IMG/VR virus record: IMGVR_UViG_3300020048_003360
Location: 1-64,000 of that record
Length of the DNA: 64,000 nucleotides
Direction: 5' to 3' (one strand)
From: a virus
Taxonomy: Duplodnaviria; Caudoviricetes
Part shown: positions 1 to 64,000 of the stretch, piece after piece
How positions within the stretch are numbered: position 1 is the stretch's first letter
How the letters are laid out: the number at the start of each line of letters is the position of its first letter
The notes under the pieces: generated by a model
What the model was told of the DNA's origin: nothing
Seen by the model: only the letters and a program-made list of their open reading frames with translations
Database searches by the model: none
Translations under genes and position numbers: made by a program

Positions 1-2075
1 TATTGGGATATTGTATTACTAGTCCAGTTAGCTACATATGCATGTTTGTTATCTGATGAGATAGTGATGTGTTGTGGATTAGTACCAGTAGCTATAGTAC
101 CTATACTAGTTAATGCTCCAGTAGTGATATTTCTAGAGTATTGGGATATTGTATTGCTAGTGTAATTAATTACATATACATAATTGCCATCTGGTGAAAC
201 AATACTGTTACGTGGATTAGTACCAGTGGCTATAGTAGCTGGTGATAATGCAGTTAATACTCCAGTAGTGGTGTTTCTAGAGTATTGGGATATTGTATTA
301 CTAGTCCAGTTAGCTACATATGCATGTTTGTTATCTGGTGAGATAGTGATGCCCTGTGGACTACCACCAGTAGCTATAGTAGCTGGTGTTAATGCAGTTA
401 ATACTCCAGTAGTAGTATTTCTAGAGTATTGAGATACTGTATTACTAGTGTTGTTAGCTACATATACATGATTGTTATCTGGTGAGATAGTGATACCATA
501 TGGAGTAGTATCAGTAGCTATAGTAGGAGAACTAATACTCGCTTCTGCAGTATTTAAAGCACTCAATACACCAGTACTTAAGTTTCTAGTATATGATCCT
601 AATGAATTATCTAAACTATTACTAACATATACATTCTTATTATCGGACAATGCGGCAATATCAGATGGTCCTTTACCGGTCGGTATTGTGCCCACACTCG
701 TTAACGCGCCACTAGTAGTATTCCTAGTAAAGTGTCCAATATTATTACTGTCTTTATTAACTACATATAACGATTCATTACTATCTACCACTACTAAACT
801 CTGTGGTGCGTTACCATTACTAGAGATAGTAGCTGGAGAAAGAGCCGCTACTAATCCACCGGTAACACTATATTGAGCGATAGTATTATTATTGGCGTCT
901 GTACAGTATATAGACTTACCATCTTTAGGCATAGCTAATTTAGCTGGAAAAGATGATGGATTATAAGAACCACTTAATAATCCAGTAGTGGTATCTCTAG
1001 AAAATTGAGATACTGTTTGTATAGTTTCATTAGTTGCATACACGTGTTTGTTATCTGACGAGACAATGACATCGTAAGGAACACCAACATTAGCCAGAGC
1101 ACCTATACTAGTCAATACTCCAGTAGTGGTATTTCTAGAGTATTGTTGTAATGTACTGACAATGTTGTTAGTTACATATACGTGCTTGTTATCTGGTGAG
1201 ATAGCGATACCATCTGGATATTCACCAGCAGATATAGTACCTAGACTAGTTAATAATCCAGTAGTGGTATCTCTAGAAAACTGGGTTACTGTACTGGAAC
1301 CATTGCGGTTAGTTACATATACAGATTTATTATCTGGTGAGACAGCGACACTACGTGGAAATTGACCAGCAGCTACAGTACCTATACTAGTTAATAATCC
1401 AGTAATGGTATCTCTAGAGTATTGAGATACTGTACTGCTATTCCAGTTAGCTACATATACATGATTGTTATCTGGTGAGACAGTGACATCATATGGATAA
1501 CCACCAGTAGCTATAGTGGTTGGTGATAGTGCAGTTAAAACTCCAGTAGTGGTATTTCTAGAGTATTGAGATACTGTACCGCTACCCCAGTGAGTTACAT
1601 ATACATGTTTATTATCTGGTGAGATAGCAATGGCATATATACCAGCATTAGTAGCTATAGTAGCTGGTGATAATGCAGTTAATAATCCAGTGGTGGTATT
1701 TCTAGAATATTGAGATACTGTAGCATCGCCCGTGTTAGGTACATATATGTGATTATTATCTGGTGAGATAGCGATATTACGTGGATTAGTACCAGTAGCT
1801 ATAGTACCTAGACTAGTTAATACTCCAGTAGTGGTATTTCTAGAATATTGAGATACTGTATTGCTACCCCGGTTAGCTACATATATGTATTTATCGTCTA
1901 TTGACATAACCATACCATTAGGCGTAAGCCCAGTAGCCGCTGTAAAATATGCTACTGGAGCCAATACACCTGGACTCACTATTACAGTATTTGGTGACAA
2001 TAGTGTTAACAGGCCAGATTTAACTAACTTTAATGCTTGAGCATAAATACTCATTCTAATTCCTAATCCTATCAT
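1..2075 (-). CDS. Multi-blade beta-propeller repeat protein (lactonase/YVTN-like blades), probably virion-associated; 3' end lies beyond the left edge (>=691 aa)
   Basis: Absent from the ORF track. ATG at 2075 behind aaaggataagaaa. Hand translation gives MIGLGIRMSIYAQALKLVKSG..., then repeats of type ISPDNKHVYVAN..SNTVSQYSRNTTTGVLT. The frame is still coherent at base 3 (ANWTSNTISQ); about half of the frame was checked codon by codon with no stop. Confidence 0.9.
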   Translation of the reverse strand, partial: MIGLGIRMSIYAQALKLVKSGLLTLLSPNTVIVSPGVLAPVAYFTAATGLTPNGMVMSIDDKYIYVANRGSNTVSQYSRNTTTGVLTSLGTIATGTNPRNIAISPDNNHIYVPNTGDATVSQYSRNTTTGLLTALSPATIATNAGIYAIAISPDNKHVYVTHWGSGTVSQYSRNTTTGVLTALSPTTIATGGYPYDVTVSPDNNHVYVANWNSSTVSQYSRDTITGLLTSIGTVAAGQFPRSVAVSPDNKSVYVTNRNGSSTVTQFSRDTTTGLLTSLGTISAGEYPDGIAISPDNKHVYVTNNIVSTLQQYSRNTTTGVLTSIGALANVGVPYDVIVSSDNKHVYATNETIQTVSQFSRDTTTGLLSGSYNPSSFPAKLAMPKDGKSIYCTDANNNTIAQYSVTGGLVAALSPATISSNGNAPQSLVVVDSNESLYVVNKDSNNIGHFTRNTTSGALTSVGTIPTGKGPSDIAALSDNKNVYVSNSLDNSLGSYTRNLSTGVLSALNTAEASISSPTIATDTTPYGITISPDNNHVYVANNTSNTVSQYSRNTTTGVLTALTPATIATGGSPQGITISPDNKHAYVANWTSNTISQYSRNTTTGVLTALSPATIATGTNPRNSIVSPDGNYVYVINYTSNTISQYSRNITTGALTSIGTIATGTNPQHITISSDNKHAYVANWTSNTISQ
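119..1841 (-). repeat. ~13 imperfect tandem repeats of ~138-147 nt (46-49 aa propeller blades)
   Basis: The plus-strand core ccagtagtggtatttctag recurs near 119, 266, 410, 570, 710, 982, 1120, 1258, 1399, 1544, 1688 and 1826, with a degenerate copy near 866. Confidence 0.9.
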
Positions 2076-2147
2076 TTTCTTATCCTTTAAATGATTAAAA
2101 TAATGCACTATTATCCAATAGTAGTATTAGATAATATATGGTCTCTA

Positions 2148-3389
2148 TCATGCCAATATATTATTATGTATGTAGACTGATCCAGGATTTACAAGACTAT
2201 TGTGATCGTTATATGGAGCGGATCCAGCAATTCTAATACCGTCACCAGATAATGCTATTCTAGTTCCATATGCGTCACCAGTTGCTCTATCTATAGCAAG
2301 TAGTTTATCTACATTAATCCAAGTAGTTCCGATTAACTTCCATACGTAAATTGCACCCATCTCATGCCGTGATGAAACTATAATCGTAGTGCCATCATCA
2401 GATATATCTACTCTCTCACCACCATAATTATCAATCCCTCTATCTGATGCAAGTAGATATTGTTCATGACCCCACACCCCATTACTTTTTACCATAGTAA
2501 CTGCACCACCACTATTAGATATTCCATTATCTAATTCAGGTATGCCAATTACTACTCTATTACCACTACTAGATAGCGCAACTGAGGCACCTAATCTATC
2601 GTTTGCATTTGGACCAGTGGCAAGGGTCTGGCTAATTGTCCAAGTAAGTAGAGATCTGGTATATGAATATACTATACCATTACCCGTACTTGGGAAGTTA
2701 TTATTCGATGCACTTACTATAAGTTCATCGCCAGCGTAATTGAGACTCAATCCTACACTAAAATATAAATAATGTTGATAATGTGGAGAATTTACTTTAT
2801 GACCAGGCCACCAGGTATTTATGCTGAGATAGTAAGTATATAAGGATCCATTGTCAAGATATTCGTTAGTATTAATATTCTCACCACTTCCAACTACTAT
2901 ATAGCTACCATTTCCAGATATTTTTACATTACTACCAAATTCTTCATAAGCACTAAGAACTGGAGGAATAAGTGTCTGCCACTGAGTCCAAGTGGTTCCA
3001 GATCTATTCCATATATAGACTTTACCATGACCCGCTACAGTACTTCCAAACCTACGCGCGCCTACAACTATTTTTTCTCCACGATCATCAATATCTACTG
3101 AATAGCCATACTGGTCACCAACTGTAGTGTCAAGTCCAGTTAATTTCTGTTCAAAAACCCAAGTATTATCTGATCTACGAAATACCTCTACAGAACCACC
3201 GCCATTGCTGGACGTTCCATCAAATTGACTAGAAATAGCTACTCTACTCCCATCTTTAGAAATAGCTATACCGCCCTCACCAAATCTATATGTAGTAGAT
3301 AAATTACTCGATATTAATTTTGCCTCGTGCTTAAATATTTTCTGTAATGTTTGGGCATAAACACCTAATCTAAATTGTAAACCTAGCAT
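2148..3389 (-). CDS. FG-GAP-repeat beta-propeller protein, putative virion adhesin/receptor-binding protein
   Basis: Repeats such as GDQYGYSVDIDDRGEKIVVGA..G.VYIW.R.G..W, DRLGASVALSSSGNRVVIG and DAYGTRIALSGDGIRIAGSAP. Confidence 0.8.
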   Translation of the reverse strand: MLGLQFRLGVYAQTLQKIFKHEAKLISSNLSTTYRFGEGGIAISKDGSRVAISSQFDGTSSNGGGSVEVFRRSDNTWVFEQKLTGLDTTVGDQYGYSVDIDDRGEKIVVGARRFGSTVAGHGKVYIWNRSGTTWTQWQTLIPPVLSAYEEFGSNVKISGNGSYIVVGSGENINTNEYLDNGSLYTYYLSINTWWPGHKVNSPHYQHYLYFSVGLSLNYAGDELIVSASNNNFPSTGNGIVYSYTRSLLTWTISQTLATGPNANDRLGASVALSSSGNRVVIGIPELDNGISNSGGAVTMVKSNGVWGHEQYLLASDRGIDNYGGERVDISDDGTTIIVSSRHEMGAIYVWKLIGTTWINVDKLLAIDRATGDAYGTRIALSGDGIRIAGSAPYNDHNSLVNPGSVYIHNNILA

Positions 3390-3410
3390 CTTTATATATC
3401 CTTAAATGAG

Positions 3411-3450
3411 TAGTAAATCACTAGTAAAATATTTTACTAGTGATTTACTA
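3411..3450. terminator. Perfect 40-bp palindrome, likely terminator/cruciform
   Basis: tagtaaatcactagtaaaat|attttactagtgatttacta, lying between two minus-strand genes. Confidence 0.75.
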
Positions 3451-3454
3451 TTTG

Positions 3455-6400
3455 TTATTCCGTTAGTGCACCGACTAAAATCCAATTATTAGTAGAAATT
3501 TGAATTAGCGTTACTGCACCATTCCAAGGAATACTTTTAAACCCACCAAGTGAATTAATAACTACACCTGAAGCTGGAACAATACGTACTTTACCAGACT
3601 GACTTATGCGCGTAATTTGCATAGTAGCACCTACTGGATAGGCTACAGACGCATTAGCTGGTATCGTTACCGTAGCATCTGGTATTCCCCCAGTATCCAT
3701 TATTATCATAACTGTAGGTGTACCAACACTGGCACCGTCACTAAGTACTGTAGTGTAGCTTGCATATCGCCAATTAATGACTGTACCGTAATTAATAGTA
3801 TTGGTATAAACACCATTAGTAACAGTAGCAGCATTACCAGTACATGATGCTGCACTAGTAGCAGTAGCTGCATTACCAGAAATAGTGGTTTGTGCAGGAT
3901 GTACGTGATCTGCTCTAGCTGCAGTAAATAAACTACCTGGACCTACAGTACCTGCTGCAGCTGGATTAGTACTACTCAATCCAGTAATGGAGTTAAAACT
4001 AGTACCAGTAATTACTCCTTCAAATGCAGCAGTAGCCGCCATAAAAGATAACGTACCTTTACCTTTACCTAATGAACCGTCTCCACCAGATGCTATAATT
4101 CTGCTATCGTAGTCTAATCCCGTAGAACTTGAGTGAAAATCAATATATGGAGTAGATACTGCGCCATCAATACGACCTAACTCAATATATGCATTACCAG
4201 GAGCAGGAACTTCTATTATTAAACCACCAGTTAATGTACCACCAGTTAGTGGTAGTGCACCTACCATTGCACTAGTAATACCAGATACAGTACCAGTAAA
4301 GGTAGGTGATGCTAAATTAGCCTTAGTACCAATGTTACCATTTAGCTTATTAACAGCTTGCAATATAGTATCTGTAGCAGCTACAGCACCAGCAGCACTG
4401 ACATATCCAGTTAATACCTTACCAATTACAGCTGCATTAGTTACAGTAGTGGCATTACCTACTGACGTAACTTCACCAGTTAGATTAGCATTAGTAGTAA
4501 CGGTAGCTGCATTACCAGTAATAGTGGTTTGTGCAGGATGTACGTGATCTGCTCTAGCCGCAGTGAATAAACTACCTGGACCTACAGTACCTGCTGCAGC
4601 TGGATTAGTACTACTCAATCCAGTAATACTATTAAAACTAGTACCAGTAGCTATACCTAGTCCAGTTACATTACCTGTAAATATTGGACTAGCTAGATTA
4701 GCCTTAGTACCTATCTGAGTTTGAATGGCAGATGTAACTCCAGTAAGATAACCGAGTTCAGTTGATGTTACTGCAGACACTGCTACTTTACCATTAACAT
4801 CTGAAACTAGACTTCTAGATGCAGTTAAATCAGATCCAGTAATAGTGGTTGCACCACCAGTAATAATACTCTGATATGCTCCGGATCCAGCAAACTGTAC
4901 CCATATGAGATTAGTAGTACCTAGTACGATATTATCAGCAGTTTGTACCCAGGCACTATCTTTATTAACAGTACCCTGTTCGACAAACACAAACGCTGAT
5001 ACTAATTCACTAGCTATATCTGCATCAGTAGCACGTTTCCAAATAGCAGTAGTTAGATCAGTGTAAATACCATTTTGAGAGGCAGTAGTTTGGTTCTTTA
5101 GCAATACACGAGATCCAGCTACCAACGCTACACCATCTAGAGTAGCAGTAGCTGTATTTAACGTAATGTTTGCAGTACTAGCAGCTAATACACTAGCTTT
5201 GGGTTTTAGACCCTGTAACTGGCTATCTATTTCAGTTTTAGTATAAGTGGCCTCCAACTTAGTAGCTTGAGCACTAGTCATGTATCCATTAGAAGATGTA
5301 GTAGCTGCGGCCATTGAAATAATAGGAGCAGTACCTCCACTAGACATTACAGGAGCTGTAGCAGTAACTTGAGTTACACCAGAAGTAGTAGCGAAACCTA
5401 ATGATTTCACATAAGCTGTAGTGGCAATTTGAGTACTATTATCAGTTGATAGAGCTGTAGGTGCTGTGGGTATACCAGTGAAAGCTGGAGACTCTATAGG
5501 TTCAGATAGAATATCAGCTAACTCATCTGATGTATCATAAATCTGCTCCCAATTTGACCAAACACCATTATTCCTTTCACGTCTATAGCGTTTAGAATCG
5601 CTACTTCCAGCACTTGCCACTACAGTAGTTAAATCGCCAGTAGTACTAGTATCGCTTCTAGAAAACTGAGATATTGTACGATCAATTAGATTGGTTACGT
5701 ATAAGTTAGTACCGTCTTGTGTAAAAGCAAGACTACTTGGGCCATTATCAGTACCTATATCAGCTATATGTGTCAATACTCCATAGGCTATATGTCTAGA
5801 ATATTGAGATACTGTATTATCGCTATAGTTAGCCACATATACGTGCTTACTATCTGGCGAAACAGTAAGATCCCATGGCAGCTTACCAACAGCCATAGTT
5901 ACTGGCGCATGAGTAATTATAGATGTTAGTAGTCCAGTAGTGGTACTTCTAGTATATCGAGATATTGAATGTATATTTCTATTAATCACATATAGATGTT
6001 TACCATCAGGCGAAACAACTAATCTCCATGGATCGGTAGTGGTTATAGTAGCTGGTGATAGTGGTGTCAATACTCCAGTAGTGGTATCTCTAGAGTATTG
6101 AGATATTGTATTAGCAATTCCATTAAGTCCATTACTTACATATACGTGTTTATTATCTGGTGAGACAGTGATGCCATATGAGGTACTGCCATTATCCATA
6201 GTGCCTAAATCAGTTAATGCTCCAGTAGTGGTATTTCTAGAAAATATACGTATCGTATTATTACTGCTGTTGGTCGTGTATATGTGATTACCATCTGATG
6301 AAATAGCTCCAGCAAATGCAGCGCCATTTGTACTTACACTAGCTGGTGTTAATGCCGTTAATATTCCAGTAGTGGTATTTCTAGAATACTGGTAGATATT

Positions 6401-9349
6401 GTAGCTATCGATCACATATACATGATTACCAGTTGGTGAGATAAGAGTTTCATATACGCTAAGACCACCACTAGCTACAGTACCTATACTAGTTAATACT
6501 CCAGTGGTAATATCTCTAGAGTACATAGATATTGTAGAACTACCTCTACTAGACACATACACGTGTTTGTTATCTGACGAGGTAACAATACTTTCTGGAG
6601 TATTACCAGTAGCTATGGTGTTGTTATTTACAGCAAATCCCCAAACTTCTTGAGTTAGCCAAATATTAGTGTAGGCGTTACAATAGCCTTTATACCAACC
6701 ATCAGCAGGTCCATTAGTAGCAGCACTAAGACCATTGACAACATACCATCCAGTTCGTCTTACAAGATTCCAGTCAGTAGCGGGCATAGCGGCTAGAGAA
6801 GAGATGGGTCCAGTAAACTCAGCACCACTTAAATTAGCTTTAGTGTTATCGGACACAATAGATAATTGTCCAGTAGGTACCTTACCGCTACTATCTAAAG
6901 TAGCTACGCCATTTGCTACGCCCTTTTCACTAGATGCAATACGTGCTGTAGAGTCTACTGCATTAATAGTGATATCAGCACTACCATCAAACGAAATACC
7001 ATTAATACTACGTGCAGTAGCTAGGTTAGTAGCTGTAGCTGCATTACCTGTAACAGATATACCCCATGTACCAGATGCACCAGTACCTGTTTTACTAGGT
7101 GCATCATTAGCTATTTCTGCATTTACATAGGCAGTAGTAGCTACTTGAGTGGTATTGGTATTAACAGCAGCTGTAGGAGCTGTAGGAGTACCAGTTAATG
7201 CTGGAGAATTTAAATTAGCTTTAGTACCAATCTGAGTTTGAATAGCAGATGTAACTCCAGTAAGATAACCAAGTTCAGTTGACGTTACTGTAGATACTGC
7301 TACCTTACCATTACTATCTGAAACTAAACTTCTAGATACGGTTAAGTCAGATCCAGTAATACTACTAGCTGCACCAGTTACAACACTCTGATATGCACCA
7401 GACCCAGCAAACTGCACCCATATGAGATTAGTAGTACCTAGTACGATGTTATCTGCAGTTTGTACCCAAGCACTATCTTTATTAGCAGTACCCTGTTCTA
7501 CAAATACAAATGCTGATACTAGTTCACTATTTACGTCTGCATCAATAGCACGTTTCCAAATAGCAGTAGTTAGATCAGTGTAGATACCATTTTGAGAGGC
7601 AGTAGTTTGGTTCTTTAGCAATACACGTGATCCAGCTGCTAGAGTAACACCATCTAGAGTAGCTGTAGCTGTATTTAATGCAATATTTGCAGTAGATGCT
7701 GCTAGTACACTAGCTTTGGGTTTTAGACCCTGTAGTTGACTATCTATTTCTGCTTTAGTATAGGTATCAGCTATATTGGCTTTTAATCCATCATTACCAT
7801 TTAGCTTATTAATAGCTTGCAATATAGTATCTGTAGCAGCTACAGCACCAGCTCCACTAGCATATCCAGTTAATACCTTACCAATTACAGCTGCATTAGT
7901 TACAGTAGTAGTATTACCTACTGATGTAACTTCACCAGTTAAATCATGCGTATGTGCTACAGTCGCATACGCACCAGATCCAGCAAACTGTATCCACGTA
8001 AGAGCAGTAGTACCTAGTACGATATTATCTGCAGTTTGTACCCATGCACTGTCTTTGTGAACAGTACCTTGTTCTACAAATACGAATGCCGATACTAGTT
8101 CACTTGCTATATCTGCATCAGTAGCACGTTTCCAAATAGCAGTAGTTAGATCAGTGTAGATACCATTTTGAGAGGCAGTAGTTTGGTTCTTTAGCAATAC
8201 ACGAGATCCAGCTACCAACGCTACACCATCTAGAGTAGCAGTAGCTGTATTTAACGTAATGTTTGCAGTACTAGCAGCTAATACACTAGCTTTGGGTTTT
8301 AGACCCTGTAACTGGCTATCTATTTCAGTTTTAGTATATGCATCAGTAATACCATAACCACTAATAGTAGTTGGGTTAGTACCAGCAGTTACTAATCCTT
8401 TAGCATTAACTGTTACTGATCTATACGTACCGGCAGTTACTCCACTATTAGCTAGAGTGAGTGCTGCAGATGCATGTGCACTACCATTAAAGTTAACTGA
8501 CCAGGTAGCATCACCTGAAGCTGTTATTGAATGGGTGGTAGCTAGAGCAGTAGCTGTAGCTGCATTACCTGTAACAGATATACCCCACGTACCAGATGCA
8601 CCAGTACCTGTCTTACTAGGTGCGTCATTAGCTATTTCTGCATTTACATAGGCAGTAGTAGCTACTTGAGTAGTATTGGTACTAACAGCAGCTGTAGGAG
8701 CTGTAGGAGTACCAGTTAATGCTGGAGAATTTAGACTGGCTTTTAAATCTAATGCATTTTGCGTATCGGTGGATTCATTAGCTATTTGGCCATCTAAATA
8801 TCGAAGTATTTTATCATTAGATATTGCACTACCAAACTCAATAGTAGATCTAATTCTCTCTAATGCATGTGTTACATATTCAAAGCCGTATATATCCCCA
8901 GCATTATGTAAATGTTGACTGGGTGGATAATCTGTAGGTTTTAAAAGTATATTTGGCCACGTTACTGGTCTATTATCCAGTTCTAATGTATCTATTAAAT
9001 TAATTAATGCTGTTTCTGATGTACTAAACTCACCACCTACAGCTTGGTATGAGATAGAAACTAAATTAGATACTGTAGTATCTGTAATTACTATTAGCGC
9101 ATATACTGGCTGCCCATATAGTGCCGTTGGTACTTCATATAACTCACTTGGGTACCATTGTGATGAGTTTAAAATTAGATTAGTGGCTAGATCCTTAATC
9201 ACCATTGAATTAGCAAAATATCCACCATATTTAGTAGCGATACAACGTATTGGTCTAGCGGATAATGCATGTTCCTCACCAGCTACTAAATTATTTGGAT
9301 TCTGTCCAGTAGGATCTAGTGGATATTTAATTACAATTGGAGTAGGCAC
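3455..9349 (-). CDS. Giant tail fibre (1964 aa): phiKZ-type N-terminal anchor, repeated fibre modules, internal 7-blade propeller, C-terminal tip domain
   Basis: GTG start with ggaaatatact upstream. The N-terminus (YPLDPTG..N.V..E.H...YQAVGGE...DNRPVTWPNILLKP..YPP..HLH...DIYGFEY) resembles phiKZ-like virion anchor domains as recalled. Three LKPKASVLAASTANI.L..LDGV.L..GSRVLLKNQT..SQNGIY modules; very Thr/Ala/Gly/Ser-rich. Confidence 0.8.
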   Translation of the reverse strand: MPTPIVIKYPLDPTGQNPNNLVAGEEHALSARPIRCIATKYGGYFANSMVIKDLATNLILNSSQWYPSELYEVPTALYGQPVYALIVITDTTVSNLVSISYQAVGGEFSTSETALINLIDTLELDNRPVTWPNILLKPTDYPPSQHLHNAGDIYGFEYVTHALERIRSTIEFGSAISNDKILRYLDGQIANESTDTQNALDLKASLNSPALTGTPTAPTAAVSTNTTQVATTAYVNAEIANDAPSKTGTGASGTWGISVTGNAATATALATTHSITASGDATWSVNFNGSAHASAALTLANSGVTAGTYRSVTVNAKGLVTAGTNPTTISGYGITDAYTKTEIDSQLQGLKPKASVLAASTANITLNTATATLDGVALVAGSRVLLKNQTTASQNGIYTDLTTAIWKRATDADIASELVSAFVFVEQGTVHKDSAWVQTADNIVLGTTALTWIQFAGSGAYATVAHTHDLTGEVTSVGNTTTVTNAAVIGKVLTGYASGAGAVAATDTILQAINKLNGNDGLKANIADTYTKAEIDSQLQGLKPKASVLAASTANIALNTATATLDGVTLAAGSRVLLKNQTTASQNGIYTDLTTAIWKRAIDADVNSELVSAFVFVEQGTANKDSAWVQTADNIVLGTTNLIWVQFAGSGAYQSVVTGAASSITGSDLTVSRSLVSDSNGKVAVSTVTSTELGYLTGVTSAIQTQIGTKANLNSPALTGTPTAPTAAVNTNTTQVATTAYVNAEIANDAPSKTGTGASGTWGISVTGNAATATNLATARSINGISFDGSADITINAVDSTARIASSEKGVANGVATLDSSGKVPTGQLSIVSDNTKANLSGAEFTGPISSLAAMPATDWNLVRRTGWYVVNGLSAATNGPADGWYKGYCNAYTNIWLTQEVWGFAVNNNTIATGNTPESIVTSSDNKHVYVSSRGSSTISMYSRDITTGVLTSIGTVASGGLSVYETLISPTGNHVYVIDSYNIYQYSRNTTTGILTALTPASVSTNGAAFAGAISSDGNHIYTTNSSNNTIRIFSRNTTTGALTDLGTMDNGSTSYGITVSPDNKHVYVSNGLNGIANTISQYSRDTTTGVLTPLSPATITTTDPWRLVVSPDGKHLYVINRNIHSISRYTRSTTTGLLTSIITHAPVTMAVGKLPWDLTVSPDSKHVYVANYSDNTVSQYSRHIAYGVLTHIADIGTDNGPSSLAFTQDGTNLYVTNLIDRTISQFSRSDTSTTGDLTTVVASAGSSDSKRYRRERNNGVWSNWEQIYDTSDELADILSEPIESPAFTGIPTAPTALSTDNSTQIATTAYVKSLGFATTSGVTQVTATAPVMSSGGTAPIISMAAATTSSNGYMTSAQATKLEATYTKTEIDSQLQGLKPKASVLAASTANITLNTATATLDGVALVAGSRVLLKNQTTASQNGIYTDLTTAIWKRATDADIASELVSAFVFVEQGTVNKDSAWVQTADNIVLGTTNLIWVQFAGSGAYQSIITGGATTITGSDLTASRSLVSDVNGKVAVSAVTSTELGYLTGVTSAIQTQIGTKANLASPIFTGNVTGLGIATGTSFNSITGLSSTNPAAAGTVGPGSLFTAARADHVHPAQTTITGNAATVTTNANLTGEVTSVGNATTVTNAAVIGKVLTGYVSAAGAVAATDTILQAVNKLNGNIGTKANLASPTFTGTVSGITSAMVGALPLTGGTLTGGLIIEVPAPGNAYIELGRIDGAVSTPYIDFHSSSTGLDYDSRIIASGGDGSLGKGKGTLSFMAATAAFEGVITGTSFNSITGLSSTNPAAAGTVGPGSLFTAARADHVHPAQTTISGNAATATSAASCTGNAATVTNGVYTNTINYGTVINWRYASYTTVLSDGASVGTPTVMIIMDTGGIPDATVTIPANASVAYPVGATMQITRISQSGKVRIVPASGVVINSLGGFKSIPWNGAVTLIQISTNNWILVGALTE

Positions 9350-9394
9350 AGTATATTTCCTTAAAGTACTGGTAAAGTATTATTAGCGTCATAT

Positions 9395-9438
9395 CATGTA
9401 TACCACCCATTCATAATGAACTATGGGTAGTATATATG
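9395..9438 (-). terminator. Imperfect stem-loop followed by TATGACG on the minus strand
   Basis: catgtataccacccat...atgggtagtatatatg, with cgtcata at 9387-9393. Confidence 0.5.
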
Positions 9439-9443
9439 TACAA

Positions 9444-9863
9444 CTAATCTATAACTAATTTAATACTAGGACATTTATCTTTTAGTTTCTGCTTAATAAG
9501 TTCTCTATTTCCAGAAGGTATTTTATATTTAGTTTCTAATACATTTATAACCCATGTAACATTAATTGGGTCTTTTTTATATGTTTCTATTTGTTCAGCA
9601 TATGCCTCTATTTCTGCATTTAATCTATACTTCCAATTAAAAAGATACATAAAACTAAAGAATAAAAATCTACTATAAAATTGCTTGCAGTGACGGAGTT
9701 CATGTGTAACTATACCCTCGTCTTTTCTATCTCTATATTTTGGTCTAATGATGCAAAATATTCCAGCAGATAAACCACCACTCCAGTCTTCTAAAAATTT
9801 TTCTGTCCAAAATATAGGAACTGGAATTACTTTAAAAATCATTCTAATTTCAATATTTTTCAT
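9444..9863 (-). CDS. Small HExxH (zinc metallopeptidase-like) protein
   Basis: Motif IVTHELRHCKQF followed by AEIEAY. The start is more likely ATG 9863 (MKNIEI, SD ggag) than the track's 9905. Confidence 0.7.
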   Translation of the reverse strand: MKNIEIRMIFKVIPVPIFWTEKFLEDWSGGLSAGIFCIIRPKYRDRKDEGIVTHELRHCKQFYSRFLFFSFMYLFNWKYRLNAEIEAYAEQIETYKKDPINVTWVINVLETKYKIPSGNRELIKQKLKDKCPSIKLVID

Positions 9864-9898
9864 ATTTACTCCATAGTGAAATATTAATAACGCCATAA

Positions 9899-9940
9899 GA
9901 CACATATTTCCCTATATACGACTGTAGGGGAATATGTGTC
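9899..9940. terminator. Stem-loop terminator downstream of the 2191-aa fibre gene
   Basis: gacacatatttccctat...gtaggggaatatgtgtc. Confidence 0.65.
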
Positions 9941-9967
9941 CTATATTGTTACAATTACAAATACAGT

Positions 9968-12900
9968 TTACGCCATTAATGAGCCCATTAGAACCCAATT
10001 GTTAGCAGAAAGTTGCACTAGTGCAACTACCCCATACTGCGCGCCAATAGATCTTAATCCACCAGCAGAATTAAGAGTTACGCCAGATCCAGGTGCGATA
10101 GTTACCTTACCAGCACCAATTTGCATAATCTGTAGGGTAGCACCTACTGGATAGGCTACAGATGCGTTAGGTGGTATAGTAACTGTTTGTGCTGCTGCAT
10201 TATTCATCGTTACCAGAGCAGTAGGATTACCTACTGATGCGGCATCGCTGAATACCGTAGTATAGGCAGTTCCTGTTTGTGCATTAATACTAGTACCATA
10301 GTTAATAGTATTGGTATAAACACCATTAGTAACAGTAGCAGCATTACCTGTAACAGATATACCCCACGTACCAGATGCACCAGTACCTGTTTTACTAGGT
10401 GCGTCATTAGCTATTTCTGCGTTTACGAAAGCAGTAGTCGCTACTTGAGTGGTATTGGTATTTACAGCAGCTGTAGGAGCCGTAGGAGTACCAGTTAATG
10501 CTGGTGATGCTAGATTAGCTTTAGTACCAATCTGAGTTTGAATAGCTGATGTAACTCCAGTAAGATAACCGAGTTCAGTTGACGTTACTGCAGATACTGC
10601 TACTTTACCACTAGCATCTGAAACTAAACTTCTAGATACGGTTAAGTTAGATCCAGTAATAGTGGTTGCACCACCAGTAATGATACTCTGATATGCGCCA
10701 GCTCCAGCAAACTGTACCCACGTAAGTGCAGTGGTACCTAATGTAATGTTATCAGCAGTTTGTACCCAAGCACTATCTTTATTAGCAGTACCCTGTTCTA
10801 CAAATACAAATGCTGATACTAGTTCACTATTTACGTCTGCATCTACAGCACGTGTCCAAGACGTAGTGGTTAGATTAGTGTAGATACCATTCTGAGAACC
10901 AGTAGTTTGGTTTTTCAACAATACACGAGAACCAGCTGCCAATGTTACGCCGTCTAGAGTAGCAGTAGCTGTATTTAACGTAATGTTTGCAGTAGATGCT
11001 GCTAGTACACTAGCCTTGGGTTTTAGACCCTGTAGTTGACTATCTATTTCTGCTTTGGTATATGCATCACTAATACCATAGCCACTAATAGTAGTTGGAT
11101 TCGTACCTGCAGTTACTAATCCTTTAGCATTAACTGTTACTGATCTATACGTACCGGCAGTTACTCCACTATTAGCCAATGTTAATGCGGTAGCGCCAGC
11201 TACTGACGTTGCATCTCCAGTAAATGCAGGCATTCTTGCAGTTGCTAGTGTACCAGTAGTAATCTTAGCGGTATCTAGTGCAGGTATATCAGTAGCGACA
11301 AGAGACCCACCCGCAGTAACAAGACCTTTAGCATCATATGTGATCTTAGTAGCGGTACCAGCTGTAATAGCGGTATTGGTTGCTACTGCGCCCACATTAG
11401 CTGCTGTTGGGAATGGATGAACGTGATTTGCTCTAGCTAGTGTTGTACTATCGCCAATAGCGGCAACACCTAAAGCAGTGCCTACAGTTGAGGATAAACG
11501 TGAACTATCCAACAACTCATACCAGTTCATTGCAGTTGTACCTAATGTATCTGTCTGCTTAAACGTATTGGTGAATGCTTTACCACCGTTAACTAAACCT
11601 TCGTCAATGGCCGTAATAGCTGAAGCAATTTCACCTGAAATATCTGAATCAACTGTACGTATCCAGGTTGTAGTGGTGACATTATAGTAAATACCGTTCT
11701 GCGAAGCTGTTGCCTGATCCTTAATCAAGACACGATCTGTAGCTGCAAGAGTTACACCATCTAACGTAGCGGTTGCGGTATTAAGTGTTATAGCTCCTGT
11801 AGTGGCTACGCGGCAAGACTTCTTAAAAGCAGAACCTGGTATATCCGTCATTTCTAAATTACGGAATGTAGGTACTGCTGCAGTGGGAGCTGCGGTATTG
11901 GCAAGAGGTCCAGCAAACACTAAAGCACCAGACTGCGTAGCTAAAGTACCTGTTAATGTACCTGAACCCGTAACAGGAGAACCAGATACCGTAATAATGC
12001 TAGGTAATGACAAACCAACAGATGTAACAGTACCTGAAGCAGAACTTGTTCCTGCTCCAATCGCACTTCTAAAATCAGCAGCATTTAAAGATGTGATTGA
12101 ATTATCTGCATTAAATCTTGGGAAAGTAACTGCAGACGGATTTGCCAACTTTACTAAGTTCTGACCAATCGTTGTCGAATCCGATATTGTCGATACTGCC
12201 TGTGTATGCGCTGTAGGTGCTCTTGAATCAGATAACCGACTATCGTTACCTTGACAGAATGTGGCAGCTGCTGTGCCGAAAGAACCAGCTGCTAACACTC
12301 CACTAGTTGTGGTAATAATAGGTAGATTTGCTGTAGTGCCAATAGCTCCTACATTAGTAATATTGCCATGCGTATGCGCTGCAGTTGCGTACGCACCAGC
12401 TCCAGCAAACTGTACCCAAGTAAGTGCAGTGGTACCTAATGTAATGTTATCAGCAGTTTGTACCCAAGCACTATCTGCTTGAGTGGTACCTTGTTCTACA
12501 AATACAAATGCTGATACTAGTTCACTTGCTATATCTGCATCTACAGCTCTTACCCAAGACGTAGTGGTTAGATTGGTGTAGATACCATTCTGAGAACCAG
12601 TAGTTTGATTCTTTAGTAATACACGTGATCCAGCTGCTAGAGTAACACCATCTAGAGTAGCAGTAGCTGTATTTAATGCAATATTTGCAGTAGATGCTGC
12701 TAGTACACTAGCCTTGGGTTTCAGACCTTGAAGCTGACTATCGATCTCTGTTTTGGTATATGCGTCAGTAATACCATAACCACTAATAGTAGTTGGATTA
12801 GTACCAGCGGTTACACGACCCTTAGCATCTACTGTAACTGATCTATATGTTCCAACAGCTACACCACTATTAGCTAGAGTGAGTGCTGCAGATGCATTTG

Positions 12901-15900
12901 CACTACCATTAAAATTAACAGCCCAAGCTGCATCACCTGTAATGGCTATTGAACGTGTATTAGTCAAACTAGCAGCACTACCACTGGTATTCTGAGTACC
13001 AGCAGTATTTACACCTGGTAAATCAATGTTAGCAGAACCATTAAATGAAATACCACCTATAGTACGAGCTGTAGCTAAAGTAGTAGCAGTATTAGCATTG
13101 CCACTTAATGTAGCTGTAATAGTACCTGCTGAGAAATTACCAGAAGCATTACGTCTAACAGTACTATTGGCGGTATTTGTAGAAACTGCATAACCAATTT
13201 GAACATTAGTAAGAGTAGCAGTAACGTTTTCAAAAGCAGTTGGTTCAACACGTAATACCCATCCACTAGCATAGGCAGAAGAAAGACCACCATATCCAAC
13301 TTGAACTTCTGTAACAAAAAACTGAACATGTTTCCAAGCACTGGCTAATTCACCAATATAGATTGTTGCCTTACCACCTGCGGTATAACCAAATCTAATA
13401 GTAAGATTTCTGTCTATATTTGGATTACCAATAATATATGCAAATGGATAATTTGCCCATGAATTACCAGTACTCTGTGTATAACCACCACAAACAATTT
13501 CAAATGGTTTGTTTGTTGCATACTCAAATACTTTAATAGTTACTCTTACCATGCTATTAGTCATAGCTACTGGGAAAACTACCTGTAGTGCACCTGTAGT
13601 ATCCTGAACAACATGACTAAATGATCCACCAATAGGATTCGTAATACGAGAAAAATTAGAATCTATTAGATGTGATGAACTACCAGTAGTATTTTGATTA
13701 CCTGCAGTATTTACACCTGGTAAATCAATGTTAGCACTACCATTAAATGAAATACCACCTATAGTACGAGCTGTAGTTAGTAGAGCAGCACTAGCTACAC
13801 TCTTAGTACTATCAGCAGTATTATCCACATTACTTAAACCTACATCTGCTTTAACTAAAGTAACGGCTCCAGTTTTACCTGCTACTGATGTAACTGTATT
13901 GACTTGAGCACCTGTAGCAATACCATCTAACTTAGTCTTATCAGTAGAACTCATTACACCAGCTAATGTCGTAGTAGCTGCTGGTAACGTGGTGCCAGTA
14001 CCTGTAGAAGACGTTAGTGGAACAGTAGTGGTAGTTAATGTACCTTGACCTAGATTAGTAGCTACGTTAACTTGAGCACCTGTAGCAATACCATCTAGTT
14101 TACTAGCTTGGGTACTAGTCATATGGCCACTAACAGATGCAGTAGCCGCTGGAATAGAGATAGCTGGTGTATTGCCACCACTAGACACTATAGGGGCAGT
14201 ACCAGAAACAGCAGTTACACCAGAACTAGTGGCAAAACCTTGTGATTTTACATAAGCTGTAGTAGCAATTTGAGTAGTATTAGTATCTACAGATGCTGTA
14301 GGTGCTAGTGGAACACCTGTTAATGTGGGTGAAGCTAAATTAGCTTTTAGATTTAAGGCAGTTTGTTGTGCGGTAGACACTGGTTTATTAACATCACTAG
14401 TGTTATCTACGTTACCTAATCCTACATCGCCTTTAGCTAAAGTTACTACTCCAGTCCTACCAGCTACTGAATCTACTGCACCTGAAGTGATATAGACATA
14501 AGCAGTACCAGACCATCTATAGGTCTTGTTAGTATCTATAGCAACATAGATCTTACCAGTTTCACCTGTAGCTGGGAATCCAGCTAGATTAGCGTACTCT
14601 AGTACATCATCAACATAACTAGGTAGTTGTGCTGTAGGTACTTTACCACCAGCGTCTAGAGTAGCTACGCCATTTACAGCACCTTTTTCAGTACTAGCTA
14701 TTCTAGCAGTAGAGTCTACTGCATTAATAGTAATATTAGCAGAACCGTTGAAACTGACACCATTAATAGTGCGTGCTGTAGCTAAAGTAGTAGCTGTACC
14801 AGCATTACCAGTAACACCTATGCTCCAGGTACCAGATGCACCACCACCAGTTTTACTAGGTGCATCATTAGCTATTTCTGCATTTACGAAAGCAGTAGTA
14901 GCTACTTGAGTGGTATTGGTATTAACAGCAGCTGTAGGTGCAGATGGAATACCGCTTAATGCTGGAGAATCTAGATTGGCTTTTAAGTTTAAAGCAGTTT
15001 GTTGTGCAGTAGATACTGGTTTAGCTAAGTCACTAGTGTTATCTACATTGGCTAGACCCACCATGGATTTAGAAACACCTGATACAGTACCGGTAAAGGT
15101 AGGTGAAACTAAGTTAGCTTTTAGATCTAAAGCTGTTTGTTGAGCTGTACTAACTGGCTTATTAGCGTCAGACGTATTGTCCGCATTCGCTAGGCCTACC
15201 ATGGATTTAGTGATACCGGCTACAGTACCTGTAAATGTAGGTGACGCAATATTAGCTTTTAGATCTAATGCCGTTTGTTGTGCAGTTGAAACTGGTTTAG
15301 CAGTATCTGCAGTATTATCTACATTACCTAAACCTACCATAGATTTAGTAATGCCACTTACTGTACCAGTAAAAGTAGGACTAGCAATATTGGCTTTTAA
15401 AGCAATGGCTGTAGCTTGTGCTGTAGATACTGGTTTATTGGCATCAGACGTATTGTCTACGTTACCTAATCCTACATCACCCTTAACTAGAGTAACAATA
15501 CCTGTTTTACCAGCTACTGAATCTACTGCACCTGATGTGATATAGACATAAGCCGTACCAGACCATCTATATGTTTTATTTGTATCTTTTGCAACATAAA
15601 TCTTACCGGTTTCACCAGTAGCTGGGAATCCAGCTAGATTGGTATATTCTAGTACATCATCTACATAACTAGGTAACTGACTTGCTGGTACTAATCCAGT
15701 CGCATCTAGTGTAGCTACACCATTTGCTACACCTTTCTCGCTAACAGCAATTCTATCTACACTGTCACCAGCATTAATGGTGATATTAGCAGAACCATTA
15801 AATGAAACACCATTAATAGTTCTAGGTGTCTGTAGAGTAGTGGCAGTAGCTGCATTACCACCAATAGACTTAGATGCATCAGATGTATTATCTACGTTAC

Positions 15901-16543
15901 CTAAACCCACCATGGATTTAGTAATGCCGCCTACAGTACCTGTAAAGGTAGGAGACGCAATATTAGCTTTTAATGCATCTGCAGCAGCTTGAGCAGTAGA
16001 AACTGGTTTATTAACATCACTAGTATTGTCTACGTTAGATAGACCCACCATGGATTTAGTGACGCCAGATACAGTACCAGTGAATGTAGGAGATGCGATG
16101 TTGGCTTTTAGATCTATAGCACTTTGCTGTGCTGTAGATACTGGTTTATTAACGTCAGACGTATTATCAGCATTACCTAAACCAACCATAGATTTAGTGA
16201 CACCAGCTACAGTACCTGTGAAGGTAGGTGAAGCTAGATTAGCTTTTAGATTTAAAGCACTTTGTTGTGCGGTAGATACTGGCTTATTAGCGTCTGATGT
16301 ATTATCTACATTACCTAGACCCACATCGACTTTAGCTAGTGTGATATTGGTAGTTAATGCTTTGCCATTTACAGTAGTGGTTTTTGGCACTACTAGAGAC
16401 TCTAGTACAGCTATAGCTGCAGTTTGACTAGCTAAATTAGTAGCATCCGTACCTGCTACTGGAGCACCTACGTTAGTAATTGCTGCTCCATTATTATCTA
16501 GACCATTCTTTGCTACGAAACGTTTTGTTATTGCGAAAGTCAT
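9968..16543 (-). CDS. Giant fibre protein (2191 aa) with NVDNTSD repeats, shared fibre modules and the same C-terminal tip domain as 3455..9349
   Basis: Ten GL.N(V/A)DNT(S/A)D motifs, two QLPSYVDDVLEY..LAGFPATGETGKIYVA blocks, two LKPKASV modules plus one diverged. C-terminus: VTIPPNASVAYPVGATLQIMQIGAGKVTIAPGSGVTLNS. Confidence 0.8.
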   Translation of the reverse strand: MTFAITKRFVAKNGLDNNGAAITNVGAPVAGTDATNLASQTAAIAVLESLVVPKTTTVNGKALTTNITLAKVDVGLGNVDNTSDANKPVSTAQQSALNLKANLASPTFTGTVAGVTKSMVGLGNADNTSDVNKPVSTAQQSAIDLKANIASPTFTGTVSGVTKSMVGLSNVDNTSDVNKPVSTAQAAADALKANIASPTFTGTVGGITKSMVGLGNVDNTSDASKSIGGNAATATTLQTPRTINGVSFNGSANITINAGDSVDRIAVSEKGVANGVATLDATGLVPASQLPSYVDDVLEYTNLAGFPATGETGKIYVAKDTNKTYRWSGTAYVYITSGAVDSVAGKTGIVTLVKGDVGLGNVDNTSDANKPVSTAQATAIALKANIASPTFTGTVSGITKSMVGLGNVDNTADTAKPVSTAQQTALDLKANIASPTFTGTVAGITKSMVGLANADNTSDANKPVSTAQQTALDLKANLVSPTFTGTVSGVSKSMVGLANVDNTSDLAKPVSTAQQTALNLKANLDSPALSGIPSAPTAAVNTNTTQVATTAFVNAEIANDAPSKTGGGASGTWSIGVTGNAGTATTLATARTINGVSFNGSANITINAVDSTARIASTEKGAVNGVATLDAGGKVPTAQLPSYVDDVLEYANLAGFPATGETGKIYVAIDTNKTYRWSGTAYVYITSGAVDSVAGRTGVVTLAKGDVGLGNVDNTSDVNKPVSTAQQTALNLKANLASPTLTGVPLAPTASVDTNTTQIATTAYVKSQGFATSSGVTAVSGTAPIVSSGGNTPAISIPAATASVSGHMTSTQASKLDGIATGAQVNVATNLGQGTLTTTTVPLTSSTGTGTTLPAATTTLAGVMSSTDKTKLDGIATGAQVNTVTSVAGKTGAVTLVKADVGLSNVDNTADSTKSVASAALLTTARTIGGISFNGSANIDLPGVNTAGNQNTTGSSSHLIDSNFSRITNPIGGSFSHVVQDTTGALQVVFPVAMTNSMVRVTIKVFEYATNKPFEIVCGGYTQSTGNSWANYPFAYIIGNPNIDRNLTIRFGYTAGGKATIYIGELASAWKHVQFFVTEVQVGYGGLSSAYASGWVLRVEPTAFENVTATLTNVQIGYAVSTNTANSTVRRNASGNFSAGTITATLSGNANTATTLATARTIGGISFNGSANIDLPGVNTAGTQNTSGSAASLTNTRSIAITGDAAWAVNFNGSANASAALTLANSGVAVGTYRSVTVDAKGRVTAGTNPTTISGYGITDAYTKTEIDSQLQGLKPKASVLAASTANIALNTATATLDGVTLAAGSRVLLKNQTTGSQNGIYTNLTTTSWVRAVDADIASELVSAFVFVEQGTTQADSAWVQTADNITLGTTALTWVQFAGAGAYATAAHTHGNITNVGAIGTTANLPIITTTSGVLAAGSFGTAAATFCQGNDSRLSDSRAPTAHTQAVSTISDSTTIGQNLVKLANPSAVTFPRFNADNSITSLNAADFRSAIGAGTSSASGTVTSVGLSLPSIITVSGSPVTGSGTLTGTLATQSGALVFAGPLANTAAPTAAVPTFRNLEMTDIPGSAFKKSCRVATTGAITLNTATATLDGVTLAATDRVLIKDQATASQNGIYYNVTTTTWIRTVDSDISGEIASAITAIDEGLVNGGKAFTNTFKQTDTLGTTAMNWYELLDSSRLSSTVGTALGVAAIGDSTTLARANHVHPFPTAANVGAVATNTAITAGTATKITYDAKGLVTAGGSLVATDIPALDTAKITTGTLATARMPAFTGDATSVAGATALTLANSGVTAGTYRSVTVNAKGLVTAGTNPTTISGYGISDAYTKAEIDSQLQGLKPKASVLAASTANITLNTATATLDGVTLAAGSRVLLKNQTTGSQNGIYTNLTTTSWTRAVDADVNSELVSAFVFVEQGTANKDSAWVQTADNITLGTTALTWVQFAGAGAYQSIITGGATTITGSNLTVSRSLVSDASGKVAVSAVTSTELGYLTGVTSAIQTQIGTKANLASPALTGTPTAPTAAVNTNTTQVATTAFVNAEIANDAPSKTGTGASGTWGISVTGNAATVTNGVYTNTINYGTSINAQTGTAYTTVFSDAASVGNPTALVTMNNAAAQTVTIPPNASVAYPVGATLQIMQIGAGKVTIAPGSGVTLNSAGGLRSIGAQYGVVALVQLSANNWVLMGSLMA
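13800..16330 (-). repeat. 46-aa (138-nt) tandem repeats GL.NVDNTSD..KPVSTAQQ.AL.LKANIASPTFTGTV.G.TKSMV inside a larger nested duplication
   Basis: Ten motif copies counted in the translation; a 138-nt period is visible, e.g. 16127 vs 16265. Confidence 0.88.
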
Positions 16544-16574
16544 GATTCACTATCCTCATTAGACTAAATGAAAT

Positions 16575-16606
16575 ATAATCAGAGAGACTTTTGTCTCTCT
16601 GATTAT
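16575..16606. terminator. Stem-loop terminator
   Basis: ataatcagagagac-tttt-gtctctctgattat. Confidence 0.7.
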
Positions 16607-16615
16607 GATTGGTTT

Positions 16616-18817
16616 TTAAATAGTTATTGCAGTGCGGACTACTTTAATTGTACTATTGGTATTTACTGGAGATGCTACTAATTCTAAATTACCATTTATT
16701 AATTTAGTTGTGAATGTAGCCAATGCAGAGGCACCAGTGAAGATATTTGATACTTCAGTAATATACGGTTGAGTACCGTCATGGATACATAATATTTCAG
16801 AAACTTGATATTGAGTACCTGAAGTAACTTGAATAATGTATTTTACTGAACGACATACTGATGCCAATATAGTGTTTACTACTTGATTCTCTGTAGTGGT
16901 CGCTAATGTTACAGTACTAGATGTAATGGCGGCATCAGTTAGTGCTAAAACATTATTAACGATGCTATCCAATTTAATCTTATCGGCAGATGACATAAAG
17001 CCAGGTAAGACACTAGTGGCTTCACTATGAGTATGCGTTAATGGTGAGTATAAGCTAGCTACGTGTGGCTGTGATGCCAGTGTCTCTAAATTACCCACCA
17101 TACCGACCCTAAACATATCTACTGATTCGTCAAATACGAATTGATATTTTGGTAAATCACCACGATTTACAACAATACCAGCTAGATTAGCACTAACACC
17201 ATTACCTACTTGACCATAATTGACTTCAATCATGTTATCAATGGTAGTCACAGTAGTGGAATTAACTGTCGTAACACCACCATTTACAACTAAATTACCA
17301 GTAACAGTTAGACCACCAACAACTGTTTGACTGCCAGTTACTACTGAGTCACCATGTGTAGTAGTGGTAGGCGCAGTAAAAGCAATTGACTGTGCTGCAT
17401 TTACTAATACTTGCGAACCAACGCCAATAGCTTTTAATACTACATTAGCACTAGCTCCATTGGTAGAGAGTTCAGCATACTGGTTTGACGTCAATAAAGT
17501 AGCACCAACACCAGTTGTGGTAACGTTAATGGATTGACCAGGATCAGCTCTAATATTAATTACATCAGCATCAGTACCTAAAATAGGCGTATCGCCTAAA
17601 TATAGTGTATTTACACTTAAGTGTGCTTCATCTACATAAAGAGATCTAAATCTATGTGTTGGTGATCCGATATCACGTAGTTCCGTAACATCCGGTAAGA
17701 TATCGCCATATACAGTTAATTTTTTAGTTGAAAAATCTAATGCCTGATTACCACCAGCTAATGCTAGAGCAGCTTCGGCACTAGTGGCTCTGGTAACCTC
17801 AGCGGCAATAGCTGCAGCGTTAGTGGAATCACCACTTATTCTAGCAGCAACTTCAGTATCTAGTGAACTGATAATAGTATCTTCTACACCAGTAGCTCTA
17901 GTAACTTCAGCTAAAATTGTTGTATTTAATCTATTATCTTCTGTAGTAGATCTAGTAACTTCGGCGATTAAATTATCTGCTATTGTATTTTCTACATTAA
18001 TGGCTCTAGTAACTTCACTATTTAGTGAAGATAGAATAGCATTATCACCAGCTAACCTTAAACTAGCTTCATTACTGATGGCTGTTGTTCTATCTACGAC
18101 CTCATTAGACACGTCTAATTCACGCGCAGTGACCTCAGCTGATAGGGCAGTAGCCAGTGCAGTATCTCCGGCTATTCTAGAGGCTTCCTCAGTATCTACA
18201 TCGGCAATTCTAGCTGCTGTTTCTGTTGCTAATGCTTCCTCTACCGCTTCTGCAGATGCACTGGCATTAAATGTAATACTCTTAGTATTATCATCAAACG
18301 ATATAGTCATTCCATTGCCAGCTACCATATGTAGTGGTTGATTAGCATAGCCACGAATTTGTATATCCGTACCATCAGCAATAGTTGCGCTATCTATAAT
18401 AATTTGTTCAGTACCAACAACCACACACTTACCATTCTGTGGGGTATTAAATATCAATTGAAAAGAATTATTATCAATTTCAATTAATTGCGCAGCAGAG
18501 ATAGTTATGTTGTTATTATCTTGAATTTGATACCATGTCTCACTAGCTGGCGTATTTAGATTATGCACCACTGTCCAAGTAGTGGCTGGACTAACTTGAG
18601 TATGTAGGTAATTAGCAGTACCCATCTCTGGTTGGACTAATGGATACCAAGCTTGTACACCAGCTACTGTGATATAAGCGTATAATCCCAAACCAACAAT
18701 AGCTAAAGTACCTGGTTTGGGATTACTTGGGAAATCTAAATTATCCTTATCGATAATGAGTGCACCAGCAATTCTTAAATTAGCTAGTACTGATATTTGA
18801 TTCATTAAACTCGGCAT
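16616..18817 (-). CDS. Fibre/appendage protein (733 aa): N-terminal HNL domain, EVTRAT coiled-coil stalk, beta-rich shaft, C-terminal domain shared with 19557..20513
   Basis: HTQVSPATTWTVVHNLNT...FQLIFNTPQNG; repeated (A/S)EVTRAT; C-terminal SVKYIIQVTSGTQYQVSEILCIHDG. Confidence 0.7.
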   Translation of the reverse strand: MPSLMNQISVLANLRIAGALIIDKDNLDFPSNPKPGTLAIVGLGLYAYITVAGVQAWYPLVQPEMGTANYLHTQVSPATTWTVVHNLNTPASETWYQIQDNNNITISAAQLIEIDNNSFQLIFNTPQNGKCVVVGTEQIIIDSATIADGTDIQIRGYANQPLHMVAGNGMTISFDDNTKSITFNASASAEAVEEALATETAARIADVDTEEASRIAGDTALATALSAEVTARELDVSNEVVDRTTAISNEASLRLAGDNAILSSLNSEVTRAINVENTIADNLIAEVTRSTTEDNRLNTTILAEVTRATGVEDTIISSLDTEVAARISGDSTNAAAIAAEVTRATSAEAALALAGGNQALDFSTKKLTVYGDILPDVTELRDIGSPTHRFRSLYVDEAHLSVNTLYLGDTPILGTDADVINIRADPGQSINVTTTGVGATLLTSNQYAELSTNGASANVVLKAIGVGSQVLVNAAQSIAFTAPTTTTHGDSVVTGSQTVVGGLTVTGNLVVNGGVTTVNSTTVTTIDNMIEVNYGQVGNGVSANLAGIVVNRGDLPKYQFVFDESVDMFRVGMVGNLETLASQPHVASLYSPLTHTHSEATSVLPGFMSSADKIKLDSIVNNVLALTDAAITSSTVTLATTTENQVVNTILASVCRSVKYIIQVTSGTQYQVSEILCIHDGTQPYITEVSNIFTGASALATFTTKLINGNLELVASPVNTNSTIKVVRTAITI

Positions 18818-18874
18818 CTTGGTTCCTAAGAAAAGTTAATATTAATTACCGACATCACTGTTAATAAACTTTAT

Positions 18875-19567
18875 TTAAATTAAAGTATCGGACTTCATTA
18901 ATAGTTGTCTCACGTGTGTTCTTTCTACAATAGATAATCGCGCATCATATGTTTCGCAGTGCCTGCCAACAGTATGTTTTCTCCAAACATAACCGAATGT
19001 TTCTGGTAAGAATAACCAATCGCCAAATGCACTAGCTGCAGTATAAATTAATTGTTCGCCTTCAGCTAAATTAATTGTATTGCCATTCTTAAATAACTTA
19101 AGTAATTTATTAATTTTTTCAAGACTTTTCTTAACCACTATACGACGCATTACGCATAATTCATGTATGGGTCTAGCTTCTTTTAAATGAAACTCCCTAG
19201 TCCACTTATCGTGTTTATAAAATGGTCTAAGTGGGTTATGTCCATCATCAATATAACTATTGACATAAACGCCAACTATCGAGGGATTATTATCAAGTAC
19301 TTCACAACATTTGACAAATGGATTACCTATTACTAGATCATCATCGTTAATGTGGCTAACATATTCACTATTACCTAAACCATAACCAAGTGTTCTTAAA
19401 TTAATAGGTGAAAACGGATCATCATTATTAATTTGAAAAATATTTACATTAGGTAAAGCTAGTGTTTTGTAACACTCTACTTGCCATTTTTTATGTAGTA
19501 ATTTTTTATCTTCTGGTATGGTTATGATAGGGCGATTAGCTATATGTACATCAATATTAGGAACCAT
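18875..19567 (-). CDS. Glycosyltransferase family 2 (GT-A fold)-like protein
   Basis: RTLGYGLGNSEYVSHINDDDLV (DxD), VLDNNPSIVGVY, PIHELCVMRR, YVWRKH. Likely start ATG 19567 (MVPNID), overlapping the upstream stop by 11 nt; the track's MIPMEKIL x2 extension is a read-through of a 24-nt repeat. Confidence 0.72.
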   Translation of the reverse strand: MVPNIDVHIANRPIITIPEDKKLLHKKWQVECYKTLALPNVNIFQINNDDPFSPINLRTLGYGLGNSEYVSHINDDDLVIGNPFVKCCEVLDNNPSIVGVYVNSYIDDGHNPLRPFYKHDKWTREFHLKEARPIHELCVMRRIVVKKSLEKINKLLKLFKNGNTINLAEGEQLIYTAASAFGDWLFLPETFGYVWRKHTVGRHCETYDARLSIVERTHVRQLLMKSDTLI

Positions 19568-20513
19568 CAGGATCTTCTCCATAGGGATCATAAGGATCTT
19601 CTCCATAGGGATCAATAGATTCTGCTAATATAGCTGTACGCACTACTACAATATCTAAACCAACAGTTGTTGGAATAGCTAATAATTGAAAATTATCTGA
19701 TGATATATTTGCATCAAATGAAGCCAGTGCATTATTTCCAGTGTAAAATTCATATAGTGTTAATAAATACACTGACTGTCCATATATCACACACGTTAAC
19801 TCAGTACACTGTATACTGTCGATATGTCTAACTTGTATTAGATACTTAATCGTACTATAGAGTGAGGCAGGAACAAAATCAATTACTTGATTTGGTATTG
19901 TGTTTTCTAGTGATGTATTTACAGAACTAATAATAACATTAGTTAATTCCATACTGTTACTAATACCAGTTTTAGCTGTATTCGTAATAGTAATTGTTTT
20001 TGCTACATTATCAAATGTTAATTCAATTCCATCGCCAGCTACTATATTTAATTGTTCTTGATTACCGCGTGTTAATTTTAACTCCTCACCATCGCCAATA
20101 GTAAGATCGTCTATATGTAGATTACTAGTACCAATTACAGCTATGGTCCCACTTCTTGCCGAACTAAATAATAGTCTAAATGAATTATTATCTATTGGTA
20201 TTAACTGTAATGGAGTGATAAGTACTCCATTATTGTCTTTTACTTGATAATAATAATCTGTAGTATTTAAATCATGCTGAACTAACCAACTGACAGTAAG
20301 TTCAGATTGTGTACCGACATAGTTACTAACTGTATTGTGTTGACTAATGGAATACCATTTCAATACGCCAGCTACCGTAATATAGGCATATAAATCTAGC
20401 CCCTTCATTACCAACATGCCTGGAGTAGGATTAGTAGGAAAATCAATATTGGCTTCATCTAAAACTATAACGCCATTTGATAGGTTTCCTACTATAGAGA
20501 TTTGATTTGACAT
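19557..20513 (-). CDS. Short paralogue of 16616..18817 lacking the stalk
   Basis: NQISIVGNL..FPTNPTPG...LYAYITVAGV.KWY matches the 733-aa N-terminus; WLVQHDLNT domain; shared C-terminal STIKYLIQV...VVRTAI. Confidence 0.75.
   Translation of the reverse strand: MSNQISIVGNLSNGVIVLDEANIDFPTNPTPGMLVMKGLDLYAYITVAGVLKWYSISQHNTVSNYVGTQSELTVSWLVQHDLNTTDYYYQVKDNNGVLITPLQLIPIDNNSFRLLFSSARSGTIAVIGTSNLHIDDLTIGDGEELKLTRGNQEQLNIVAGDGIELTFDNVAKTITITNTAKTGISNSMELTNVIISSVNTSLENTIPNQVIDFVPASLYSTIKYLIQVRHIDSIQCTELTCVIYGQSVYLLTLYEFYTGNNALASFDANISSDNFQLLAIPTTVGLDIVVVRTAILAESIDPYGEDPYDPYGEDPDGS
19570..19614. repeat. 21-bp identical direct repeat, period 24 nt
   Basis: ggatcttctccatagggatca at 19570-19590 and 19594-19614, encoding the C-terminal DPYGEDPY-DPYGEDPD. 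Confidence 0.9.
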
Positions 20514-20530
20514 CCTACTAATCCTTAATA

Positions 20531-20962
20531 TTAAGCTGCATTAGGCAGCGATTGTTGTGTCCCTACAAAGTACGCATCACCATTTAGTACTTTAATCACT
20601 ATATCCAAGTAGATATATTGCTGTCTAATAGTTTTTAACTTTACTTCTGGTGTCTGTACTATTGAATCCATTGTAATTTGTATCTTATCAATCCACGCTT
20701 CCATTTGTTTTGGATTGATATTTTTACTAATATACAAACGCATAGCTGGTGGACGTACTAATGGCATTGTCTTACTACTTAGAATACCTTCCATCCATCT
20801 ATATTTTTTCTTTACAGACACCACATAATCAAAAAATATCTTACGTTGGGCAGATGATTTAAAATCTATTTCAGTAGATAGATTTCGTAATATCTTTAAA
20901 CTATCTTGAATATTGCTATGGGCTGCTTTAAATTCAGTAGCTACTTCTTCGCTCATAATCAT
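20531..20962 (-). CDS. Hypothetical protein (143 aa)
   Basis: Clean ORF with an ATGA overlap with the upstream stop; no recognised motif. Confidence 0.7.
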   Translation of the reverse strand: MIMSEEVATEFKAAHSNIQDSLKILRNLSTEIDFKSSAQRKIFFDYVVSVKKKYRWMEGILSSKTMPLVRPPAMRLYISKNINPKQMEAWIDKIQITMDSIVQTPEVKLKTIRQQYIYLDIVIKVLNGDAYFVGTQQSLPNAA

Positions 20963-21516
20963 GGATTACTACTCCAAGTAATAGCCAATACTTCTTCTGG
21001 TGTAGTGGCATTTGAAATAAAATAACGTTTATAATTAAAGTTCATGAGTAAAGCTAATTTATAAGCAGCACCATCCGCCATTACTTGTCTAAATTGAGTA
21101 TGTGTGTGTGGCTTATAATCTTTTGGTTGCGTTATGTTATCAATAACTTCACGTACTGCATAATACATTAGACCACCATCTGGTTCAGTAGGTGTGGGTA
21201 ATGTAGATGTAGTTGCACCAATGAGGTTTAATTGATCTACTTCATCGCTATCGTATATGTGTCGACTACCTAATGCACTACTAAAAAAACCCCCTCTAAT
21301 AGCGTCTTGACAGATAGTACTTAGGTTATCTATAGCGGTGATTTTTAGATCCTCGAATATAAAGTCATCTAAAACTGCTTTACTTGGAATATAGTCACCA
21401 CCATCATGTATTAGTGATTCGTATTTCTCTAACATTGTACCATTAATTGCGGTACCGGTGCAGTGTACAAATACAGTTGGAAAATACTTACCTATGCATT
21501 CAACGTAACCTAACAT
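20959..21516 (-). CDS. DUF4376-like tail-fibre-associated/assembly protein
   Basis: FSSALGSRHIYDSDEVDQLNLIG, HTHTQFRQVMADG, ISNATTPEEVLAITW. Confidence 0.65.
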   Translation of the reverse strand: MLGYVECIGKYFPTVFVHCTGTAINGTMLEKYESLIHDGGDYIPSKAVLDDFIFEDLKITAIDNLSTICQDAIRGGFFSSALGSRHIYDSDEVDQLNLIGATTSTLPTPTEPDGGLMYYAVREVIDNITQPKDYKPHTHTQFRQVMADGAAYKLALLMNFNYKRYFISNATTPEEVLAITWSSNP

Positions 21517-21517
21517 C

Positions 21518-22408
21518 TTATTGTCCCCTTATTGTCCAGCTATTCAAACAGCTAGGACCACCTACAGTAGCTGACGATGTACGTCCTAGATACCATGTGG
21601 CAGCACCAGAAACACCTATCCTACAAGAATACACGACTGGAGTAGTGGTATTTGGTGAATCTACCACACTAAATCCAATTGATTGTGGCCTATTGGCACT
21701 GTTGCCATTAACACATGCAAAGGCAATCAGTGTACTGCCTCTAAATAAAGTTAATGTTATTGTTCTGTTATTTGTATTAGTGTCTACAGTCGTAAGAAAA
21801 TTAATATCAAATTTTTCATTACTACTTAGTGGCGTTATGGATTGACTCCATAGTTGAGATCCACTGGTTACCAATGGAGGCGTATTATCTACCGCTATTT
21901 GTGTCGATCCAGACATCATCCCTACACTACCACTAAAAAATCGTGAGTTAGTGGTCATAGCTGCAGCAATCGCACTTTTTACAAACGCAGTATTTGCCAC
22001 ATTGGATGAATTATCAGTAGTGACCATTGTTGGTACAGTTACTGGTGTAGCGATAGTTAGGCCTGCTGTAGACATCATCATCTGATAGGGTCCTTCAGAC
22101 GTACCCCAGAGTAATCTACCGTATAGATTTCTATACGCTAAATCACCAGCCAATGAGTTACTACACCAATCGCCATTAACAAAACAATATCCTAACCATG
22201 CATTATCACCAGGTTCGCCACTACCAAAAGCAGATGGTCCATTAGTAGGTAAACTAACCCATAATCCTTGATTGGGATTAAATATAGTAGTTTCAAGCTG
22301 CCTGTCTTCTGGACCCGTTACTAAGCTCACAACACTAAGCGTATCACTTGCTTGCAACTGCTGTATATCACCATTACTATCTAAGACTAAAGGTATTCTC
22401 TGTGCCAT
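21518..22408 (-). CDS. Short fibre-like virion protein
   Basis: TDNSSNVANTAFVKSAI fibre motif; N-terminus MAQRIPLVLDSNGDIQQLQASD shared with 22472..23875. Confidence 0.65.
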   Translation of the reverse strand: MAQRIPLVLDSNGDIQQLQASDTLSVVSLVTGPEDRQLETTIFNPNQGLWVSLPTNGPSAFGSGEPGDNAWLGYCFVNGDWCSNSLAGDLAYRNLYGRLLWGTSEGPYQMMMSTAGLTIATPVTVPTMVTTDNSSNVANTAFVKSAIAAAMTTNSRFFSGSVGMMSGSTQIAVDNTPPLVTSGSQLWSQSITPLSSNEKFDINFLTTVDTNTNNRTITLTLFRGSTLIAFACVNGNSANRPQSIGFSVVDSPNTTTPVVYSCRIGVSGAATWYLGRTSSATVGGPSCLNSWTIRGQ

Positions 22409-22421
22409 AGTGTGCCTCTTA

Positions 22422-22462
22422 AAATAATCTACTATTTTGATACCTAAAATAGTAGATTATTT
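22422..22462. terminator. Stem-loop terminator
   Basis: aaataatctactatttt...aaaatagtagattattt. Confidence 0.7.
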
Positions 22463-22471
22463 AGTACTTAA

Positions 22472-23875
22472 TTATAGTTGAATTCTAGCACCAACCGATA
22501 CTTTAAGTTTAGTAGTGCTTAGTGCCTGACCTATTCTGACTACATAACCAGATGTGGGCACTACAGTGGTGATTCTACCAGCAACAGTATTGCTTAGGAA
22601 ATAAGCAGCACCAGGTACTAGACCACCAGATCCACCAACTACAGCATCCCATTGAGCCGCAGTGGCCTCCATAGTGCTGCCTGTATTCACAGTACCACTA
22701 GCACCATTACTAATAGTAGTGGAGACTAATCCAACTGGTAGTGATGTAGCGGCAATATCAGCTCTAGATAACTTAAATGTATTGGAAGAATCAGTATAGA
22801 CACAACTACAAATTGGTACACTAGCGCCTTGATTATTCGTCAGTAGTGTGAGCGATGGTGCAATAACTCCAGCAAAAATAGGAACGTCAGTAGAACTTAG
22901 ACCTAATGAAGTGAGCGCTCCTGGGACTGTAGATGCACCAGTACCACCATTAGCAACAGCCACTACACCAGTAACGTTACTGGCAGTACCGGTAGTATTC
23001 TGATTTAGTATTGGAAAATCAGCAGGTACAGCAATGCTAGGAGCACCAGTACCGGTGGTATTTTTAAGAATACCAGTGGCTAGAGTAGATAGCTGAACAC
23101 CATTTAGTCTACGCACCGTAACCGTAATGTCGGTACTACCACTACCAGTAGCATCCCCACTGAGTGTAATGTTTTGGTTAGCTGAAATAAATCCATCTGG
23201 ATTACTTGCGTTATATGGAACATATCCAAATCCACCAGATTCAATAGACCAATTACTAGCTATTTGACCAGGAGCATCCTCTAGTGCCCGTACAGTACCA
23301 CCTACAGAAAATCCAAGTAATGGACCAGATGTAGCAACAGTACCAATTGTCCAGATATCTCCCTTTAAAATAGCTCCAGAAGCACCACTACCACCAGCTA
23401 CTGGATATGTATTAATAGAAGCATTAAATGAACCACGATCATCCCATAGGCCTACTACTAGACTCTCAGCATATGTGTTAGCGGTTGTTAGTATAGCACT
23501 ATCTGCTGCAGCTTGAGCAGTAGATACTGGTTTATTAATATCAGACGTATTATCAACATCACCTAAACCAACTAAAGCTTTAGTGATTGTTATATTAGTA
23601 GATAGTGCTAGTCCATTTACAGTGGTGGTCTTAGGTACTGCTGCATCAGCAACTGCTTGAGCAGCTGCAACACTACTTGTCAAAGTTGCTTCTGCTGATG
23701 TAGCTCTGTTAGTCTCGGCAGTTAAAGCTAGTGCAGATGCCGCACCTAGCGAGATTAGTGCGTCACCAGCAGTAATGGCACCAGTACCGCCATTGGCAAT
23801 ATCTACATAATCGCCAGTCTGCATTAATTGTAATTCTGCATTTACGTCTAGAGTTAGTGGTTTTTTAATAGCCAT
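22472..23875 (-). CDS. Fibre-like protein with a C-terminal decoration/cement-like domain
   Basis: Likely start ATG 23875 (MAIKKPLTLD). Contains ANGGTGA and DVDNTSDINKPVSTAQ motifs. C-terminus: SLPVGLV...GLVPGAAYFLSNTVAGRITT.VP..GYVVRIGQALSTTKL. Confidence 0.65.
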   Translation of the reverse strand: MAIKKPLTLDVNAELQLMQTGDYVDIANGGTGAITAGDALISLGAASALALTAETNRATSAEATLTSSVAAAQAVADAAVPKTTTVNGLALSTNITITKALVGLGDVDNTSDINKPVSTAQAAADSAILTTANTYAESLVVGLWDDRGSFNASINTYPVAGGSGASGAILKGDIWTIGTVATSGPLLGFSVGGTVRALEDAPGQIASNWSIESGGFGYVPYNASNPDGFISANQNITLSGDATGSGSTDITVTVRRLNGVQLSTLATGILKNTTGTGAPSIAVPADFPILNQNTTGTASNVTGVVAVANGGTGASTVPGALTSLGLSSTDVPIFAGVIAPSLTLLTNNQGASVPICSCVYTDSSNTFKLSRADIAATSLPVGLVSTTISNGASGTVNTGSTMEATAAQWDAVVGGSGGLVPGAAYFLSNTVAGRITTVVPTSGYVVRIGQALSTTKLKVSVGARIQL

Positions 23876-23895
23876 TTTAACATCCATATTAAAAA

Positions 23896-24588
23896 TTAAA
23901 GGGTTATAGTTCTATCTACTTTAACTATAAATTCAGTGGTAGATATAGACCTACCTAATAAACAACAATATTGAGAATTACTAACTAATGGTGATGTTGT
24001 TATTTTTCCTGAATTTACACTAAGAAAGTAATTTGTATTTGGAATTAGTTCAGTAAAAGTATCTGTAACCATAGCCCATTGTTCCACAGTTCCCACTATT
24101 CTACCGTGTAGTGTTATTTCTCCACTACCGCCATTACTTAAAATAGTATTATTAGATACAAATCCAAGTACGTTCTTTTCTACTATATCGTTAGCTGACG
24201 CTGGACCCACTGAGCCATCAGCTAATAAATAAACTGGTTGACCAAATAATAAATTATTATTTGTATTATTTAATACTGTATTTCTCAATACACTACTTAT
24301 TGCTTCGCTAATTGAAACGGTAGTAGCGTTAATTATTGATGTGGCGTTATCATTAATTTGATTACTTATTACGTTTAAATCACCATCATGTAGTAAGCGT
24401 CTTATTACTGGAAAATATCCAGCTAATTCATTATAACTTACCCTACTTAAGGCAGCATTATACCAAAGTTTAAATAGATGCTCATTATTGGGATCCATTA
24501 AACGCTGTTCTAATTCAAAATTACGTACCTCAGTATCACTTCCCTTAAGGTTGATGGCCCCATGGATCTTTATGCCGTCGGTGCTCAC
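23896..24588 (-). CDS. Adaptor-like protein: N-terminus shared with 24664..26454, C-terminal cement-like domain shared with 22472..23875
   Basis: KIHGAINL...NFELEQ..DP...LWYN; GQPVYLLADG...NVLGFV...LIPNTNYFLS..GKITT.P...LGRSISTT. Confidence 0.65.
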   Translation of the reverse strand: MSTDGIKIHGAINLKGSDTEVRNFELEQRLMDPNNEHLFKLWYNAALSRVSYNELAGYFPVIRRLLHDGDLNVISNQINDNATSIINATTVSISEAISSVLRNTVLNNTNNNLLFGQPVYLLADGSVGPASANDIVEKNVLGFVSNNTILSNGGSGEITLHGRIVGTVEQWAMVTDTFTELIPNTNYFLSVNSGKITTSPLVSNSQYCCLLGRSISTTEFIVKVDRTITL

Positions 24589-24615
24589 AGTGCCTCTCTC
24601 CTTAACGTAGATGAA

Positions 24616-24650
24616 ATAAAAGGGAAACCATTTACTGGTTTCCCTTTTAT
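24616..24650. terminator. Stem-loop terminator
   Basis: ataaaagggaaacca-tttac-tggtttcccttttat. Confidence 0.75.
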
Positions 24651-24663
24651 AGTGGTTTAGCTA

Positions 24664-26454
24664 TTATAGTGCAGCGTTAGACTGACCAGAAGCCTTAACA
24701 TCACTAGACTCAGTCAAAGTGATGGTGTAGCTATTGAGGTCGACATCTTGAACAGGCATGATGTCGTTACGCCAGATACCATCACTACCCTTAACCATAA
24801 TGTTAGCAGAATAGAACTGGGTACCGAGGTTATGAGTAACGGTATGGACCAATGCTGGTGCGCTAGACATGTAGGTGTAACGCTTAGCATTCAAGCTAGC
24901 GGTAAGAGCAACAGCACCATCACCAGCAGACGCAGCTAGTGCACTAACTTGTGCTTGTAGATCTGCTTCAGCGGCAGTAGCACGAGTAACTTCACCAGCT
25001 AGGTTGGTGGTCAATACACCTTCAGCAGCAGTTGCACGAGTTACTTCGGCAGCTAGATTGGTGGTTAGTGTGTTGACAGATGCGGTGGTGGCTGCAGTGA
25101 TGCCTGCTTCAGCAGCTAGAGCGCGAGTTACTTCGTCAGTAATCTGGGTCTGTAGGTTAGGAATAGCTGAAGTGTTAATGGCATTAATTTCATTAGCATT
25201 AACCTTGATAGCGGCATCCAAAGCCATGTCAGCACCAGCAAGGGTAGTGGTGCTACCGATGTAGTTACTACCGACTGGCTGAGCGTAGGTACCATCGCCA
25301 TTTAGACCAGCTGCGGTCTCAATAGCGTCGAGTTCAGTTTGGTGTGCGTTATCAGCAGTAGTGCGTGCTAGTACTTCAGCAGCAATAGCGGCATCGTGAG
25401 CTAGGTCGGCATCAGTACGAGCAACAGTTTCGGCAGCAATAGCAACTTCATTGGCCTTAACTGCAGTGTCCAATAGCTTAGAAGCGGCTAGAAGACTAGG
25501 TGCGGCGTTAATATAGTTGGTATCTGCAATGACAGCCAAAGTACCGTTGAGTTCTAGACCAGAAGCAACTTCGATTGCGTCGATTTCAGCTTGTTGAGCA
25601 GTGTCGGCAGCAATACGAGCAGCGGCTTCAGAAGCATCAGCATTAGCATTGTCAGTAACGGCAGCATTGACATAAGCAGTAAGCTGAGTCTGTAGGCTAG
25701 TGTCAGCGGCAATACGGGCGGTTTCTTCAGCAGTTAGTGCTGCACCAAGAATAGAGTCTTGATTGGTAGAACGAGCTACCTCAGCAGTGATAGCTGCATC
25801 TAGAGCAATGTCAGCACCTTTCTGGGTGGTAACCGCACCTAGATAAGTGGTATTGGCAGGTGCGGTGTAAGTACCATCAGAATTTAGACCGAGGGAAACT
25901 TCCATTAGGTCAACTTCAGCTTGGGTCGTATCAATACGAACGCCTAGAGCTAGATCAGCAGCTTCACGAACACTGGCTTCAGCACCTAATGCGGTAGTTG
26001 CATTAGCGGCATCAGCAACGTTAGCAGCAGCAGCATCAGCAGCCACTACAGCATCAGCAGCAATACGAGCGGTTGCTTCAGCAGCATCGCCAGCAATACG
26101 AGCAGACGCTTCGGTAGCTAGATCAGCAGCTAAAGCAGCTTCGGCAGCTAGAGCACGAGTAGCTTCAGCGGCAATAGCGGTATTAGCAGTATCGCCTAGA
26201 TTGGTGATAGAGGTATTGATGGCGCTAACTGCAGCAGCTAGTGCCTCAGCAGAACCAAAAGTATTGACACGTAGTGCACCACCAGAATCTACGTCGCAAT
26301 ATTTGTATGCTTTTTGAGCAGTGTTGTACCAGCTGCGACCAGCAACTAGAGGAATTGCATCAGTAGATAGCGGATCTACTGCTAGATGCTCAATAACTAG
26401 ATTGGCAAACTTGCTATTGAGTGCTAGTTGAATACCATGGAACTTATGTGACAT
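24664..26454 (-). CDS. Ala-rich coiled-coil fibre (596 aa) with C-terminal HNL domain
   Basis: Many AAEVTRATAAE/EAAARIAAD repeats; three IE...GLN.DGTY..P...YLG..T....AD.ALDAA turns; C-terminal VHTVTHNLGT. Confidence 0.75.
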   Translation of the reverse strand: MSHKFHGIQLALNSKFANLVIEHLAVDPLSTDAIPLVAGRSWYNTAQKAYKYCDVDSGGALRVNTFGSAEALAAAVSAINTSITNLGDTANTAIAAEATRALAAEAALAADLATEASARIAGDAAEATARIAADAVVAADAAAANVADAANATTALGAEASVREAADLALGVRIDTTQAEVDLMEVSLGLNSDGTYTAPANTTYLGAVTTQKGADIALDAAITAEVARSTNQDSILGAALTAEETARIAADTSLQTQLTAYVNAAVTDNANADASEAAARIAADTAQQAEIDAIEVASGLELNGTLAVIADTNYINAAPSLLAASKLLDTAVKANEVAIAAETVARTDADLAHDAAIAAEVLARTTADNAHQTELDAIETAAGLNGDGTYAQPVGSNYIGSTTTLAGADMALDAAIKVNANEINAINTSAIPNLQTQITDEVTRALAAEAGITAATTASVNTLTTNLAAEVTRATAAEGVLTTNLAGEVTRATAAEADLQAQVSALAASAGDGAVALTASLNAKRYTYMSSAPALVHTVTHNLGTQFYSANIMVKGSDGIWRNDIMPVQDVDLNSYTITLTESSDVKASGQSNAAL

Positions 26455-26514
26455 GTTGAATACCTTTTATAAAAGATGGTTGGGTTTACTACTATTAGTA
26501 AATGCACTTACTAA

Positions 26515-27534
26515 TTATTGGCAAGAATTCAAATAGAATGTTACATACGCAACACCTACTTCTGGATCCGTAAAGTGTATCGTAAATTCACTATTATTGA
26601 TATGGTCAACAGAGCTCTCATGTACAGTATCGCCATTACTATTTTTTATAATGGTAGAAAATGCACATGTTCCTATATTGTGTCTAATATTCCAGGATAC
26701 ACTCGGAGATGTAAATGGATATATCGCCACTATAGTGCCGTGTGCCGAAGCTATTATGTTCGCAAGTGCAGTCTGACTAACCAATAGTGCTGCTTGATTA
26801 GCTGCTAAAGCAATTTGCGTTTGTAATAATAGTTCATTAATATCTGCTGTACTTAATGCTTCTAATGAAGCTAAAGCATTTTGGGTAGCAGATATCAAAC
26901 TATTCACTTCAGCTTGACCTGAACTTAATAAATTATTTACAGCAGTTTGACTATTATTAACTAAATAATCAATTCCAGTTTCTGCTGCAGAAACCATTGA
27001 GGAAACTGCATCTTGACTAGAATTTAATAATGTACTTAACTGAGTCTGACTGCTGTTTATTAGTGTTGCTACATCAGCATTACCATTAGCCACTAAGGCA
27101 TCTATACTAGCCTGAGTATTGGTAATTAATGAAGCCAGTATTGTGTCATCACTGGCTAATTCTGCAGCTACTGCAGCATGAATAACGTCTATAGCTTCAG
27201 TTTGTGCAGCATGAATGGAATCAATAGCTGTCTGATTACTATCGAGTACTGTAGCAATAGCGGCATTACTATTATTAATTACTGTTTGTCCAGCTGTTAT
27301 TATCGCAGCTATTTCATCATTACCACTACTGATCATTGCGTCAATAGTGGCCTGGCTGGTACTTGTAAAGTTACCAAGAGTAGCTAGAGCGTCAGCAGCT
27401 ATCTTAGCTAATGATGGATAATTACCATCACCCCCTACAACTGTTACACTAGCATCACCCTTAACAAAATCGTGTACTAGTTTTACATCATTTTGAAACG
27501 AGTTTAATAAATCATTTAAGTTGGTAGCTGACAT
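26515..27534 (-). CDS. Coiled-coil fibre/spike with N-terminal attachment motif and C-terminal HNL domain
   Basis: N-terminal VHDFVKGDASVTVVGGDGNYPSLAK (tailspike-type attachment motif as recalled), long amphipathic helix, C-terminal SWNIRHNIGT...NEFTIHFTDPEVG. Confidence 0.65.
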   Translation of the reverse strand: MSATNLNDLLNSFQNDVKLVHDFVKGDASVTVVGGDGNYPSLAKIAADALATLGNFTSTSQATIDAMISSGNDEIAAIITAGQTVINNSNAAIATVLDSNQTAIDSIHAAQTEAIDVIHAAVAAELASDDTILASLITNTQASIDALVANGNADVATLINSSQTQLSTLLNSSQDAVSSMVSAAETGIDYLVNNSQTAVNNLLSSGQAEVNSLISATQNALASLEALSTADINELLLQTQIALAANQAALLVSQTALANIIASAHGTIVAIYPFTSPSVSWNIRHNIGTCAFSTIIKNSNGDTVHESSVDHINNSEFTIHFTDPEVGVAYVTFYLNSCQ

Positions 27535-27559
27535 TATTTAACCTCCATATCAGCCATAG

Positions 27560-28060
27560 TTAACTCAGATACCCAAGTGTCGGAAATTCAACATTCACTA
27601 AATCATTTAAAGCATTAGCAATTGTTGGGAATCCCATAAATAAGGATAGATTAGTTTCACCTACCCAATTTATGGAAGTTGGCTTTGCCTGTAAAGACAT
27701 AGTCACAATATCGCCTATCCTCATATTAGGTATGTTCAATGCCACTATATCTGTATCCGATAAGAAAATACAATTCCTATCAGAATTTAATAAAGAAATA
27801 GCACTATCACTGGTAAACTGAGTATCTGAAAAAAGCCAGACTGTGCTGTTTAAGTCTAAGAAATTAATACGCTCATAAAATAGAGTTACTTCACCGACAT
27901 AACCAGATCCGGCTATTGAACTAACAATAATTTTTGTATTTCCATTACCATTATTATTTACTTCTGGTGGTGAAAATGAAATATTATCAAGAGTAAAAGG
28001 ATGTGTTGTTGGGTTAGCGGCATTAATTAAACTAAGAAGTTGGTCGTACTGTGAGGACAT
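27560..28060 (-). CDS. phiKZ-type small virion structural protein (paralogue of 28071..28634)
   Basis: LLSLINAANP...NTKIIV.S..GSGY.G.VTLFYERI. Confidence 0.6.
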   Translation of the reverse strand: MSSQYDQLLSLINAANPTTHPFTLDNISFSPPEVNNNGNGNTKIIVSSIAGSGYVGEVTLFYERINFLDLNSTVWLFSDTQFTSDSAISLLNSDRNCIFLSDTDIVALNIPNMRIGDIVTMSLQAKPTSINWVGETNLSLFMGFPTIANALNDLVNVEFPTLGYLS

Positions 28061-28070
28061 AATCCAGCCT

Positions 28071-28634
28071 TTAGTAGTTAATTAATGCATGTAGTGGAGG
28101 TTTGGTATAAAACAAACCATTTAAGATAGGGTTATGCAATATGACACTAAGTATTAACTGACCGGCTTTTTCTATTTTTAAAGTAAGTTTGTTAATAAAT
28201 ATTAATGATGATTCAGCCATGATTAAATCGATATCGATTTGTTCATTGGGTATATTACCTATAATTGGTAATGTACTATTAATATAATCAACTGAAGTTA
28301 AACGTATACCGAATCTATTATTTATAGCTTCTATTATGTCAGATAAGGTAACTTCATCTTCTAAACCAAAAACTACACTCTTACCAATAGCTAACTCAGC
28401 TATATCTACTCTATTGTAACGTAATGTAGCTTTGCCTGTAAAATAACTACCTACAGCAGGACTAACAGTGACTTTAGAATTATGTCTACCAGATTGAACT
28501 AAAGTGGGTATACCAAATACTAATTCGTTTGGTTTAAATCTAGTACCATTATCATTATTTATTAAGTTTATTACTAACTGTTCTGGTGGTAATTGATAAT
28601 CTAAATTTACAAATGGAATGGCATTAATAAACAT
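28071..28634 (-). CDS. phiKZ-type small virion structural protein
   Basis: LVINLINNDN...FG.P...NSKVTV.P..GSYF.G.ATLRYNRV, the same pattern as its neighbour. Confidence 0.6.
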   Translation of the reverse strand: MFINAIPFVNLDYQLPPEQLVINLINNDNGTRFKPNELVFGIPTLVQSGRHNSKVTVSPAVGSYFTGKATLRYNRVDIAELAIGKSVVFGLEDEVTLSDIIEAINNRFGIRLTSVDYINSTLPIIGNIPNEQIDIDLIMAESSLIFINKLTLKIEKAGQLILSVILHNPILNGLFYTKPPLHALINY

Positions 28635-28714
28635 AACTAATTTCCTTCATTTGTAAGTAGAATAAAAAATACTGGTTAACCACATACCATTAATCTCTTA
28701 TTCGACCTACAGAG

Positions 28715-30073
28715 CTATAATTGTGCATTTATGTTCTTACAGAATATAAATAATGCACTTCTAGTTACATACCTACTACCAGCTAACCCTTTTTCTTTCA
28801 TAGCCACAAAGTGATGACATTTTAGAATAATACCCTCAATAGTTTTTATACCGGTATCTGTTAAGTACATAATACGCACCATAGCTCCAGGTACTATTAA
28901 ACTAGGTAATGAATTCTCCCAAACTAAACTAATAGTACCACCGCTACGTACCGCTAATTTAGAATATTCTAAAAATGGATTAGCATTAATAGGTAAGGCA
29001 CTCATTGGTACATTATTAATAGAATTGGTTCTGTTGGTGGCTACTATTTCAGTATTATTACCACCCCTACTTACACTAGTTTTATTTTCTACAGTTACAC
29101 CAAAATCAGACATAAATTTATTAGCATCAGAAAATCTAACTCCATTGCCATCATTTAATTGTCGCGCTTCACTATTGTCTTCAAACCGCACATCACCAGT
29201 AGCTAAAATTACAATACTTTTACCATCTTTTCTATAAGTACGCTCTATAGATGGGAACATATGTGGCGGTACATTAATTATGGTTAAAACATTAGTAGCT
29301 TTAGCTATGCGTACTGTATCATAACACGGATAAATATACCAGTGGTCATTTTGTATATAGTACCCTAAACCAGTTGGATATATACCACCACAATTACGAT
29401 GTACATAATCTGGTAAATCAACTAATCTAGTACCTTGTGGTATCAACACATGATCGCGTAATTTATCATTATAGCCTGGTACCATATCTACACCAATCGG
29501 AAGTCTAGCACCATCTACTTTTATTTTTTTTGTTTCATTTGTCATTATTGCTTTTATAACGTCACCGGCCAATACATTTCTGTATATACCACCTACAGTA
29601 ATTAATCTTAATTGTTCTACTGCTTTATTTACTAACTGAAAAGACACTTCTAGTATTCCAGATAAGTTTAATGATTCTCTGGTTGGAGTGAATTTAGAAT
29701 TACCACTAATGACCGGATTTCCAATATCAATTAATGTGGCTGAATACCTTTCTGTCTCTATATATACTTCAGCGTTATTTGAGGTATCTACCTCAAAAAT
29801 TGGTTTACGCATTAATGTTATCTCTAACTGATCTTTGAATGGGTAAATATCTATACCATACATACCAGCTGGTATCATTGCAGTTAGAATAATTTCATCA
29901 GCATACTTACTTTCGTAGTCTTGAGTAAAATCTATCGAGAGTAATTTCAGTGGCTCGTATGTTAATTTTCCGACATGTATTCTAATCGACCAATTAAAAT
30001 GTACTGGATTTGGAGCCGCCATAATAGCTCGTACTTCACGCATTAAGGAACTTTGCTGAAATTCTAACTGCAT
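28715..30073 (-). CDS. Conserved virion structural protein (phiKZ gp101-like, possibly baseplate hub)
   Basis: GGIYPTGLGYYIQ..WYIYP.YD, NDGNGVRF, ANPF; size and position in the collinear block. Confidence 0.55.
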   Translation of the reverse strand: MQLEFQQSSLMREVRAIMAAPNPVHFNWSIRIHVGKLTYEPLKLLSIDFTQDYESKYADEIILTAMIPAGMYGIDIYPFKDQLEITLMRKPIFEVDTSNNAEVYIETERYSATLIDIGNPVISGNSKFTPTRESLNLSGILEVSFQLVNKAVEQLRLITVGGIYRNVLAGDVIKAIMTNETKKIKVDGARLPIGVDMVPGYNDKLRDHVLIPQGTRLVDLPDYVHRNCGGIYPTGLGYYIQNDHWYIYPCYDTVRIAKATNVLTIINVPPHMFPSIERTYRKDGKSIVILATGDVRFEDNSEARQLNDGNGVRFSDANKFMSDFGVTVENKTSVSRGGNNTEIVATNRTNSINNVPMSALPINANPFLEYSKLAVRSGGTISLVWENSLPSLIVPGAMVRIMYLTDTGIKTIEGIILKCHHFVAMKEKGLAGSRYVTRSALFIFCKNINAQL

Positions 30074-30083
30074 TTAATACTCC

Positions 30084-30701
30084 TTATCGCCATTTTTTAG
30101 TAATATCGCCAGTTGGTGTAGTAGATATAAAACTACTAGCCATCGATACACGTTCTGGTAATTTCTTTTCTTCAATTGGATTAATAGTAGTTGCTTCTGA
30201 CTTAAGTGGTAAAAGAATATTTTCTCTAGTTACATTTAATACATTAGATATCTGTCTACTTAGAATTGAATCTACGTACGATGGATCTAATATAGTTACC
30301 GCATGTTGGTAAACCACACTAGCGAATTTATCTAATAGTAATAAATCTTCAATTGGAGCATCTCTTACATGAAAGCTAGTGCTTAATCTAGTTTTCCATG
30401 CATTTAAGTGATCACTAATCCGATCATAAATCTCTTTGGTATCTACATAATTCACAACGTGTACAGTAACACCCTGTTTAAAGTATTCTGCCATTTGATT
30501 AATACTTAACATCCTAATGACTAATTCATTAGCTGTCTCTAAATCGTTTCTACTATCGCCTGATGCTGGAGAGCCAAAAATACGAATATAATCTATAGTC
30601 ATAGATTCGATATTTTTAACTCTACACATAAAAAGTTTTTTAAAAATAAAATAACTACTATCTTGATTACTAGGTGGTGTCCAAGTAGCACTTGCAACCA
30701 T
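30084..30701 (-). CDS. Conserved hypothetical protein (phiKZ gp100-like)
   Basis: IFG.P.SGD...D...TI.QMAEYF..GV.V...D..EIY..I..HL..W, plus synteny. Confidence 0.55.
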   Translation of the reverse strand: MVASATWTPPSNQDSSYFIFKKLFMCRVKNIESMTIDYIRIFGSPASGDSRNDLETANELVIRMLSINQMAEYFKQGVTVHVVNYVDTKEIYDRISDHLNAWKTRLSTSFHVRDAPIEDLLLLDKFASVVYQHAVTILDPSYVDSILSRQISNVLNVTRENILLPLKSEATTINPIEEKKLPERVSMASSFISTTPTGDITKKWR

Positions 30702-30703
30702 AA

Positions 30704-32083
30704 TTAGATACTCCTAATACTAGCTTTAATCAGAACTAATAATATTACATGATAATAAAACTGTTCTAATCTACCCCATGAATGAGCTGCATTACAAAGA
30801 GCTAGTAAATATTCTAGATTAATTGTTTTATCTTCTAAATAATCCATAACACAAAGTTCTAAAATAGACATATTTTCTCTATCTTTGGTATAGAACTTTT
30901 CAGATAAAACATAGTACTTATCATTAAGTACTTCATCAATTAGGGTGTTGTTTGGTAGAGTTAGACCTTGATATTCATTATCACTAATTAACTCACTTAG
31001 ATCTCTAATTGGTGATGGGAGTTTTATTATGCTGTCGTTATAAATCGGTTTAATTGATCTATACGATTCATAATCAACATCTAAAATTGGATCTAGTGGA
31101 TATACTACTAATTCTACTCCTGAATGAAAAATACCCTCTAACATTGGATTTCTAGTAAAAGACTTAGCTGTTACTAAACCAGATTGTTTAAAACAATATT
31201 TATGCATTCTAATATCTTTACGTTTTAACATATCCCAGATACTAGTAGAATTCATTACCTGATCATCTTGTACGTTCAGTAATCTAATATTTCTTATTTC
31301 AGGAGTATCGTGTACGTTAAAAAAACTCAATACTGCTTTAGTTAAATAATTATCATACGTAGGTAGTGGCTGGCCTGGTAATAATAGTGTTCTATATTCA
31401 ATACTTACAAATGTCTTAAAATATCTTTGTAAAAGATTATAATAATGATCACCTAAATCTTTAATTATTTTATATTCACTAAGATGTAATAGTGGATTTT
31501 GACCATGTGCTAAAAAATCTTTTACATAAATTACGGTATCTACTACTTTGGCGTCTATGTCACTTACACGTACTACAAAAGCATCTTGGTTAGCTGATGT
31601 TTCTAATAATACATATTCGATGGAATAAGCTGTATTTTTGAATATAGTTTTACGTTCAGAAATAGTAATTCTAAAGATACCTGAGGCTCCATCTCCCATA
31701 TCGCCAATAAATACATCACCTACATTAGGCACCACTGTCATGGCATAGATTGTAGCCCCTCCAGTGCCCTTAATTGAGCCCGTAGTTGTATCTTGAGTAT
31801 ATGTTAAGGGTGTGTTTACTTTCAGCTCTAAATCGCGTATACGGACATATTGTTGATATATCGGATCTACGCCATTTGCCTGGCCTACTAGTGCAGAATC
31901 TGTAGTTAAAACTTGAGAATAATAATCTACAGTATAACTAGAGCCTTCTACATGAACTAGTAAATTAGATACTGGATTATATTCACTATCAACAGCAATT
32001 GATTGATATTCTTTTGTAGTTACCGTTATTGCTGGTTGTGTGGGAATAATTGGATATTCTGTTATTGGATTAACTATAGGCAT
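30704..32083 (-). CDS. Virion structural protein (phiKZ gp99-like)
   Basis: LLVHVEGSSYTVDYYSQ, VVPNVGDVFIGDMGDG..GIF, plus synteny. Confidence 0.55.
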   Translation of the reverse strand: MPIVNPITEYPIIPTQPAITVTTKEYQSIAVDSEYNPVSNLLVHVEGSSYTVDYYSQVLTTDSALVGQANGVDPIYQQYVRIRDLELKVNTPLTYTQDTTTGSIKGTGGATIYAMTVVPNVGDVFIGDMGDGASGIFRITISERKTIFKNTAYSIEYVLLETSANQDAFVVRVSDIDAKVVDTVIYVKDFLAHGQNPLLHLSEYKIIKDLGDHYYNLLQRYFKTFVSIEYRTLLLPGQPLPTYDNYLTKAVLSFFNVHDTPEIRNIRLLNVQDDQVMNSTSIWDMLKRKDIRMHKYCFKQSGLVTAKSFTRNPMLEGIFHSGVELVVYPLDPILDVDYESYRSIKPIYNDSIIKLPSPIRDLSELISDNEYQGLTLPNNTLIDEVLNDKYYVLSEKFYTKDRENMSILELCVMDYLEDKTINLEYLLALCNAAHSWGRLEQFYYHVILLVLIKASIRSI

Positions 32084-33639
32084 CTTAAATCCTTCATTGG
32101 GTTAGCTAGAATCATTAAAGTTTCTACAGTTCTCATCAGTGGTGCTCTACCAGTAATATTATTGAGTATATTAATTACATTGGTCATAGACTCACGCGTA
32201 ATGTAGTTATTACCTAGTATTGGTGGTAAGTTATTATTAGTTTTTAATGTGGGATCTATAAAATCCAATACAACTAATGCTGCATCACCATGCTTACGCA
32301 ATCTATCTATAGCTGCTTGATTTATTGTAGTTAGGTCTCTTTGTACAGATAGTCTAATATGGTAATATTTACGTAATGATAAGACGTATGTGGAATATAC
32401 ATTCAGATCACTATCCACTATAAGAGCGTCTGCGTCTAATAATAGCGATCCCCTATACATGCTCAATGAAAAAATACTAAGACCTGGTTTAGTTAAATAT
32501 GGACCTTCATCAATTAAAAAGTCTAATACTGCTGGATTTAAACTATATTCACCTAATTCTCTTAAAGATAGTAGTTTATGCGGGTCATTTAGATCCACAC
32601 TAATCAATGCTGTAAACACCCTATCTGTTCCAGGAATAGTACCATTTGGTACAAATTCATCATAGCTGGGAATTGATACTCCAGACCATCCATTTAAAGC
32701 CCATAGTCTAGCTGTTTCATTATTCTTTTCAAAATGATAAAATAACTCACTAGATAAACTAAAACCAAACTCTTTACCTTCTAATGGATCTAACTTATCA
32801 GTTAGTGGATTATTTCTATAATTCTGAGGTAATAGTTGATTATGTATCATCAAGGGATAACGCATTGTACATGCTAGTGGTTTTTCATATTTAAACTTAT
32901 ATGCAAATCCAATAGTCCATGCATCGGCATCATCTTCTTTAGAACTCTTTTCTGGCACTAAGTCAAAGTCAAAGTGACCTATAATTCTAATCTGAGACTC
33001 TACAATGGCCCATGCTGCTCGTGTACCTGCTTGGGTGGTCATTACTGTAGCTCTGTTAGTAAAGCCTGTCTTTAGGTACTCATTGAGCTCCACACCATAT
33101 CCATCTACATTTTCCATTAGACGATGTATTTCTTTTATTATTATTAAGAATTCTAATGGTACTAAATAATGATAATCCACCTTATGGATTCTTTGATCCC
33201 AATTCATAGAGACTCTAGTTTTAATATAGTTTCTCCAGGACTCTGCCTTAGGTCTATCTGATGCACGATATTTAAAGTTTATAGTTACTTCACTACTAGA
33301 ATAGATAGGACGTAAACTTACCTCAACATTATCGTCTCTGAATATAAATGTATTTTCTACTCTATAGTTAGCAGTAGATAATATACGATCCATCTCATAG
33401 TCTTCTTCTACTTCAATAAAGACTCTATCACTATATGGATTGGTAGTGATACCTGGCTGCTGGGTAATCTTACTGATATCTGAACCAGGTTGCTGCATTG
33501 TATCTAGGTCACCTGGAAAAGAAATAAATGTAGATTCTGGTATATTAGTAAGATCGAATAAATCTTTAATTATACCATGTACTATTGGTCTAGATACACT
33601 TAGTTGCGTATCAGATATATTTAAGAATAGATTTGGCAT
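32074..33639 (-). CDS. Virion structural protein (phiKZ gp98-like)
   Basis: SVSRPIV..IIKDL, FAYKFKYEKP, KYYHIRLS, plus synteny. Confidence 0.55.
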   Translation of the reverse strand: MPNLFLNISDTQLSVSRPIVHGIIKDLFDLTNIPESTFISFPGDLDTMQQPGSDISKITQQPGITTNPYSDRVFIEVEEDYEMDRILSTANYRVENTFIFRDDNVEVSLRPIYSSSEVTINFKYRASDRPKAESWRNYIKTRVSMNWDQRIHKVDYHYLVPLEFLIIIKEIHRLMENVDGYGVELNEYLKTGFTNRATVMTTQAGTRAAWAIVESQIRIIGHFDFDLVPEKSSKEDDADAWTIGFAYKFKYEKPLACTMRYPLMIHNQLLPQNYRNNPLTDKLDPLEGKEFGFSLSSELFYHFEKNNETARLWALNGWSGVSIPSYDEFVPNGTIPGTDRVFTALISVDLNDPHKLLSLRELGEYSLNPAVLDFLIDEGPYLTKPGLSIFSLSMYRGSLLLDADALIVDSDLNVYSTYVLSLRKYYHIRLSVQRDLTTINQAAIDRLRKHGDAALVVLDFIDPTLKTNNNLPPILGNNYITRESMTNVINILNNITGRAPLMRTVETLMILANPMKDLRCL

Positions 33640-33692
33640 TATAATGCTCCTAAGTGATCATATTAAATGCCATTGATTTAAAATTATACGGC

Positions 33693-33726
33693 ATAATAGC
33701 CACTGAGTTTCCCCAGTGGCTATTAT
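33693..33726 (-). terminator. Stem-loop followed by TATGCCG; candidate late-promoter TATG at 33659-33662
   Basis: ataatagccactg-agtttccc-cagtggctattat, with cggcata at 33689-33695. Confidence 0.75.
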
Positions 33727-33747
33727 AATTTAATACACTAAATCAGA

Positions 33748-35232
33748 TTACTTATCGCCCTTGGTGTAGGTAGCGAGTGATTTAGATGAAACCATACAGA
33801 TTGCATTGATTTCAGTGATGGCGTACTTGAAGAAAGACATGGTAGGACTAGATGCCCACTTAGCAAATGACGTGTTGGTGTTGATCATGGCGCGGTAAGC
33901 AGGAACTGAAGCTTGCTCGGCCTTGCCTTCATGATCATCTTTATCAACAGACCTATCCTTAATCTTATTCATGGCAGATTCAGCTTTATCAGCAGCTTTC
34001 TTAAGCTTTTCTTTAGTAGAGGTAATTTTATTAAAATTAGAACTACGTTTGAACTCTTCTAGAACATCGAGTAGTTTTAGCATCTTACCACACATGTCTT
34101 CGATATCGCTAGCATCAAAAGCTTTAATTTCAAAGCTATCTTTTAAAGTACCAGGATTGGTCTTAACATCAGTTAGTCTGATTTCAAAATTAGCTTTTGT
34201 ACTTACACCACCTACATGAACAATACCACCAGCACTCGCTAATACAGTAGTGGTGGTGTCTTCAATATTTTTCTTAGCACGATATTCTAACACAACACTA
34301 CCTAACATATCGTTACCAAGTTTTGTAGTGTAGCCAGTAATACGACCATCGACAGAGGTACTAGGACCACCATCACTCAGTTTAGCATCTTCTAATACTT
34401 TAGTCATTTTGGTAACTGCTGGGCCTGGTGCAGATGGTTCAAAATCAGCAATAGCTCCAGCCATATCTTCACCTAGCTTAACTAGCTTGGTAGCATATGT
34501 TTTATAAACCCACTTAGCTTGAGTACTAATTTCTTCAATACCAGCTGACAAAGCACTGGCAGTCGTTACTGGCTGATAGTTTTTAGACAGAGCACCGACA
34601 GAACTACTAATAGTAATTTTTTCTTTACCTGGACGCTTACCATCGGACTGTAGTTCATCAGCACGTTTCTTAATGGCCTCTACTTTACGACGAAGCATAG
34701 GAATGGTACCAAAGATCTTGTAGAAGAACTTTTCGATTTTAGCCCAGATATCTTTTAGGAATTTCTTAATGGCTTCCCAGATATTACGAGCGGTTTCACG
34801 AATACCTTCAGTAGCGATGCGATGACCGATATAGCGAGATTCGGTAACAACATTACCAGCTTCACCAGAAACTTCAATCTGAAGAGGAACAACAGTTTCA
34901 GGAATAATTTCTTCAGACTCAACATCAGTACCAGCAACAGCCATGTCGGCAACAGTACGGATTAGAGCAACTTCTTCAGGAGAAGCTTCATCAATACCGT
35001 CAGCAACAACAGCTAGATCTTCTAGAGAATCGGAGATCTGTTCCATACGGAAACATTCCATGATGGCCTCAGGAACTTCAACAGCTAGTTCATCAGCTTC
35101 AGCTAGATTAGCAACACCAGCGTCGTCAGCAGCAGCTACTGCATCTGGGTTAGTTTCGTCAACGGGAGTGCCATCTTCTTCCATAGCATAAGAACCGTAG
35201 CCACTCTGTGCAACATTCATAAATTTACGCAT
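33748..35232 (-). CDS. Inner-head (inner body/ejection) protein, phiKZ gp93-97 paralogue family
   Basis: Acidic propeptide, then RIATE|GIRETARNIWEAIKKFLKDIWAKIEKFF. This fits the known S/A/G-x-E prohead protease cleavage followed by an amphipathic helix. Confidence 0.75.
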   Translation of the reverse strand: MRKFMNVAQSGYGSYAMEEDGTPVDETNPDAVAAADDAGVANLAEADELAVEVPEAIMECFRMEQISDSLEDLAVVADGIDEASPEEVALIRTVADMAVAGTDVESEEIIPETVVPLQIEVSGEAGNVVTESRYIGHRIATEGIRETARNIWEAIKKFLKDIWAKIEKFFYKIFGTIPMLRRKVEAIKKRADELQSDGKRPGKEKITISSSVGALSKNYQPVTTASALSAGIEEISTQAKWVYKTYATKLVKLGEDMAGAIADFEPSAPGPAVTKMTKVLEDAKLSDGGPSTSVDGRITGYTTKLGNDMLGSVVLEYRAKKNIEDTTTTVLASAGGIVHVGGVSTKANFEIRLTDVKTNPGTLKDSFEIKAFDASDIEDMCGKMLKLLDVLEEFKRSSNFNKITSTKEKLKKAADKAESAMNKIKDRSVDKDDHEGKAEQASVPAYRAMINTNTSFAKWASSPTMSFFKYAITEINAICMVSSKSLATYTKGDK

Positions 35233-35269
35233 TTTGAATTACCTTTTCAATATATTGAATTGTTTGTTT

Positions 35270-35303
35270 ATACAGTCTACTAAATCGATTTAGTAGACTG
35301 TAT
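35270..35303. terminator. Perfect 34-bp palindrome
   Basis: atacagtctactaaatcgatttagtagactgtat, followed by gccg on the plus strand. Confidence 0.75.
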
Positions 35304-35313
35304 GCCGAGTAGA

Positions 35314-36651
35314 TTACTCGTAGTGCTTAAGGGATTGCTCACAATATGATAGAGCAGCTTGACCAGTCTTCAAAGGATAGGTACTAGCACTAACGAAAGT
35401 GTTCAATACGAAGCCTTTAATGTTATCAAGAGCACTACGGGCAAATTTACCATGATCTTTTTCAGCCTGATCTTTGGTAGCGTCGGCACTTTCAGCATCT
35501 ACAGTATTGTCGGCGTTCTTAGCCATCTTTTCAGCGGCGCTAACAACTTTTTTAAGAAGCTGATCTAGCTTATCTTGAGTTTTCTTAAAGTCAACTAAGA
35601 TTTCAGCAATCTTACCAACCGCCTCAGCAGTACTTTCAACTTCATCTACAGTAAGTGTAGTGAGAGATTCTTTAGTTGGCTTTTTACCGCCATCAGCCAT
35701 AAAGCCTCTCTTTACTTTGCCAAAAGCACTTAGTTGTTCAAGACCGGTAGTTCCAGACTTCGTTGGTAGACGCTCAGCCCATACAAATCCACCCAATAGT
35801 GATTCAGTAGATTCCCACACCATATCGCCACCATCTACATTAGTCTTACTAAATTCATCAGATGGTTTTTTAATAGTAGTAACCATTTTAGCTACAACAC
35901 CAATAGAGTTATTATCACCTGGGGTCTCCACAGCAGTAATAATCTGCTCACCTTGAGCTACCATTTCATTAGCTTTTGTATCTAAGATAATCTTAGCAAT
36001 ACCTTCAATAGCTGTAAGACTAGTCTTAAGTTTGGCAGCCGATACTTCATTACCAACATAAAGACTCTTAACTAGACCGGCATTATCAAAAGTTTTGTCT
36101 TTCACTTTCTTAGAACGATAATCGTCAGCAGATTTTGCAATTGCTTCAGCACGCTTCTTCATTGACTCAGCAGCACCAAACAGCTTACGTAGGTGTCCAG
36201 TAGCCCAAGCAATAATCTTCTTATAGGCTTTTACGATATATTCCCAAAGCTCTTTAGCCTTTTCTTTGATGCCTTCCATAGCTAACTGAGTGGCACCAAT
36301 ACGAGTAGAAGAACCACCAAAGGACTCTAGACTGGGCATGGCTTTAGCACGTAGACCAACTCGATCATACATGTACTGGGTAGCAATACCAACTACTTGA
36401 GCTGAATATTTATCCATACCACCGTTTTTAGCGGAGATAGCTAGGGCGTCGGAGATGGATTCTAGGGCTTCAACAACCTCAACACCTTCATTAATGTCGG
36501 CAGCAATGTCATCGCCATCAACAGTGCTTTCCGTAACTTCAGCTTCAGCTTCAGCAGCTTCTACGGAAGCAGGTGCAGTGGTTTCGGCAACAACTTCGGA
36601 ACTACCTTCTTCTTCTAGTGACACTACGCCACGATTACTATATCTACGCAT
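35314..36651 (-). CDS. Inner-head protein, same paralogue family
   Basis: Likely start ATG 36651 (MRRYSN). Contains VSLE, ALE, PSLE and LAME|GIKEKAKELWEYIVKAYKKIIAW. Confidence 0.75.
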   Translation of the reverse strand: MRRYSNRGVVSLEEEGSSEVVAETTAPASVEAAEAEAEVTESTVDGDDIAADINEGVEVVEALESISDALAISAKNGGMDKYSAQVVGIATQYMYDRVGLRAKAMPSLESFGGSSTRIGATQLAMEGIKEKAKELWEYIVKAYKKIIAWATGHLRKLFGAAESMKKRAEAIAKSADDYRSKKVKDKTFDNAGLVKSLYVGNEVSAAKLKTSLTAIEGIAKIILDTKANEMVAQGEQIITAVETPGDNNSIGVVAKMVTTIKKPSDEFSKTNVDGGDMVWESTESLLGGFVWAERLPTKSGTTGLEQLSAFGKVKRGFMADGGKKPTKESLTTLTVDEVESTAEAVGKIAEILVDFKKTQDKLDQLLKKVVSAAEKMAKNADNTVDAESADATKDQAEKDHGKFARSALDNIKGFVLNTFVSASTYPLKTGQAALSYCEQSLKHYE

Positions 36652-36681
36652 TTTAAATTTTCCTTGCAAGGATTAAAAAAG

Positions 36682-36699
36682 GTTACTGACGTCAGTAAC
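36682..36699. terminator. Perfect 18-bp palindrome in an intergenic gap
   Basis: gttactgacgtcagtaac. Confidence 0.5.
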
Positions 36700-36734
36700 T
36701 ATATAATTAAGATTACTATTTAACTAGTTTTTAA

Positions 36735-38072
36735 TTAAGTGGCATTAAATAGCATTCTATTGGCTAAGTACATACAATACTTGCTACCTTTTAAAGATCT
36801 AGCAACTTCTTGGGTAGCTGGCGACTGTATAGCGTGTAGTAAATTCATGCTATATTGTTCAATTTGAACGCATACTGACTGAATGGACGCTAGTTCGTTA
36901 GATGAAAAATCACTACTAACTGATTCACTTAACAACAATGTTGCTTTAGTTAGTAGTTCATTTGTATTTGTTATCTTATCACTTAATGATAAATATTTTC
37001 TAATGTTATCGATATATTCAAAACCATAATTAATAACTTTACCTATATCGGCAGTACTGTACTCAATATTAGCACTAAGTACGAAATCAATGTACGAGGC
37101 AGTAACGCTAACTTGAGTCGCTACTTTCATAGCAGTACGACGTTTACTAAAGGTCTCCGTAACTACTCTAGGGGATGCTAAAACAGCTAACTTATCAAAT
37201 GTATTGTTTCCAATAGTAACAGCACTACGTCTAGAACCAGCATCATAGCCTAATCCAATTACTCCCAAAAGCTGTCGGCCTTTAGTATAGTTACCATTAA
37301 AAACATCAGCTGGATGTTTTAATGCTTCTATATTCTTTACTAACTTTTCTATATCTGATATTTTTGATATCTTAGTGCTCTTAACAATACCAGTTAATTT
37401 AGATATCATTGAGAGAATTTCATTTGGATATGTTACTAAAATATATTTAGATATAGTAATATCTTTACTTAATGCATTTACTACATTTCTAGTCTGACCT
37501 GTATCGGTAGCAAAAAAATACCATAACTGATCTAAACTACCTTTATGTGGGCCATTGTTAAATGTAGATTTTTTACTATTATACTCATCATTGGTTTGAT
37601 CTAATTTATTAGTATATTTATTAATCTTACCATCAGTACTTCTAAAAAAATCACTAACAGCATTAATGAAATGTTTACGCCTAATTACCCAAACCTGAAA
37701 CATATTAAAGAGAGTATCTCTAATACCCTCCATAGCAACTATATGTTGCTGCACTATACTTTCATTACGGCATTCCAAACTAACTACCTTAACATCACTA
37801 CTAATTCTCTTTAATTCTTGTTTAGTAGCTAGGTTAATTAAATCAATAGTAGTTTGTGTTGCTACGTTATTAGTTAATAAATTACTAATTTCACACCGAT
37901 ATAATGAAAGAGATTCCATTACTGCATAGTTTTTTTCAGTTTCAGTATAATAGTTTTCGATACCGATATTAGTCTCTGTAATTTCAGTTTCTAAATCATC
38001 AGTTTCCTCAACACTATTACTTATGATTTCTTTATCACTACTGCCCTCTAGGGCCATTCTAAGTAAACTCAT
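36735..38072 (-). CDS. Inner-head protein, same paralogue family
   Basis: MALE, VSLE, IVAME|GIRDTLFNMF...FINAVSDFFRS. Confidence 0.7.
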   Translation of the reverse strand: MSLLRMALEGSSDKEIISNSVEETDDLETEITETNIGIENYYTETEKNYAVMESLSLYRCEISNLLTNNVATQTTIDLINLATKQELKRISSDVKVVSLECRNESIVQQHIVAMEGIRDTLFNMFQVWVIRRKHFINAVSDFFRSTDGKINKYTNKLDQTNDEYNSKKSTFNNGPHKGSLDQLWYFFATDTGQTRNVVNALSKDITISKYILVTYPNEILSMISKLTGIVKSTKISKISDIEKLVKNIEALKHPADVFNGNYTKGRQLLGVIGLGYDAGSRRSAVTIGNNTFDKLAVLASPRVVTETFSKRRTAMKVATQVSVTASYIDFVLSANIEYSTADIGKVINYGFEYIDNIRKYLSLSDKITNTNELLTKATLLLSESVSSDFSSNELASIQSVCVQIEQYSMNLLHAIQSPATQEVARSLKGSKYCMYLANRMLFNAT

Positions 38073-38336
38073 ATTAATGTTCCTTTTCTAATGTAGTTTG
38101 TGTTGCTACGTTATTAGTTAATAAATTACTAATTTCACACCGATATAATGAAAGAGATTCCATTACTGCATAGTTTTTTTCAGTTTCAGTATAATAGTTT
38201 TCGATACCGATATTAGTCTCTGTAATTTCAGTTTCTAAATCATCAGTTTCCTCAACACTATTACTTATGATTTCTTTATCACTACTGCCCTCTAGGGCCA
38301 TTCTAAGTAAACTCATATTAATGTTCCTTTTCTAAT
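37849..38336. repeat. Perfect head-to-tail 244-bp tandem duplication (37849-38092 / 38093-38336)
   Basis: Identical sequence covering the SD and first 75 codons of 36735..38072. Confidence 0.92.
38074..38316 (-). pseudogene. 80-aa truncated copy of the N-terminus of 36735..38072, created by the duplication
   Basis: First 75 aa identical, then LEKEH* read from the duplicated intergenic sequence. Confidence 0.75.
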
Positions 38337-39727
38337 TAGGTGTGCAGTAGTTTACGAAGTGTACTAAGTTCATCTTTAAATTCTGAGGAAACAGTACCTT
38401 TACATTTATTTTGAATGAGCTCATAAACACCAATAGTAACTCTTAGTTCATCCTGAGCAACTCCTAGCAATTTTGTAATTAAGCGATCCAGTGTAGTAAA
38501 AAACTTCTTAGTTTCCATTGTTTCTCTATAAAAAGAACTTGAATAGGTACTAATTGCTGTTTTATATCTACCAACTAATGTAGTTGAATCCTTAGTGCGT
38601 TGTAATTCATTATTAAATCTATTAACATCGCCTATAAACTTTTGAATGCTCTCATGATGTTTTTTAGAACTATCTAATGTATTTTCTAACATATTTAGCG
38701 CACCTACAATACTACCAGCCTCTTCATCAAAATGTCTATGCAAATCTGGTTTCGTATATCCATCTTCAGGCAGTGCAATTAAATTCTTATAGTCTATTAC
38801 TAAATTACCTAAGTATCTAGCAGATCTACCATCACCAAATTGAGTAGTTAATAACGCATCATACTTTTTAAAGTACTCTAGTTGACCATCTACATCAGAT
38901 GTGTCTCTAAAATCCTCGACAGTAAGACTATTGTTTCCATTAGTTTCTGTAGTTTCTAGATCATTTATAACCTTTATTGAAAATTCTTTATATGCTCTTT
39001 CTATATGTTCAGCATATTTTTCCACATTAGGAACATCTTTTTGTATATCAAGGCCACTTGATGGATATTTTTCATTAAATTTAGCCGCCCAGGAAAAACT
39101 GACACTTTCACCATTAATCCACTTAGAAAGATGCGTCTCTTTAGATTCTAAAGCATGTGCGTGTAATAAATTTTCTAAGGAATTTGGCATAGTTCTATCG
39201 AGTTCTCGACATCTTTGAAAATGCCTTCTTAAGCCTTTAGCACTCTCACGTGTTGATCTAGCTTTTTCTTTACCTTTATTAATATCCTCTTCCGAATGAG
39301 AACTATATTTATTTCCACTACTACCCCAACTGCCGCCGCTACTACTACCCCAATTACTACTATTGCTACTACTACTGCTACTACTGTAGCTACTACTCCC
39401 ACTGCCACCACCGCCGCTACTCCCGCCACCGCCGCCACGCATACCAAGAGATGCTAATAAAAATGCAATAACGGCGGCACCAGCCGCAATAATTAATGTC
39501 CAAACACCCTCACTTAAAGCTTCAACAGACAATGTATAAGATTTAAGCCTATCTGACGTAATAGACCTAGTCTCTATAGCAAAGTTACCTCTGCTGACTC
39601 TGTTTAAGGTTATTTTTTCATATAGCTTAGTAACGTCATTTAAATCTGAAAATATTTTCACACATCGTGCTTCACAGCTTATAGTGCGACTTTCACTAAG
39701 TTCATTTGAGTTAATATATCTGCGCAT
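38336..39727 (-). CDS. Inner-head protein with a hydrophobic helix and Gly/Ser linker
   Basis: MRRYIN; SVEALSE|GVWTLIIAAGAAVIAFLLASLG followed by GGGGGSSGGGGSGSSSYSSSSSSS. Confidence 0.7.
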   Translation of the reverse strand: MRRYINSNELSESRTISCEARCVKIFSDLNDVTKLYEKITLNRVSRGNFAIETRSITSDRLKSYTLSVEALSEGVWTLIIAAGAAVIAFLLASLGMRGGGGGSSGGGGSGSSSYSSSSSSSNSSNWGSSSGGSWGSSGNKYSSHSEEDINKGKEKARSTRESAKGLRRHFQRCRELDRTMPNSLENLLHAHALESKETHLSKWINGESVSFSWAAKFNEKYPSSGLDIQKDVPNVEKYAEHIERAYKEFSIKVINDLETTETNGNNSLTVEDFRDTSDVDGQLEYFKKYDALLTTQFGDGRSARYLGNLVIDYKNLIALPEDGYTKPDLHRHFDEEAGSIVGALNMLENTLDSSKKHHESIQKFIGDVNRFNNELQRTKDSTTLVGRYKTAISTYSSSFYRETMETKKFFTTLDRLITKLLGVAQDELRVTIGVYELIQNKCKGTVSSEFKDELSTLRKLLHT

Positions 39728-39740
39728 GATTTAGTTCCTA

Positions 39741-40343
39741 TTATTTACCGAATAAAATATGCATAGTTCCTAATAGGTCTTCTAGACCATTTGGTTTACT
39801 ACACCATGTCTGGATTACTTCTAATAGATCAATGTTAAATCTGGCTGTTTCAATTGGGGCATCTTTATTTACATTAAAGAATTCTTTTACTTTATCACCT
39901 ACTGTGCCGACGGCAGTGGATCCATCGCCAATAGTAATAAGGGCCATCCAATTCTCTAAAGACATATCTCTAGCACCAGTACTAATAAACTTTAGAGTAT
40001 CGAGTATAAAGTCATTATGTAAGTTACCAGCTAATGGATTCTTATATTGGTTAATAACCCATAATAAGAAACTAGTAGTACCAAAAGCACTTAGAGCTAC
40101 TTTTAATACTGCAGTTCTAAACTCAGGTGATCCAGCAGTTATGTTATTAGTGGTATAAGACGTATAAAGTGATTCTACGTATGGATTGGGTTGGATATCT
40201 CCAGATCTCATATTACTATCATCTGCTTTATACTGCATGTGATTAACTTGACTGGCGATGACTTGTTGTGCATGTGCTACCTGTACAACTATATCACCAC
40301 CTAAGAAACCCCTTGGATATGCTCTAAGTCTAGTATTAAGCAT
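39741..40343 (-). CDS. Conserved hypothetical/virion protein in the phiKZ gp90-92-like position
   Basis: MLNTRLRAYPRGF, IQTWCSKPNGLEDL; synteny only. Confidence 0.55.
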   Translation of the reverse strand: MLNTRLRAYPRGFLGGDIVVQVAHAQQVIASQVNHMQYKADDSNMRSGDIQPNPYVESLYTSYTTNNITAGSPEFRTAVLKVALSAFGTTSFLLWVINQYKNPLAGNLHNDFILDTLKFISTGARDMSLENWMALITIGDGSTAVGTVGDKVKEFFNVNKDAPIETARFNIDLLEVIQTWCSKPNGLEDLLGTMHILFGK

Positions 40344-41235
40344 TTGCCTTCTCCATCTTAGCTAGCTTAAAGTTGAGACCTTGAATACGTGTCTCCATAT
40401 ATGCTATTTCTTTTTGAATTTTAGCATCTGGCTTACCTTCAGATAGTTTTTCTAAATTCAATTTACGTAATTGAATTAGACGTACTTCTTCTTTAGCTGC
40501 TTTATAGCGATCGGATTGCCATTCAGCTACAAACATACCTATATGATAAATTGGGTTCATCCAAATTGGAATTAAACTCATTTGAAAAGGATCAATCTTG
40601 TCCTCACCTATAGTAGCGCCTAGAGTGTGTGCATTATCTCCAGTTACTACTATGTCTGGGATATTGCTAAATTGTTTTTCTACTTGCTGGGGTTTGCCAG
40701 ATGTGATATTGAAAGCAGCACAGAAGGCAATGAAATTATGATTAATCCATTCAATTTCTGCTTTTGAAAATGAATCAACTAATGTAGTATCACTTTCTTC
40801 AAAAACAGAAGTTTCACAAATATAAATATATATCAAAAGTTTACGAGCGTACTTGCTTACGAAGCTGCAGGCTTCTTGAAACTGTAATAAATTAGTAGCT
40901 TTATATGTTAATCCAGAACCTACAACTTCAGTATTGAAGGTCTTGTCTACCATTTTTTCAGCATAATCTAGATTCAAAAGAATATCTTTAAATCCCTCAT
41001 GAATACAAACTACCATATTCTGACCACGTTGCTTCTCTACCATACGGTCAAAGGTAGCTGCTAGATCTTTAATTTCATTTGACTTAAACGTCCATTTACC
41101 TAATAGATCAGCTGCTGCTCTATATGCTGGTTGTGTGTGTTCAATTATCTCGGCTTTTGTTAATCTACTTTCTTCAATAACTCTACCCTTACCAAAAGTA
41201 GGTAAAAGACTTTGAACAAAATTTAATACTTTCAT
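40336..41235 (-). CDS. Head protein (phiKZ gp90-like)
   Basis: NFVQSLLPTF.K, NPIYHI...AEW...RY....EE..LI.LR.L.L, DAKI.K.I.Y...R. Confidence 0.6.
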   Translation of the reverse strand: MKVLNFVQSLLPTFGKGRVIEESRLTKAEIIEHTQPAYRAAADLLGKWTFKSNEIKDLAATFDRMVEKQRGQNMVVCIHEGFKDILLNLDYAEKMVDKTFNTEVVGSGLTYKATNLLQFQEACSFVSKYARKLLIYIYICETSVFEESDTTLVDSFSKAEIEWINHNFIAFCAAFNITSGKPQQVEKQFSNIPDIVVTGDNAHTLGATIGEDKIDPFQMSLIPIWMNPIYHIGMFVAEWQSDRYKAAKEEVRLIQLRKLNLEKLSEGKPDAKIQKEIAYMETRIQGLNFKLAKMEKANA

Positions 41236-41318
41236 GATTAAGTACCTTGTAAAGATTTGTATTGTAGGTTAGGTAAAGCTATTTAAAATATAGTAGCTTT
41301 ACTTAAAATATGATAGAC

Positions 41319-42824
41319 TTATAGACTTGGGGAATTCCCTAAGCTAAATGCTTTTAGTATTTCACTAACGTCTGGACCTGAGTTCTTATTAACATTCTTT
41401 ATATCTTTAGCACTAAGTTCCATGGCATCACGTAAACCTCTGCTATAGATAGTAACACGTTCCCACTCGGGATCGACTATACATAGCAGCATGAGGTATG
41501 TAGACTTGAAAATCTTAGCACGAGAATTAGCATCAGATAATTTAAGATTGGTTTCTATTTCTAACTGATCTGCTGAGGCTCTAGATAAGATACAGATATT
41601 ACTAGCTGTAGCTACAGATGGATTTGCAGATAAGATAGTCGATATCTTATTAGCACTAGCACGCTTTAGGATGTTTGTATAGATACCATCTTTATCAGCC
41701 ATTAAGTTCTTACGATGTGCATCTATTAGATCTTGACAGAAGATTAGGTCTTTAACAAACTCTAGTCTACCTGCTTTCCAAGAATGATAGCGTTCTTTTG
41801 CAGAAGTATCTTTACTACCTATACTTAGGATATGAATAAGATTACGAGACGGCAATGAGCTAGCCATTAGTCTAATAGAAACCATAATGGAAGCTTTATG
41901 TAAACCATCTGTAATTTCAACTGAGAATTGCTTACCTACTGAAAGATTGGCTAATTCACGTAGATCTTTCATTGTATCACGACCAAAGCCTGTTTCTGAC
42001 GCTTTTAGTCTATCATTACGTTCTTGTTTACGTAATTTTAAACCATCTTTTTCTAGTTTATAGCGAAGATTTGCTAAGGCCTTTTCTTCACCATATCTTT
42101 CTTTATCAAACTTAAACCTCTCAGCTGATTCCTTAGCTTTCTTTTCTGCCATACCTCTAGCATGTCCAGCAGAAACGTATTCGGCAGTCATTTTTTCTCG
42201 AAACTGTTTCTCATTCGCATCTGCAGCTCCATATTTAAGTTGTAGTTCTTCATCTTTTCTAACAGTATCTCTATCTGCTGTATCTGCAGCCCTATGCTTA
42301 ATCTCTAGTTCTTCATCTTTTCTTATGCTATCTTTATCTTTTCTTTCGTCTTCTTTTTCAGCAAATAGATACTCTAGATTATGTATCTCATCTTTAGTTA
42401 GCCAACTACTATAAGCTGCTTCTAAACCTATTGATTCTATCTCAAGTTTCTTTTCAAAAGTAGGTAAAGCGTGTTTATATGACTCTTGTGCTAATAACCA
42501 ACCCATGCTATCTGCTGCTGAATCGGTAGGACTTCTGCGTGGATTTAGCTTATCCAAATGACGCATAACTTCAATCTTACCTACCGATGTAGAGATAGCT
42601 ACAGCTTGTAGATAGTACCCAGCAAATATAGAAAGAATTGATTGCTGAATATCAGGTAATGAATCTAAATATAAACAATCAGTATCAATCAATACAATTG
42701 GCTCCACTCTAGCTACTTGAGTATAGTCAATTAAAGAATCTGATCTACTACCTTTCCATAGATCAGTAATTTTACGAAAAACTGATAAGCCAACATTACT
42801 TAAAGCTCCGCTAAGTCCAAACAT
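41319..42824 (-). CDS. Inner-head protein (phiKZ gp89-like)
   Basis: Likely start ATG 42824 (MFGLSG). SLIDYTQVARVEPIVLID...FAGYYLQAVA, LSVGK..V.I, GRLEFVKDLIFCQDLI, SPSL at the C-terminus. Confidence 0.62.
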   Translation of the reverse strand: MFGLSGALSNVGLSVFRKITDLWKGSRSDSLIDYTQVARVEPIVLIDTDCLYLDSLPDIQQSILSIFAGYYLQAVAISTSVGKIEVMRHLDKLNPRRSPTDSAADSMGWLLAQESYKHALPTFEKKLEIESIGLEAAYSSWLTKDEIHNLEYLFAEKEDERKDKDSIRKDEELEIKHRAADTADRDTVRKDEELQLKYGAADANEKQFREKMTAEYVSAGHARGMAEKKAKESAERFKFDKERYGEEKALANLRYKLEKDGLKLRKQERNDRLKASETGFGRDTMKDLRELANLSVGKQFSVEITDGLHKASIMVSIRLMASSLPSRNLIHILSIGSKDTSAKERYHSWKAGRLEFVKDLIFCQDLIDAHRKNLMADKDGIYTNILKRASANKISTILSANPSVATASNICILSRASADQLEIETNLKLSDANSRAKIFKSTYLMLLCIVDPEWERVTIYSRGLRDAMELSAKDIKNVNKNSGPDVSEILKAFSLGNSPSL

Positions 42825-42854
42825 GATGTGGTTCCATTTATTAAAGGTTTTAAT

Positions 42855-44045
42855 ATGAAAATTGTTGATGACTACCCAGGTAACTCTAAGTCTAATAACA
42901 CTGATGCTTCTGTAAGAACAGGTCAAGCACCAGAGGCTTTAAATCCAGACGTCAAAGGTATGTCCGACTATACTAATAGTGTTTTTAAGACTACTGGAGT
43001 GGGTTCTATTACTGATGCAATTGGTAATAGTTTGTATGGTATTAACCATAGGCAGACACCAGGCGCTATTCCACTTAATAAAGATTTTTTTGGTTTAACG
43101 TTTTTTACTAGACCAGATTTAAATTTAACCAGTGATAATATTAAAGCTATTAGACAGCTAGCCCCATTATTAACGTTAGAAAAAAACAGTATTCCAAGAA
43201 TTATTAGATGTTTATTAGATAATAGAATTGGAACTAGTCAAAATGAAACTGGGACTAGTGATCTAGTAGATAATCAACAGGCCTTTATTCCAATGTTAAC
43301 AAATCACCTATTATCAATAAGTGGTTGGCCTGATATTGTTGCACCTACATTTACATCACAAGAAGGTGTTTTTAAAGAAGCATTTAGCCTTATAGATGGT
43401 GTTGTACTTAACTATTCAACATACGATGTACAGGCTAATTTTCGTAATATACCTGGTGATCCTATCACATTATTATTCTTAATGTGGCTACATTACGCAT
43501 CTAATGTCTTTCAGGGCAATATAATACCGTATGTAGATAACTTAATAATGAATAAAGTGGATTATCAAACTAGAATATATAGATTAATTTTAGATAGTAG
43601 TAAGTCATATGTAAAGAAAATAGCTGCATGTGGAGCTGCCTTTCCATTATCTAGTCCAATAGGTGCTGCTTTTAACTACGAACACAATACACCAATTAGT
43701 GACTCTAATCACCAAATTAGTATTCCGTTTAGATGTAGTGGGTTTATGGCTCAGGACGACATATTAATTAAGGAATTTAATGACACTGCCGCAATGTTTA
43801 ATAAGACTATGGCAAAAGAAGCAACTGAAATAGAAGGTAAGATAGCCAGGTTATTAAATAGTAAAAGTAGCGTTACTCCTGAATCCTACGATAAAGCTAG
43901 ATTTAATAGTAATTATGTAAAAATAGCTATAAATGAATTAGGTATTTTTAATAATAGAGGATATCCACATATTAATTTAAATACTTACGAATTGGGCTGG
44001 TATATAGATATCGATACCTACAATAGTGTCTTTGCAAAAAAATAA
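42855..44045 (+). CDS. Virion structural protein (phiKZ gp88-like, possibly baseplate/tube initiator)
   Basis: Likely start ATG 42855. GINHRQ...GLTFFTRPDLNL, FIP.L.N.L.S.SGWPD, DY.TRIYRL.LD, FRC.G. Confidence 0.6.
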   Translation: MKIVDDYPGNSKSNNTDASVRTGQAPEALNPDVKGMSDYTNSVFKTTGVGSITDAIGNSLYGINHRQTPGAIPLNKDFFGLTFFTRPDLNLTSDNIKAIRQLAPLLTLEKNSIPRIIRCLLDNRIGTSQNETGTSDLVDNQQAFIPMLTNHLLSISGWPDIVAPTFTSQEGVFKEAFSLIDGVVLNYSTYDVQANFRNIPGDPITLLFLMWLHYASNVFQGNIIPYVDNLIMNKVDYQTRIYRLILDSSKSYVKKIAACGAAFPLSSPIGAAFNYEHNTPISDSNHQISIPFRCSGFMAQDDILIKEFNDTAAMFNKTMAKEATEIEGKIARLLNSKSSVTPESYDKARFNSNYVKIAINELGIFNNRGYPHINLNTYELGWYIDIDTYNSVFAKK

Positions 44046-44092
44046 AAAATATAACAAATTAATTTTATGTTTATTAATAAAAGGATTACTCC

Positions 44093-47000
44093 GTGACTAC
44101 CTCATCTACCACCACAGCCGTAGAGGCAGCCCTATTAACTGCTAGTGCTGCTGATGCCGCTACACTAGCAGTAGCTAATGCTGCCGCAGCTGCACTATCG
44201 CTAGCCACTACTGATAGTGGAAATACCGGTAGTACCGGTACACTAGCTAATAATACAGCACCAATTATACCGGCTGGTGCCGTTAGTAAATTAATGGATA
44301 ATGTAACTAATTATCAATATAATCCAGCTAGTATTCAAACTGCTATTTTACAGACCCTAACTGACGTTACTGATGGTAAAATTAATATAGTAGATCCTAG
44401 TAATCCTTTTGTATTCTGTTTAGAGGCCGCCTCAGTGCTTACAGCAGCCTTTATGATTAAGAATGAGGTTAGTACTAGGAAACAATATCCATACGCAGCA
44501 CAGACCCCAGAAGACCTCTATTTACATATGTCCGATATAGACTATATAAATAGATTTGCAGTTCCCACTACTACCACGTTTAATATTCTATTACCACTAA
44601 ATGAAGTATTAAATAAAATGGTACTAGATACCAATACTGGAATTAAGAAAATTGTAATACCAAGAAATACGTATTTTACAATTGCTAATGTACCATTCAG
44701 TATTCAGTATCCAATAGAAATTAGACAAATGCAACATGGTGGTCTACAGGTGGTATACGACACATCAGTTACGTCTCCTTTACAGACCTTAGCGTCTAAT
44801 GTAATCAGACATGAGATTAGACAAAGTACTGGCGGTAAGTATATTTTCTTTGAATTTGAAACAATACAATTCAATATAGTCACACAAACAGCATCTTTAA
44901 ATTCAATGGTAGATTTTTCTGCAGTAATTAATTTTACTGACCAATATTACTATACTAGAGTTTATGCTGAAAATGCAAATGGAACATGGACTGAAATTAG
45001 AACTACTCATAGTGATGAGATCTATGATATCGCAGTACCCACTGCAGTAGTAAAAATAATAGATAATTCAGTTAGGGTGAGTATACCTCAAATCTATACT
45101 GCCAGTGGTATTTTAAATAGAGGTCTTAGAATAGATGTATATGAAACTAAAGGCCCATTAAATATGATCTTATGGGAATACCCATTTACTTCATTTATAG
45201 CTAAATGGTTAGCTATTGATCCAAATGACAATACTATTTTTGTAGCGCCATTAAGCACCTTTAATACAATTATTCCATTTTCAACTAGTGTGGTATCTGG
45301 TGGTAAAGATGGTACTAATTTTGCTGATTTAAGAAGACAGGTAATGACGAATGCGATTGGTAGACCATCACTACCGATAACTAATGCTCAGATTGAAAAT
45401 ACACTAAATATAGCTGGATATACAATTGTAAAGAGTGTGGATAACGTTACTAGTAGAATATTCTTAGCTACTAAAGGAATGCCAATTCCCAATGAAGTAA
45501 CCTTGATTACTCCGGCATCGGCAGGTATGTCCACAATAAACATTACGATAGATCAATTAGTACAGATAGATACTGTAATAGATAATTCAGCTGAAGGTGC
45601 TGGTCAAAGTGTGACTATCACACCAGATACAATTTACCAAAATGTAAATGGAGTAACTACACCTTTAACTACTAACCAATTAAATACGTTATTAACGCAA
45701 TCAAATCAATCATTGGCGTTTAATGTAAATAATAACAATTATCTATATACTCCATTTCATTATGTTTTAGATATGTCAAATAATGAATTTAGTGTAAGAG
45801 CGTATTACTTAGATAAACCCACTATTGTAACACAATTATTTGTAGAAACAAACGACACTACGTTATTACAAGTAAATACTGGGACATATAGTATTTATAG
45901 AACAGCTACTGGATACACACTAACAGTAGTGACATTGTCAAATGATACATATAAAGAATTATTAAATGACGAGGTAGGTGCACAACTCTCATATATACCA
46001 GTAGGGCAAACTACACCAGCGTATTTAAATGGAGTATTGATGGGTAGTACTGACCTAGGTGAACGTATTTTTAGTTTTGACTTAAGTACTAATTTTAATG
46101 TAGATATTAGTGATAATATCATGTTAAGTAAGTTTTTAATGTTTGCTAACCAACCAGTATTAACGGCAACTAAATTAACAACTGATTTTAACATAATCTA
46201 TAATACAAATAGTCAGATGTCAAATACATGGATATCGAGTGGCGTAGATGATAGTCTAGGTAAGTTTTTACTAGACAATAACGTAATTGGTATCACTAAT
46301 GAAATACTACGTATTAATTTTGGTTATTCATTAGCTAGATTATGGAATGGCGCACGTAGTATATTATCTACTGCTGAATATCAAAAAAGAGAAACTGATG
46401 CATTACGACTATATGAGGAAGATATATATTTAACGGATGAGAATGGATCTGTAGTTCAATTTGATGAAAATGGAAATCCGGTACTGACTTTACTACACAG
46501 TAAAGGTGATATAGTGATGGATAGTACTGGTGAACCAATATACAGATATAGAACTGGTGATGTAGTACTAGATAGTGTCGGTAATCCAATAGTTGTTAAT
46601 GCTAGAACTACAATGCATCAGTTTGATGTAATGTTAATTGAAGGCGCATATTGGTTTGCTAATGACATTGTAGCTAATAGATACAGAACGTTAATTACAC
46701 AAAATCTATTGGATTGGATTACTAATGACTTGGTTGGAATTGAAAATCAATTATTAGAACAAACTAACATTTACTTTTATCCAAATACTACATTAGGTAC
46801 CATACGTGCTGTTGTGGATAATAACATTACTGTAAATATAGACGCCAGCCAAACCTTTGATGTAAATCTATATGTATCAAAGGTAGTATATGATAATGTA
46901 GCATTACGTAGTCAATTAACAAATGCCACTATATCTACAATTGGTAATGAACTCACTAAGACTACCTTCTCAATAGATAGTATAACTACATCTTTACGTG

Positions 47001-47194
47001 GTGCATTTGGTAATGATGTTATATCTATTCAAGTGAAAGGTCTTGGTGGTAACAATAACTACTCAGTTGTAACTATATTGGATACTGGTAAAAACTGCAG
47101 TATTAAGAAACGTCTGGTAGCAATGCCTGATAATAGTTTAGTTATAAATGAACAAGTAAACGTCCTATTTATCTTATATAACACACCTAGTTAA
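44093..47194 (+). CDS. Large virion structural protein (phiKZ gp87-like, probable baseplate wedge)
   Basis: DPSNPFVFCLEAA, YP..AQT.EDLY.HMSD, GG.....F..LR..V, DNVT.R..LA.K; 1033 aa. Confidence 0.62.
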   Translation: MTTSSTTTAVEAALLTASAADAATLAVANAAAAALSLATTDSGNTGSTGTLANNTAPIIPAGAVSKLMDNVTNYQYNPASIQTAILQTLTDVTDGKINIVDPSNPFVFCLEAASVLTAAFMIKNEVSTRKQYPYAAQTPEDLYLHMSDIDYINRFAVPTTTTFNILLPLNEVLNKMVLDTNTGIKKIVIPRNTYFTIANVPFSIQYPIEIRQMQHGGLQVVYDTSVTSPLQTLASNVIRHEIRQSTGGKYIFFEFETIQFNIVTQTASLNSMVDFSAVINFTDQYYYTRVYAENANGTWTEIRTTHSDEIYDIAVPTAVVKIIDNSVRVSIPQIYTASGILNRGLRIDVYETKGPLNMILWEYPFTSFIAKWLAIDPNDNTIFVAPLSTFNTIIPFSTSVVSGGKDGTNFADLRRQVMTNAIGRPSLPITNAQIENTLNIAGYTIVKSVDNVTSRIFLATKGMPIPNEVTLITPASAGMSTINITIDQLVQIDTVIDNSAEGAGQSVTITPDTIYQNVNGVTTPLTTNQLNTLLTQSNQSLAFNVNNNNYLYTPFHYVLDMSNNEFSVRAYYLDKPTIVTQLFVETNDTTLLQVNTGTYSIYRTATGYTLTVVTLSNDTYKELLNDEVGAQLSYIPVGQTTPAYLNGVLMGSTDLGERIFSFDLSTNFNVDISDNIMLSKFLMFANQPVLTATKLTTDFNIIYNTNSQMSNTWISSGVDDSLGKFLLDNNVIGITNEILRINFGYSLARLWNGARSILSTAEYQKRETDALRLYEEDIYLTDENGSVVQFDENGNPVLTLLHSKGDIVMDSTGEPIYRYRTGDVVLDSVGNPIVVNARTTMHQFDVMLIEGAYWFANDIVANRYRTLITQNLLDWITNDLVGIENQLLEQTNIYFYPNTTLGTIRAVVDNNITVNIDASQTFDVNLYVSKVVYDNVALRSQLTNATISTIGNELTKTTFSIDSITTSLRGAFGNDVISIQVKGLGGNNNYSVVTILDTGKNCSIKKRLVAMPDNSLVINEQVNVLFILYNTPS

Positions 47195-47202
47195 GTTAGC
47201 GT

Positions 47203-47247
47203 CATAAATCCCACTACCTTAGATATATTAAGGTAGTGGGATTTATG
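47203..47247. terminator. Bidirectional terminator between convergent genes
   Basis: 19-bp stem cataaatcccactacctta-gatatat-taaggtagtgggatttatg, with TATGACG (minus) and TATGCTG (plus) exits. Confidence 0.85.
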
Positions 47248-47250
47248 CTG

Positions 47251-48741
47251 CTATTGCTTATAATTCTTTAATAAAGATTTAATGTACTGATATTTTTCTT
47301 TAACGTCTTTATTTACTTCCAGATTCATATCACTACCCACTCTTCTTTCAACGACCAACAATGCGGCAGGTAGTGTCTTTTCCATTAGCTGTTTACCAAA
47401 TACGTTTAGAGTAGTTGCAATGGCCTTAACAATGCTGTATTCATTAGTAATCGCAACTACTATCTCTTCATGTAATTTCTGCCTAAGTTTAATCAACTCA
47501 ACATATCTCTTAAGTATGTCTCCATTCTTAGCATTTACACTAATATTTGCTAAGTCATGAAGAGCGTTAGCTGCATCTTTTAATGATTTTTTAACTTCGG
47601 ATAACTTTTCTTTATGATAGTACGTTGATTGAAGAGCACTTGATGTTACTTTGTATATTCTAGATATACTGTATTTTTTATAAATATCAGTAAGTGTTTT
47701 ATTAGCAAATTTTCCCGAATTGGTACTATTACTAATAACTGCTTTTATAGTAGTTAATAAACTTTCACTAGTAGTTTTATCTTCATGTAGGTCGCCAAAT
47801 AATTTATTAATATCTACAATATCTCTATCTATTTTAGCATTATGAGTATTAGTTTCAGCCTCACTAATTCTATCATCTTTGTAATTCTTGATGTATTTAA
47901 TCTCATCATGCATGCCTGTGTTTGATTTTTTATAAATTTCTAGGTATTTTTCCACTGTTGCGTTAGCTCTACTGATGTGGTCAATGTATGTAGAGATTTC
48001 ACTTTCTTCAGTAAAGATAGCAAATATAAAGTTATTTTGATTAATAAAAAAATTAGCTAAATCGCTACTTTTACCTTTATCTGATTTAATATACTCACTA
48101 ATAATATCATTAAAACTAACATGTTTAGTTGGTTTATTAACAGATTCCCAAACAGTAGGAGCTGTCATTTGTGCTGCAAGTTGTGCTGCAAGTTCAAAAC
48201 CACCTCTATTTAAATCATCAAGAGCCTCAGCACTATCGGCTACAGCCTCACCAACTTCTGTTAATTCTTCTGGTGTAACTGTACGTTTTTTACCACCACT
48301 ATTACTACTAGAACTATCACTATCTCCAAATAACCACGAAATAAACTTACCTAACATAGCCGCTATGGCTAATGCAGCAGCGGCTATCATAGCCCAAATA
48401 CCAGCACTGAGTTCTTCTATAGCTAATTTATATCTAGTTAATGTAGTGGATTCAGTATAGTATTTAATTGGTACTCCACCAAAATCTGGTATTACTTTCA
48501 TTGCTTCTATGGCAAATGACTGATTCATACCTTTTGATTTTATAATATCATCATAGAGGTATAGTGCATCACTTATTTTATTCTCCATAGCAGTAATGTT
48601 GGCTATATTCTCTGAGATATCTAAATAGTCGTAATCACCATATGGCTTCATTCTATCAAAATCATCACCACCATCTAGTGTGGGGTTAAAAATATCTACA
48701 ACATCTTCTACTTCCACATCAGAGGCGGTAATTAAAGGCAT
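47251..48741 (-). CDS. Inner-head protein (phiKZ gp86-like) with a hydrophobic segment
   Basis: Acidic propeptide, FAIE, LAIE|ELSAGIWAMIAAAALAIAAMLGKFISWLFG, then DSDSSSSNSGG. Confidence 0.62.
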   Translation of the reverse strand: MPLITASDVEVEDVVDIFNPTLDGGDDFDRMKPYGDYDYLDISENIANITAMENKISDALYLYDDIIKSKGMNQSFAIEAMKVIPDFGGVPIKYYTESTTLTRYKLAIEELSAGIWAMIAAAALAIAAMLGKFISWLFGDSDSSSSNSGGKKRTVTPEELTEVGEAVADSAEALDDLNRGGFELAAQLAAQMTAPTVWESVNKPTKHVSFNDIISEYIKSDKGKSSDLANFFINQNNFIFAIFTEESEISTYIDHISRANATVEKYLEIYKKSNTGMHDEIKYIKNYKDDRISEAETNTHNAKIDRDIVDINKLFGDLHEDKTTSESLLTTIKAVISNSTNSGKFANKTLTDIYKKYSISRIYKVTSSALQSTYYHKEKLSEVKKSLKDAANALHDLANISVNAKNGDILKRYVELIKLRQKLHEEIVVAITNEYSIVKAIATTLNVFGKQLMEKTLPAALLVVERRVGSDMNLEVNKDVKEKYQYIKSLLKNYKQ

Positions 48742-48763
48742 AATAAAATCTCACTTAATTTGT

Positions 48764-49243
48764 TTATAAACTACCATATGGTTGTTTTATGGTATTACTA
48801 GATTGATGTAAAATAGCTACAGCTTCATTAGCTAGCGTCAGAATGGCCAATTTACAACTACCGTCTAAAAATTCTTGTAGTGCTGGTGAAACCACACCAT
48901 AGACACCAAATACAGTAGAGAAGAAGTCACCTTTAGCAGCATACATTAAGCGACTAAGTGGAAATGCAGCAGTATAACGAACTAACCAAAAAGTACGTGC
49001 TTGATCAATTACTGCTTTGGGATCTAGCACCATGCTCTCATTCCATTCAGAAACGATAGCATTAAGACCTGGTACTACATTTATTTTAAAGTAATTACTA
49101 GGATCTTCTACTTGAGTAGTTGGTAAGTGCTGTATATTTGATAAAGCTAAAGCTAGTGCTGATGTCATAATAGCTAATCTATTTAATGGATCAGTAATTA
49201 CTAAATTAGCTTTTTGAATAAAAGGTGTATATATTGGGCTCAT
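48764..49243 (-). CDS. Conserved hypothetical protein (phiKZ gp85-like position)
   Basis: Clean ORF with SD; synteny only. Confidence 0.55.
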   Translation of the reverse strand: MSPIYTPFIQKANLVITDPLNRLAIMTSALALALSNIQHLPTTQVEDPSNYFKINVVPGLNAIVSEWNESMVLDPKAVIDQARTFWLVRYTAAFPLSRLMYAAKGDFFSTVFGVYGVVSPALQEFLDGSCKLAILTLANEAVAILHQSSNTIKQPYGSL

Positions 49244-49274
49244 TGTATTTTCCTATTATAACGATATGTAAAGA

Positions 49275-50558
49275 TTATGCTGCTTTACTTAGCATAGCTG
49301 CTTTAACAAATAATTCATTAACTGCTAAGTCTTCTAGTTCTTTTTGCAATGCTTCTTGACTACGTGCTTTTCGTGATGATGGGAATAATAGATCTTGTAA
49401 TGCACCAAAGAACTGTCTCCGATCGTTAGCTTCTGCTAGTAGTTTATCTACAGCTTCTAGATCCTCTTCTAACCTAATAATGTCGTCTTTACTTAATTTT
49501 TTATTTTTTAAGTTTTCAACAACCTGATCACGAATACGTTTTAATCTTTCACCTGGTCTATCATAAGTAGGCGAATCAGAATCACCAACAATTAATAAAA
49601 TACCAAGTAGCATCGGTAATCCAATAATAGTGCCGGTGAGTCCAGCTATTGCTAATGGACTTATAATTAATAATACCTTAACACATTCCATAGCTAAGTA
49701 TCCAGTAGTACTACGGAAGGACATATGACCTTTATAATACTTACCTAATGCTAAAGCTAGTGGTCTACCTGCACCCTGACGAGCAGCGTATTGATCAGCT
49801 AGATATTCCCACGTACTAAAGTCATAGATGTCACTACCTAATTCAGATTTAGTTTCTTTACTGATATTAGTAATGACCACCATTTCAATTACTTTCTTAT
49901 TACTACTTTTAGCTAGTGCTTTAGTATCTAATGATTTAAGATCCATAGCCTTCTTAGCAGTAATTAAAATTACTTCTCTTTCTTCTACAGTACCAGAGTT
50001 ATCTAGTGCTTTAGATAATCCAGCTAACATTTGATTTGTACTAACTGATCTAGACATAAATTCATAATAAACGAATAAATGACCTATTTCATGTAAAGTT
50101 ACTGCAGCTACTTCTTCAGCTGTAAACTGATTGGTAGTAAACATTGTAATTGGGAGATCAATGGTAGAGTGTACTTCAGTAAAAATACCAGTCACCATAC
50201 CTGATTTTAGATCTACACTACCTTTAGCAGCACTCTTTGATTCACTAATCATTTTAAGACCATCTGAACTATTCAGATAGTTTCTGATATATGAGTTAAC
50301 TAAGATATTATTTTTATTTACCATAGGTACAGTTACTTGTGGATCAGCATTACCTATATTGAGAGTAATGTTTAGACCAGTATGATGCTTTATTACTTTA
50401 GATATTGTGGTGACAATATCATTATCGGAAACTAATTTATTATCTACTTTCTTTAAAGCGTCAAAATTAAGGACAAGCTCTTTAAAGAAAGCAGATGCGA
50501 TTTGAAACATAATTGATTCATTTACTGGCGAATCATGGGTGACCAAGGTCTGACGCAT
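49275..50558 (-). CDS. Virion protein with HExxH motif (phiKZ gp84-like)
   Basis: EEVAAVTLHEIGHLF, EYLADQYAARQGAG, a hydrophobic stretch, YD.P.ERLKRIR. Confidence 0.65.
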   Translation of the reverse strand: MRQTLVTHDSPVNESIMFQIASAFFKELVLNFDALKKVDNKLVSDNDIVTTISKVIKHHTGLNITLNIGNADPQVTVPMVNKNNILVNSYIRNYLNSSDGLKMISESKSAAKGSVDLKSGMVTGIFTEVHSTIDLPITMFTTNQFTAEEVAAVTLHEIGHLFVYYEFMSRSVSTNQMLAGLSKALDNSGTVEEREVILITAKKAMDLKSLDTKALAKSSNKKVIEMVVITNISKETKSELGSDIYDFSTWEYLADQYAARQGAGRPLALALGKYYKGHMSFRSTTGYLAMECVKVLLIISPLAIAGLTGTIIGLPMLLGILLIVGDSDSPTYDRPGERLKRIRDQVVENLKNKKLSKDDIIRLEEDLEAVDKLLAEANDRRQFFGALQDLLFPSSRKARSQEALQKELEDLAVNELFVKAAMLSKAA

Positions 50559-50679
50559 TTAAGTTATCCTTTATTAAAAATATTTTAACCCATAATATTA
50601 ATGGACAGTACCGTAAACAAGCAAAAAAAAGTACAAAACCAAACTACGGTCTCATACTTTAAAATATACTAAAGACTGG

Positions 50680-50967
50680 TTAAAGACTGGTTAGTTCATA
50701 ACGGGGTCTAACCACCTTATAACTCCCGTTTACGTACCTTGTCAATGAGCACACATAGCCACCTTCATTCGTCATGATAATGTGTGCTGTCTCTCGCTCG
50801 TTCATAGGGAAACACTTTAAATATGCTTCCCTATGTAGCTCCTTACTACCAATCTCATCGGTAGGAGCTGGTGCTTTATCGACACCAGCCAGTTCTGCCG
50901 ACACTGTCCAAGCCGTTACCACCAGCAGGATAATAGCAAGGGTAATAGTCATCCTACGACCATGCAT
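50680..50967 (-). CDS. Small secreted/membrane protein in the GC-richer island
   Basis: SD aaggagg; signal-peptide-like TITLAIILLVVTAWTVSA. Confidence 0.6.
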   Translation of the reverse strand: MHGRRMTITLAIILLVVTAWTVSAELAGVDKAPAPTDEIGSKELHREAYLKCFPMNERETAHIIMTNEGGYVCSLTRYVNGSYKVVRPRYELTSL

Positions 50968-51250
50968 ATACTACCTCCTTTTTTGGAAGGTTAATATTAG
51001 AGAAGCGTTCTAACAATAGTGCCCCTCCGTCCGTCAGCATGTACTTCGTATCTACCTTTTTACGGTAGCCTTCCTCAGTGGCTACTGCACTTGGTATCTT
51101 ACTTATAACAATGTATTCCTTTTGCTGAAGCCAGTCTATGGCATCAACAAAAACCTTAGTAGATTGCGGCACTTCATAGTTGTTCGCAATCTTCCAGAGC
51201 GTCTCAACTGCTATTAGTAGCGTTGGTACATTTTCTAGACTCACGACCAT
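50954..51250 (-). CDS. Hypothetical ~98-aa protein, possible winged-helix
   Basis: Likely start ATG 51250 after ggagga (MVVSLENV). DAIDWLQQKEYIVI...KYMLTDGGALLL resembles a wHTH recognition helix plus wing. Confidence 0.5.
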   Translation of the reverse strand: MVVSLENVPTLLIAVETLWKIANNYEVPQSTKVFVDAIDWLQQKEYIVISKIPSAVATEEGYRKKVDTKYMLTDGGALLLERFSNINLPKKEVVYAWS

Positions 51251-51774
51251 TCCTCCGTCGTCACTGCTAATGCAACGGACAGGACCATATCGTCTACAAC
51301 TAGTGACGACATAACGCTGTACTCTTTGTGGTGCGACATATCGCCACCGCGCGTGCACTCATTAAGAACTGCACCTGGTAGTAGTGCAACTACCCGTGTC
51401 ATGCACTGAATCACCGTCATCTCACCTGAACCGATGTCAGTATTGTCTAGGCAGTGTCTCAAAAACACTGCCAGTGCTCCACTTGTCTCAGTGTCTGGAC
51501 TCACTGATTCCAGCAGGGAACTGTTCATCTCTCCTACCGTAATTGAAACCATAGTGGGAGTTGAGAAATCTATCCTCACAACCTCCTTTACAACGCCTGG
51601 CTTGGCTGTGAGCCCGTAGTTGTATCTTGCCATACCTCCACTTCTTATCTCCCCAAGAACAGTATGTAATTCTCGTGACAGCTGCAGCCCTATAGAAGTC
51701 ACGTACTCGCTCTCAACCTGACTTAAACTACCAGGTGCTGGGCTTACTAATCCTACTGATTTTATTACGTTCAT
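51241..51774 (-). CDS. Hypothetical protein, first gene of the island
   Basis: SD aggag; overlaps the next start. Confidence 0.6.
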   Translation of the reverse strand: MNVIKSVGLVSPAPGSLSQVESEYVTSIGLQLSRELHTVLGEIRSGGMARYNYGLTAKPGVVKEVVRIDFSTPTMVSITVGEMNSSLLESVSPDTETSGALAVFLRHCLDNTDIGSGEMTVIQCMTRVVALLPGAVLNECTRGGDMSHHKEYSVMSSLVVDDMVLSVALAVTTEEWS

Positions 51775-51814
51775 GACGACTCTCCTAAAAGAACTAACAG
51801 AACAATTCCATTAG

Positions 51815-51845
51815 TCACTGCAATCAGGTAATATGTGATTATAAT
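51815..51845 (-). promoter_or_regulatory. Candidate early promoter (TATTAC)
   Basis: Minus-strand cacaTATTACctga (gtaata at 51828-51833) ~55 nt upstream of the island. TATTAC is the known phiKZ early-promoter core. Confidence 0.5.
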
Positions 51846-51861
51846 AATCTAGAATCTATAT

Positions 51862-52164
51862 TTATAATATCTCTTTTTTTATTGATGTTAGTAATATATC
51901 TCTTTTAGTTTTTGTAATCTTTTTATATTCACATTCTAGCCATATTTCATATATAGCATTAAAGGCGTGATTTTTACAAATAGAATCTATTTTTAATTCT
52001 TGTGCCTTACCTTTAGCATAGTCTCTCCTATCGCTCGTGATAAAATAATTAAAATCAAACTCATTTAGTAGTTTGATAAAAGCATCAAATGATTCATTTG
52101 TAAGTGTATCGAACATAGTAATTTGTGGTGTTTTTTTATTAAAGGTCTTCATCATTTGAAACAC
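51862..52164 (-). CDS. Hypothetical protein (~100 aa)
   Basis: Clean AT-rich ORF; exact start uncertain. Confidence 0.55.
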   Translation of the reverse strand: MFQMMKTFNKKTPQITMFDTLTNESFDAFIKLLNEFDFNYFITSDRRDYAKGKAQELKIDSICKNHAFNAIYEIWLECEYKKITKTKRDILLTSIKKEIL

Positions 52165-52182
52165 TAATAAAGGGGTAATAAA

Positions 52183-53859
52183 ATGGATAAAGAGGTGAAA
52201 AGTATTGAATGTCGTTTTGTCGTATATTGTAAACCCACTAGTAATGGCGATGATTTACACGTAGTAAAAGAACAAATTCATACTGTAGATGGTGAAGTAG
52301 TGCCAAATGTTAGATTAATAAAGAACTTTAAAAGAAAGTTTTGGATTACTAAAAAAGCACAACGTACTCATTTACAAAAGAAAGAATATACAAAGTTAGA
52401 AAACGTAATAGAATATCAATCCACTCAAGGTAATTTAATATATAGTATTGCTAATGTGTTAGGTGGGCCTCCAGCACATAATAGTTTAAGAAAACTCTGT
52501 CGTAATCCATATATTTACGGCGCTGACATATTATCCACTGCTGTAGTAAAAAAAGCGTATCAAACAAAATATCCAGATATAAATACATTCTATAATGTAG
52601 CTATTTTTGATACAGAAACAGACATGGTAAATGACACTGAAGAAATAGTGATGGCCACTCTATCATTTAAATCTAAAGTGATTACCGTAATTAAAGAATC
52701 CTTTGTGGCTGGACATAGTGATGTAATTAATAGATTAAACATACTACTAAAAAAATACTTAGGTGAACACGTAGAGAAGCGTAAAATAAATTGGGAAGTT
52801 TTAATAGTACCCACAGAAGTAAATATTGTAACTGAGATTTTTAAGAAAGCACATGAATGGAAACCAGATATTATTGCTATATGGAATATGGACTTTGATA
52901 TTCCAAAAGTAATAAATGCATTAGAAAAAGCAGGAATAGATCCTAAAAATGTATTTTCTGATCCAATAGTACCGAAAGAATATAGACACTTTAGTTACCA
53001 TAATGGTAGTGCTGTCAAGGTAACTGCTAGTGGTAAAGAAATGTCTAAAAATTATTACGAACAATGGCATACCGTATATGCACCTAGTAGTTTTTACTTT
53101 ATAGATGCGATGTGTCTATATTATCAGATTAGGACTCAAGGTGGTAAAGAACAATCATATAGTTTAAACGCAATCTTAGATAAGCATTTAGGTATTAGAA
53201 AATTAAACTTTGATGAGGCTGAAAAATATGTAAAAGCTGAATGGCATCAGTTTATGCAGAGTAAATATCCATTAGAGTATGTAATCTATAACGTATTTGA
53301 CTGTATATCTATGGAATTATTAGATGAATCTACAAATGATATATCGCTAACATTACCTATGTTTTCTGGATGTTCTGATTTTCATCATTTTAACTCACAA
53401 CCAAAACGATTAGCTGACGACATGCATTATTTTTGTTTAGATAATGGATACGTCTATGGAACTACTAGTGACGAAATGGTCACTAAGGATGATAGCCTAG
53501 TTACTAGTGGAGTAGGGTGGATCGTGACTCTAGAGGCTAATTTAGTTAGTGATTCTGGCCTACGAGTGATTGAAGAAGATCCTAATATGAGATCGAACAT
53601 TCGGGCGATGGTTGGGGACCTTGACGCTACGGCAGCGTATCCATCCGGTGAATGTGTCTTTAATGTCAGTAGGGAAACTACACATAAAGAATTAATCCGT
53701 ATAGAAGGCGTGCCAGAATCAATCAGAAGACAACAGGGGCTGAATCTATCTGGTGGACTCACGAATGCGGTTGAGATCGCTAATGATTTATATAAACTAC
53801 CAACCATGCATGATTTGTTAAGTTGTTATAATGAACACCAAAAAGATCTCTATCAGTAA
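52183..53859 (+). CDS. Split family-B DNA polymerase, N-terminal part (3'-5' exonuclease + motif A; phiKZ gp82-like)
   Basis: ExoI AIFDTETD, ExoII WNMDFD, ExoIII YNVFDC, motif-A-like GDLDATAAYPS; no motif B or C. Confidence 0.8.
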   Translation: MDKEVKSIECRFVVYCKPTSNGDDLHVVKEQIHTVDGEVVPNVRLIKNFKRKFWITKKAQRTHLQKKEYTKLENVIEYQSTQGNLIYSIANVLGGPPAHNSLRKLCRNPYIYGADILSTAVVKKAYQTKYPDINTFYNVAIFDTETDMVNDTEEIVMATLSFKSKVITVIKESFVAGHSDVINRLNILLKKYLGEHVEKRKINWEVLIVPTEVNIVTEIFKKAHEWKPDIIAIWNMDFDIPKVINALEKAGIDPKNVFSDPIVPKEYRHFSYHNGSAVKVTASGKEMSKNYYEQWHTVYAPSSFYFIDAMCLYYQIRTQGGKEQSYSLNAILDKHLGIRKLNFDEAEKYVKAEWHQFMQSKYPLEYVIYNVFDCISMELLDESTNDISLTLPMFSGCSDFHHFNSQPKRLADDMHYFCLDNGYVYGTTSDEMVTKDDSLVTSGVGWIVTLEANLVSDSGLRVIEEDPNMRSNIRAMVGDLDATAAYPSGECVFNVSRETTHKELIRIEGVPESIRRQQGLNLSGGLTNAVEIANDLYKLPTMHDLLSCYNEHQKDLYQ

Positions 53860-53880
53860 TGATAGTTAATAAATAAAAAA

Positions 53881-53922
53881 TAATCACCACACTAGGAGAT
53901 ATTCTTCCTAGTGTGGTGATTA
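53881..53922. terminator. Bidirectional terminator, repeat element copy 1
   Basis: taatcaccacactagga-gatattct-tcctagtgtggtgatta. Confidence 0.8.
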
Positions 53923-53940
53923 TGATGTTATACGAATGTT

Positions 53941-54300
53941 TTACAATACACTATCTTCTCGATTTCCTGCCCTATGTTTGTGAAGAAACTGGTATAGTAC
54001 ACAAAACCCCATAGCTGTTAATTTGGAGCCTACAGTACAGATAGCGTATGACCCTGCAACTTTCTCTTCACTATTCCTGTTAGCAGTGTGAATATAAACT
54101 CTATAATGAAGTTTCGTATCGCACCAAGTAAATACAAAATCTGGCACATATCTAAACTCATGAGTAACAAAAATCCTATTTAACTTATCAGAAGAATCTC
54201 CTGCCACTACTGTAGTTTTTGGTAATGCTCTTAATGCCAGTAGGCTACTATATATACCTTTTCTTTCTAATCGTTTCCTCATTACTACAGATAGTTCCAT
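53941..54300 (-). CDS. Conserved-looking hypothetical protein (119 aa)
   Basis: SD aagga; FRYVPDFVFTWC, YAICT motifs; no function recognised. Confidence 0.65.
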   Translation of the reverse strand: MELSVVMRKRLERKGIYSSLLALRALPKTTVVAGDSSDKLNRIFVTHEFRYVPDFVFTWCDTKLHYRVYIHTANRNSEEKVAGSYAICTVGSKLTAMGFCVLYQFLHKHRAGNREDSVL

Positions 54301-54367
54301 TTTTAATCCTTTATGTAAGGTTACAGCTATTAAAATAACAAGTGACTGTCATCACTGTCTATACCAC

Positions 54368-54413
54368 ATAAATACTCACACTAGGAGATATTCATCCTAG
54401 TGTGGGTATTTAT
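54368..54413. terminator. Stem-loop terminator, repeat element copy 2
   Basis: ataaatactcacactagga-gatattca-tcctagtgtgggtatttat; core is 28/29 identical to copy 1. Confidence 0.8.
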
Positions 54414-54619
54414 CAATCTACCATACGTGTTAACCAAGCATGCATCCAAATAAGTGATTCCGATATTGAATTATCCTTAAGAGTTTTGTCAAGTTTCCGT
54501 ACCTTATTCATTAATACCTTAGGAACGGGCCTCTTAATATCCCTTATAGTTAATGGATTCTTTATAATGGGATGTATTTCACACAATAACTTTTCTACGT
54601 CATCGTCGTTATACATCAC
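54413..54619 (-). CDS. Small hypothetical protein (68 aa)
   Basis: GTG start after agaggtag. Confidence 0.55.
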   Translation of the reverse strand: MMYNDDDVEKLLCEIHPIIKNPLTIRDIKRPVPKVLMNKVRKLDKTLKDNSISESLIWMHAWLTRMVD

Positions 54620-54649
54620 ACTACCTCTTTAACTAAAATGTTTAATACT

Positions 54650-54916
54650 TCAGCTAAATTTATTTCTGCGTCGTCGCACTTCTTTGATGCTGATATTTAA
54701 ACGCTGTGCCTCATCCTTTACACTATTACTAAAGACTACTTCAGTAGCCGATGGTGCTTGGGTGGCCTGTATTTGTATAAACGCAGTACATTTTCCATCG
54801 TCATATATATCACATTTTCTGCATTCTGGAAGTTCTCCTATTGTTACGTTATTTAAACGAACACAACCAGCGTCTCTAAACTTTACCAAAATAGAGCTAA
54901 TTGTACTAATCATCAT
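54650..54916 (-). CDS. Small Cys-containing protein with basic C-terminus
   Basis: C..CRKC...C cluster and EAQRLNISIKEVRRRR. Confidence 0.55.
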   Translation of the reverse strand: MMISTISSILVKFRDAGCVRLNNVTIGELPECRKCDIYDDGKCTAFIQIQATQAPSATEVVFSNSVKDEAQRLNISIKEVRRRRNKFS

Positions 54917-55202
54917 TATCGTCTTCGTATGAAGATATACTGGTTTCTAGAATCATTTCAGTCCAATAAGCATTATCTAAATCGATATCAATAGGAATAC
55001 TTAAGTTATAAATAGCATCATTATTTCCATTGTCATTAATTACATGCCAAGATTCCAGCTCATTGGAATAACATGCTTTTTGGATAACAGTATTTCCATT
55101 ATCGCTATAGTAGTGTAACACTACAACACGATCGTCATCAGGTACGTGTTCAGATGCTAATGCGTAAATCATTCCATTGAGTGGTAAATTATCTAGTTTC
55201 AT
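54906..55202 (-). CDS. Hypothetical early protein
   Basis: Likely start ATG 55202 (MKLDNL) after aagga, directly downstream of the 42-bp promoter cassette. Confidence 0.6.
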   Translation of the reverse strand: MKLDNLPLNGMIYALASEHVPDDDRVVVLHYYSDNGNTVIQKACYSNELESWHVINDNGNNDAIYNLSIPIDIDLDNAYWTEMILETSISSYEDDNDD

Positions 55203-55220
55203 TATTTGTCCTTTAGGTGG

Positions 55221-55262
55221 TACATATAGGTAATATATTGCCATAATTATTTTGAGTACGGC
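55221..55262 (-). promoter_or_regulatory. Conserved 42-bp early-promoter cassette, copy 1 (TATTAC core)
   Basis: 37/42 identical to 62565-62606 by hand alignment; gtaata at 55230-55235. Confidence 0.75.
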
Positions 55263-55263
55263 A

Positions 55264-55301
55264 TAATAGTCAATAACACCAGATAGTGTTATTGACTATT
55301 A
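55264..55301 (-). terminator. Stem-loop followed by TATGCCG
   Basis: taatagtcaataacac-cagata-gtgttattgactatta. Confidence 0.8.
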
Positions 55302-55331
55302 CGTAAATTAATTCTATTTATGGAAGACTAC

Positions 55332-55979
55332 TTAACGACTATAAAAAGCCGTTACTTTTTGAATTCCTTTTTCTGAAACAAACTTTAGTGTATTAGCTAT
55401 ACTCGCTTGTTTTACTGCTAACTGACGACCTTTAGGATCAGCAGTTAATTTTAGTAAATTTAAAATACGCTGGAATGACGCGCGTTCATCTTTAGAAAGA
55501 GGAATTGATTCAAAATGACGAAATACACGACACTCGTGAAATACACCATCTTTGTGTTCGTGAAATAGTTGTAGAGTATTAGCAAACACATAATTAAAAT
55601 CATCATCTAGATTATTAATTATGTTCGTAAGTGTTCTATAAAGCTGTACTTGGTGACGCGTACCTTCTTCAACAGTAACTGGTTTACGAGGCGCCATATT
55701 AGTAATATAGTCTAATAGATTTTGCTGTGCAATTTTACCTAGTAAACTAATATTTTCTTTTTCTACTGCCGGTGGGATAGGGGTCGGAACTACCTCAGCC
55801 TTTACTGCGGGCTCTGAAACTACCTCTACCACAGGTACCTCTTCCTCTACTACTTCTATTACATTAGAAATAACATCTTCAGTTCCAGTAGTGTCTGGGG
55901 TTACAGATAGAATTTCTGTAATCGCTTCAGGCACTACGGCGGCTGATGTATTTTCTACCGATTCAGCTTGTTTATTCAT
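55332..55979 (-). CDS. Conserved hypothetical protein with acidic/Pro-rich N-terminus (phiKZ gp81-like position)
   Basis: Low-complexity E/V/P N-terminus, globular C-terminus; synteny. Confidence 0.6.
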   Translation of the reverse strand: MNKQAESVENTSAAVVPEAITEILSVTPDTTGTEDVISNVIEVVEEEVPVVEVVSEPAVKAEVVPTPIPPAVEKENISLLGKIAQQNLLDYITNMAPRKPVTVEEGTRHQVQLYRTLTNIINNLDDDFNYVFANTLQLFHEHKDGVFHECRVFRHFESIPLSKDERASFQRILNLLKLTADPKGRQLAVKQASIANTLKFVSEKGIQKVTAFYSR

Positions 55980-56041
55980 TTTCTATTCCTTTGTATGTTT
56001 GTTCAAAATATAATGCATAGTAATAAAAAAAATACTTTATT

Positions 56042-57349
56042 TTAGAAAATACTCTCTTTATAATTCATTTTAGCTAAGTTTAGCCCTTTAGAATGCCCTG
56101 CTTTCATGTTAATGTACATCATGACAGAACCAAAGTTTGTAATAGCTACAGACACACTAGTTGGGTTATTAGAAAGATTAGTACCTATACACGTATGACA
56201 AAAATCTGTCTTATCTGCCTTACAGTACATTGGGCTACGTACTAAAACTGTTTTACCAATATATTGTTTAGCATCATCAGTAGTATTAACTCTAATACTA
56301 CCACCTTTAGTAACTACACTATATCCAACTAACCAATCTAAATTCTCATTAGTTACTGTAATTGGGTTTCCTAATTTACTACCACAATCATCAATAGTTA
56401 CATTGATATTAGATGATGTTCTTTGTAGCCATTTAAATGCCTCACCACCTTTAATAGTTTCTGCACCTCTATTAAAACTACCGGCACGAAGTGAATTATT
56501 CATAGCTGGGAATGCATTAATATCCCAACCTTCTGATAATGAATTTTGTATCAGATCTACATTTATCTTTTCTTCTAATCCAACTTCAGCACCTAACATT
56601 CCAAATAGTTTTTTACGATGAATAGCAATGGTGTCGTTTTCAAGTAAAAAACCTTCACTTAGATCACCTTTAAGATATGCTTTATCAAAAGCTACTAACT
56701 CGGCATCTATTAATGCCACTATAGCTGGGTCATGTAGTCTATCTTTATATTTCTCAAATAGAGTTGCTTTTAATTCAGCTATTCCTGGAGCAGCTACTAT
56801 TGACTTTGGTGTAGCTCCAGGTACACATAATTGAGTAAAGCCAGTAAGGTAAAAAACAGAATCACAAAAATTTAGATACTCATCAACATATATTTCTGAC
56901 TCAATACGATCTTCAACGTTAATTGGTGTATTTTTTAATTTCTCTAAAATTAAACTTTCTACTAAATCTGGACTAACTTTAGTATTGAGAAAAGATATTT
57001 TTTTACCAAAACAATTAATTAGTACTATATAGTTAAATAATACCCTACCATATGTAGTGGTAATATCTGAAGTTAGATTAACTAATTCATTTGCTTTTAA
57101 ATTTAATTCTTCACCAATAGCAAATAGTGGTTGTCCAGCTACCGCATCGTCGATCGGTAATAATTCACTAACGTCATCTGGATTTACAAAGAAGTAACTA
57201 GTCGGTGTTTGAATTAATCTATACGGATAACTATCTTTTGACCAAGCTCCAGGTACTTCTTGTACTAACGCAAATACCGATAAAACCCAAGCCTTTCTTT
57301 TATATAATTCGGATTTCATTGCTTGTAAAAAGAACTCTCTTTTTAACAT
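56042..57349 (-). CDS. Virion RNA polymerase beta-prime C-terminal subunit (phiKZ gp80-like)
   Basis: RAGSFNRGAET..GG, DDCGS, VRSPMYC.....FCHTCIG (beta-prime Zn site matching E. coli RpoC DDCGT/RS..SC..C..CYG), MK..H. Confidence 0.88.
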   Translation of the reverse strand: MLKREFFLQAMKSELYKRKAWVLSVFALVQEVPGAWSKDSYPYRLIQTPTSYFFVNPDDVSELLPIDDAVAGQPLFAIGEELNLKANELVNLTSDITTTYGRVLFNYIVLINCFGKKISFLNTKVSPDLVESLILEKLKNTPINVEDRIESEIYVDEYLNFCDSVFYLTGFTQLCVPGATPKSIVAAPGIAELKATLFEKYKDRLHDPAIVALIDAELVAFDKAYLKGDLSEGFLLENDTIAIHRKKLFGMLGAEVGLEEKINVDLIQNSLSEGWDINAFPAMNNSLRAGSFNRGAETIKGGEAFKWLQRTSSNINVTIDDCGSKLGNPITVTNENLDWLVGYSVVTKGGSIRVNTTDDAKQYIGKTVLVRSPMYCKADKTDFCHTCIGTNLSNNPTSVSVAITNFGSVMMYINMKAGHSKGLNLAKMNYKESIF

Positions 57350-57350
57350 T

Positions 57351-58178
57351 TTAATTCCTCTGCATTTTTAACAATAGATTAGTTACTTCTACACTAACTT
57401 TTGTAATTTGATCTATAGAAGAAAAATATATATCTAATTGATCTTGAATTATAGCCACTGGACTTTCATTTCCATCGCTACTAATTAACGCTGCGGCTAT
57501 TAATTCAGTAGCTGCCTTTTTAGCTGGCATTTCTTCTAAGTCTTTACCAATGATTGATAGGTACGTGTTTAATGGATACCCTACATCTAAACCATTGGTC
57601 AATAATACGGTAGTTAATAATTCTGTATTTCCAATTAAATCTGTAAACATAACAAATGAATCTATATATTTCTGCTTTTGTTCTTTATCTACTGTACTAA
57701 GTATCTCTGGTTTTTCTTCACAGTGTTCTTTTAGTACATAAATAAATGCAGTACTTACTTTATCTATCTCCAGTAGTAGTTCATCTGCATTCTTATGCAT
57801 CACTAATGAAACCAACTCTGCAAAAACTTCATTAGTGCTTATTGGCAAAGAAATTGTATTTAGTAGTGTGGTGGTATCTGAATATGTTCCGATATCAACT
57901 ACCGCATTCAAAAACATAGTTCTAGTATGAATATCAGTATGATCCACTAATTTAATGCCGTGTGCATTAAGTAAAAAGATCTGATAATCGGTTGTTATCT
58001 TCATAACTTCATCCATAACCATAGTGGGTGTCGTTATGTCTAATAACATTAAAGCATCTATATAGCTATCCTGGTAATTCGGTAAATCTAGTTTTTCAAA
58101 TGTAATGAGGGCTTCTGCTAATAGATCTACTAAATGTGGCGCGGCTTCATTAAGAAAAACTTTTAATTCAGTAAACAT
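57351..58178 (-). CDS. Conserved hypothetical protein (phiKZ gp79-like)
   Basis: Translationally coupled to the RNAP subunit (TAA-A-ATG); synteny. Confidence 0.6.
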   Translation of the reverse strand: MFTELKVFLNEAAPHLVDLLAEALITFEKLDLPNYQDSYIDALMLLDITTPTMVMDEVMKITTDYQIFLLNAHGIKLVDHTDIHTRTMFLNAVVDIGTYSDTTTLLNTISLPISTNEVFAELVSLVMHKNADELLLEIDKVSTAFIYVLKEHCEEKPEILSTVDKEQKQKYIDSFVMFTDLIGNTELLTTVLLTNGLDVGYPLNTYLSIIGKDLEEMPAKKAATELIAAALISSDGNESPVAIIQDQLDIYFSSIDQITKVSVEVTNLLLKMQRN

Positions 58179-58313
58179 ATAAACCTCTAAAATAAACTAA
58201 AAAAATACTAGGATATATAATTGTGTAGTTAGTAGGCTAATATTTTAGACTACACTAATGTTTCAAATAATTTGGGTAAGATAGTATTTTTATTTTTAAT
58301 AGGATAGTAAATC

Positions 58314-59099
58314 ATGACTATGAAATCCGCTGCACGACTAGCTAGAGATCAAGAAGAAAAGAACTTAAAGAAAGGTACGAATAGTGAAAATATTACTTTT
58401 AAGAAACACCCAATGCCAGCAGTAAATAAATTTGCTAATACAAAAAATCATTTAAAAGATAATGCATGTTGGGATGAACTGAATTCAATGTATAGCAGTA
58501 TGTGTCAATTACTGGGTAGTCACTCCGCATTAAGTGAGTTTGCTAAAGACCCAATCTTAACTAGTGCTGTTGTGGATAAAGAACTAATGATAACTAATCT
58601 CAATATTCTAGCTAGAGATCTTCAGAATATGAGTACTGAGCTATCTGAAATTAGTGCTTTACATAGGAATAGAACTGGTGGTACGCGTGATCCAGATCAA
58701 TTAATGAAGACTATTTCTATTTTTGAAATGTATAATCTATTTATGGAAAGGCACGATGCTGTTGTTATGCCTACTGCATATGATTTAGTAGGTCAATTTA
58801 ACGAAGCAGAGCAACTTCTATTAAAGGCACAAAAAGCTAAAGAAGGTTTAACTGATCCTAATGTAATTAGTGATGTTGAAATTATTAATATTAGGACTGG
58901 AGAAACTGGTGAAGCTATGACTCCTATTGAAGGTGAGGTTCTTACAGCACGTCAATCGGAACCACTAGATTTTGAAAAACTAAAGAATTCATTTATGGAG
59001 CTACATCCAGAATTATCCGATATAGATCAGGATATTGATATTGTGACCAATCGAATAAGTGAAAAATCATTACCCAATATTGATGAGGTAACTAAGTAA
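58314..59099 (+). CDS. Conserved hypothetical protein (phiKZ gp78-like position)
   Basis: SD aggatag; helical WDELNSMY...LL; stop overlaps the next start. Confidence 0.6.
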   Translation: MTMKSAARLARDQEEKNLKKGTNSENITFKKHPMPAVNKFANTKNHLKDNACWDELNSMYSSMCQLLGSHSALSEFAKDPILTSAVVDKELMITNLNILARDLQNMSTELSEISALHRNRTGGTRDPDQLMKTISIFEMYNLFMERHDAVVMPTAYDLVGQFNEAEQLLLKAQKAKEGLTDPNVISDVEIINIRTGETGEAMTPIEGEVLTARQSEPLDFEKLKNSFMELHPELSDIDQDIDIVTNRISEKSLPNIDEVTK

Positions 59100-60718
59100 T
59101 GGCTAATATTGAAAAAAGTATTCTACCTAATGAAGAAGCATTAGATAATGTATTGGAAAATACTGGCGCATTAGATGAGATCACATTGCCCACTGCTGAA
59201 GAAGATTTAGTAGTAGATAGTATTCCTGATAATAGCAATACTGGTGTTTTAGATGAAATTGTAGTGCCGGAGTCCAGTGATAAAGAATTATCTAGTGATA
59301 ATGGTACAGAAAAACCAAGAGTAGTTATTAATAGAACACCAGCAAAAAATGTAATTCAAGAGTCTGAAGTATTTGCTCCATTAGATGATCCCAAAGATGC
59401 TGACGGTATTGCCTTATCGTTACCATCAGATACTCAAGCTAATATCAACACTCTATTAGAAGGTATGCCTAATATTGATATTAAGGAAACCCCTAATGGA
59501 TCTGAATGGATTGAGCGTATTAAAGCTGCTAAATACACACGTCCATTTGGTGAGTGGTTTGACGATACTGTAGAACGCGCTGACTCTATGTTTAAGCAAT
59601 CAGTACAGTCAGAAAAGGGTAAGTTGACTGCTGGTGGTTTAAAGTTTAACGATGGTATGGGTACTAAACTAACTGGTGAAAGAGCTGTATTGCGTGTGCG
59701 GGCTCTTACAGGCCTCGGTAGTGTGGTGATGGTACCACTCTGGCACTCTGGTTTTTGGATCACTCTAAAGGCCCCTACAGAGTCTGCTATGTTGGAGTTA
59801 AATCGTAGACTATCTGAAGAAAAAATTGAATTGGGTAGAGCTACATATGGTCTAGCTTTTTCTAACAATTCAGTTTTCTTTGCTGGATGGTTAATTGACT
59901 TTGCTTTGAGCCATGTTTATGATACTAGTTTAAAAGCTGATGTATCTGAAGATATTCGTAGCAGAATTAGTCAATTAGACGTACCTCTACTAATCTGGGG
60001 TTTAGCTTGTGCCATCTGGCCAAATGGTTTTCCATATGCTAGAGCTGTTATGGATCAGAGTACTGAACAAACTAAAATCATTAAAGAAAAAGTAAATGTA
60101 GGTAGATTGCTGTGGGTAGATAATTTATCTTTAACTCCATGGCAAATTTCACATATGGCGCAGAGACATGGTAACAGCATGACTGCTGAAACACTGGATC
60201 GCTATAAGAGTGAATTTACAAGAGGTAAAGGTAGGGTAGTAAAGTTAAATGACTCTATCTCTATCACACTACGTGTACCTAATATAGATCAGTATATTAC
60301 GTCTGGTCAAAAATGGGTAAATAACATTGTGGCTATGGTGGATAAAGCCTTCAATATGTCGGCAAATGATGGAGTTAGAGATAGCTACATTATGGATCAA
60401 GGTAAAGCTACAAACTTACGACAATTTGCACACTTTGTAGAATCACTAGAAGTAGCGGATGGCGTAATTGATGATGTCGATACCCTAGATCAGACATTTG
60501 ATGCTCTTAGTAGTAGTAATGAAATTCGTACTGCTTTCTTTAAAGGTATTAAAGAATTTATTGAAGATGCTACTATAGCGGTAATTGCTATTCCAGTAAC
60601 TGAAGATGCTGAAAAATCTGATTTGCCTAGATTTCCACATCTACTACCATTGGATGTGATGTCAGTTTTTTTTATCCAAGTAACCACAACAGTATATCTA
60701 ATTCAAGCTCGGAATTAG
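59099..60718 (+). CDS. Conserved protein (phiKZ gp77-like), candidate tail/baseplate assembly chaperone 'G'
   Basis: Acidic N-terminus; PLWHSGFWITLKAP, LIWGLACAIWPNG, LRQF.HFV, PLDV..FF; T8 run near the 3' end. Confidence 0.6.
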   Translation: MANIEKSILPNEEALDNVLENTGALDEITLPTAEEDLVVDSIPDNSNTGVLDEIVVPESSDKELSSDNGTEKPRVVINRTPAKNVIQESEVFAPLDDPKDADGIALSLPSDTQANINTLLEGMPNIDIKETPNGSEWIERIKAAKYTRPFGEWFDDTVERADSMFKQSVQSEKGKLTAGGLKFNDGMGTKLTGERAVLRVRALTGLGSVVMVPLWHSGFWITLKAPTESAMLELNRRLSEEKIELGRATYGLAFSNNSVFFAGWLIDFALSHVYDTSLKADVSEDIRSRISQLDVPLLIWGLACAIWPNGFPYARAVMDQSTEQTKIIKEKVNVGRLLWVDNLSLTPWQISHMAQRHGNSMTAETLDRYKSEFTRGKGRVVKLNDSISITLRVPNIDQYITSGQKWVNNIVAMVDKAFNMSANDGVRDSYIMDQGKATNLRQFAHFVESLEVADGVIDDVDTLDQTFDALSSSNEIRTAFFKGIKEFIEDATIAVIAIPVTEDAEKSDLPRFPHLLPLDVMSVFFIQVTTTVYLIQARN

Positions 60719-60721
60719 ATA
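60667..60721 (+). promoter_or_regulatory. Candidate -1 frameshift signal: T TTT TTT heptamer plus downstream 10-bp hairpin
   Basis: GTT TTT TTT ATC in frame; the -1 frame is open 60631-61143; hairpin tatctaattc-aagctcg-gaattagata at 60695-60721. Confidence 0.55.
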
Positions 60722-60738
60722 ATCCTGAAGCTCATGTA

Positions 60739-61143
60739 GTGCATCCTAGTTTTGGTGAAACAGTAGAATGTAGTGCCGCTATAGAGGATCTTTTAAATAA
60801 AGTTCCTATACTGTGCTCTACAGATACACAACTATTACTAATGGATAAGTATGATTTCATATATGGAATATGTAATCATGATTTAGTAGAAGCTAGTAGG
60901 CCGCTTTCTATTATAGCGCTACATCCAGCTGAAAATACTGATGCTGGTAGTACCATTTACGAGAGAATTGATCAGTTTGCCACTTTACAGGTAGGTAAGT
61001 ACTTTAATCTATCTTTAACTGAATTCCTAGAATATCCAAGAGATATTGTAATACATATTTTAGAGATTGCATCAAAAATGCAAGAAAAAGGAATTTCAGA
61101 TCAAAGTGGCATCTTAGACGAGCTTACAGGTAATAGTAAGTAA
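60739..61143 (+). CDS. Conserved protein (phiKZ gp76-like), candidate frameshift extension 'T'
   Basis: Only a GTG start without SD; GKYFNLSLTEFLEYPRDIVIHILE resembles chaperone T-domain / T4 gp51-type motifs. Confidence 0.6.
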   Translation: MHPSFGETVECSAAIEDLLNKVPILCSTDTQLLLMDKYDFIYGICNHDLVEASRPLSIIALHPAENTDAGSTIYERIDQFATLQVGKYFNLSLTEFLEYPRDIVIHILEIASKMQEKGISDQSGILDELTGNSK

Positions 61144-61144
61144 A

Positions 61145-61195
61145 TCATATACCCCACACCTAAACTCATATAGAGAATAGGTGTGGGGTATATGA
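61145..61195. terminator. Bidirectional terminator followed by TATGACG (plus)
   Basis: tcatataccccacaccta...taggtgtggggtatatga between convergent genes. Confidence 0.85.
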
Positions 61196-61209
61196 CGTGA
61201 TATTAAGAT

Positions 61210-61572
61210 TTATCCATAAACGATTTTACCAACAGGCGTAATAATTACTCCAGAAAGCCACCCGAAGCTATCATACTCACCACGTACTACCCTATAGCCA
61301 GCTTTAACTAAAACATCGTGAGTTAGATACGCGGGAGTACCTTCAGATGTAATTAATACACTATCTGCAAGTGAGATAATTTCATCATAGAGGGTAGTGA
61401 ATTCATCATCTCCATTATTATCTGGCTGTACAGATAACCAGTTATGTGCTGGGTTGGTAGATATTTTAGTAACGTCAGTAGGGAAAGTATATTTCTCGAC
61501 TAACTCTTTTGGTAATGCAACTAAACTATTTAAACACTCAATCAATTTCATTACTTGTTCATCTTTAATCAT
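61210..61572 (-). CDS. Hypothetical protein (120 aa)
   Basis: SD aaggaag; C-terminal GEYDSFGWLSGVIITPVGKIVYG. Confidence 0.65.
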   Translation of the reverse strand: MIKDEQVMKLIECLNSLVALPKELVEKYTFPTDVTKISTNPAHNWLSVQPDNNGDDEFTTLYDEIISLADSVLITSEGTPAYLTHDVLVKAGYRVVRGEYDSFGWLSGVIITPVGKIVYG

Positions 61573-61603
61573 TTCTTACTTCCTTTATTAAAAATCTAAA
61601 TAG

Positions 61604-62530
61604 TTACTTAATCCATTTCAGTAATGTCTGAATATCGATCGTAAATCCCGTTGCTGTCTTATGTCCACCACCACCAAAGTTTTCAGCTAATTCAGTAGTA
61701 TCAAACTCAGGAGTAGAGCGTAAGCTACATTTACACAAATTATACTTATCTAAATACCACAGCAATGCGAATGTACCGGTTTCTAGAGCTAGGCGATGGC
61801 CTACATCAGACTGTAGGTGTGGTGGACAGTTAACCGCTAAACAGTAGAGTGTGTCTGTACCATAGGCCTTCTGGAGACCTGGAGACATAATCTCACAACG
61901 CCTAGATCCACCTCTGATTACTGATTCCACATTAGCGTAGTGGGCTTTTAACAGAATACCTCCATCGGCAATAAACTTAGGATAAAATACTTCTGGGTTT
62001 TCAAAAAACCATTCATTTAGTTTTTCAAAATTCCATGGATATTCAGACCATACAGCTTTTGTAAAGGCCTTAGTATCTTTATATAGAAACTTCCATCGGT
62101 CACCATCATCAGCAAACTTAATAAAATCCGGTATTGTTGTTTCGGGATTAAAAAACTCCCATGCAATCAAAGCACCCGATCTATCATTATCTAAACACAC
62201 GCTGAGTTTATCGTCTGAGAAGAAGTGTGGTTTAGAGGTATCATATTCCTTACCCAACCACTTTTTAAAAGAACTCTCGTGATGATCTAACCACACTACA
62301 TGTACTGATCTATTTTTAATTTCATTTAAAATCTCCATTTCAAATGAAAAATCTAAAATATAAACATGTAGATTTAAATCGCCTAACTTCTCTAAATCCT
62401 CGATAGTTTTTATTTCACCATATTGCACAGCTATATATTCGGTATCAGTAGTACCATATACTTTCCATGCAGCCATAGCAGCGCAAATACCATCAAAACA
62501 ACTTTTATGATATAATATTTTCTTTTTCAC
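61604..62530 (-). CDS. DHH/DHHA1-family phosphoesterase (NrnB/oligoribonuclease-like)
   Basis: ILYHKSCFDG, LDFS, WLDHHES, SGALIAW, SLRS, FGGGGHKTATGF. Confidence 0.88.
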   Translation of the reverse strand: MKKKILYHKSCFDGICAAMAAWKVYGTTDTEYIAVQYGEIKTIEDLEKLGDLNLHVYILDFSFEMEILNEIKNRSVHVVWLDHHESSFKKWLGKEYDTSKPHFFSDDKLSVCLDNDRSGALIAWEFFNPETTIPDFIKFADDGDRWKFLYKDTKAFTKAVWSEYPWNFEKLNEWFFENPEVFYPKFIADGGILLKAHYANVESVIRGGSRRCEIMSPGLQKAYGTDTLYCLAVNCPPHLQSDVGHRLALETGTFALLWYLDKYNLCKCSLRSTPEFDTTELAENFGGGGHKTATGFTIDIQTLLKWIK

Positions 62531-62564
62531 TTTACTTCCTTTATAAAGATTAATTTAAAGTAAT

Positions 62565-62606
62565 TCCATATAAGTAATATATTGCCAAAATTATTTTGAA
62601 TACGAC
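62565..62606 (-). promoter_or_regulatory. Conserved 42-bp early-promoter cassette, copy 2 (TATTAC core)
   Basis: 37/42 identical to 55221-55262; gtaata at 62574-62579. Confidence 0.75.
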
Positions 62607-62607
62607 A

Positions 62608-62645
62608 TATAGAGACACTAGCACCATAGTGCTAGTGTCTCTATA
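62608..62645 (-). terminator. Stem-loop followed by TATGTCG
   Basis: tatagagacactagcac-cata-gtgctagtgtctctata. Confidence 0.85.
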
Positions 62646-62652
62646 GTCTTAA

Positions 62653-62859
62653 CTATATTACTTCAATTAAAACATTTTCACCCTCTAAAAAATCAATATA
62701 ACATGTTCTACAAAAACTTACTTTTGTAGTGTGTCCATCTATTGACATCCATAATGTTACCGCAGCATCCTCGTGATGATGTCTAGTACACTTAGTGTCA
62801 TCTAGAACACTTATCGCGCTATATACACTATGTGTATTTTTATTTAAGTTCAAAATCAC
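62653..62859 (-). CDS. Small zinc-ribbon-like protein
   Basis: KCTRHH...FCRTCY. Confidence 0.55.
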   Translation of the reverse strand: MILNLNKNTHSVYSAISVLDDTKCTRHHHEDAAVTLWMSIDGHTTKVSFCRTCYIDFLEGENVLIEVI

Positions 62860-62871
62860 TAAGTAGTTCCT

Positions 62872-63513
62872 TTAAATACTAGTATTAGTAGTTGTAGTTG
62901 TTTGGTATCTAAAATAAACTACAGGTGGCTCTACAGGAGCTACATCACATGTATAGTCATAGTCTTCTAAAAATTCTAACATTAGTTTTAAATCCACTAT
63001 ACCATTTTCATATCTACTAATAGTTTCTACCATTTTATTAGTATCATTAATTAATACTTCAGCTAGTAGATTTTCACTCTTTTTAAGACTATCTCTTTTT
63101 AACAATCTCTTTATTGTTTTATTTCTTTTCTTTATTTTAGCTCGTAATCTAGCTATTTCTATTGTATTGCCAACAATACTTTCATTAATTTTTTCTTTCA
63201 TTATATCTAATGGATTAGTAATGTCTAAATTAATACTATCTGAATCCATTATACTAATAAACATCCCCGCTAATTGACCTAATATTTTAGCGATACCATT
63301 ATCTACACCAGAATCAATTTCCCCAGTAGCATCATAACGACTTTTTCTATCTGGATTACTAAGTATTCCGTATGCTGTTTGTAGTTTTACAAATTCATCA
63401 TTATCACCACCCTCCCTATCTGGGTGATGTTGATTAGCTAGTCGTTTATACGCTTTTTTAATATCCTCATTACTAGCATTTTTATCTACGCCCACTACAG
63501 TATACGGATTCAT
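62872..63513 (-). CDS. J-domain (class C Hsp40) co-chaperone
   Basis: NPYTVVGV...EDIKKAYKRLA.QHHPDR.GG...F..LQ.AY.IL....RKSRYD. HPD is intact; there is no G/F region or CxxCxGxG repeat. Confidence 0.9.
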   Translation of the reverse strand: MNPYTVVGVDKNASNEDIKKAYKRLANQHHPDREGGDNDEFVKLQTAYGILSNPDRKSRYDATGEIDSGVDNGIAKILGQLAGMFISIMDSDSINLDITNPLDIMKEKINESIVGNTIEIARLRAKIKKRNKTIKRLLKRDSLKKSENLLAEVLINDTNKMVETISRYENGIVDLKLMLEFLEDYDYTCDVAPVEPPVVYFRYQTTTTTNTSI

Positions 63514-63521
63514 CTTATTTC

Positions 63522-63884
63522 CTATTCAATACAACTCTCTAAATTAGTAGAAACTTCTAATTTAATATGACTTTCTAAAGCACTGGGTAATTGTGAGTGT
63601 GTTTTTGGATCCATGAGCGTGATATCGGCATATATTGGTTGATGTATAACTAAACCCCACCACTTGTCTTTTATAATTCCAGCTTTCATACATCTACAAC
63701 CACAGATTAGGCCATGTGCAGCCAGATCCCAAAGAGCATCTGTAAAAGTATCAAAAGATACATTATTAGCATTTGTCCTAACCATTATTTCAGTAGTGCC
63801 TAATGCATTCTCTTTATATATGTTATCTAGAACTATTAAAATTTTATTTTGCAACACTAGTCGTATCATGAAAAATAATCTCAT
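63522..63884 (-). CDS. Hypothetical protein
   Basis: ORF of ~120 aa; weak start context. Confidence 0.5.
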   Translation of the reverse strand: MRLFFMIRLVLQNKILIVLDNIYKENALGTTEIMVRTNANNVSFDTFTDALWDLAAHGLICGCRCMKAGIIKDKWWGLVIHQPIYADITLMDPKTHSQLPSALESHIKLEVSTNLESCIE

Positions 63885-63905
63885 CAATATATTTTAACCA
63901 CAATA

Positions 63906-63939
63906 TTCACTACTCTAATTTACGCTTAAGAGTAGTGAA
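63906..63939. terminator. 11-bp inverted repeat
   Basis: ttcactactct-aatttacgctta-agagtagtgaa. Confidence 0.45.
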
Positions 63940-64000
63940 CATGTTCCCTGAATACGGGATCGTATCCACATATCATTTAGAATTTATTCTCTTATAAGTA

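Follow-up and report, generated by a model that had tools for sequence, protein, structure and literature searches.

The 2026 structures of phiKZ and Goslar have left the peripheral baseplate and the fibers mostly unmodelled. It has been published that DUF7941 proteins of the phiKZ gp126/gp127 type are head-to-tail filament subunits, and a gp126-gp127 dimer has been fitted at the peripheral baseplate of phiKZ (PMC13742148). The N-termini of phiKZ gp131-gp135 have been modelled as a single hetero-hexameric fiber base (PMC13250141). In T4, the long tail fiber attaches coaxially to gp9's C-terminal domain (PMC3004832). Branched RBP complexes with T4 gp10-like domains (CBA120 TSP2/TSP4, phiKp24) are encoded, like the proteins described here, in loci with many fiber or spike genes. 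For the capsid of Goslar, no tulip-type decoration protein has been described.

The locus reported here lies in a window of 64,000 nucleotides, this being the whole stretch of DNA that was analyzed. Its source is an uncultured phiKZ-like giant phage, probably a jumbo phage of the chimallivirus group, and its nearest cultured phages are FLC9 and RP12 (39-43% amino acid identity). As for phiKZ gp131-gp135, neighboring fiber genes have a common N-terminal module and differing distal parts, but the modules are other ones. The cluster looks like a set of reshuffled fiber modules of the ordinary kind, some known and one derived from capsid decoration proteins, and not like one interlocked tree.

Organization of the locus and module turnover among relatives

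All genes of the locus are on the minus strand, between positions 16616 and 28634, and their coordinates were verified (Table 1). The open reading frames are all intact, with tight, operon-like spacing. The fiber stretch lies directly downstream of conserved neck and DUF7941 genes, and its neighbors on the flanks code for DUF7941 proteins, for proteins of the inner head and for one that joins head and tail (PF24214/PF24215). Propeller-type heads are found elsewhere in the window, at 2148-3389 and 3-2108. The glycosyltransferase gene sits between the paralogs 16616 and 19557 and is missing at that place in the close relative L005, where the two fiber genes are only 20 bp apart. Protein 20959, which matches DUF4376 below the Pfam cut-off (E 3.8e-4), is kept in all relatives, with orthologs in L005 and L020. 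The gene of 20531, a protein with no family match in Pfam or PHROG, is invariably paired with the DUF4376 gene.

Table 1. Genes of the appendage locus, named by their first coordinate, with the modules assigned to their products.
Gene	Coordinates	Strand	Length (aa)	Product	Modules and matches
16616	16616..18817	minus	733	long paralog of 19557	N-anchor A and HNL (~18380-18655), Ala-rich stalk, beta-rich shaft, predicted gp9-C-like domain (~16622-16960)
18875	18875..19567	minus		glycosyltransferase, GT-A-like	phrog_14775 glycosyltransferase, E 0.0076 (weak)
19557	19557..20513	minus	318	short fiber or adaptor	N-anchor A (residues 1-57), HNL (~20097-20360), linker, predicted T4 gp9 C-domain-like jelly roll (~19608-19943)
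20531	20531..20962	minus	143	conserved protein	60% identity to L005 ortholog
20959	20959..21516	minus	185	DUF4376/phrog_1348 protein, tail-fiber-associated accessory	phrog_1348, E 1.7e-25
21518	21518..22408	minus	296	protein	decoration-family N-arm, putative C1q/TNF/Pgp3-like C-terminal knob
22472	22472..23887	minus	471	protein	N-arm, GGTG motifs, fiber repeat, globular middle, predicted C-terminal beta-tulip (~22475-22843)
23896	23896..24588	minus	230	protein	N-motif B, predicted C-terminal beta-tulip (capsid decoration/cement) domain (~23899-24291)
24664	24664..26454	minus	596	fiber protein	N-motif B, long Ala-rich repeat stalk, probable C-terminal HNL (~24664-24918)
26515	26515..27534	minus	339	fiber protein	conserved N-terminus, Ala/Gln-rich repeat stalk, C-terminal HNL (~26518-26769)
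27560	27560..28060	minus	166	second DUF7941 protein, adjoining paralog	PF25613, E 4.8e-21, 75.9 bits (cut-off 27)
28071	28071..28634	minus	187	DUF7941 protein	PF25613, E 2.3e-27, 96.6 bits (cut-off 27)

Three uncultured relatives have orthologs with 37-68% identity; their layout is the same, with swapped distal domains and altered stalk lengths. The trio 21518-23896 is gained or lost as a cassette, being missing at the syntenic place in L005, where the remainder of the locus is intact. In L020, the N-arm is kept on another body (a 463-aa protein), anchor A carries a different C-terminus, and the 26515-like gene is cut to 176 aa that comprise the N-terminus and HNL only. The initial annotation described a virion-appendage locus with proteins joined by shared modules; this is supported, and the graph of modules is real. 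It had also proposed a survey of other Chimalliviridae for the same domain graph, and the three relatives show a kept layout in which the distal domains and the trio turn over.

The stretch may be the lineage-specific portion of a late virion-appendage operon, in which about ten structural proteins would be mosaics of about eight modules that arose through duplication in tandem and through exchange of modules. Docking on the particle would be the task of the modules conserved at the N-termini, with stalk length and C-terminal domains free to vary. Observed are the shared modules with their folds, family relations and turnover, while where the proteins sit on the virion and which of them touch is inferred. 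The best reading, to which a probability of roughly 0.45 is given, is that the appendage locus is a mosaic whose products dock in three or more distinct classes and do not form one tree. Capsid-anchored fibers are possibly among these classes.

A DUF7941 pair, putatively at the peripheral baseplate

Proteins 27560 and 28071 are 32% identical in an alignment of 117 aa (E 1.2e-6). Each is above the Pfam cut-off of DUF7941, the family of phiKZ gp126/gp127, Goslar gp22/gp23 and 'paralog family B' of SPN3US. Their pairing in the initial annotation is confirmed. In addition, 28071 matches phrog_1037, a virion structural protein. The two are the predicted counterparts of phiKZ gp126/gp127. They resemble the described members in being adjacent, in their size (~170-190 aa) and in their position in a structural region beside neck genes. 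However, neither has a sugar-binding head, and only two copies are present in this record versus ten in Goslar. In the syntenic region of FLC9, an expanded DUF7941 array takes the place of the fiber genes of this locus.

The complex prediction for 27560 with 28071 gives weak support for binding, with a score of 0.51 versus 0.02 for the best control, passes at or below 0.60 being more often wrong than right unless binding is likely beforehand. Of 80 solved complexes 58 came up to the mark, as did 2 of 110 mismatched pairs. The runs share at least 66% of their contacts, with a partner pLDDT of at least 79, and the gp126-gp127 model in the literature (PMC13742148) raises the prior for binding. 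The first docking class would be one in which 28071 and 27560 join head-to-tail at the peripheral baseplate, like phiKZ gp126/gp127.

Paralogs ending in a gp9-like domain

By BLASTP, proteins 16616 and 19557 match at both ends, over 186 aa at the N-terminus (45% identity, E 1.4e-46) and over 112 aa at the C-terminus (35% identity, E 5e-16), which confirms the shared N-terminus and C-terminal domain claimed for them. The further claim of one long and one short member in three pairs is strictly valid only for these two; in the other pairs the distal domains differ, and not just the stalk length. The N-terminal half of 19557 was modelled poorly by AF2, and the C-terminus of the model superposes on residues 169-288 of T4 gp9 (1qex) with a VIA Z score of 14.2 and an rmsd of 2.3 Å over 111 residues. 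The C-terminus of both proteins is thus predicted to have the fold of the fiber-socket domain of T4 gp9, an eight-stranded jelly roll. The likeness of 19557 to T4 gp9 extends to its size (318 versus 288 aa) and its three-part layout, but the identity is only 14%. For both proteins, no Pfam match to the gp9/gp10-type N-terminal domain (PF07880, T4_gp9_10_N) was found at E 0.1. At E<=1e-3, the gp9-like domain had matches in 138 models of viral proteins, of which several bear the name tail fiber, and residues 593-628 of 16616 resemble monocin FtbO (9j1l, E 2.8e-6).

The second docking class would comprise 19557 and 16616, with the shared anchor-plus-HNL N-terminus as docking end and the gp9-like jelly roll either as distal binding domain or as socket for a further fiber. 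A socket role for 19557 is not implied by the fold, given that this fold is also found at the end of tailspikes from Acinetobacter and of many tail fibers from cyanophages.

A trio related to capsid decoration proteins

The C-terminal ~90 aa of 22472 and 23896 are common (37% identity, E 8.5e-10), and a tulip profile searched against its own genome matched 22472 at E 2.9e-50. In the AF2 model of 23896, residues 102-225 have a pLDDT of ~80 and the N-terminal half is poorly modelled. In VIA, this tulip reaches Z scores of 10.3 to 8qsy (rmsd 3.2 Å, 110 residues) and 10.2 to 8saj, the partners at Z ~10 being decoration proteins of HFTV1 and Adjutor, and lower scores of 6.4 to the gp8.5 base (6qyy) and 6.2 to gpD (1c5e). 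The Foldseek list consists nearly entirely of capsid decoration proteins. The C-terminus of 22472 and 23896 is, on this model, a beta-tulip capsid-decoration domain, and the sharing of a cement-like C-terminal domain, noted in the initial annotation, is confirmed. The fold is that of lambda gpD, P74-26 Dec, Phage_cement_2 and phi29 gp8.5, and an N-arm of the family type is also present here.

Residues 110-230 of 23896 have no Pfam match even at E 10, and the tulips of the window do not match Phage_cement_2 (PF09956). The relative P0010, which a search of 5.8 billion sequences linked to 23896 at E 9e-4, is above the cut-off of that family (29.1 versus 24 bits). At least 380 small proteins belong to the tulip family. 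On two contigs, small relatives follow portal or ClpP-protease genes as adjacent paralog pairs. Such pairing is also seen here, whereas the tulip genes of the window sit among fiber genes and not in the head-morphogenesis module or beside the major capsid protein. It is uncertain which start codons 23896 (GTG) and 22472 use.

An N-arm profile made from 106 unrelated small proteins, searched against 231 six-frame ORFs, found 21518 (E 3.6e-9) and 22472 (E 1.8e-4), the next best being at 0.49. It picks exactly these two, which confirms the shared N-termini noted for this pair. For the N-termini of 23896 and 24664, also said to be shared, the result is marginal (Smith-Waterman z 4.6; profile E values of 0.045 one way and 1.5 the other). 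The putative knob of 21518 matches the Pgp3 C-domain at E 0.0039 (17.4 bits, under the Pfam cut-off of 25), and in its Atlas neighbor clusters C1q is found in 11-29% of members and Chlam_vir in 16%. In contrast to decoration proteins, 22472 has its arm and tulip split by a fiber-like insert, and 21518 has an arm without a tulip. Furthermore, the tulip is C-terminal here, behind 100-380 aa of other material, while in the phi29 head fiber it is the N-terminal base.

The relation of the tulip to the capsid-decoration family points to another site on the particle than that of the gp9-like and DUF7941 parts. The third docking class would be formed by 21518, 22472 and 23896, derived from small capsid-decoration proteins and seated on the capsid via N-arm and/or tulip as head fibers with differing outer heads. 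A rather less probable reading is that all products of the locus are tail or baseplate fibers, in which the tulip of 22472 and 23896 would not anchor the proteins to the capsid but serve for distal or C-terminal trimerization or as auto-chaperone, and the decoration-type N-arm would have been recruited as plug at a baseplate site. This agrees with the usual polarity of fibers (N-proximal, C-distal), given that relatives keep N-terminal modules and swap C-termini, with the position of the genes amid tail-fiber-like genes and the DUF4376/phrog_1348 accessory, and with the match of the tulip model to the C-terminal fragment of gp12, the tail appendage of phi29, where it acts as auto-chaperone (Z 7.5, rmsd 2.8 Å, 93 residues, 17% identity). 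However, the structural matches to decoration proteins are stronger and far more common, and by sequence the tulip is akin to small proteins encoded in the head modules of phages, among which is a member of Phage_cement_2.

A more specific version of the capsid placement, which we consider unlikely, is that of a nucleus-forming-type jumbo phage with head fibers in which 23896/22472 tulip trimers sit on the capsid and the N-arm acts as a universal plug. The N-arm would bind the E-loop of the capsid protein and/or a neighboring tulip, as the Dec-arm of P74-26 does, and the C1q-like knob of 21518 or the 463-aa body of L020 could be swapped onto the same site. The daisy chain would then run through arm-to-tulip contacts instead of like-with-like.

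The HNL domain and the single-tree model

With a profile that drew solely on HNL of the 16616/19557 type, the domain is found in 26515 at E 9.4e-7 and in 24664 at E 0.0058, which is at noise level. Given that orthologs of 24664 score 4.2e-4 and 1.4e-6, its C-terminus probably holds HNL by sequence comparison. The C-terminal HNL that had been assigned to both proteins is therefore clear in 26515 and stands in 24664 through its orthologs. A weak Atlas structural match toward the gp9/gp10-type N-terminal domain was also seen for 26515. HNL is a generic beta-sandwich repeat, present in 3190 representative proteins and often in 3-11 tandem copies per chain, unlike the gp10-like branching adaptor of CBA120 and phiKp24. 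Residues 187-250 of CBA120 TSP4 superpose on HNL with a Z score of 5.1 (rmsd 1.9 Å, 55 residues), which is in the chance range for a small sandwich, and HNL has no sequence match to the gp10-like families. Two links had been overlooked: 16616 and 24664 have Ala-rich stalk repeats in common (E 6e-6), and the fiber repeat at residues 69-128 of 22472 recurs in the 2191-aa gene 9968 (E 8e-16).

The initial annotation had proposed a single branched hierarchy assembled through the binding of like domain to like domain, with HNL-HNL and cement-cement contacts and shared N-termini as heterotrimers. Precedents are the phiKZ fiber base of three gp131 with gp133, gp134 and gp135 (PMC13250141), the co-assembly of paralogs in DUF7941 networks (PMC13742148) and the chimeric oligomers of SHP and gpD (PMC7602432). 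The module graph ties in every protein but the DUF7941 pair, and a gp9-like socket domain could bear a further fiber. Nonetheless, HNL being a generic repeat, its sharing implies no contact. The trio, absent in L005, is a dispensable cassette, the distal domains are swapped among relatives, and the number of gp9-like carriers differs between them (two in the window and three in L005, with none seen in the portion of L020 that was covered). The N-arms show no excess of similarity within the genome (13/37 identical within the window versus 23/40 between orthologs). One tree is therefore improbable, and its description as far more elaborate than phiKZ has been outdated by the 2026 structures of phiKZ and Goslar. 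Heteromers of paralogous N-termini may still form, by analogy with phiKZ gp131-gp135. It is very improbable that some members are decaying duplicates or non-structural and the graph partly evolutionary debris, since beyond the uncertain start codons of 23896 and 22472 all frames are intact, spacing is tight and orthologs are kept in the three relatives.

Significance for chimalliviruses

The locus bears on how chimalliviruses find their hosts. In this distant uncultured branch, the usual DUF7941 expansion has been swapped for gp9-like, HNL, coiled-coil and decoration-derived modules. HNL is widespread, in thousands of proteins, yet lies outside Pfam and merits a family entry. Should the capsid prove to be the site of the tulip and N-arm proteins, the group would have in them its first head fibers of this type and a compact case of the arm of a decoration protein reused as plug for exchangeable binding heads. 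Apart from that, the locus illustrates the well-known mosaic evolution of phage fiber genes.

Genomic setting of the locus

The virus record to which the window belongs comprises 208 kb (IMG/VR), with an estimated completeness of 78%. The genes of the locus, named here by their lower coordinates, are all encoded on the minus strand, in a tightly packed, operon-like row. Judged by the gene neighborhood upstream and downstream, the locus belongs to the region of an uncultured phiKZ-like phage that encodes its appendages. The 459-aa upstream neighbor is at most 43% identical to proteins of cultured phages, its top matches being Burkholderia phage FLC9 and Ralstonia phages RP12 and RP31. Against cultured phages, neither megablast of the 12-kb locus nor tblastn of 23896 and 21518 returned any match.

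Features in and around the appendage locus and in related contigs
Feature	Location	Remark
Internal head proteins, phiKZ-type	upstream in transcription direction	paralogous
521-aa protein	upstream in transcription direction	
459-aa protein	upstream in transcription direction	Pfam 'head-tail joining' PF24214/PF24215
205-aa and 452-aa proteins	upstream in transcription direction	conserved in phiKZ-like phages
Two giant fiber genes, 2191 and 1964 aa	downstream	
Two propeller proteins	downstream	
Giant fiber gene 9968	window 9968-16543	2191 aa
HNL domain copies	window 18380-18655, 20097-20360, 26518-26769, 24664-24918	
Junction-type motif	window 16934-17041	16616 residues 593-628
GT-A-like glycosyltransferase	window 18875-19567	between 19557 and 16616
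GLG-type repeat	window 23522-23680	22472 residues 69-128
Gap between fiber genes matching 19557/16616	L005 10882-10902	20 bp, no gene between
Region of the RRXRR (HNH-like) fragment	L020 3706-4414	fragment of 62 aa
20959-like DUF4376 protein	L020 9707-10270	
Adjacent arm-plus-tulip paralogs, unrelated ~37-kb phage contigs	L008 9523-10471; L010 9477-10468	

Modules shared among the locus proteins

All-against-all BLASTP among the locus proteins bears out the pairing made in the initial annotation of 16616 with 19557 (45% identical residues in an N-terminal stretch of 186, E = 1.4e-46, and 35% in a C-terminal stretch of 112, E = 5e-16) and of 27560 with 28071 (32% over 117 residues, E = 1.2e-6), as well as the C-terminal domain said to be common to 22472 and 23896 (37% over ~90 residues, E = 8.5e-10). 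The C-terminus of 26515 matched the HNL domain, a beta-sandwich, of 16616 and 19557 with E-values of 2e-4 and 1e-3. Short N-terminal motifs are below the reach of BLAST and were therefore tested separately. For the N-arm, the N-terminal arm of a family of small decoration-type proteins, a profile was made from residues 1-32 of 106 small proteins, all of them from outside the window genome; among all 231 six-frame window ORFs it matched the N-termini of 21518 (E = 3.6e-9) and 22472 (E = 1.8e-4), with the next at 0.49. At the level of sequence, the proposed N-terminal link between these two proteins is genuine.

Of the two C-terminal HNL copies that had been proposed, that of 26515 was recovered by a profile made solely from the 16616/19557 type (E = 9.4e-7), while 24664 scored only 0.0058, level with noise. 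The domain is probably present in 24664 as well, because its orthologs in two relatives match the HNL profile at 4.2e-4 and 1.4e-6. The N-terminal likeness claimed for 23896 and 24664 (motif B) is marginal, with a Smith-Waterman z of 4.6 for hand-picked segments and profile E-values of 0.045 in one direction and 1.5 in the other. The idea that all N-termini of the locus are one module was dropped, given that a profile-profile comparison of motif B with the N-terminus of 16616/19557 (anchor A) revealed no relation (probability 0.25%).

Two links had been overlooked. A fiber repeat is common to 22472 and giant gene 9968 (E = 8e-16): the repeat, of GLG-D/N-V-D-N-T-S-D type, occurs in at least four copies in the latter, at 65-74% identity, and connects the locus to the neighboring giant-gene mosaic described initially. 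The other link consists of Ala-rich stalk repeats common to 16616 and 24664 (E = 6e-6). Concerted evolution of N-arms within one genome was sought and none was seen.

The HNL domain and the tail-type proteins

A profile built from the four window copies of HNL and their orthologs was searched against 1.84 billion representative proteins, matching 3190 at E ≤ 1e-3, of which 578 also pass E ≤ 1e-10. Among the best 150, most HNL-bearing proteins have 600-3200 aa and 3 to 11 separate matching stretches. One tandem-HNL protein ends in an endosialidase-chaperone domain, which is typical of fibers. In a second class, of 148 to 1264 aa, the domain occupies residues 51-140 behind an N-anchor of the 16616/19557 type. 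Pfam holds no model for HNL. In the AF2 model of 19557, where the N-terminal 60 residues and the linker 134-191 are of low confidence, HNL is a small beta-sandwich (pLDDT 76-94) with weak structural neighbors only (CBA120 TSP4 187-250, Z 5.1). The sole match of the profile to PDB sequences is marginal (E = 0.35), to a 'capsid decoration protein' (9nx3) for which no paper was found, and a PDB sequence search with 26515 gave nothing usable. The N-module of 19557 was found only in hypothetical proteins of ~200 aa from Erwinia and Dickeya jumbo phages (e.g., AD1_094), which stand alone with anchor and HNL and gave no functional leads. HNL is a generic building block of phage fibers and, therefore, its sharing carries no information on contact between its carriers.

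The C-terminal domain of 19557 (residues 191-302, modeled at pLDDT > 90) resembles that of T4 gp9 (Z 14.2, rmsd 2.3 Å over 111 residues), and also matches a baseplate chain of Klebsiella phage KP1 (Z 11.8) and C-terminal domains of Acinetobacter tailspikes (Z 7.4-10.5). It recurs in 138 predicted viral structures at E ≤ 1e-3, several cyanophage ones being named tail fiber. Judged from the model, this gp9-like domain marks 16616 and 19557 as tail-type; it could be a socket for another fiber or a mere distal domain. In 16616, a motif of S-A-D-K-I-K-L-D type, a common fiber junction motif, matches FtbO of 9j1l (E = 2.8e-6). Because of the neighboring entry 9j1k, 9j1l is taken as a monocin structure, in which FtbO would probably be a component of the tail tip; searching the literature for this name found nothing informative. 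The glycosyltransferase that separates 19557 from 16616 is an insertion particular to the window phage.

The DUF7941 pair

Both 28071 and 27560 pass the Pfam DUF7941 model and are the sole two copies in the virus record. Complex prediction lends weak support to their association, with a score of 0.51 versus 0.02 for the best control, at least 66% of contacts shared between runs and a partner pLDDT of at least 79; of 80 solved complexes, 58 attain the mark used, as do 2 of 110 mismatched pairs. For cement-cement or HNL-HNL heteromers such prediction is judged uninformative, since it tends to place paralogous domains together, whether or not they bind. A PDB sequence search with 28071 gave nothing usable. 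For this pair the finding repeats published knowledge: DUF7941, reported from chimalliviruses only, forms filaments in vitro, head-to-tail oligomers are predicted, and the gp126-gp127 dimer of phiKZ has been fitted into the peripheral baseplate (Goslar paper, PMC13742148).

Decoration-type proteins

The description of the domain shared by 22472 and 23896, a beta-tulip, as cement-like was correct, both by its sequence relatives and by the fold matches of 23896 to decoration proteins. Relatives of 23896 include proteins of 154-157 aa in which just a short N-arm, with the consensus MA-x-KKPLVL...G..EQLQ.GD..D, precedes the tulip, and one of these proteins passes Pfam Phage_cement_2; this arm-plus-tulip family has at least 380 members. 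In two ~37-kb contigs its genes directly follow a portal gene or a ClpP-type protease gene as two adjacent paralogs, and because they are also paired there, 22472 and 23896 may descend from an ancestral decoration-gene pair. When 23896 is modeled with AF2, its tulip (residues 102-225 at pLDDT ~80, the N-terminal 100 residues being of low confidence) retrieves capsid decoration proteins almost exclusively, among them those of HFTV1 (Z 10.3) and mycobacteriophage Adjutor (Z 10.2) and lambda gpD (Z 6.2), as well as the base of the phi29 head fiber gp8.5 (Z 6.4).

As the profile matches show, both 21518 and 22472 begin with the N-arm of the decoration family, and 22472 is thus a decoration-family protein whose arm and tulip are separated by an insert of ~340 residues. 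In 21518 the arm is borne on a C1q/Pgp3-like knob, and in 23896 the tulip follows a different N-terminus, motif B. A PDB sequence search with 22472 gave nothing usable. Start codons are uncertain at window positions 24588 (23896) and 23887 (22472): 23896 was called from a GTG, and its relative P0007 begins 11 residues later, while the second ATG of 22472 (23875) is probably its true start, as members of the N-arm family open with MA-x-KKPL.

Beta-tulip proteins bind capsids as trimers. In P74-26 Dec, the N-arm pairs with the E-loop of the capsid protein and extends to the tulip of the neighboring trimer (PMC6775164); chimeric SHP/gpD oligomers form, and phi29 gp8.5 is a head fiber on a tulip base (PMC7602432). 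A place on the capsid is slightly more likely for the arm and tulip proteins, because they are akin to head-module proteins and the fold resembles mainly that of decoration proteins. A place on the tail, which is slightly less likely, would suit the C-terminal position of the tulip in 22472 and 23896, the location of the tulip genes in a fiber operon and a fold match to phi29 gp12.

Turnover among relatives

Three uncultured relatives preserve the gene order of the locus. L005, whose orthologs show 46-68% identity, lacks the trio 21518, 22472 and 23896 as well as the glycosyltransferase at the syntenic place, and a third protein there carries a gp9-like domain. In L020 the tulip pair occurs alongside an N-arm pair (59% identity over 39 residues); the N-arm-only protein has a very different 463-aa body, the anchor-A protein has a different C-terminus, and the 26515-like protein is shortened to 176 aa, without the central stalk. 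Between the latter gene and the DUF7941 pair of L020 lies an RRXRR fragment that may be the scar of a homing-endonuclease event. The DUF4376 protein of L020 matches the tulip profile weakly (E = 0.0023), possibly by chance. At the syntenic place, FLC9 carries an expanded DUF7941-type gene set and lacks every other module of the locus. N-arm-only and tulip proteins are both present in three and both absent from one of four loci, a small sample. Fiber-gene mosaicism classically combines conserved N-modules with variable stalks and distal parts that can be exchanged, and the turnover of the locus, as read from these sequences, follows this pattern.

We conclude that the module graph is real, and that what it reflects are shared building blocks and shared docking ends rather than physical links of like with like. 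The branched tree built by binding between like domains, as first proposed, is not supported, given that HNL is generic and the relatives show fiber-gene mosaicism. The view that it is far more elaborate than the fibers of phiKZ is outdated, since the locus is no longer exceptional beside the twelve hetero-hexameric fibers borne by a 107-nm baseplate in the 2026 phiKZ atlas (PMC13250141). We conclude that there are at least three putative docking classes, namely DUF7941, anchor A with the gp9-like end, and the decoration-derived arm and tulip. A hierarchical element is possible through putative unlike contacts, of socket to fiber and of arm to tulip. With 3190 representative proteins and no Pfam family, HNL could merit a domain entry of its own.
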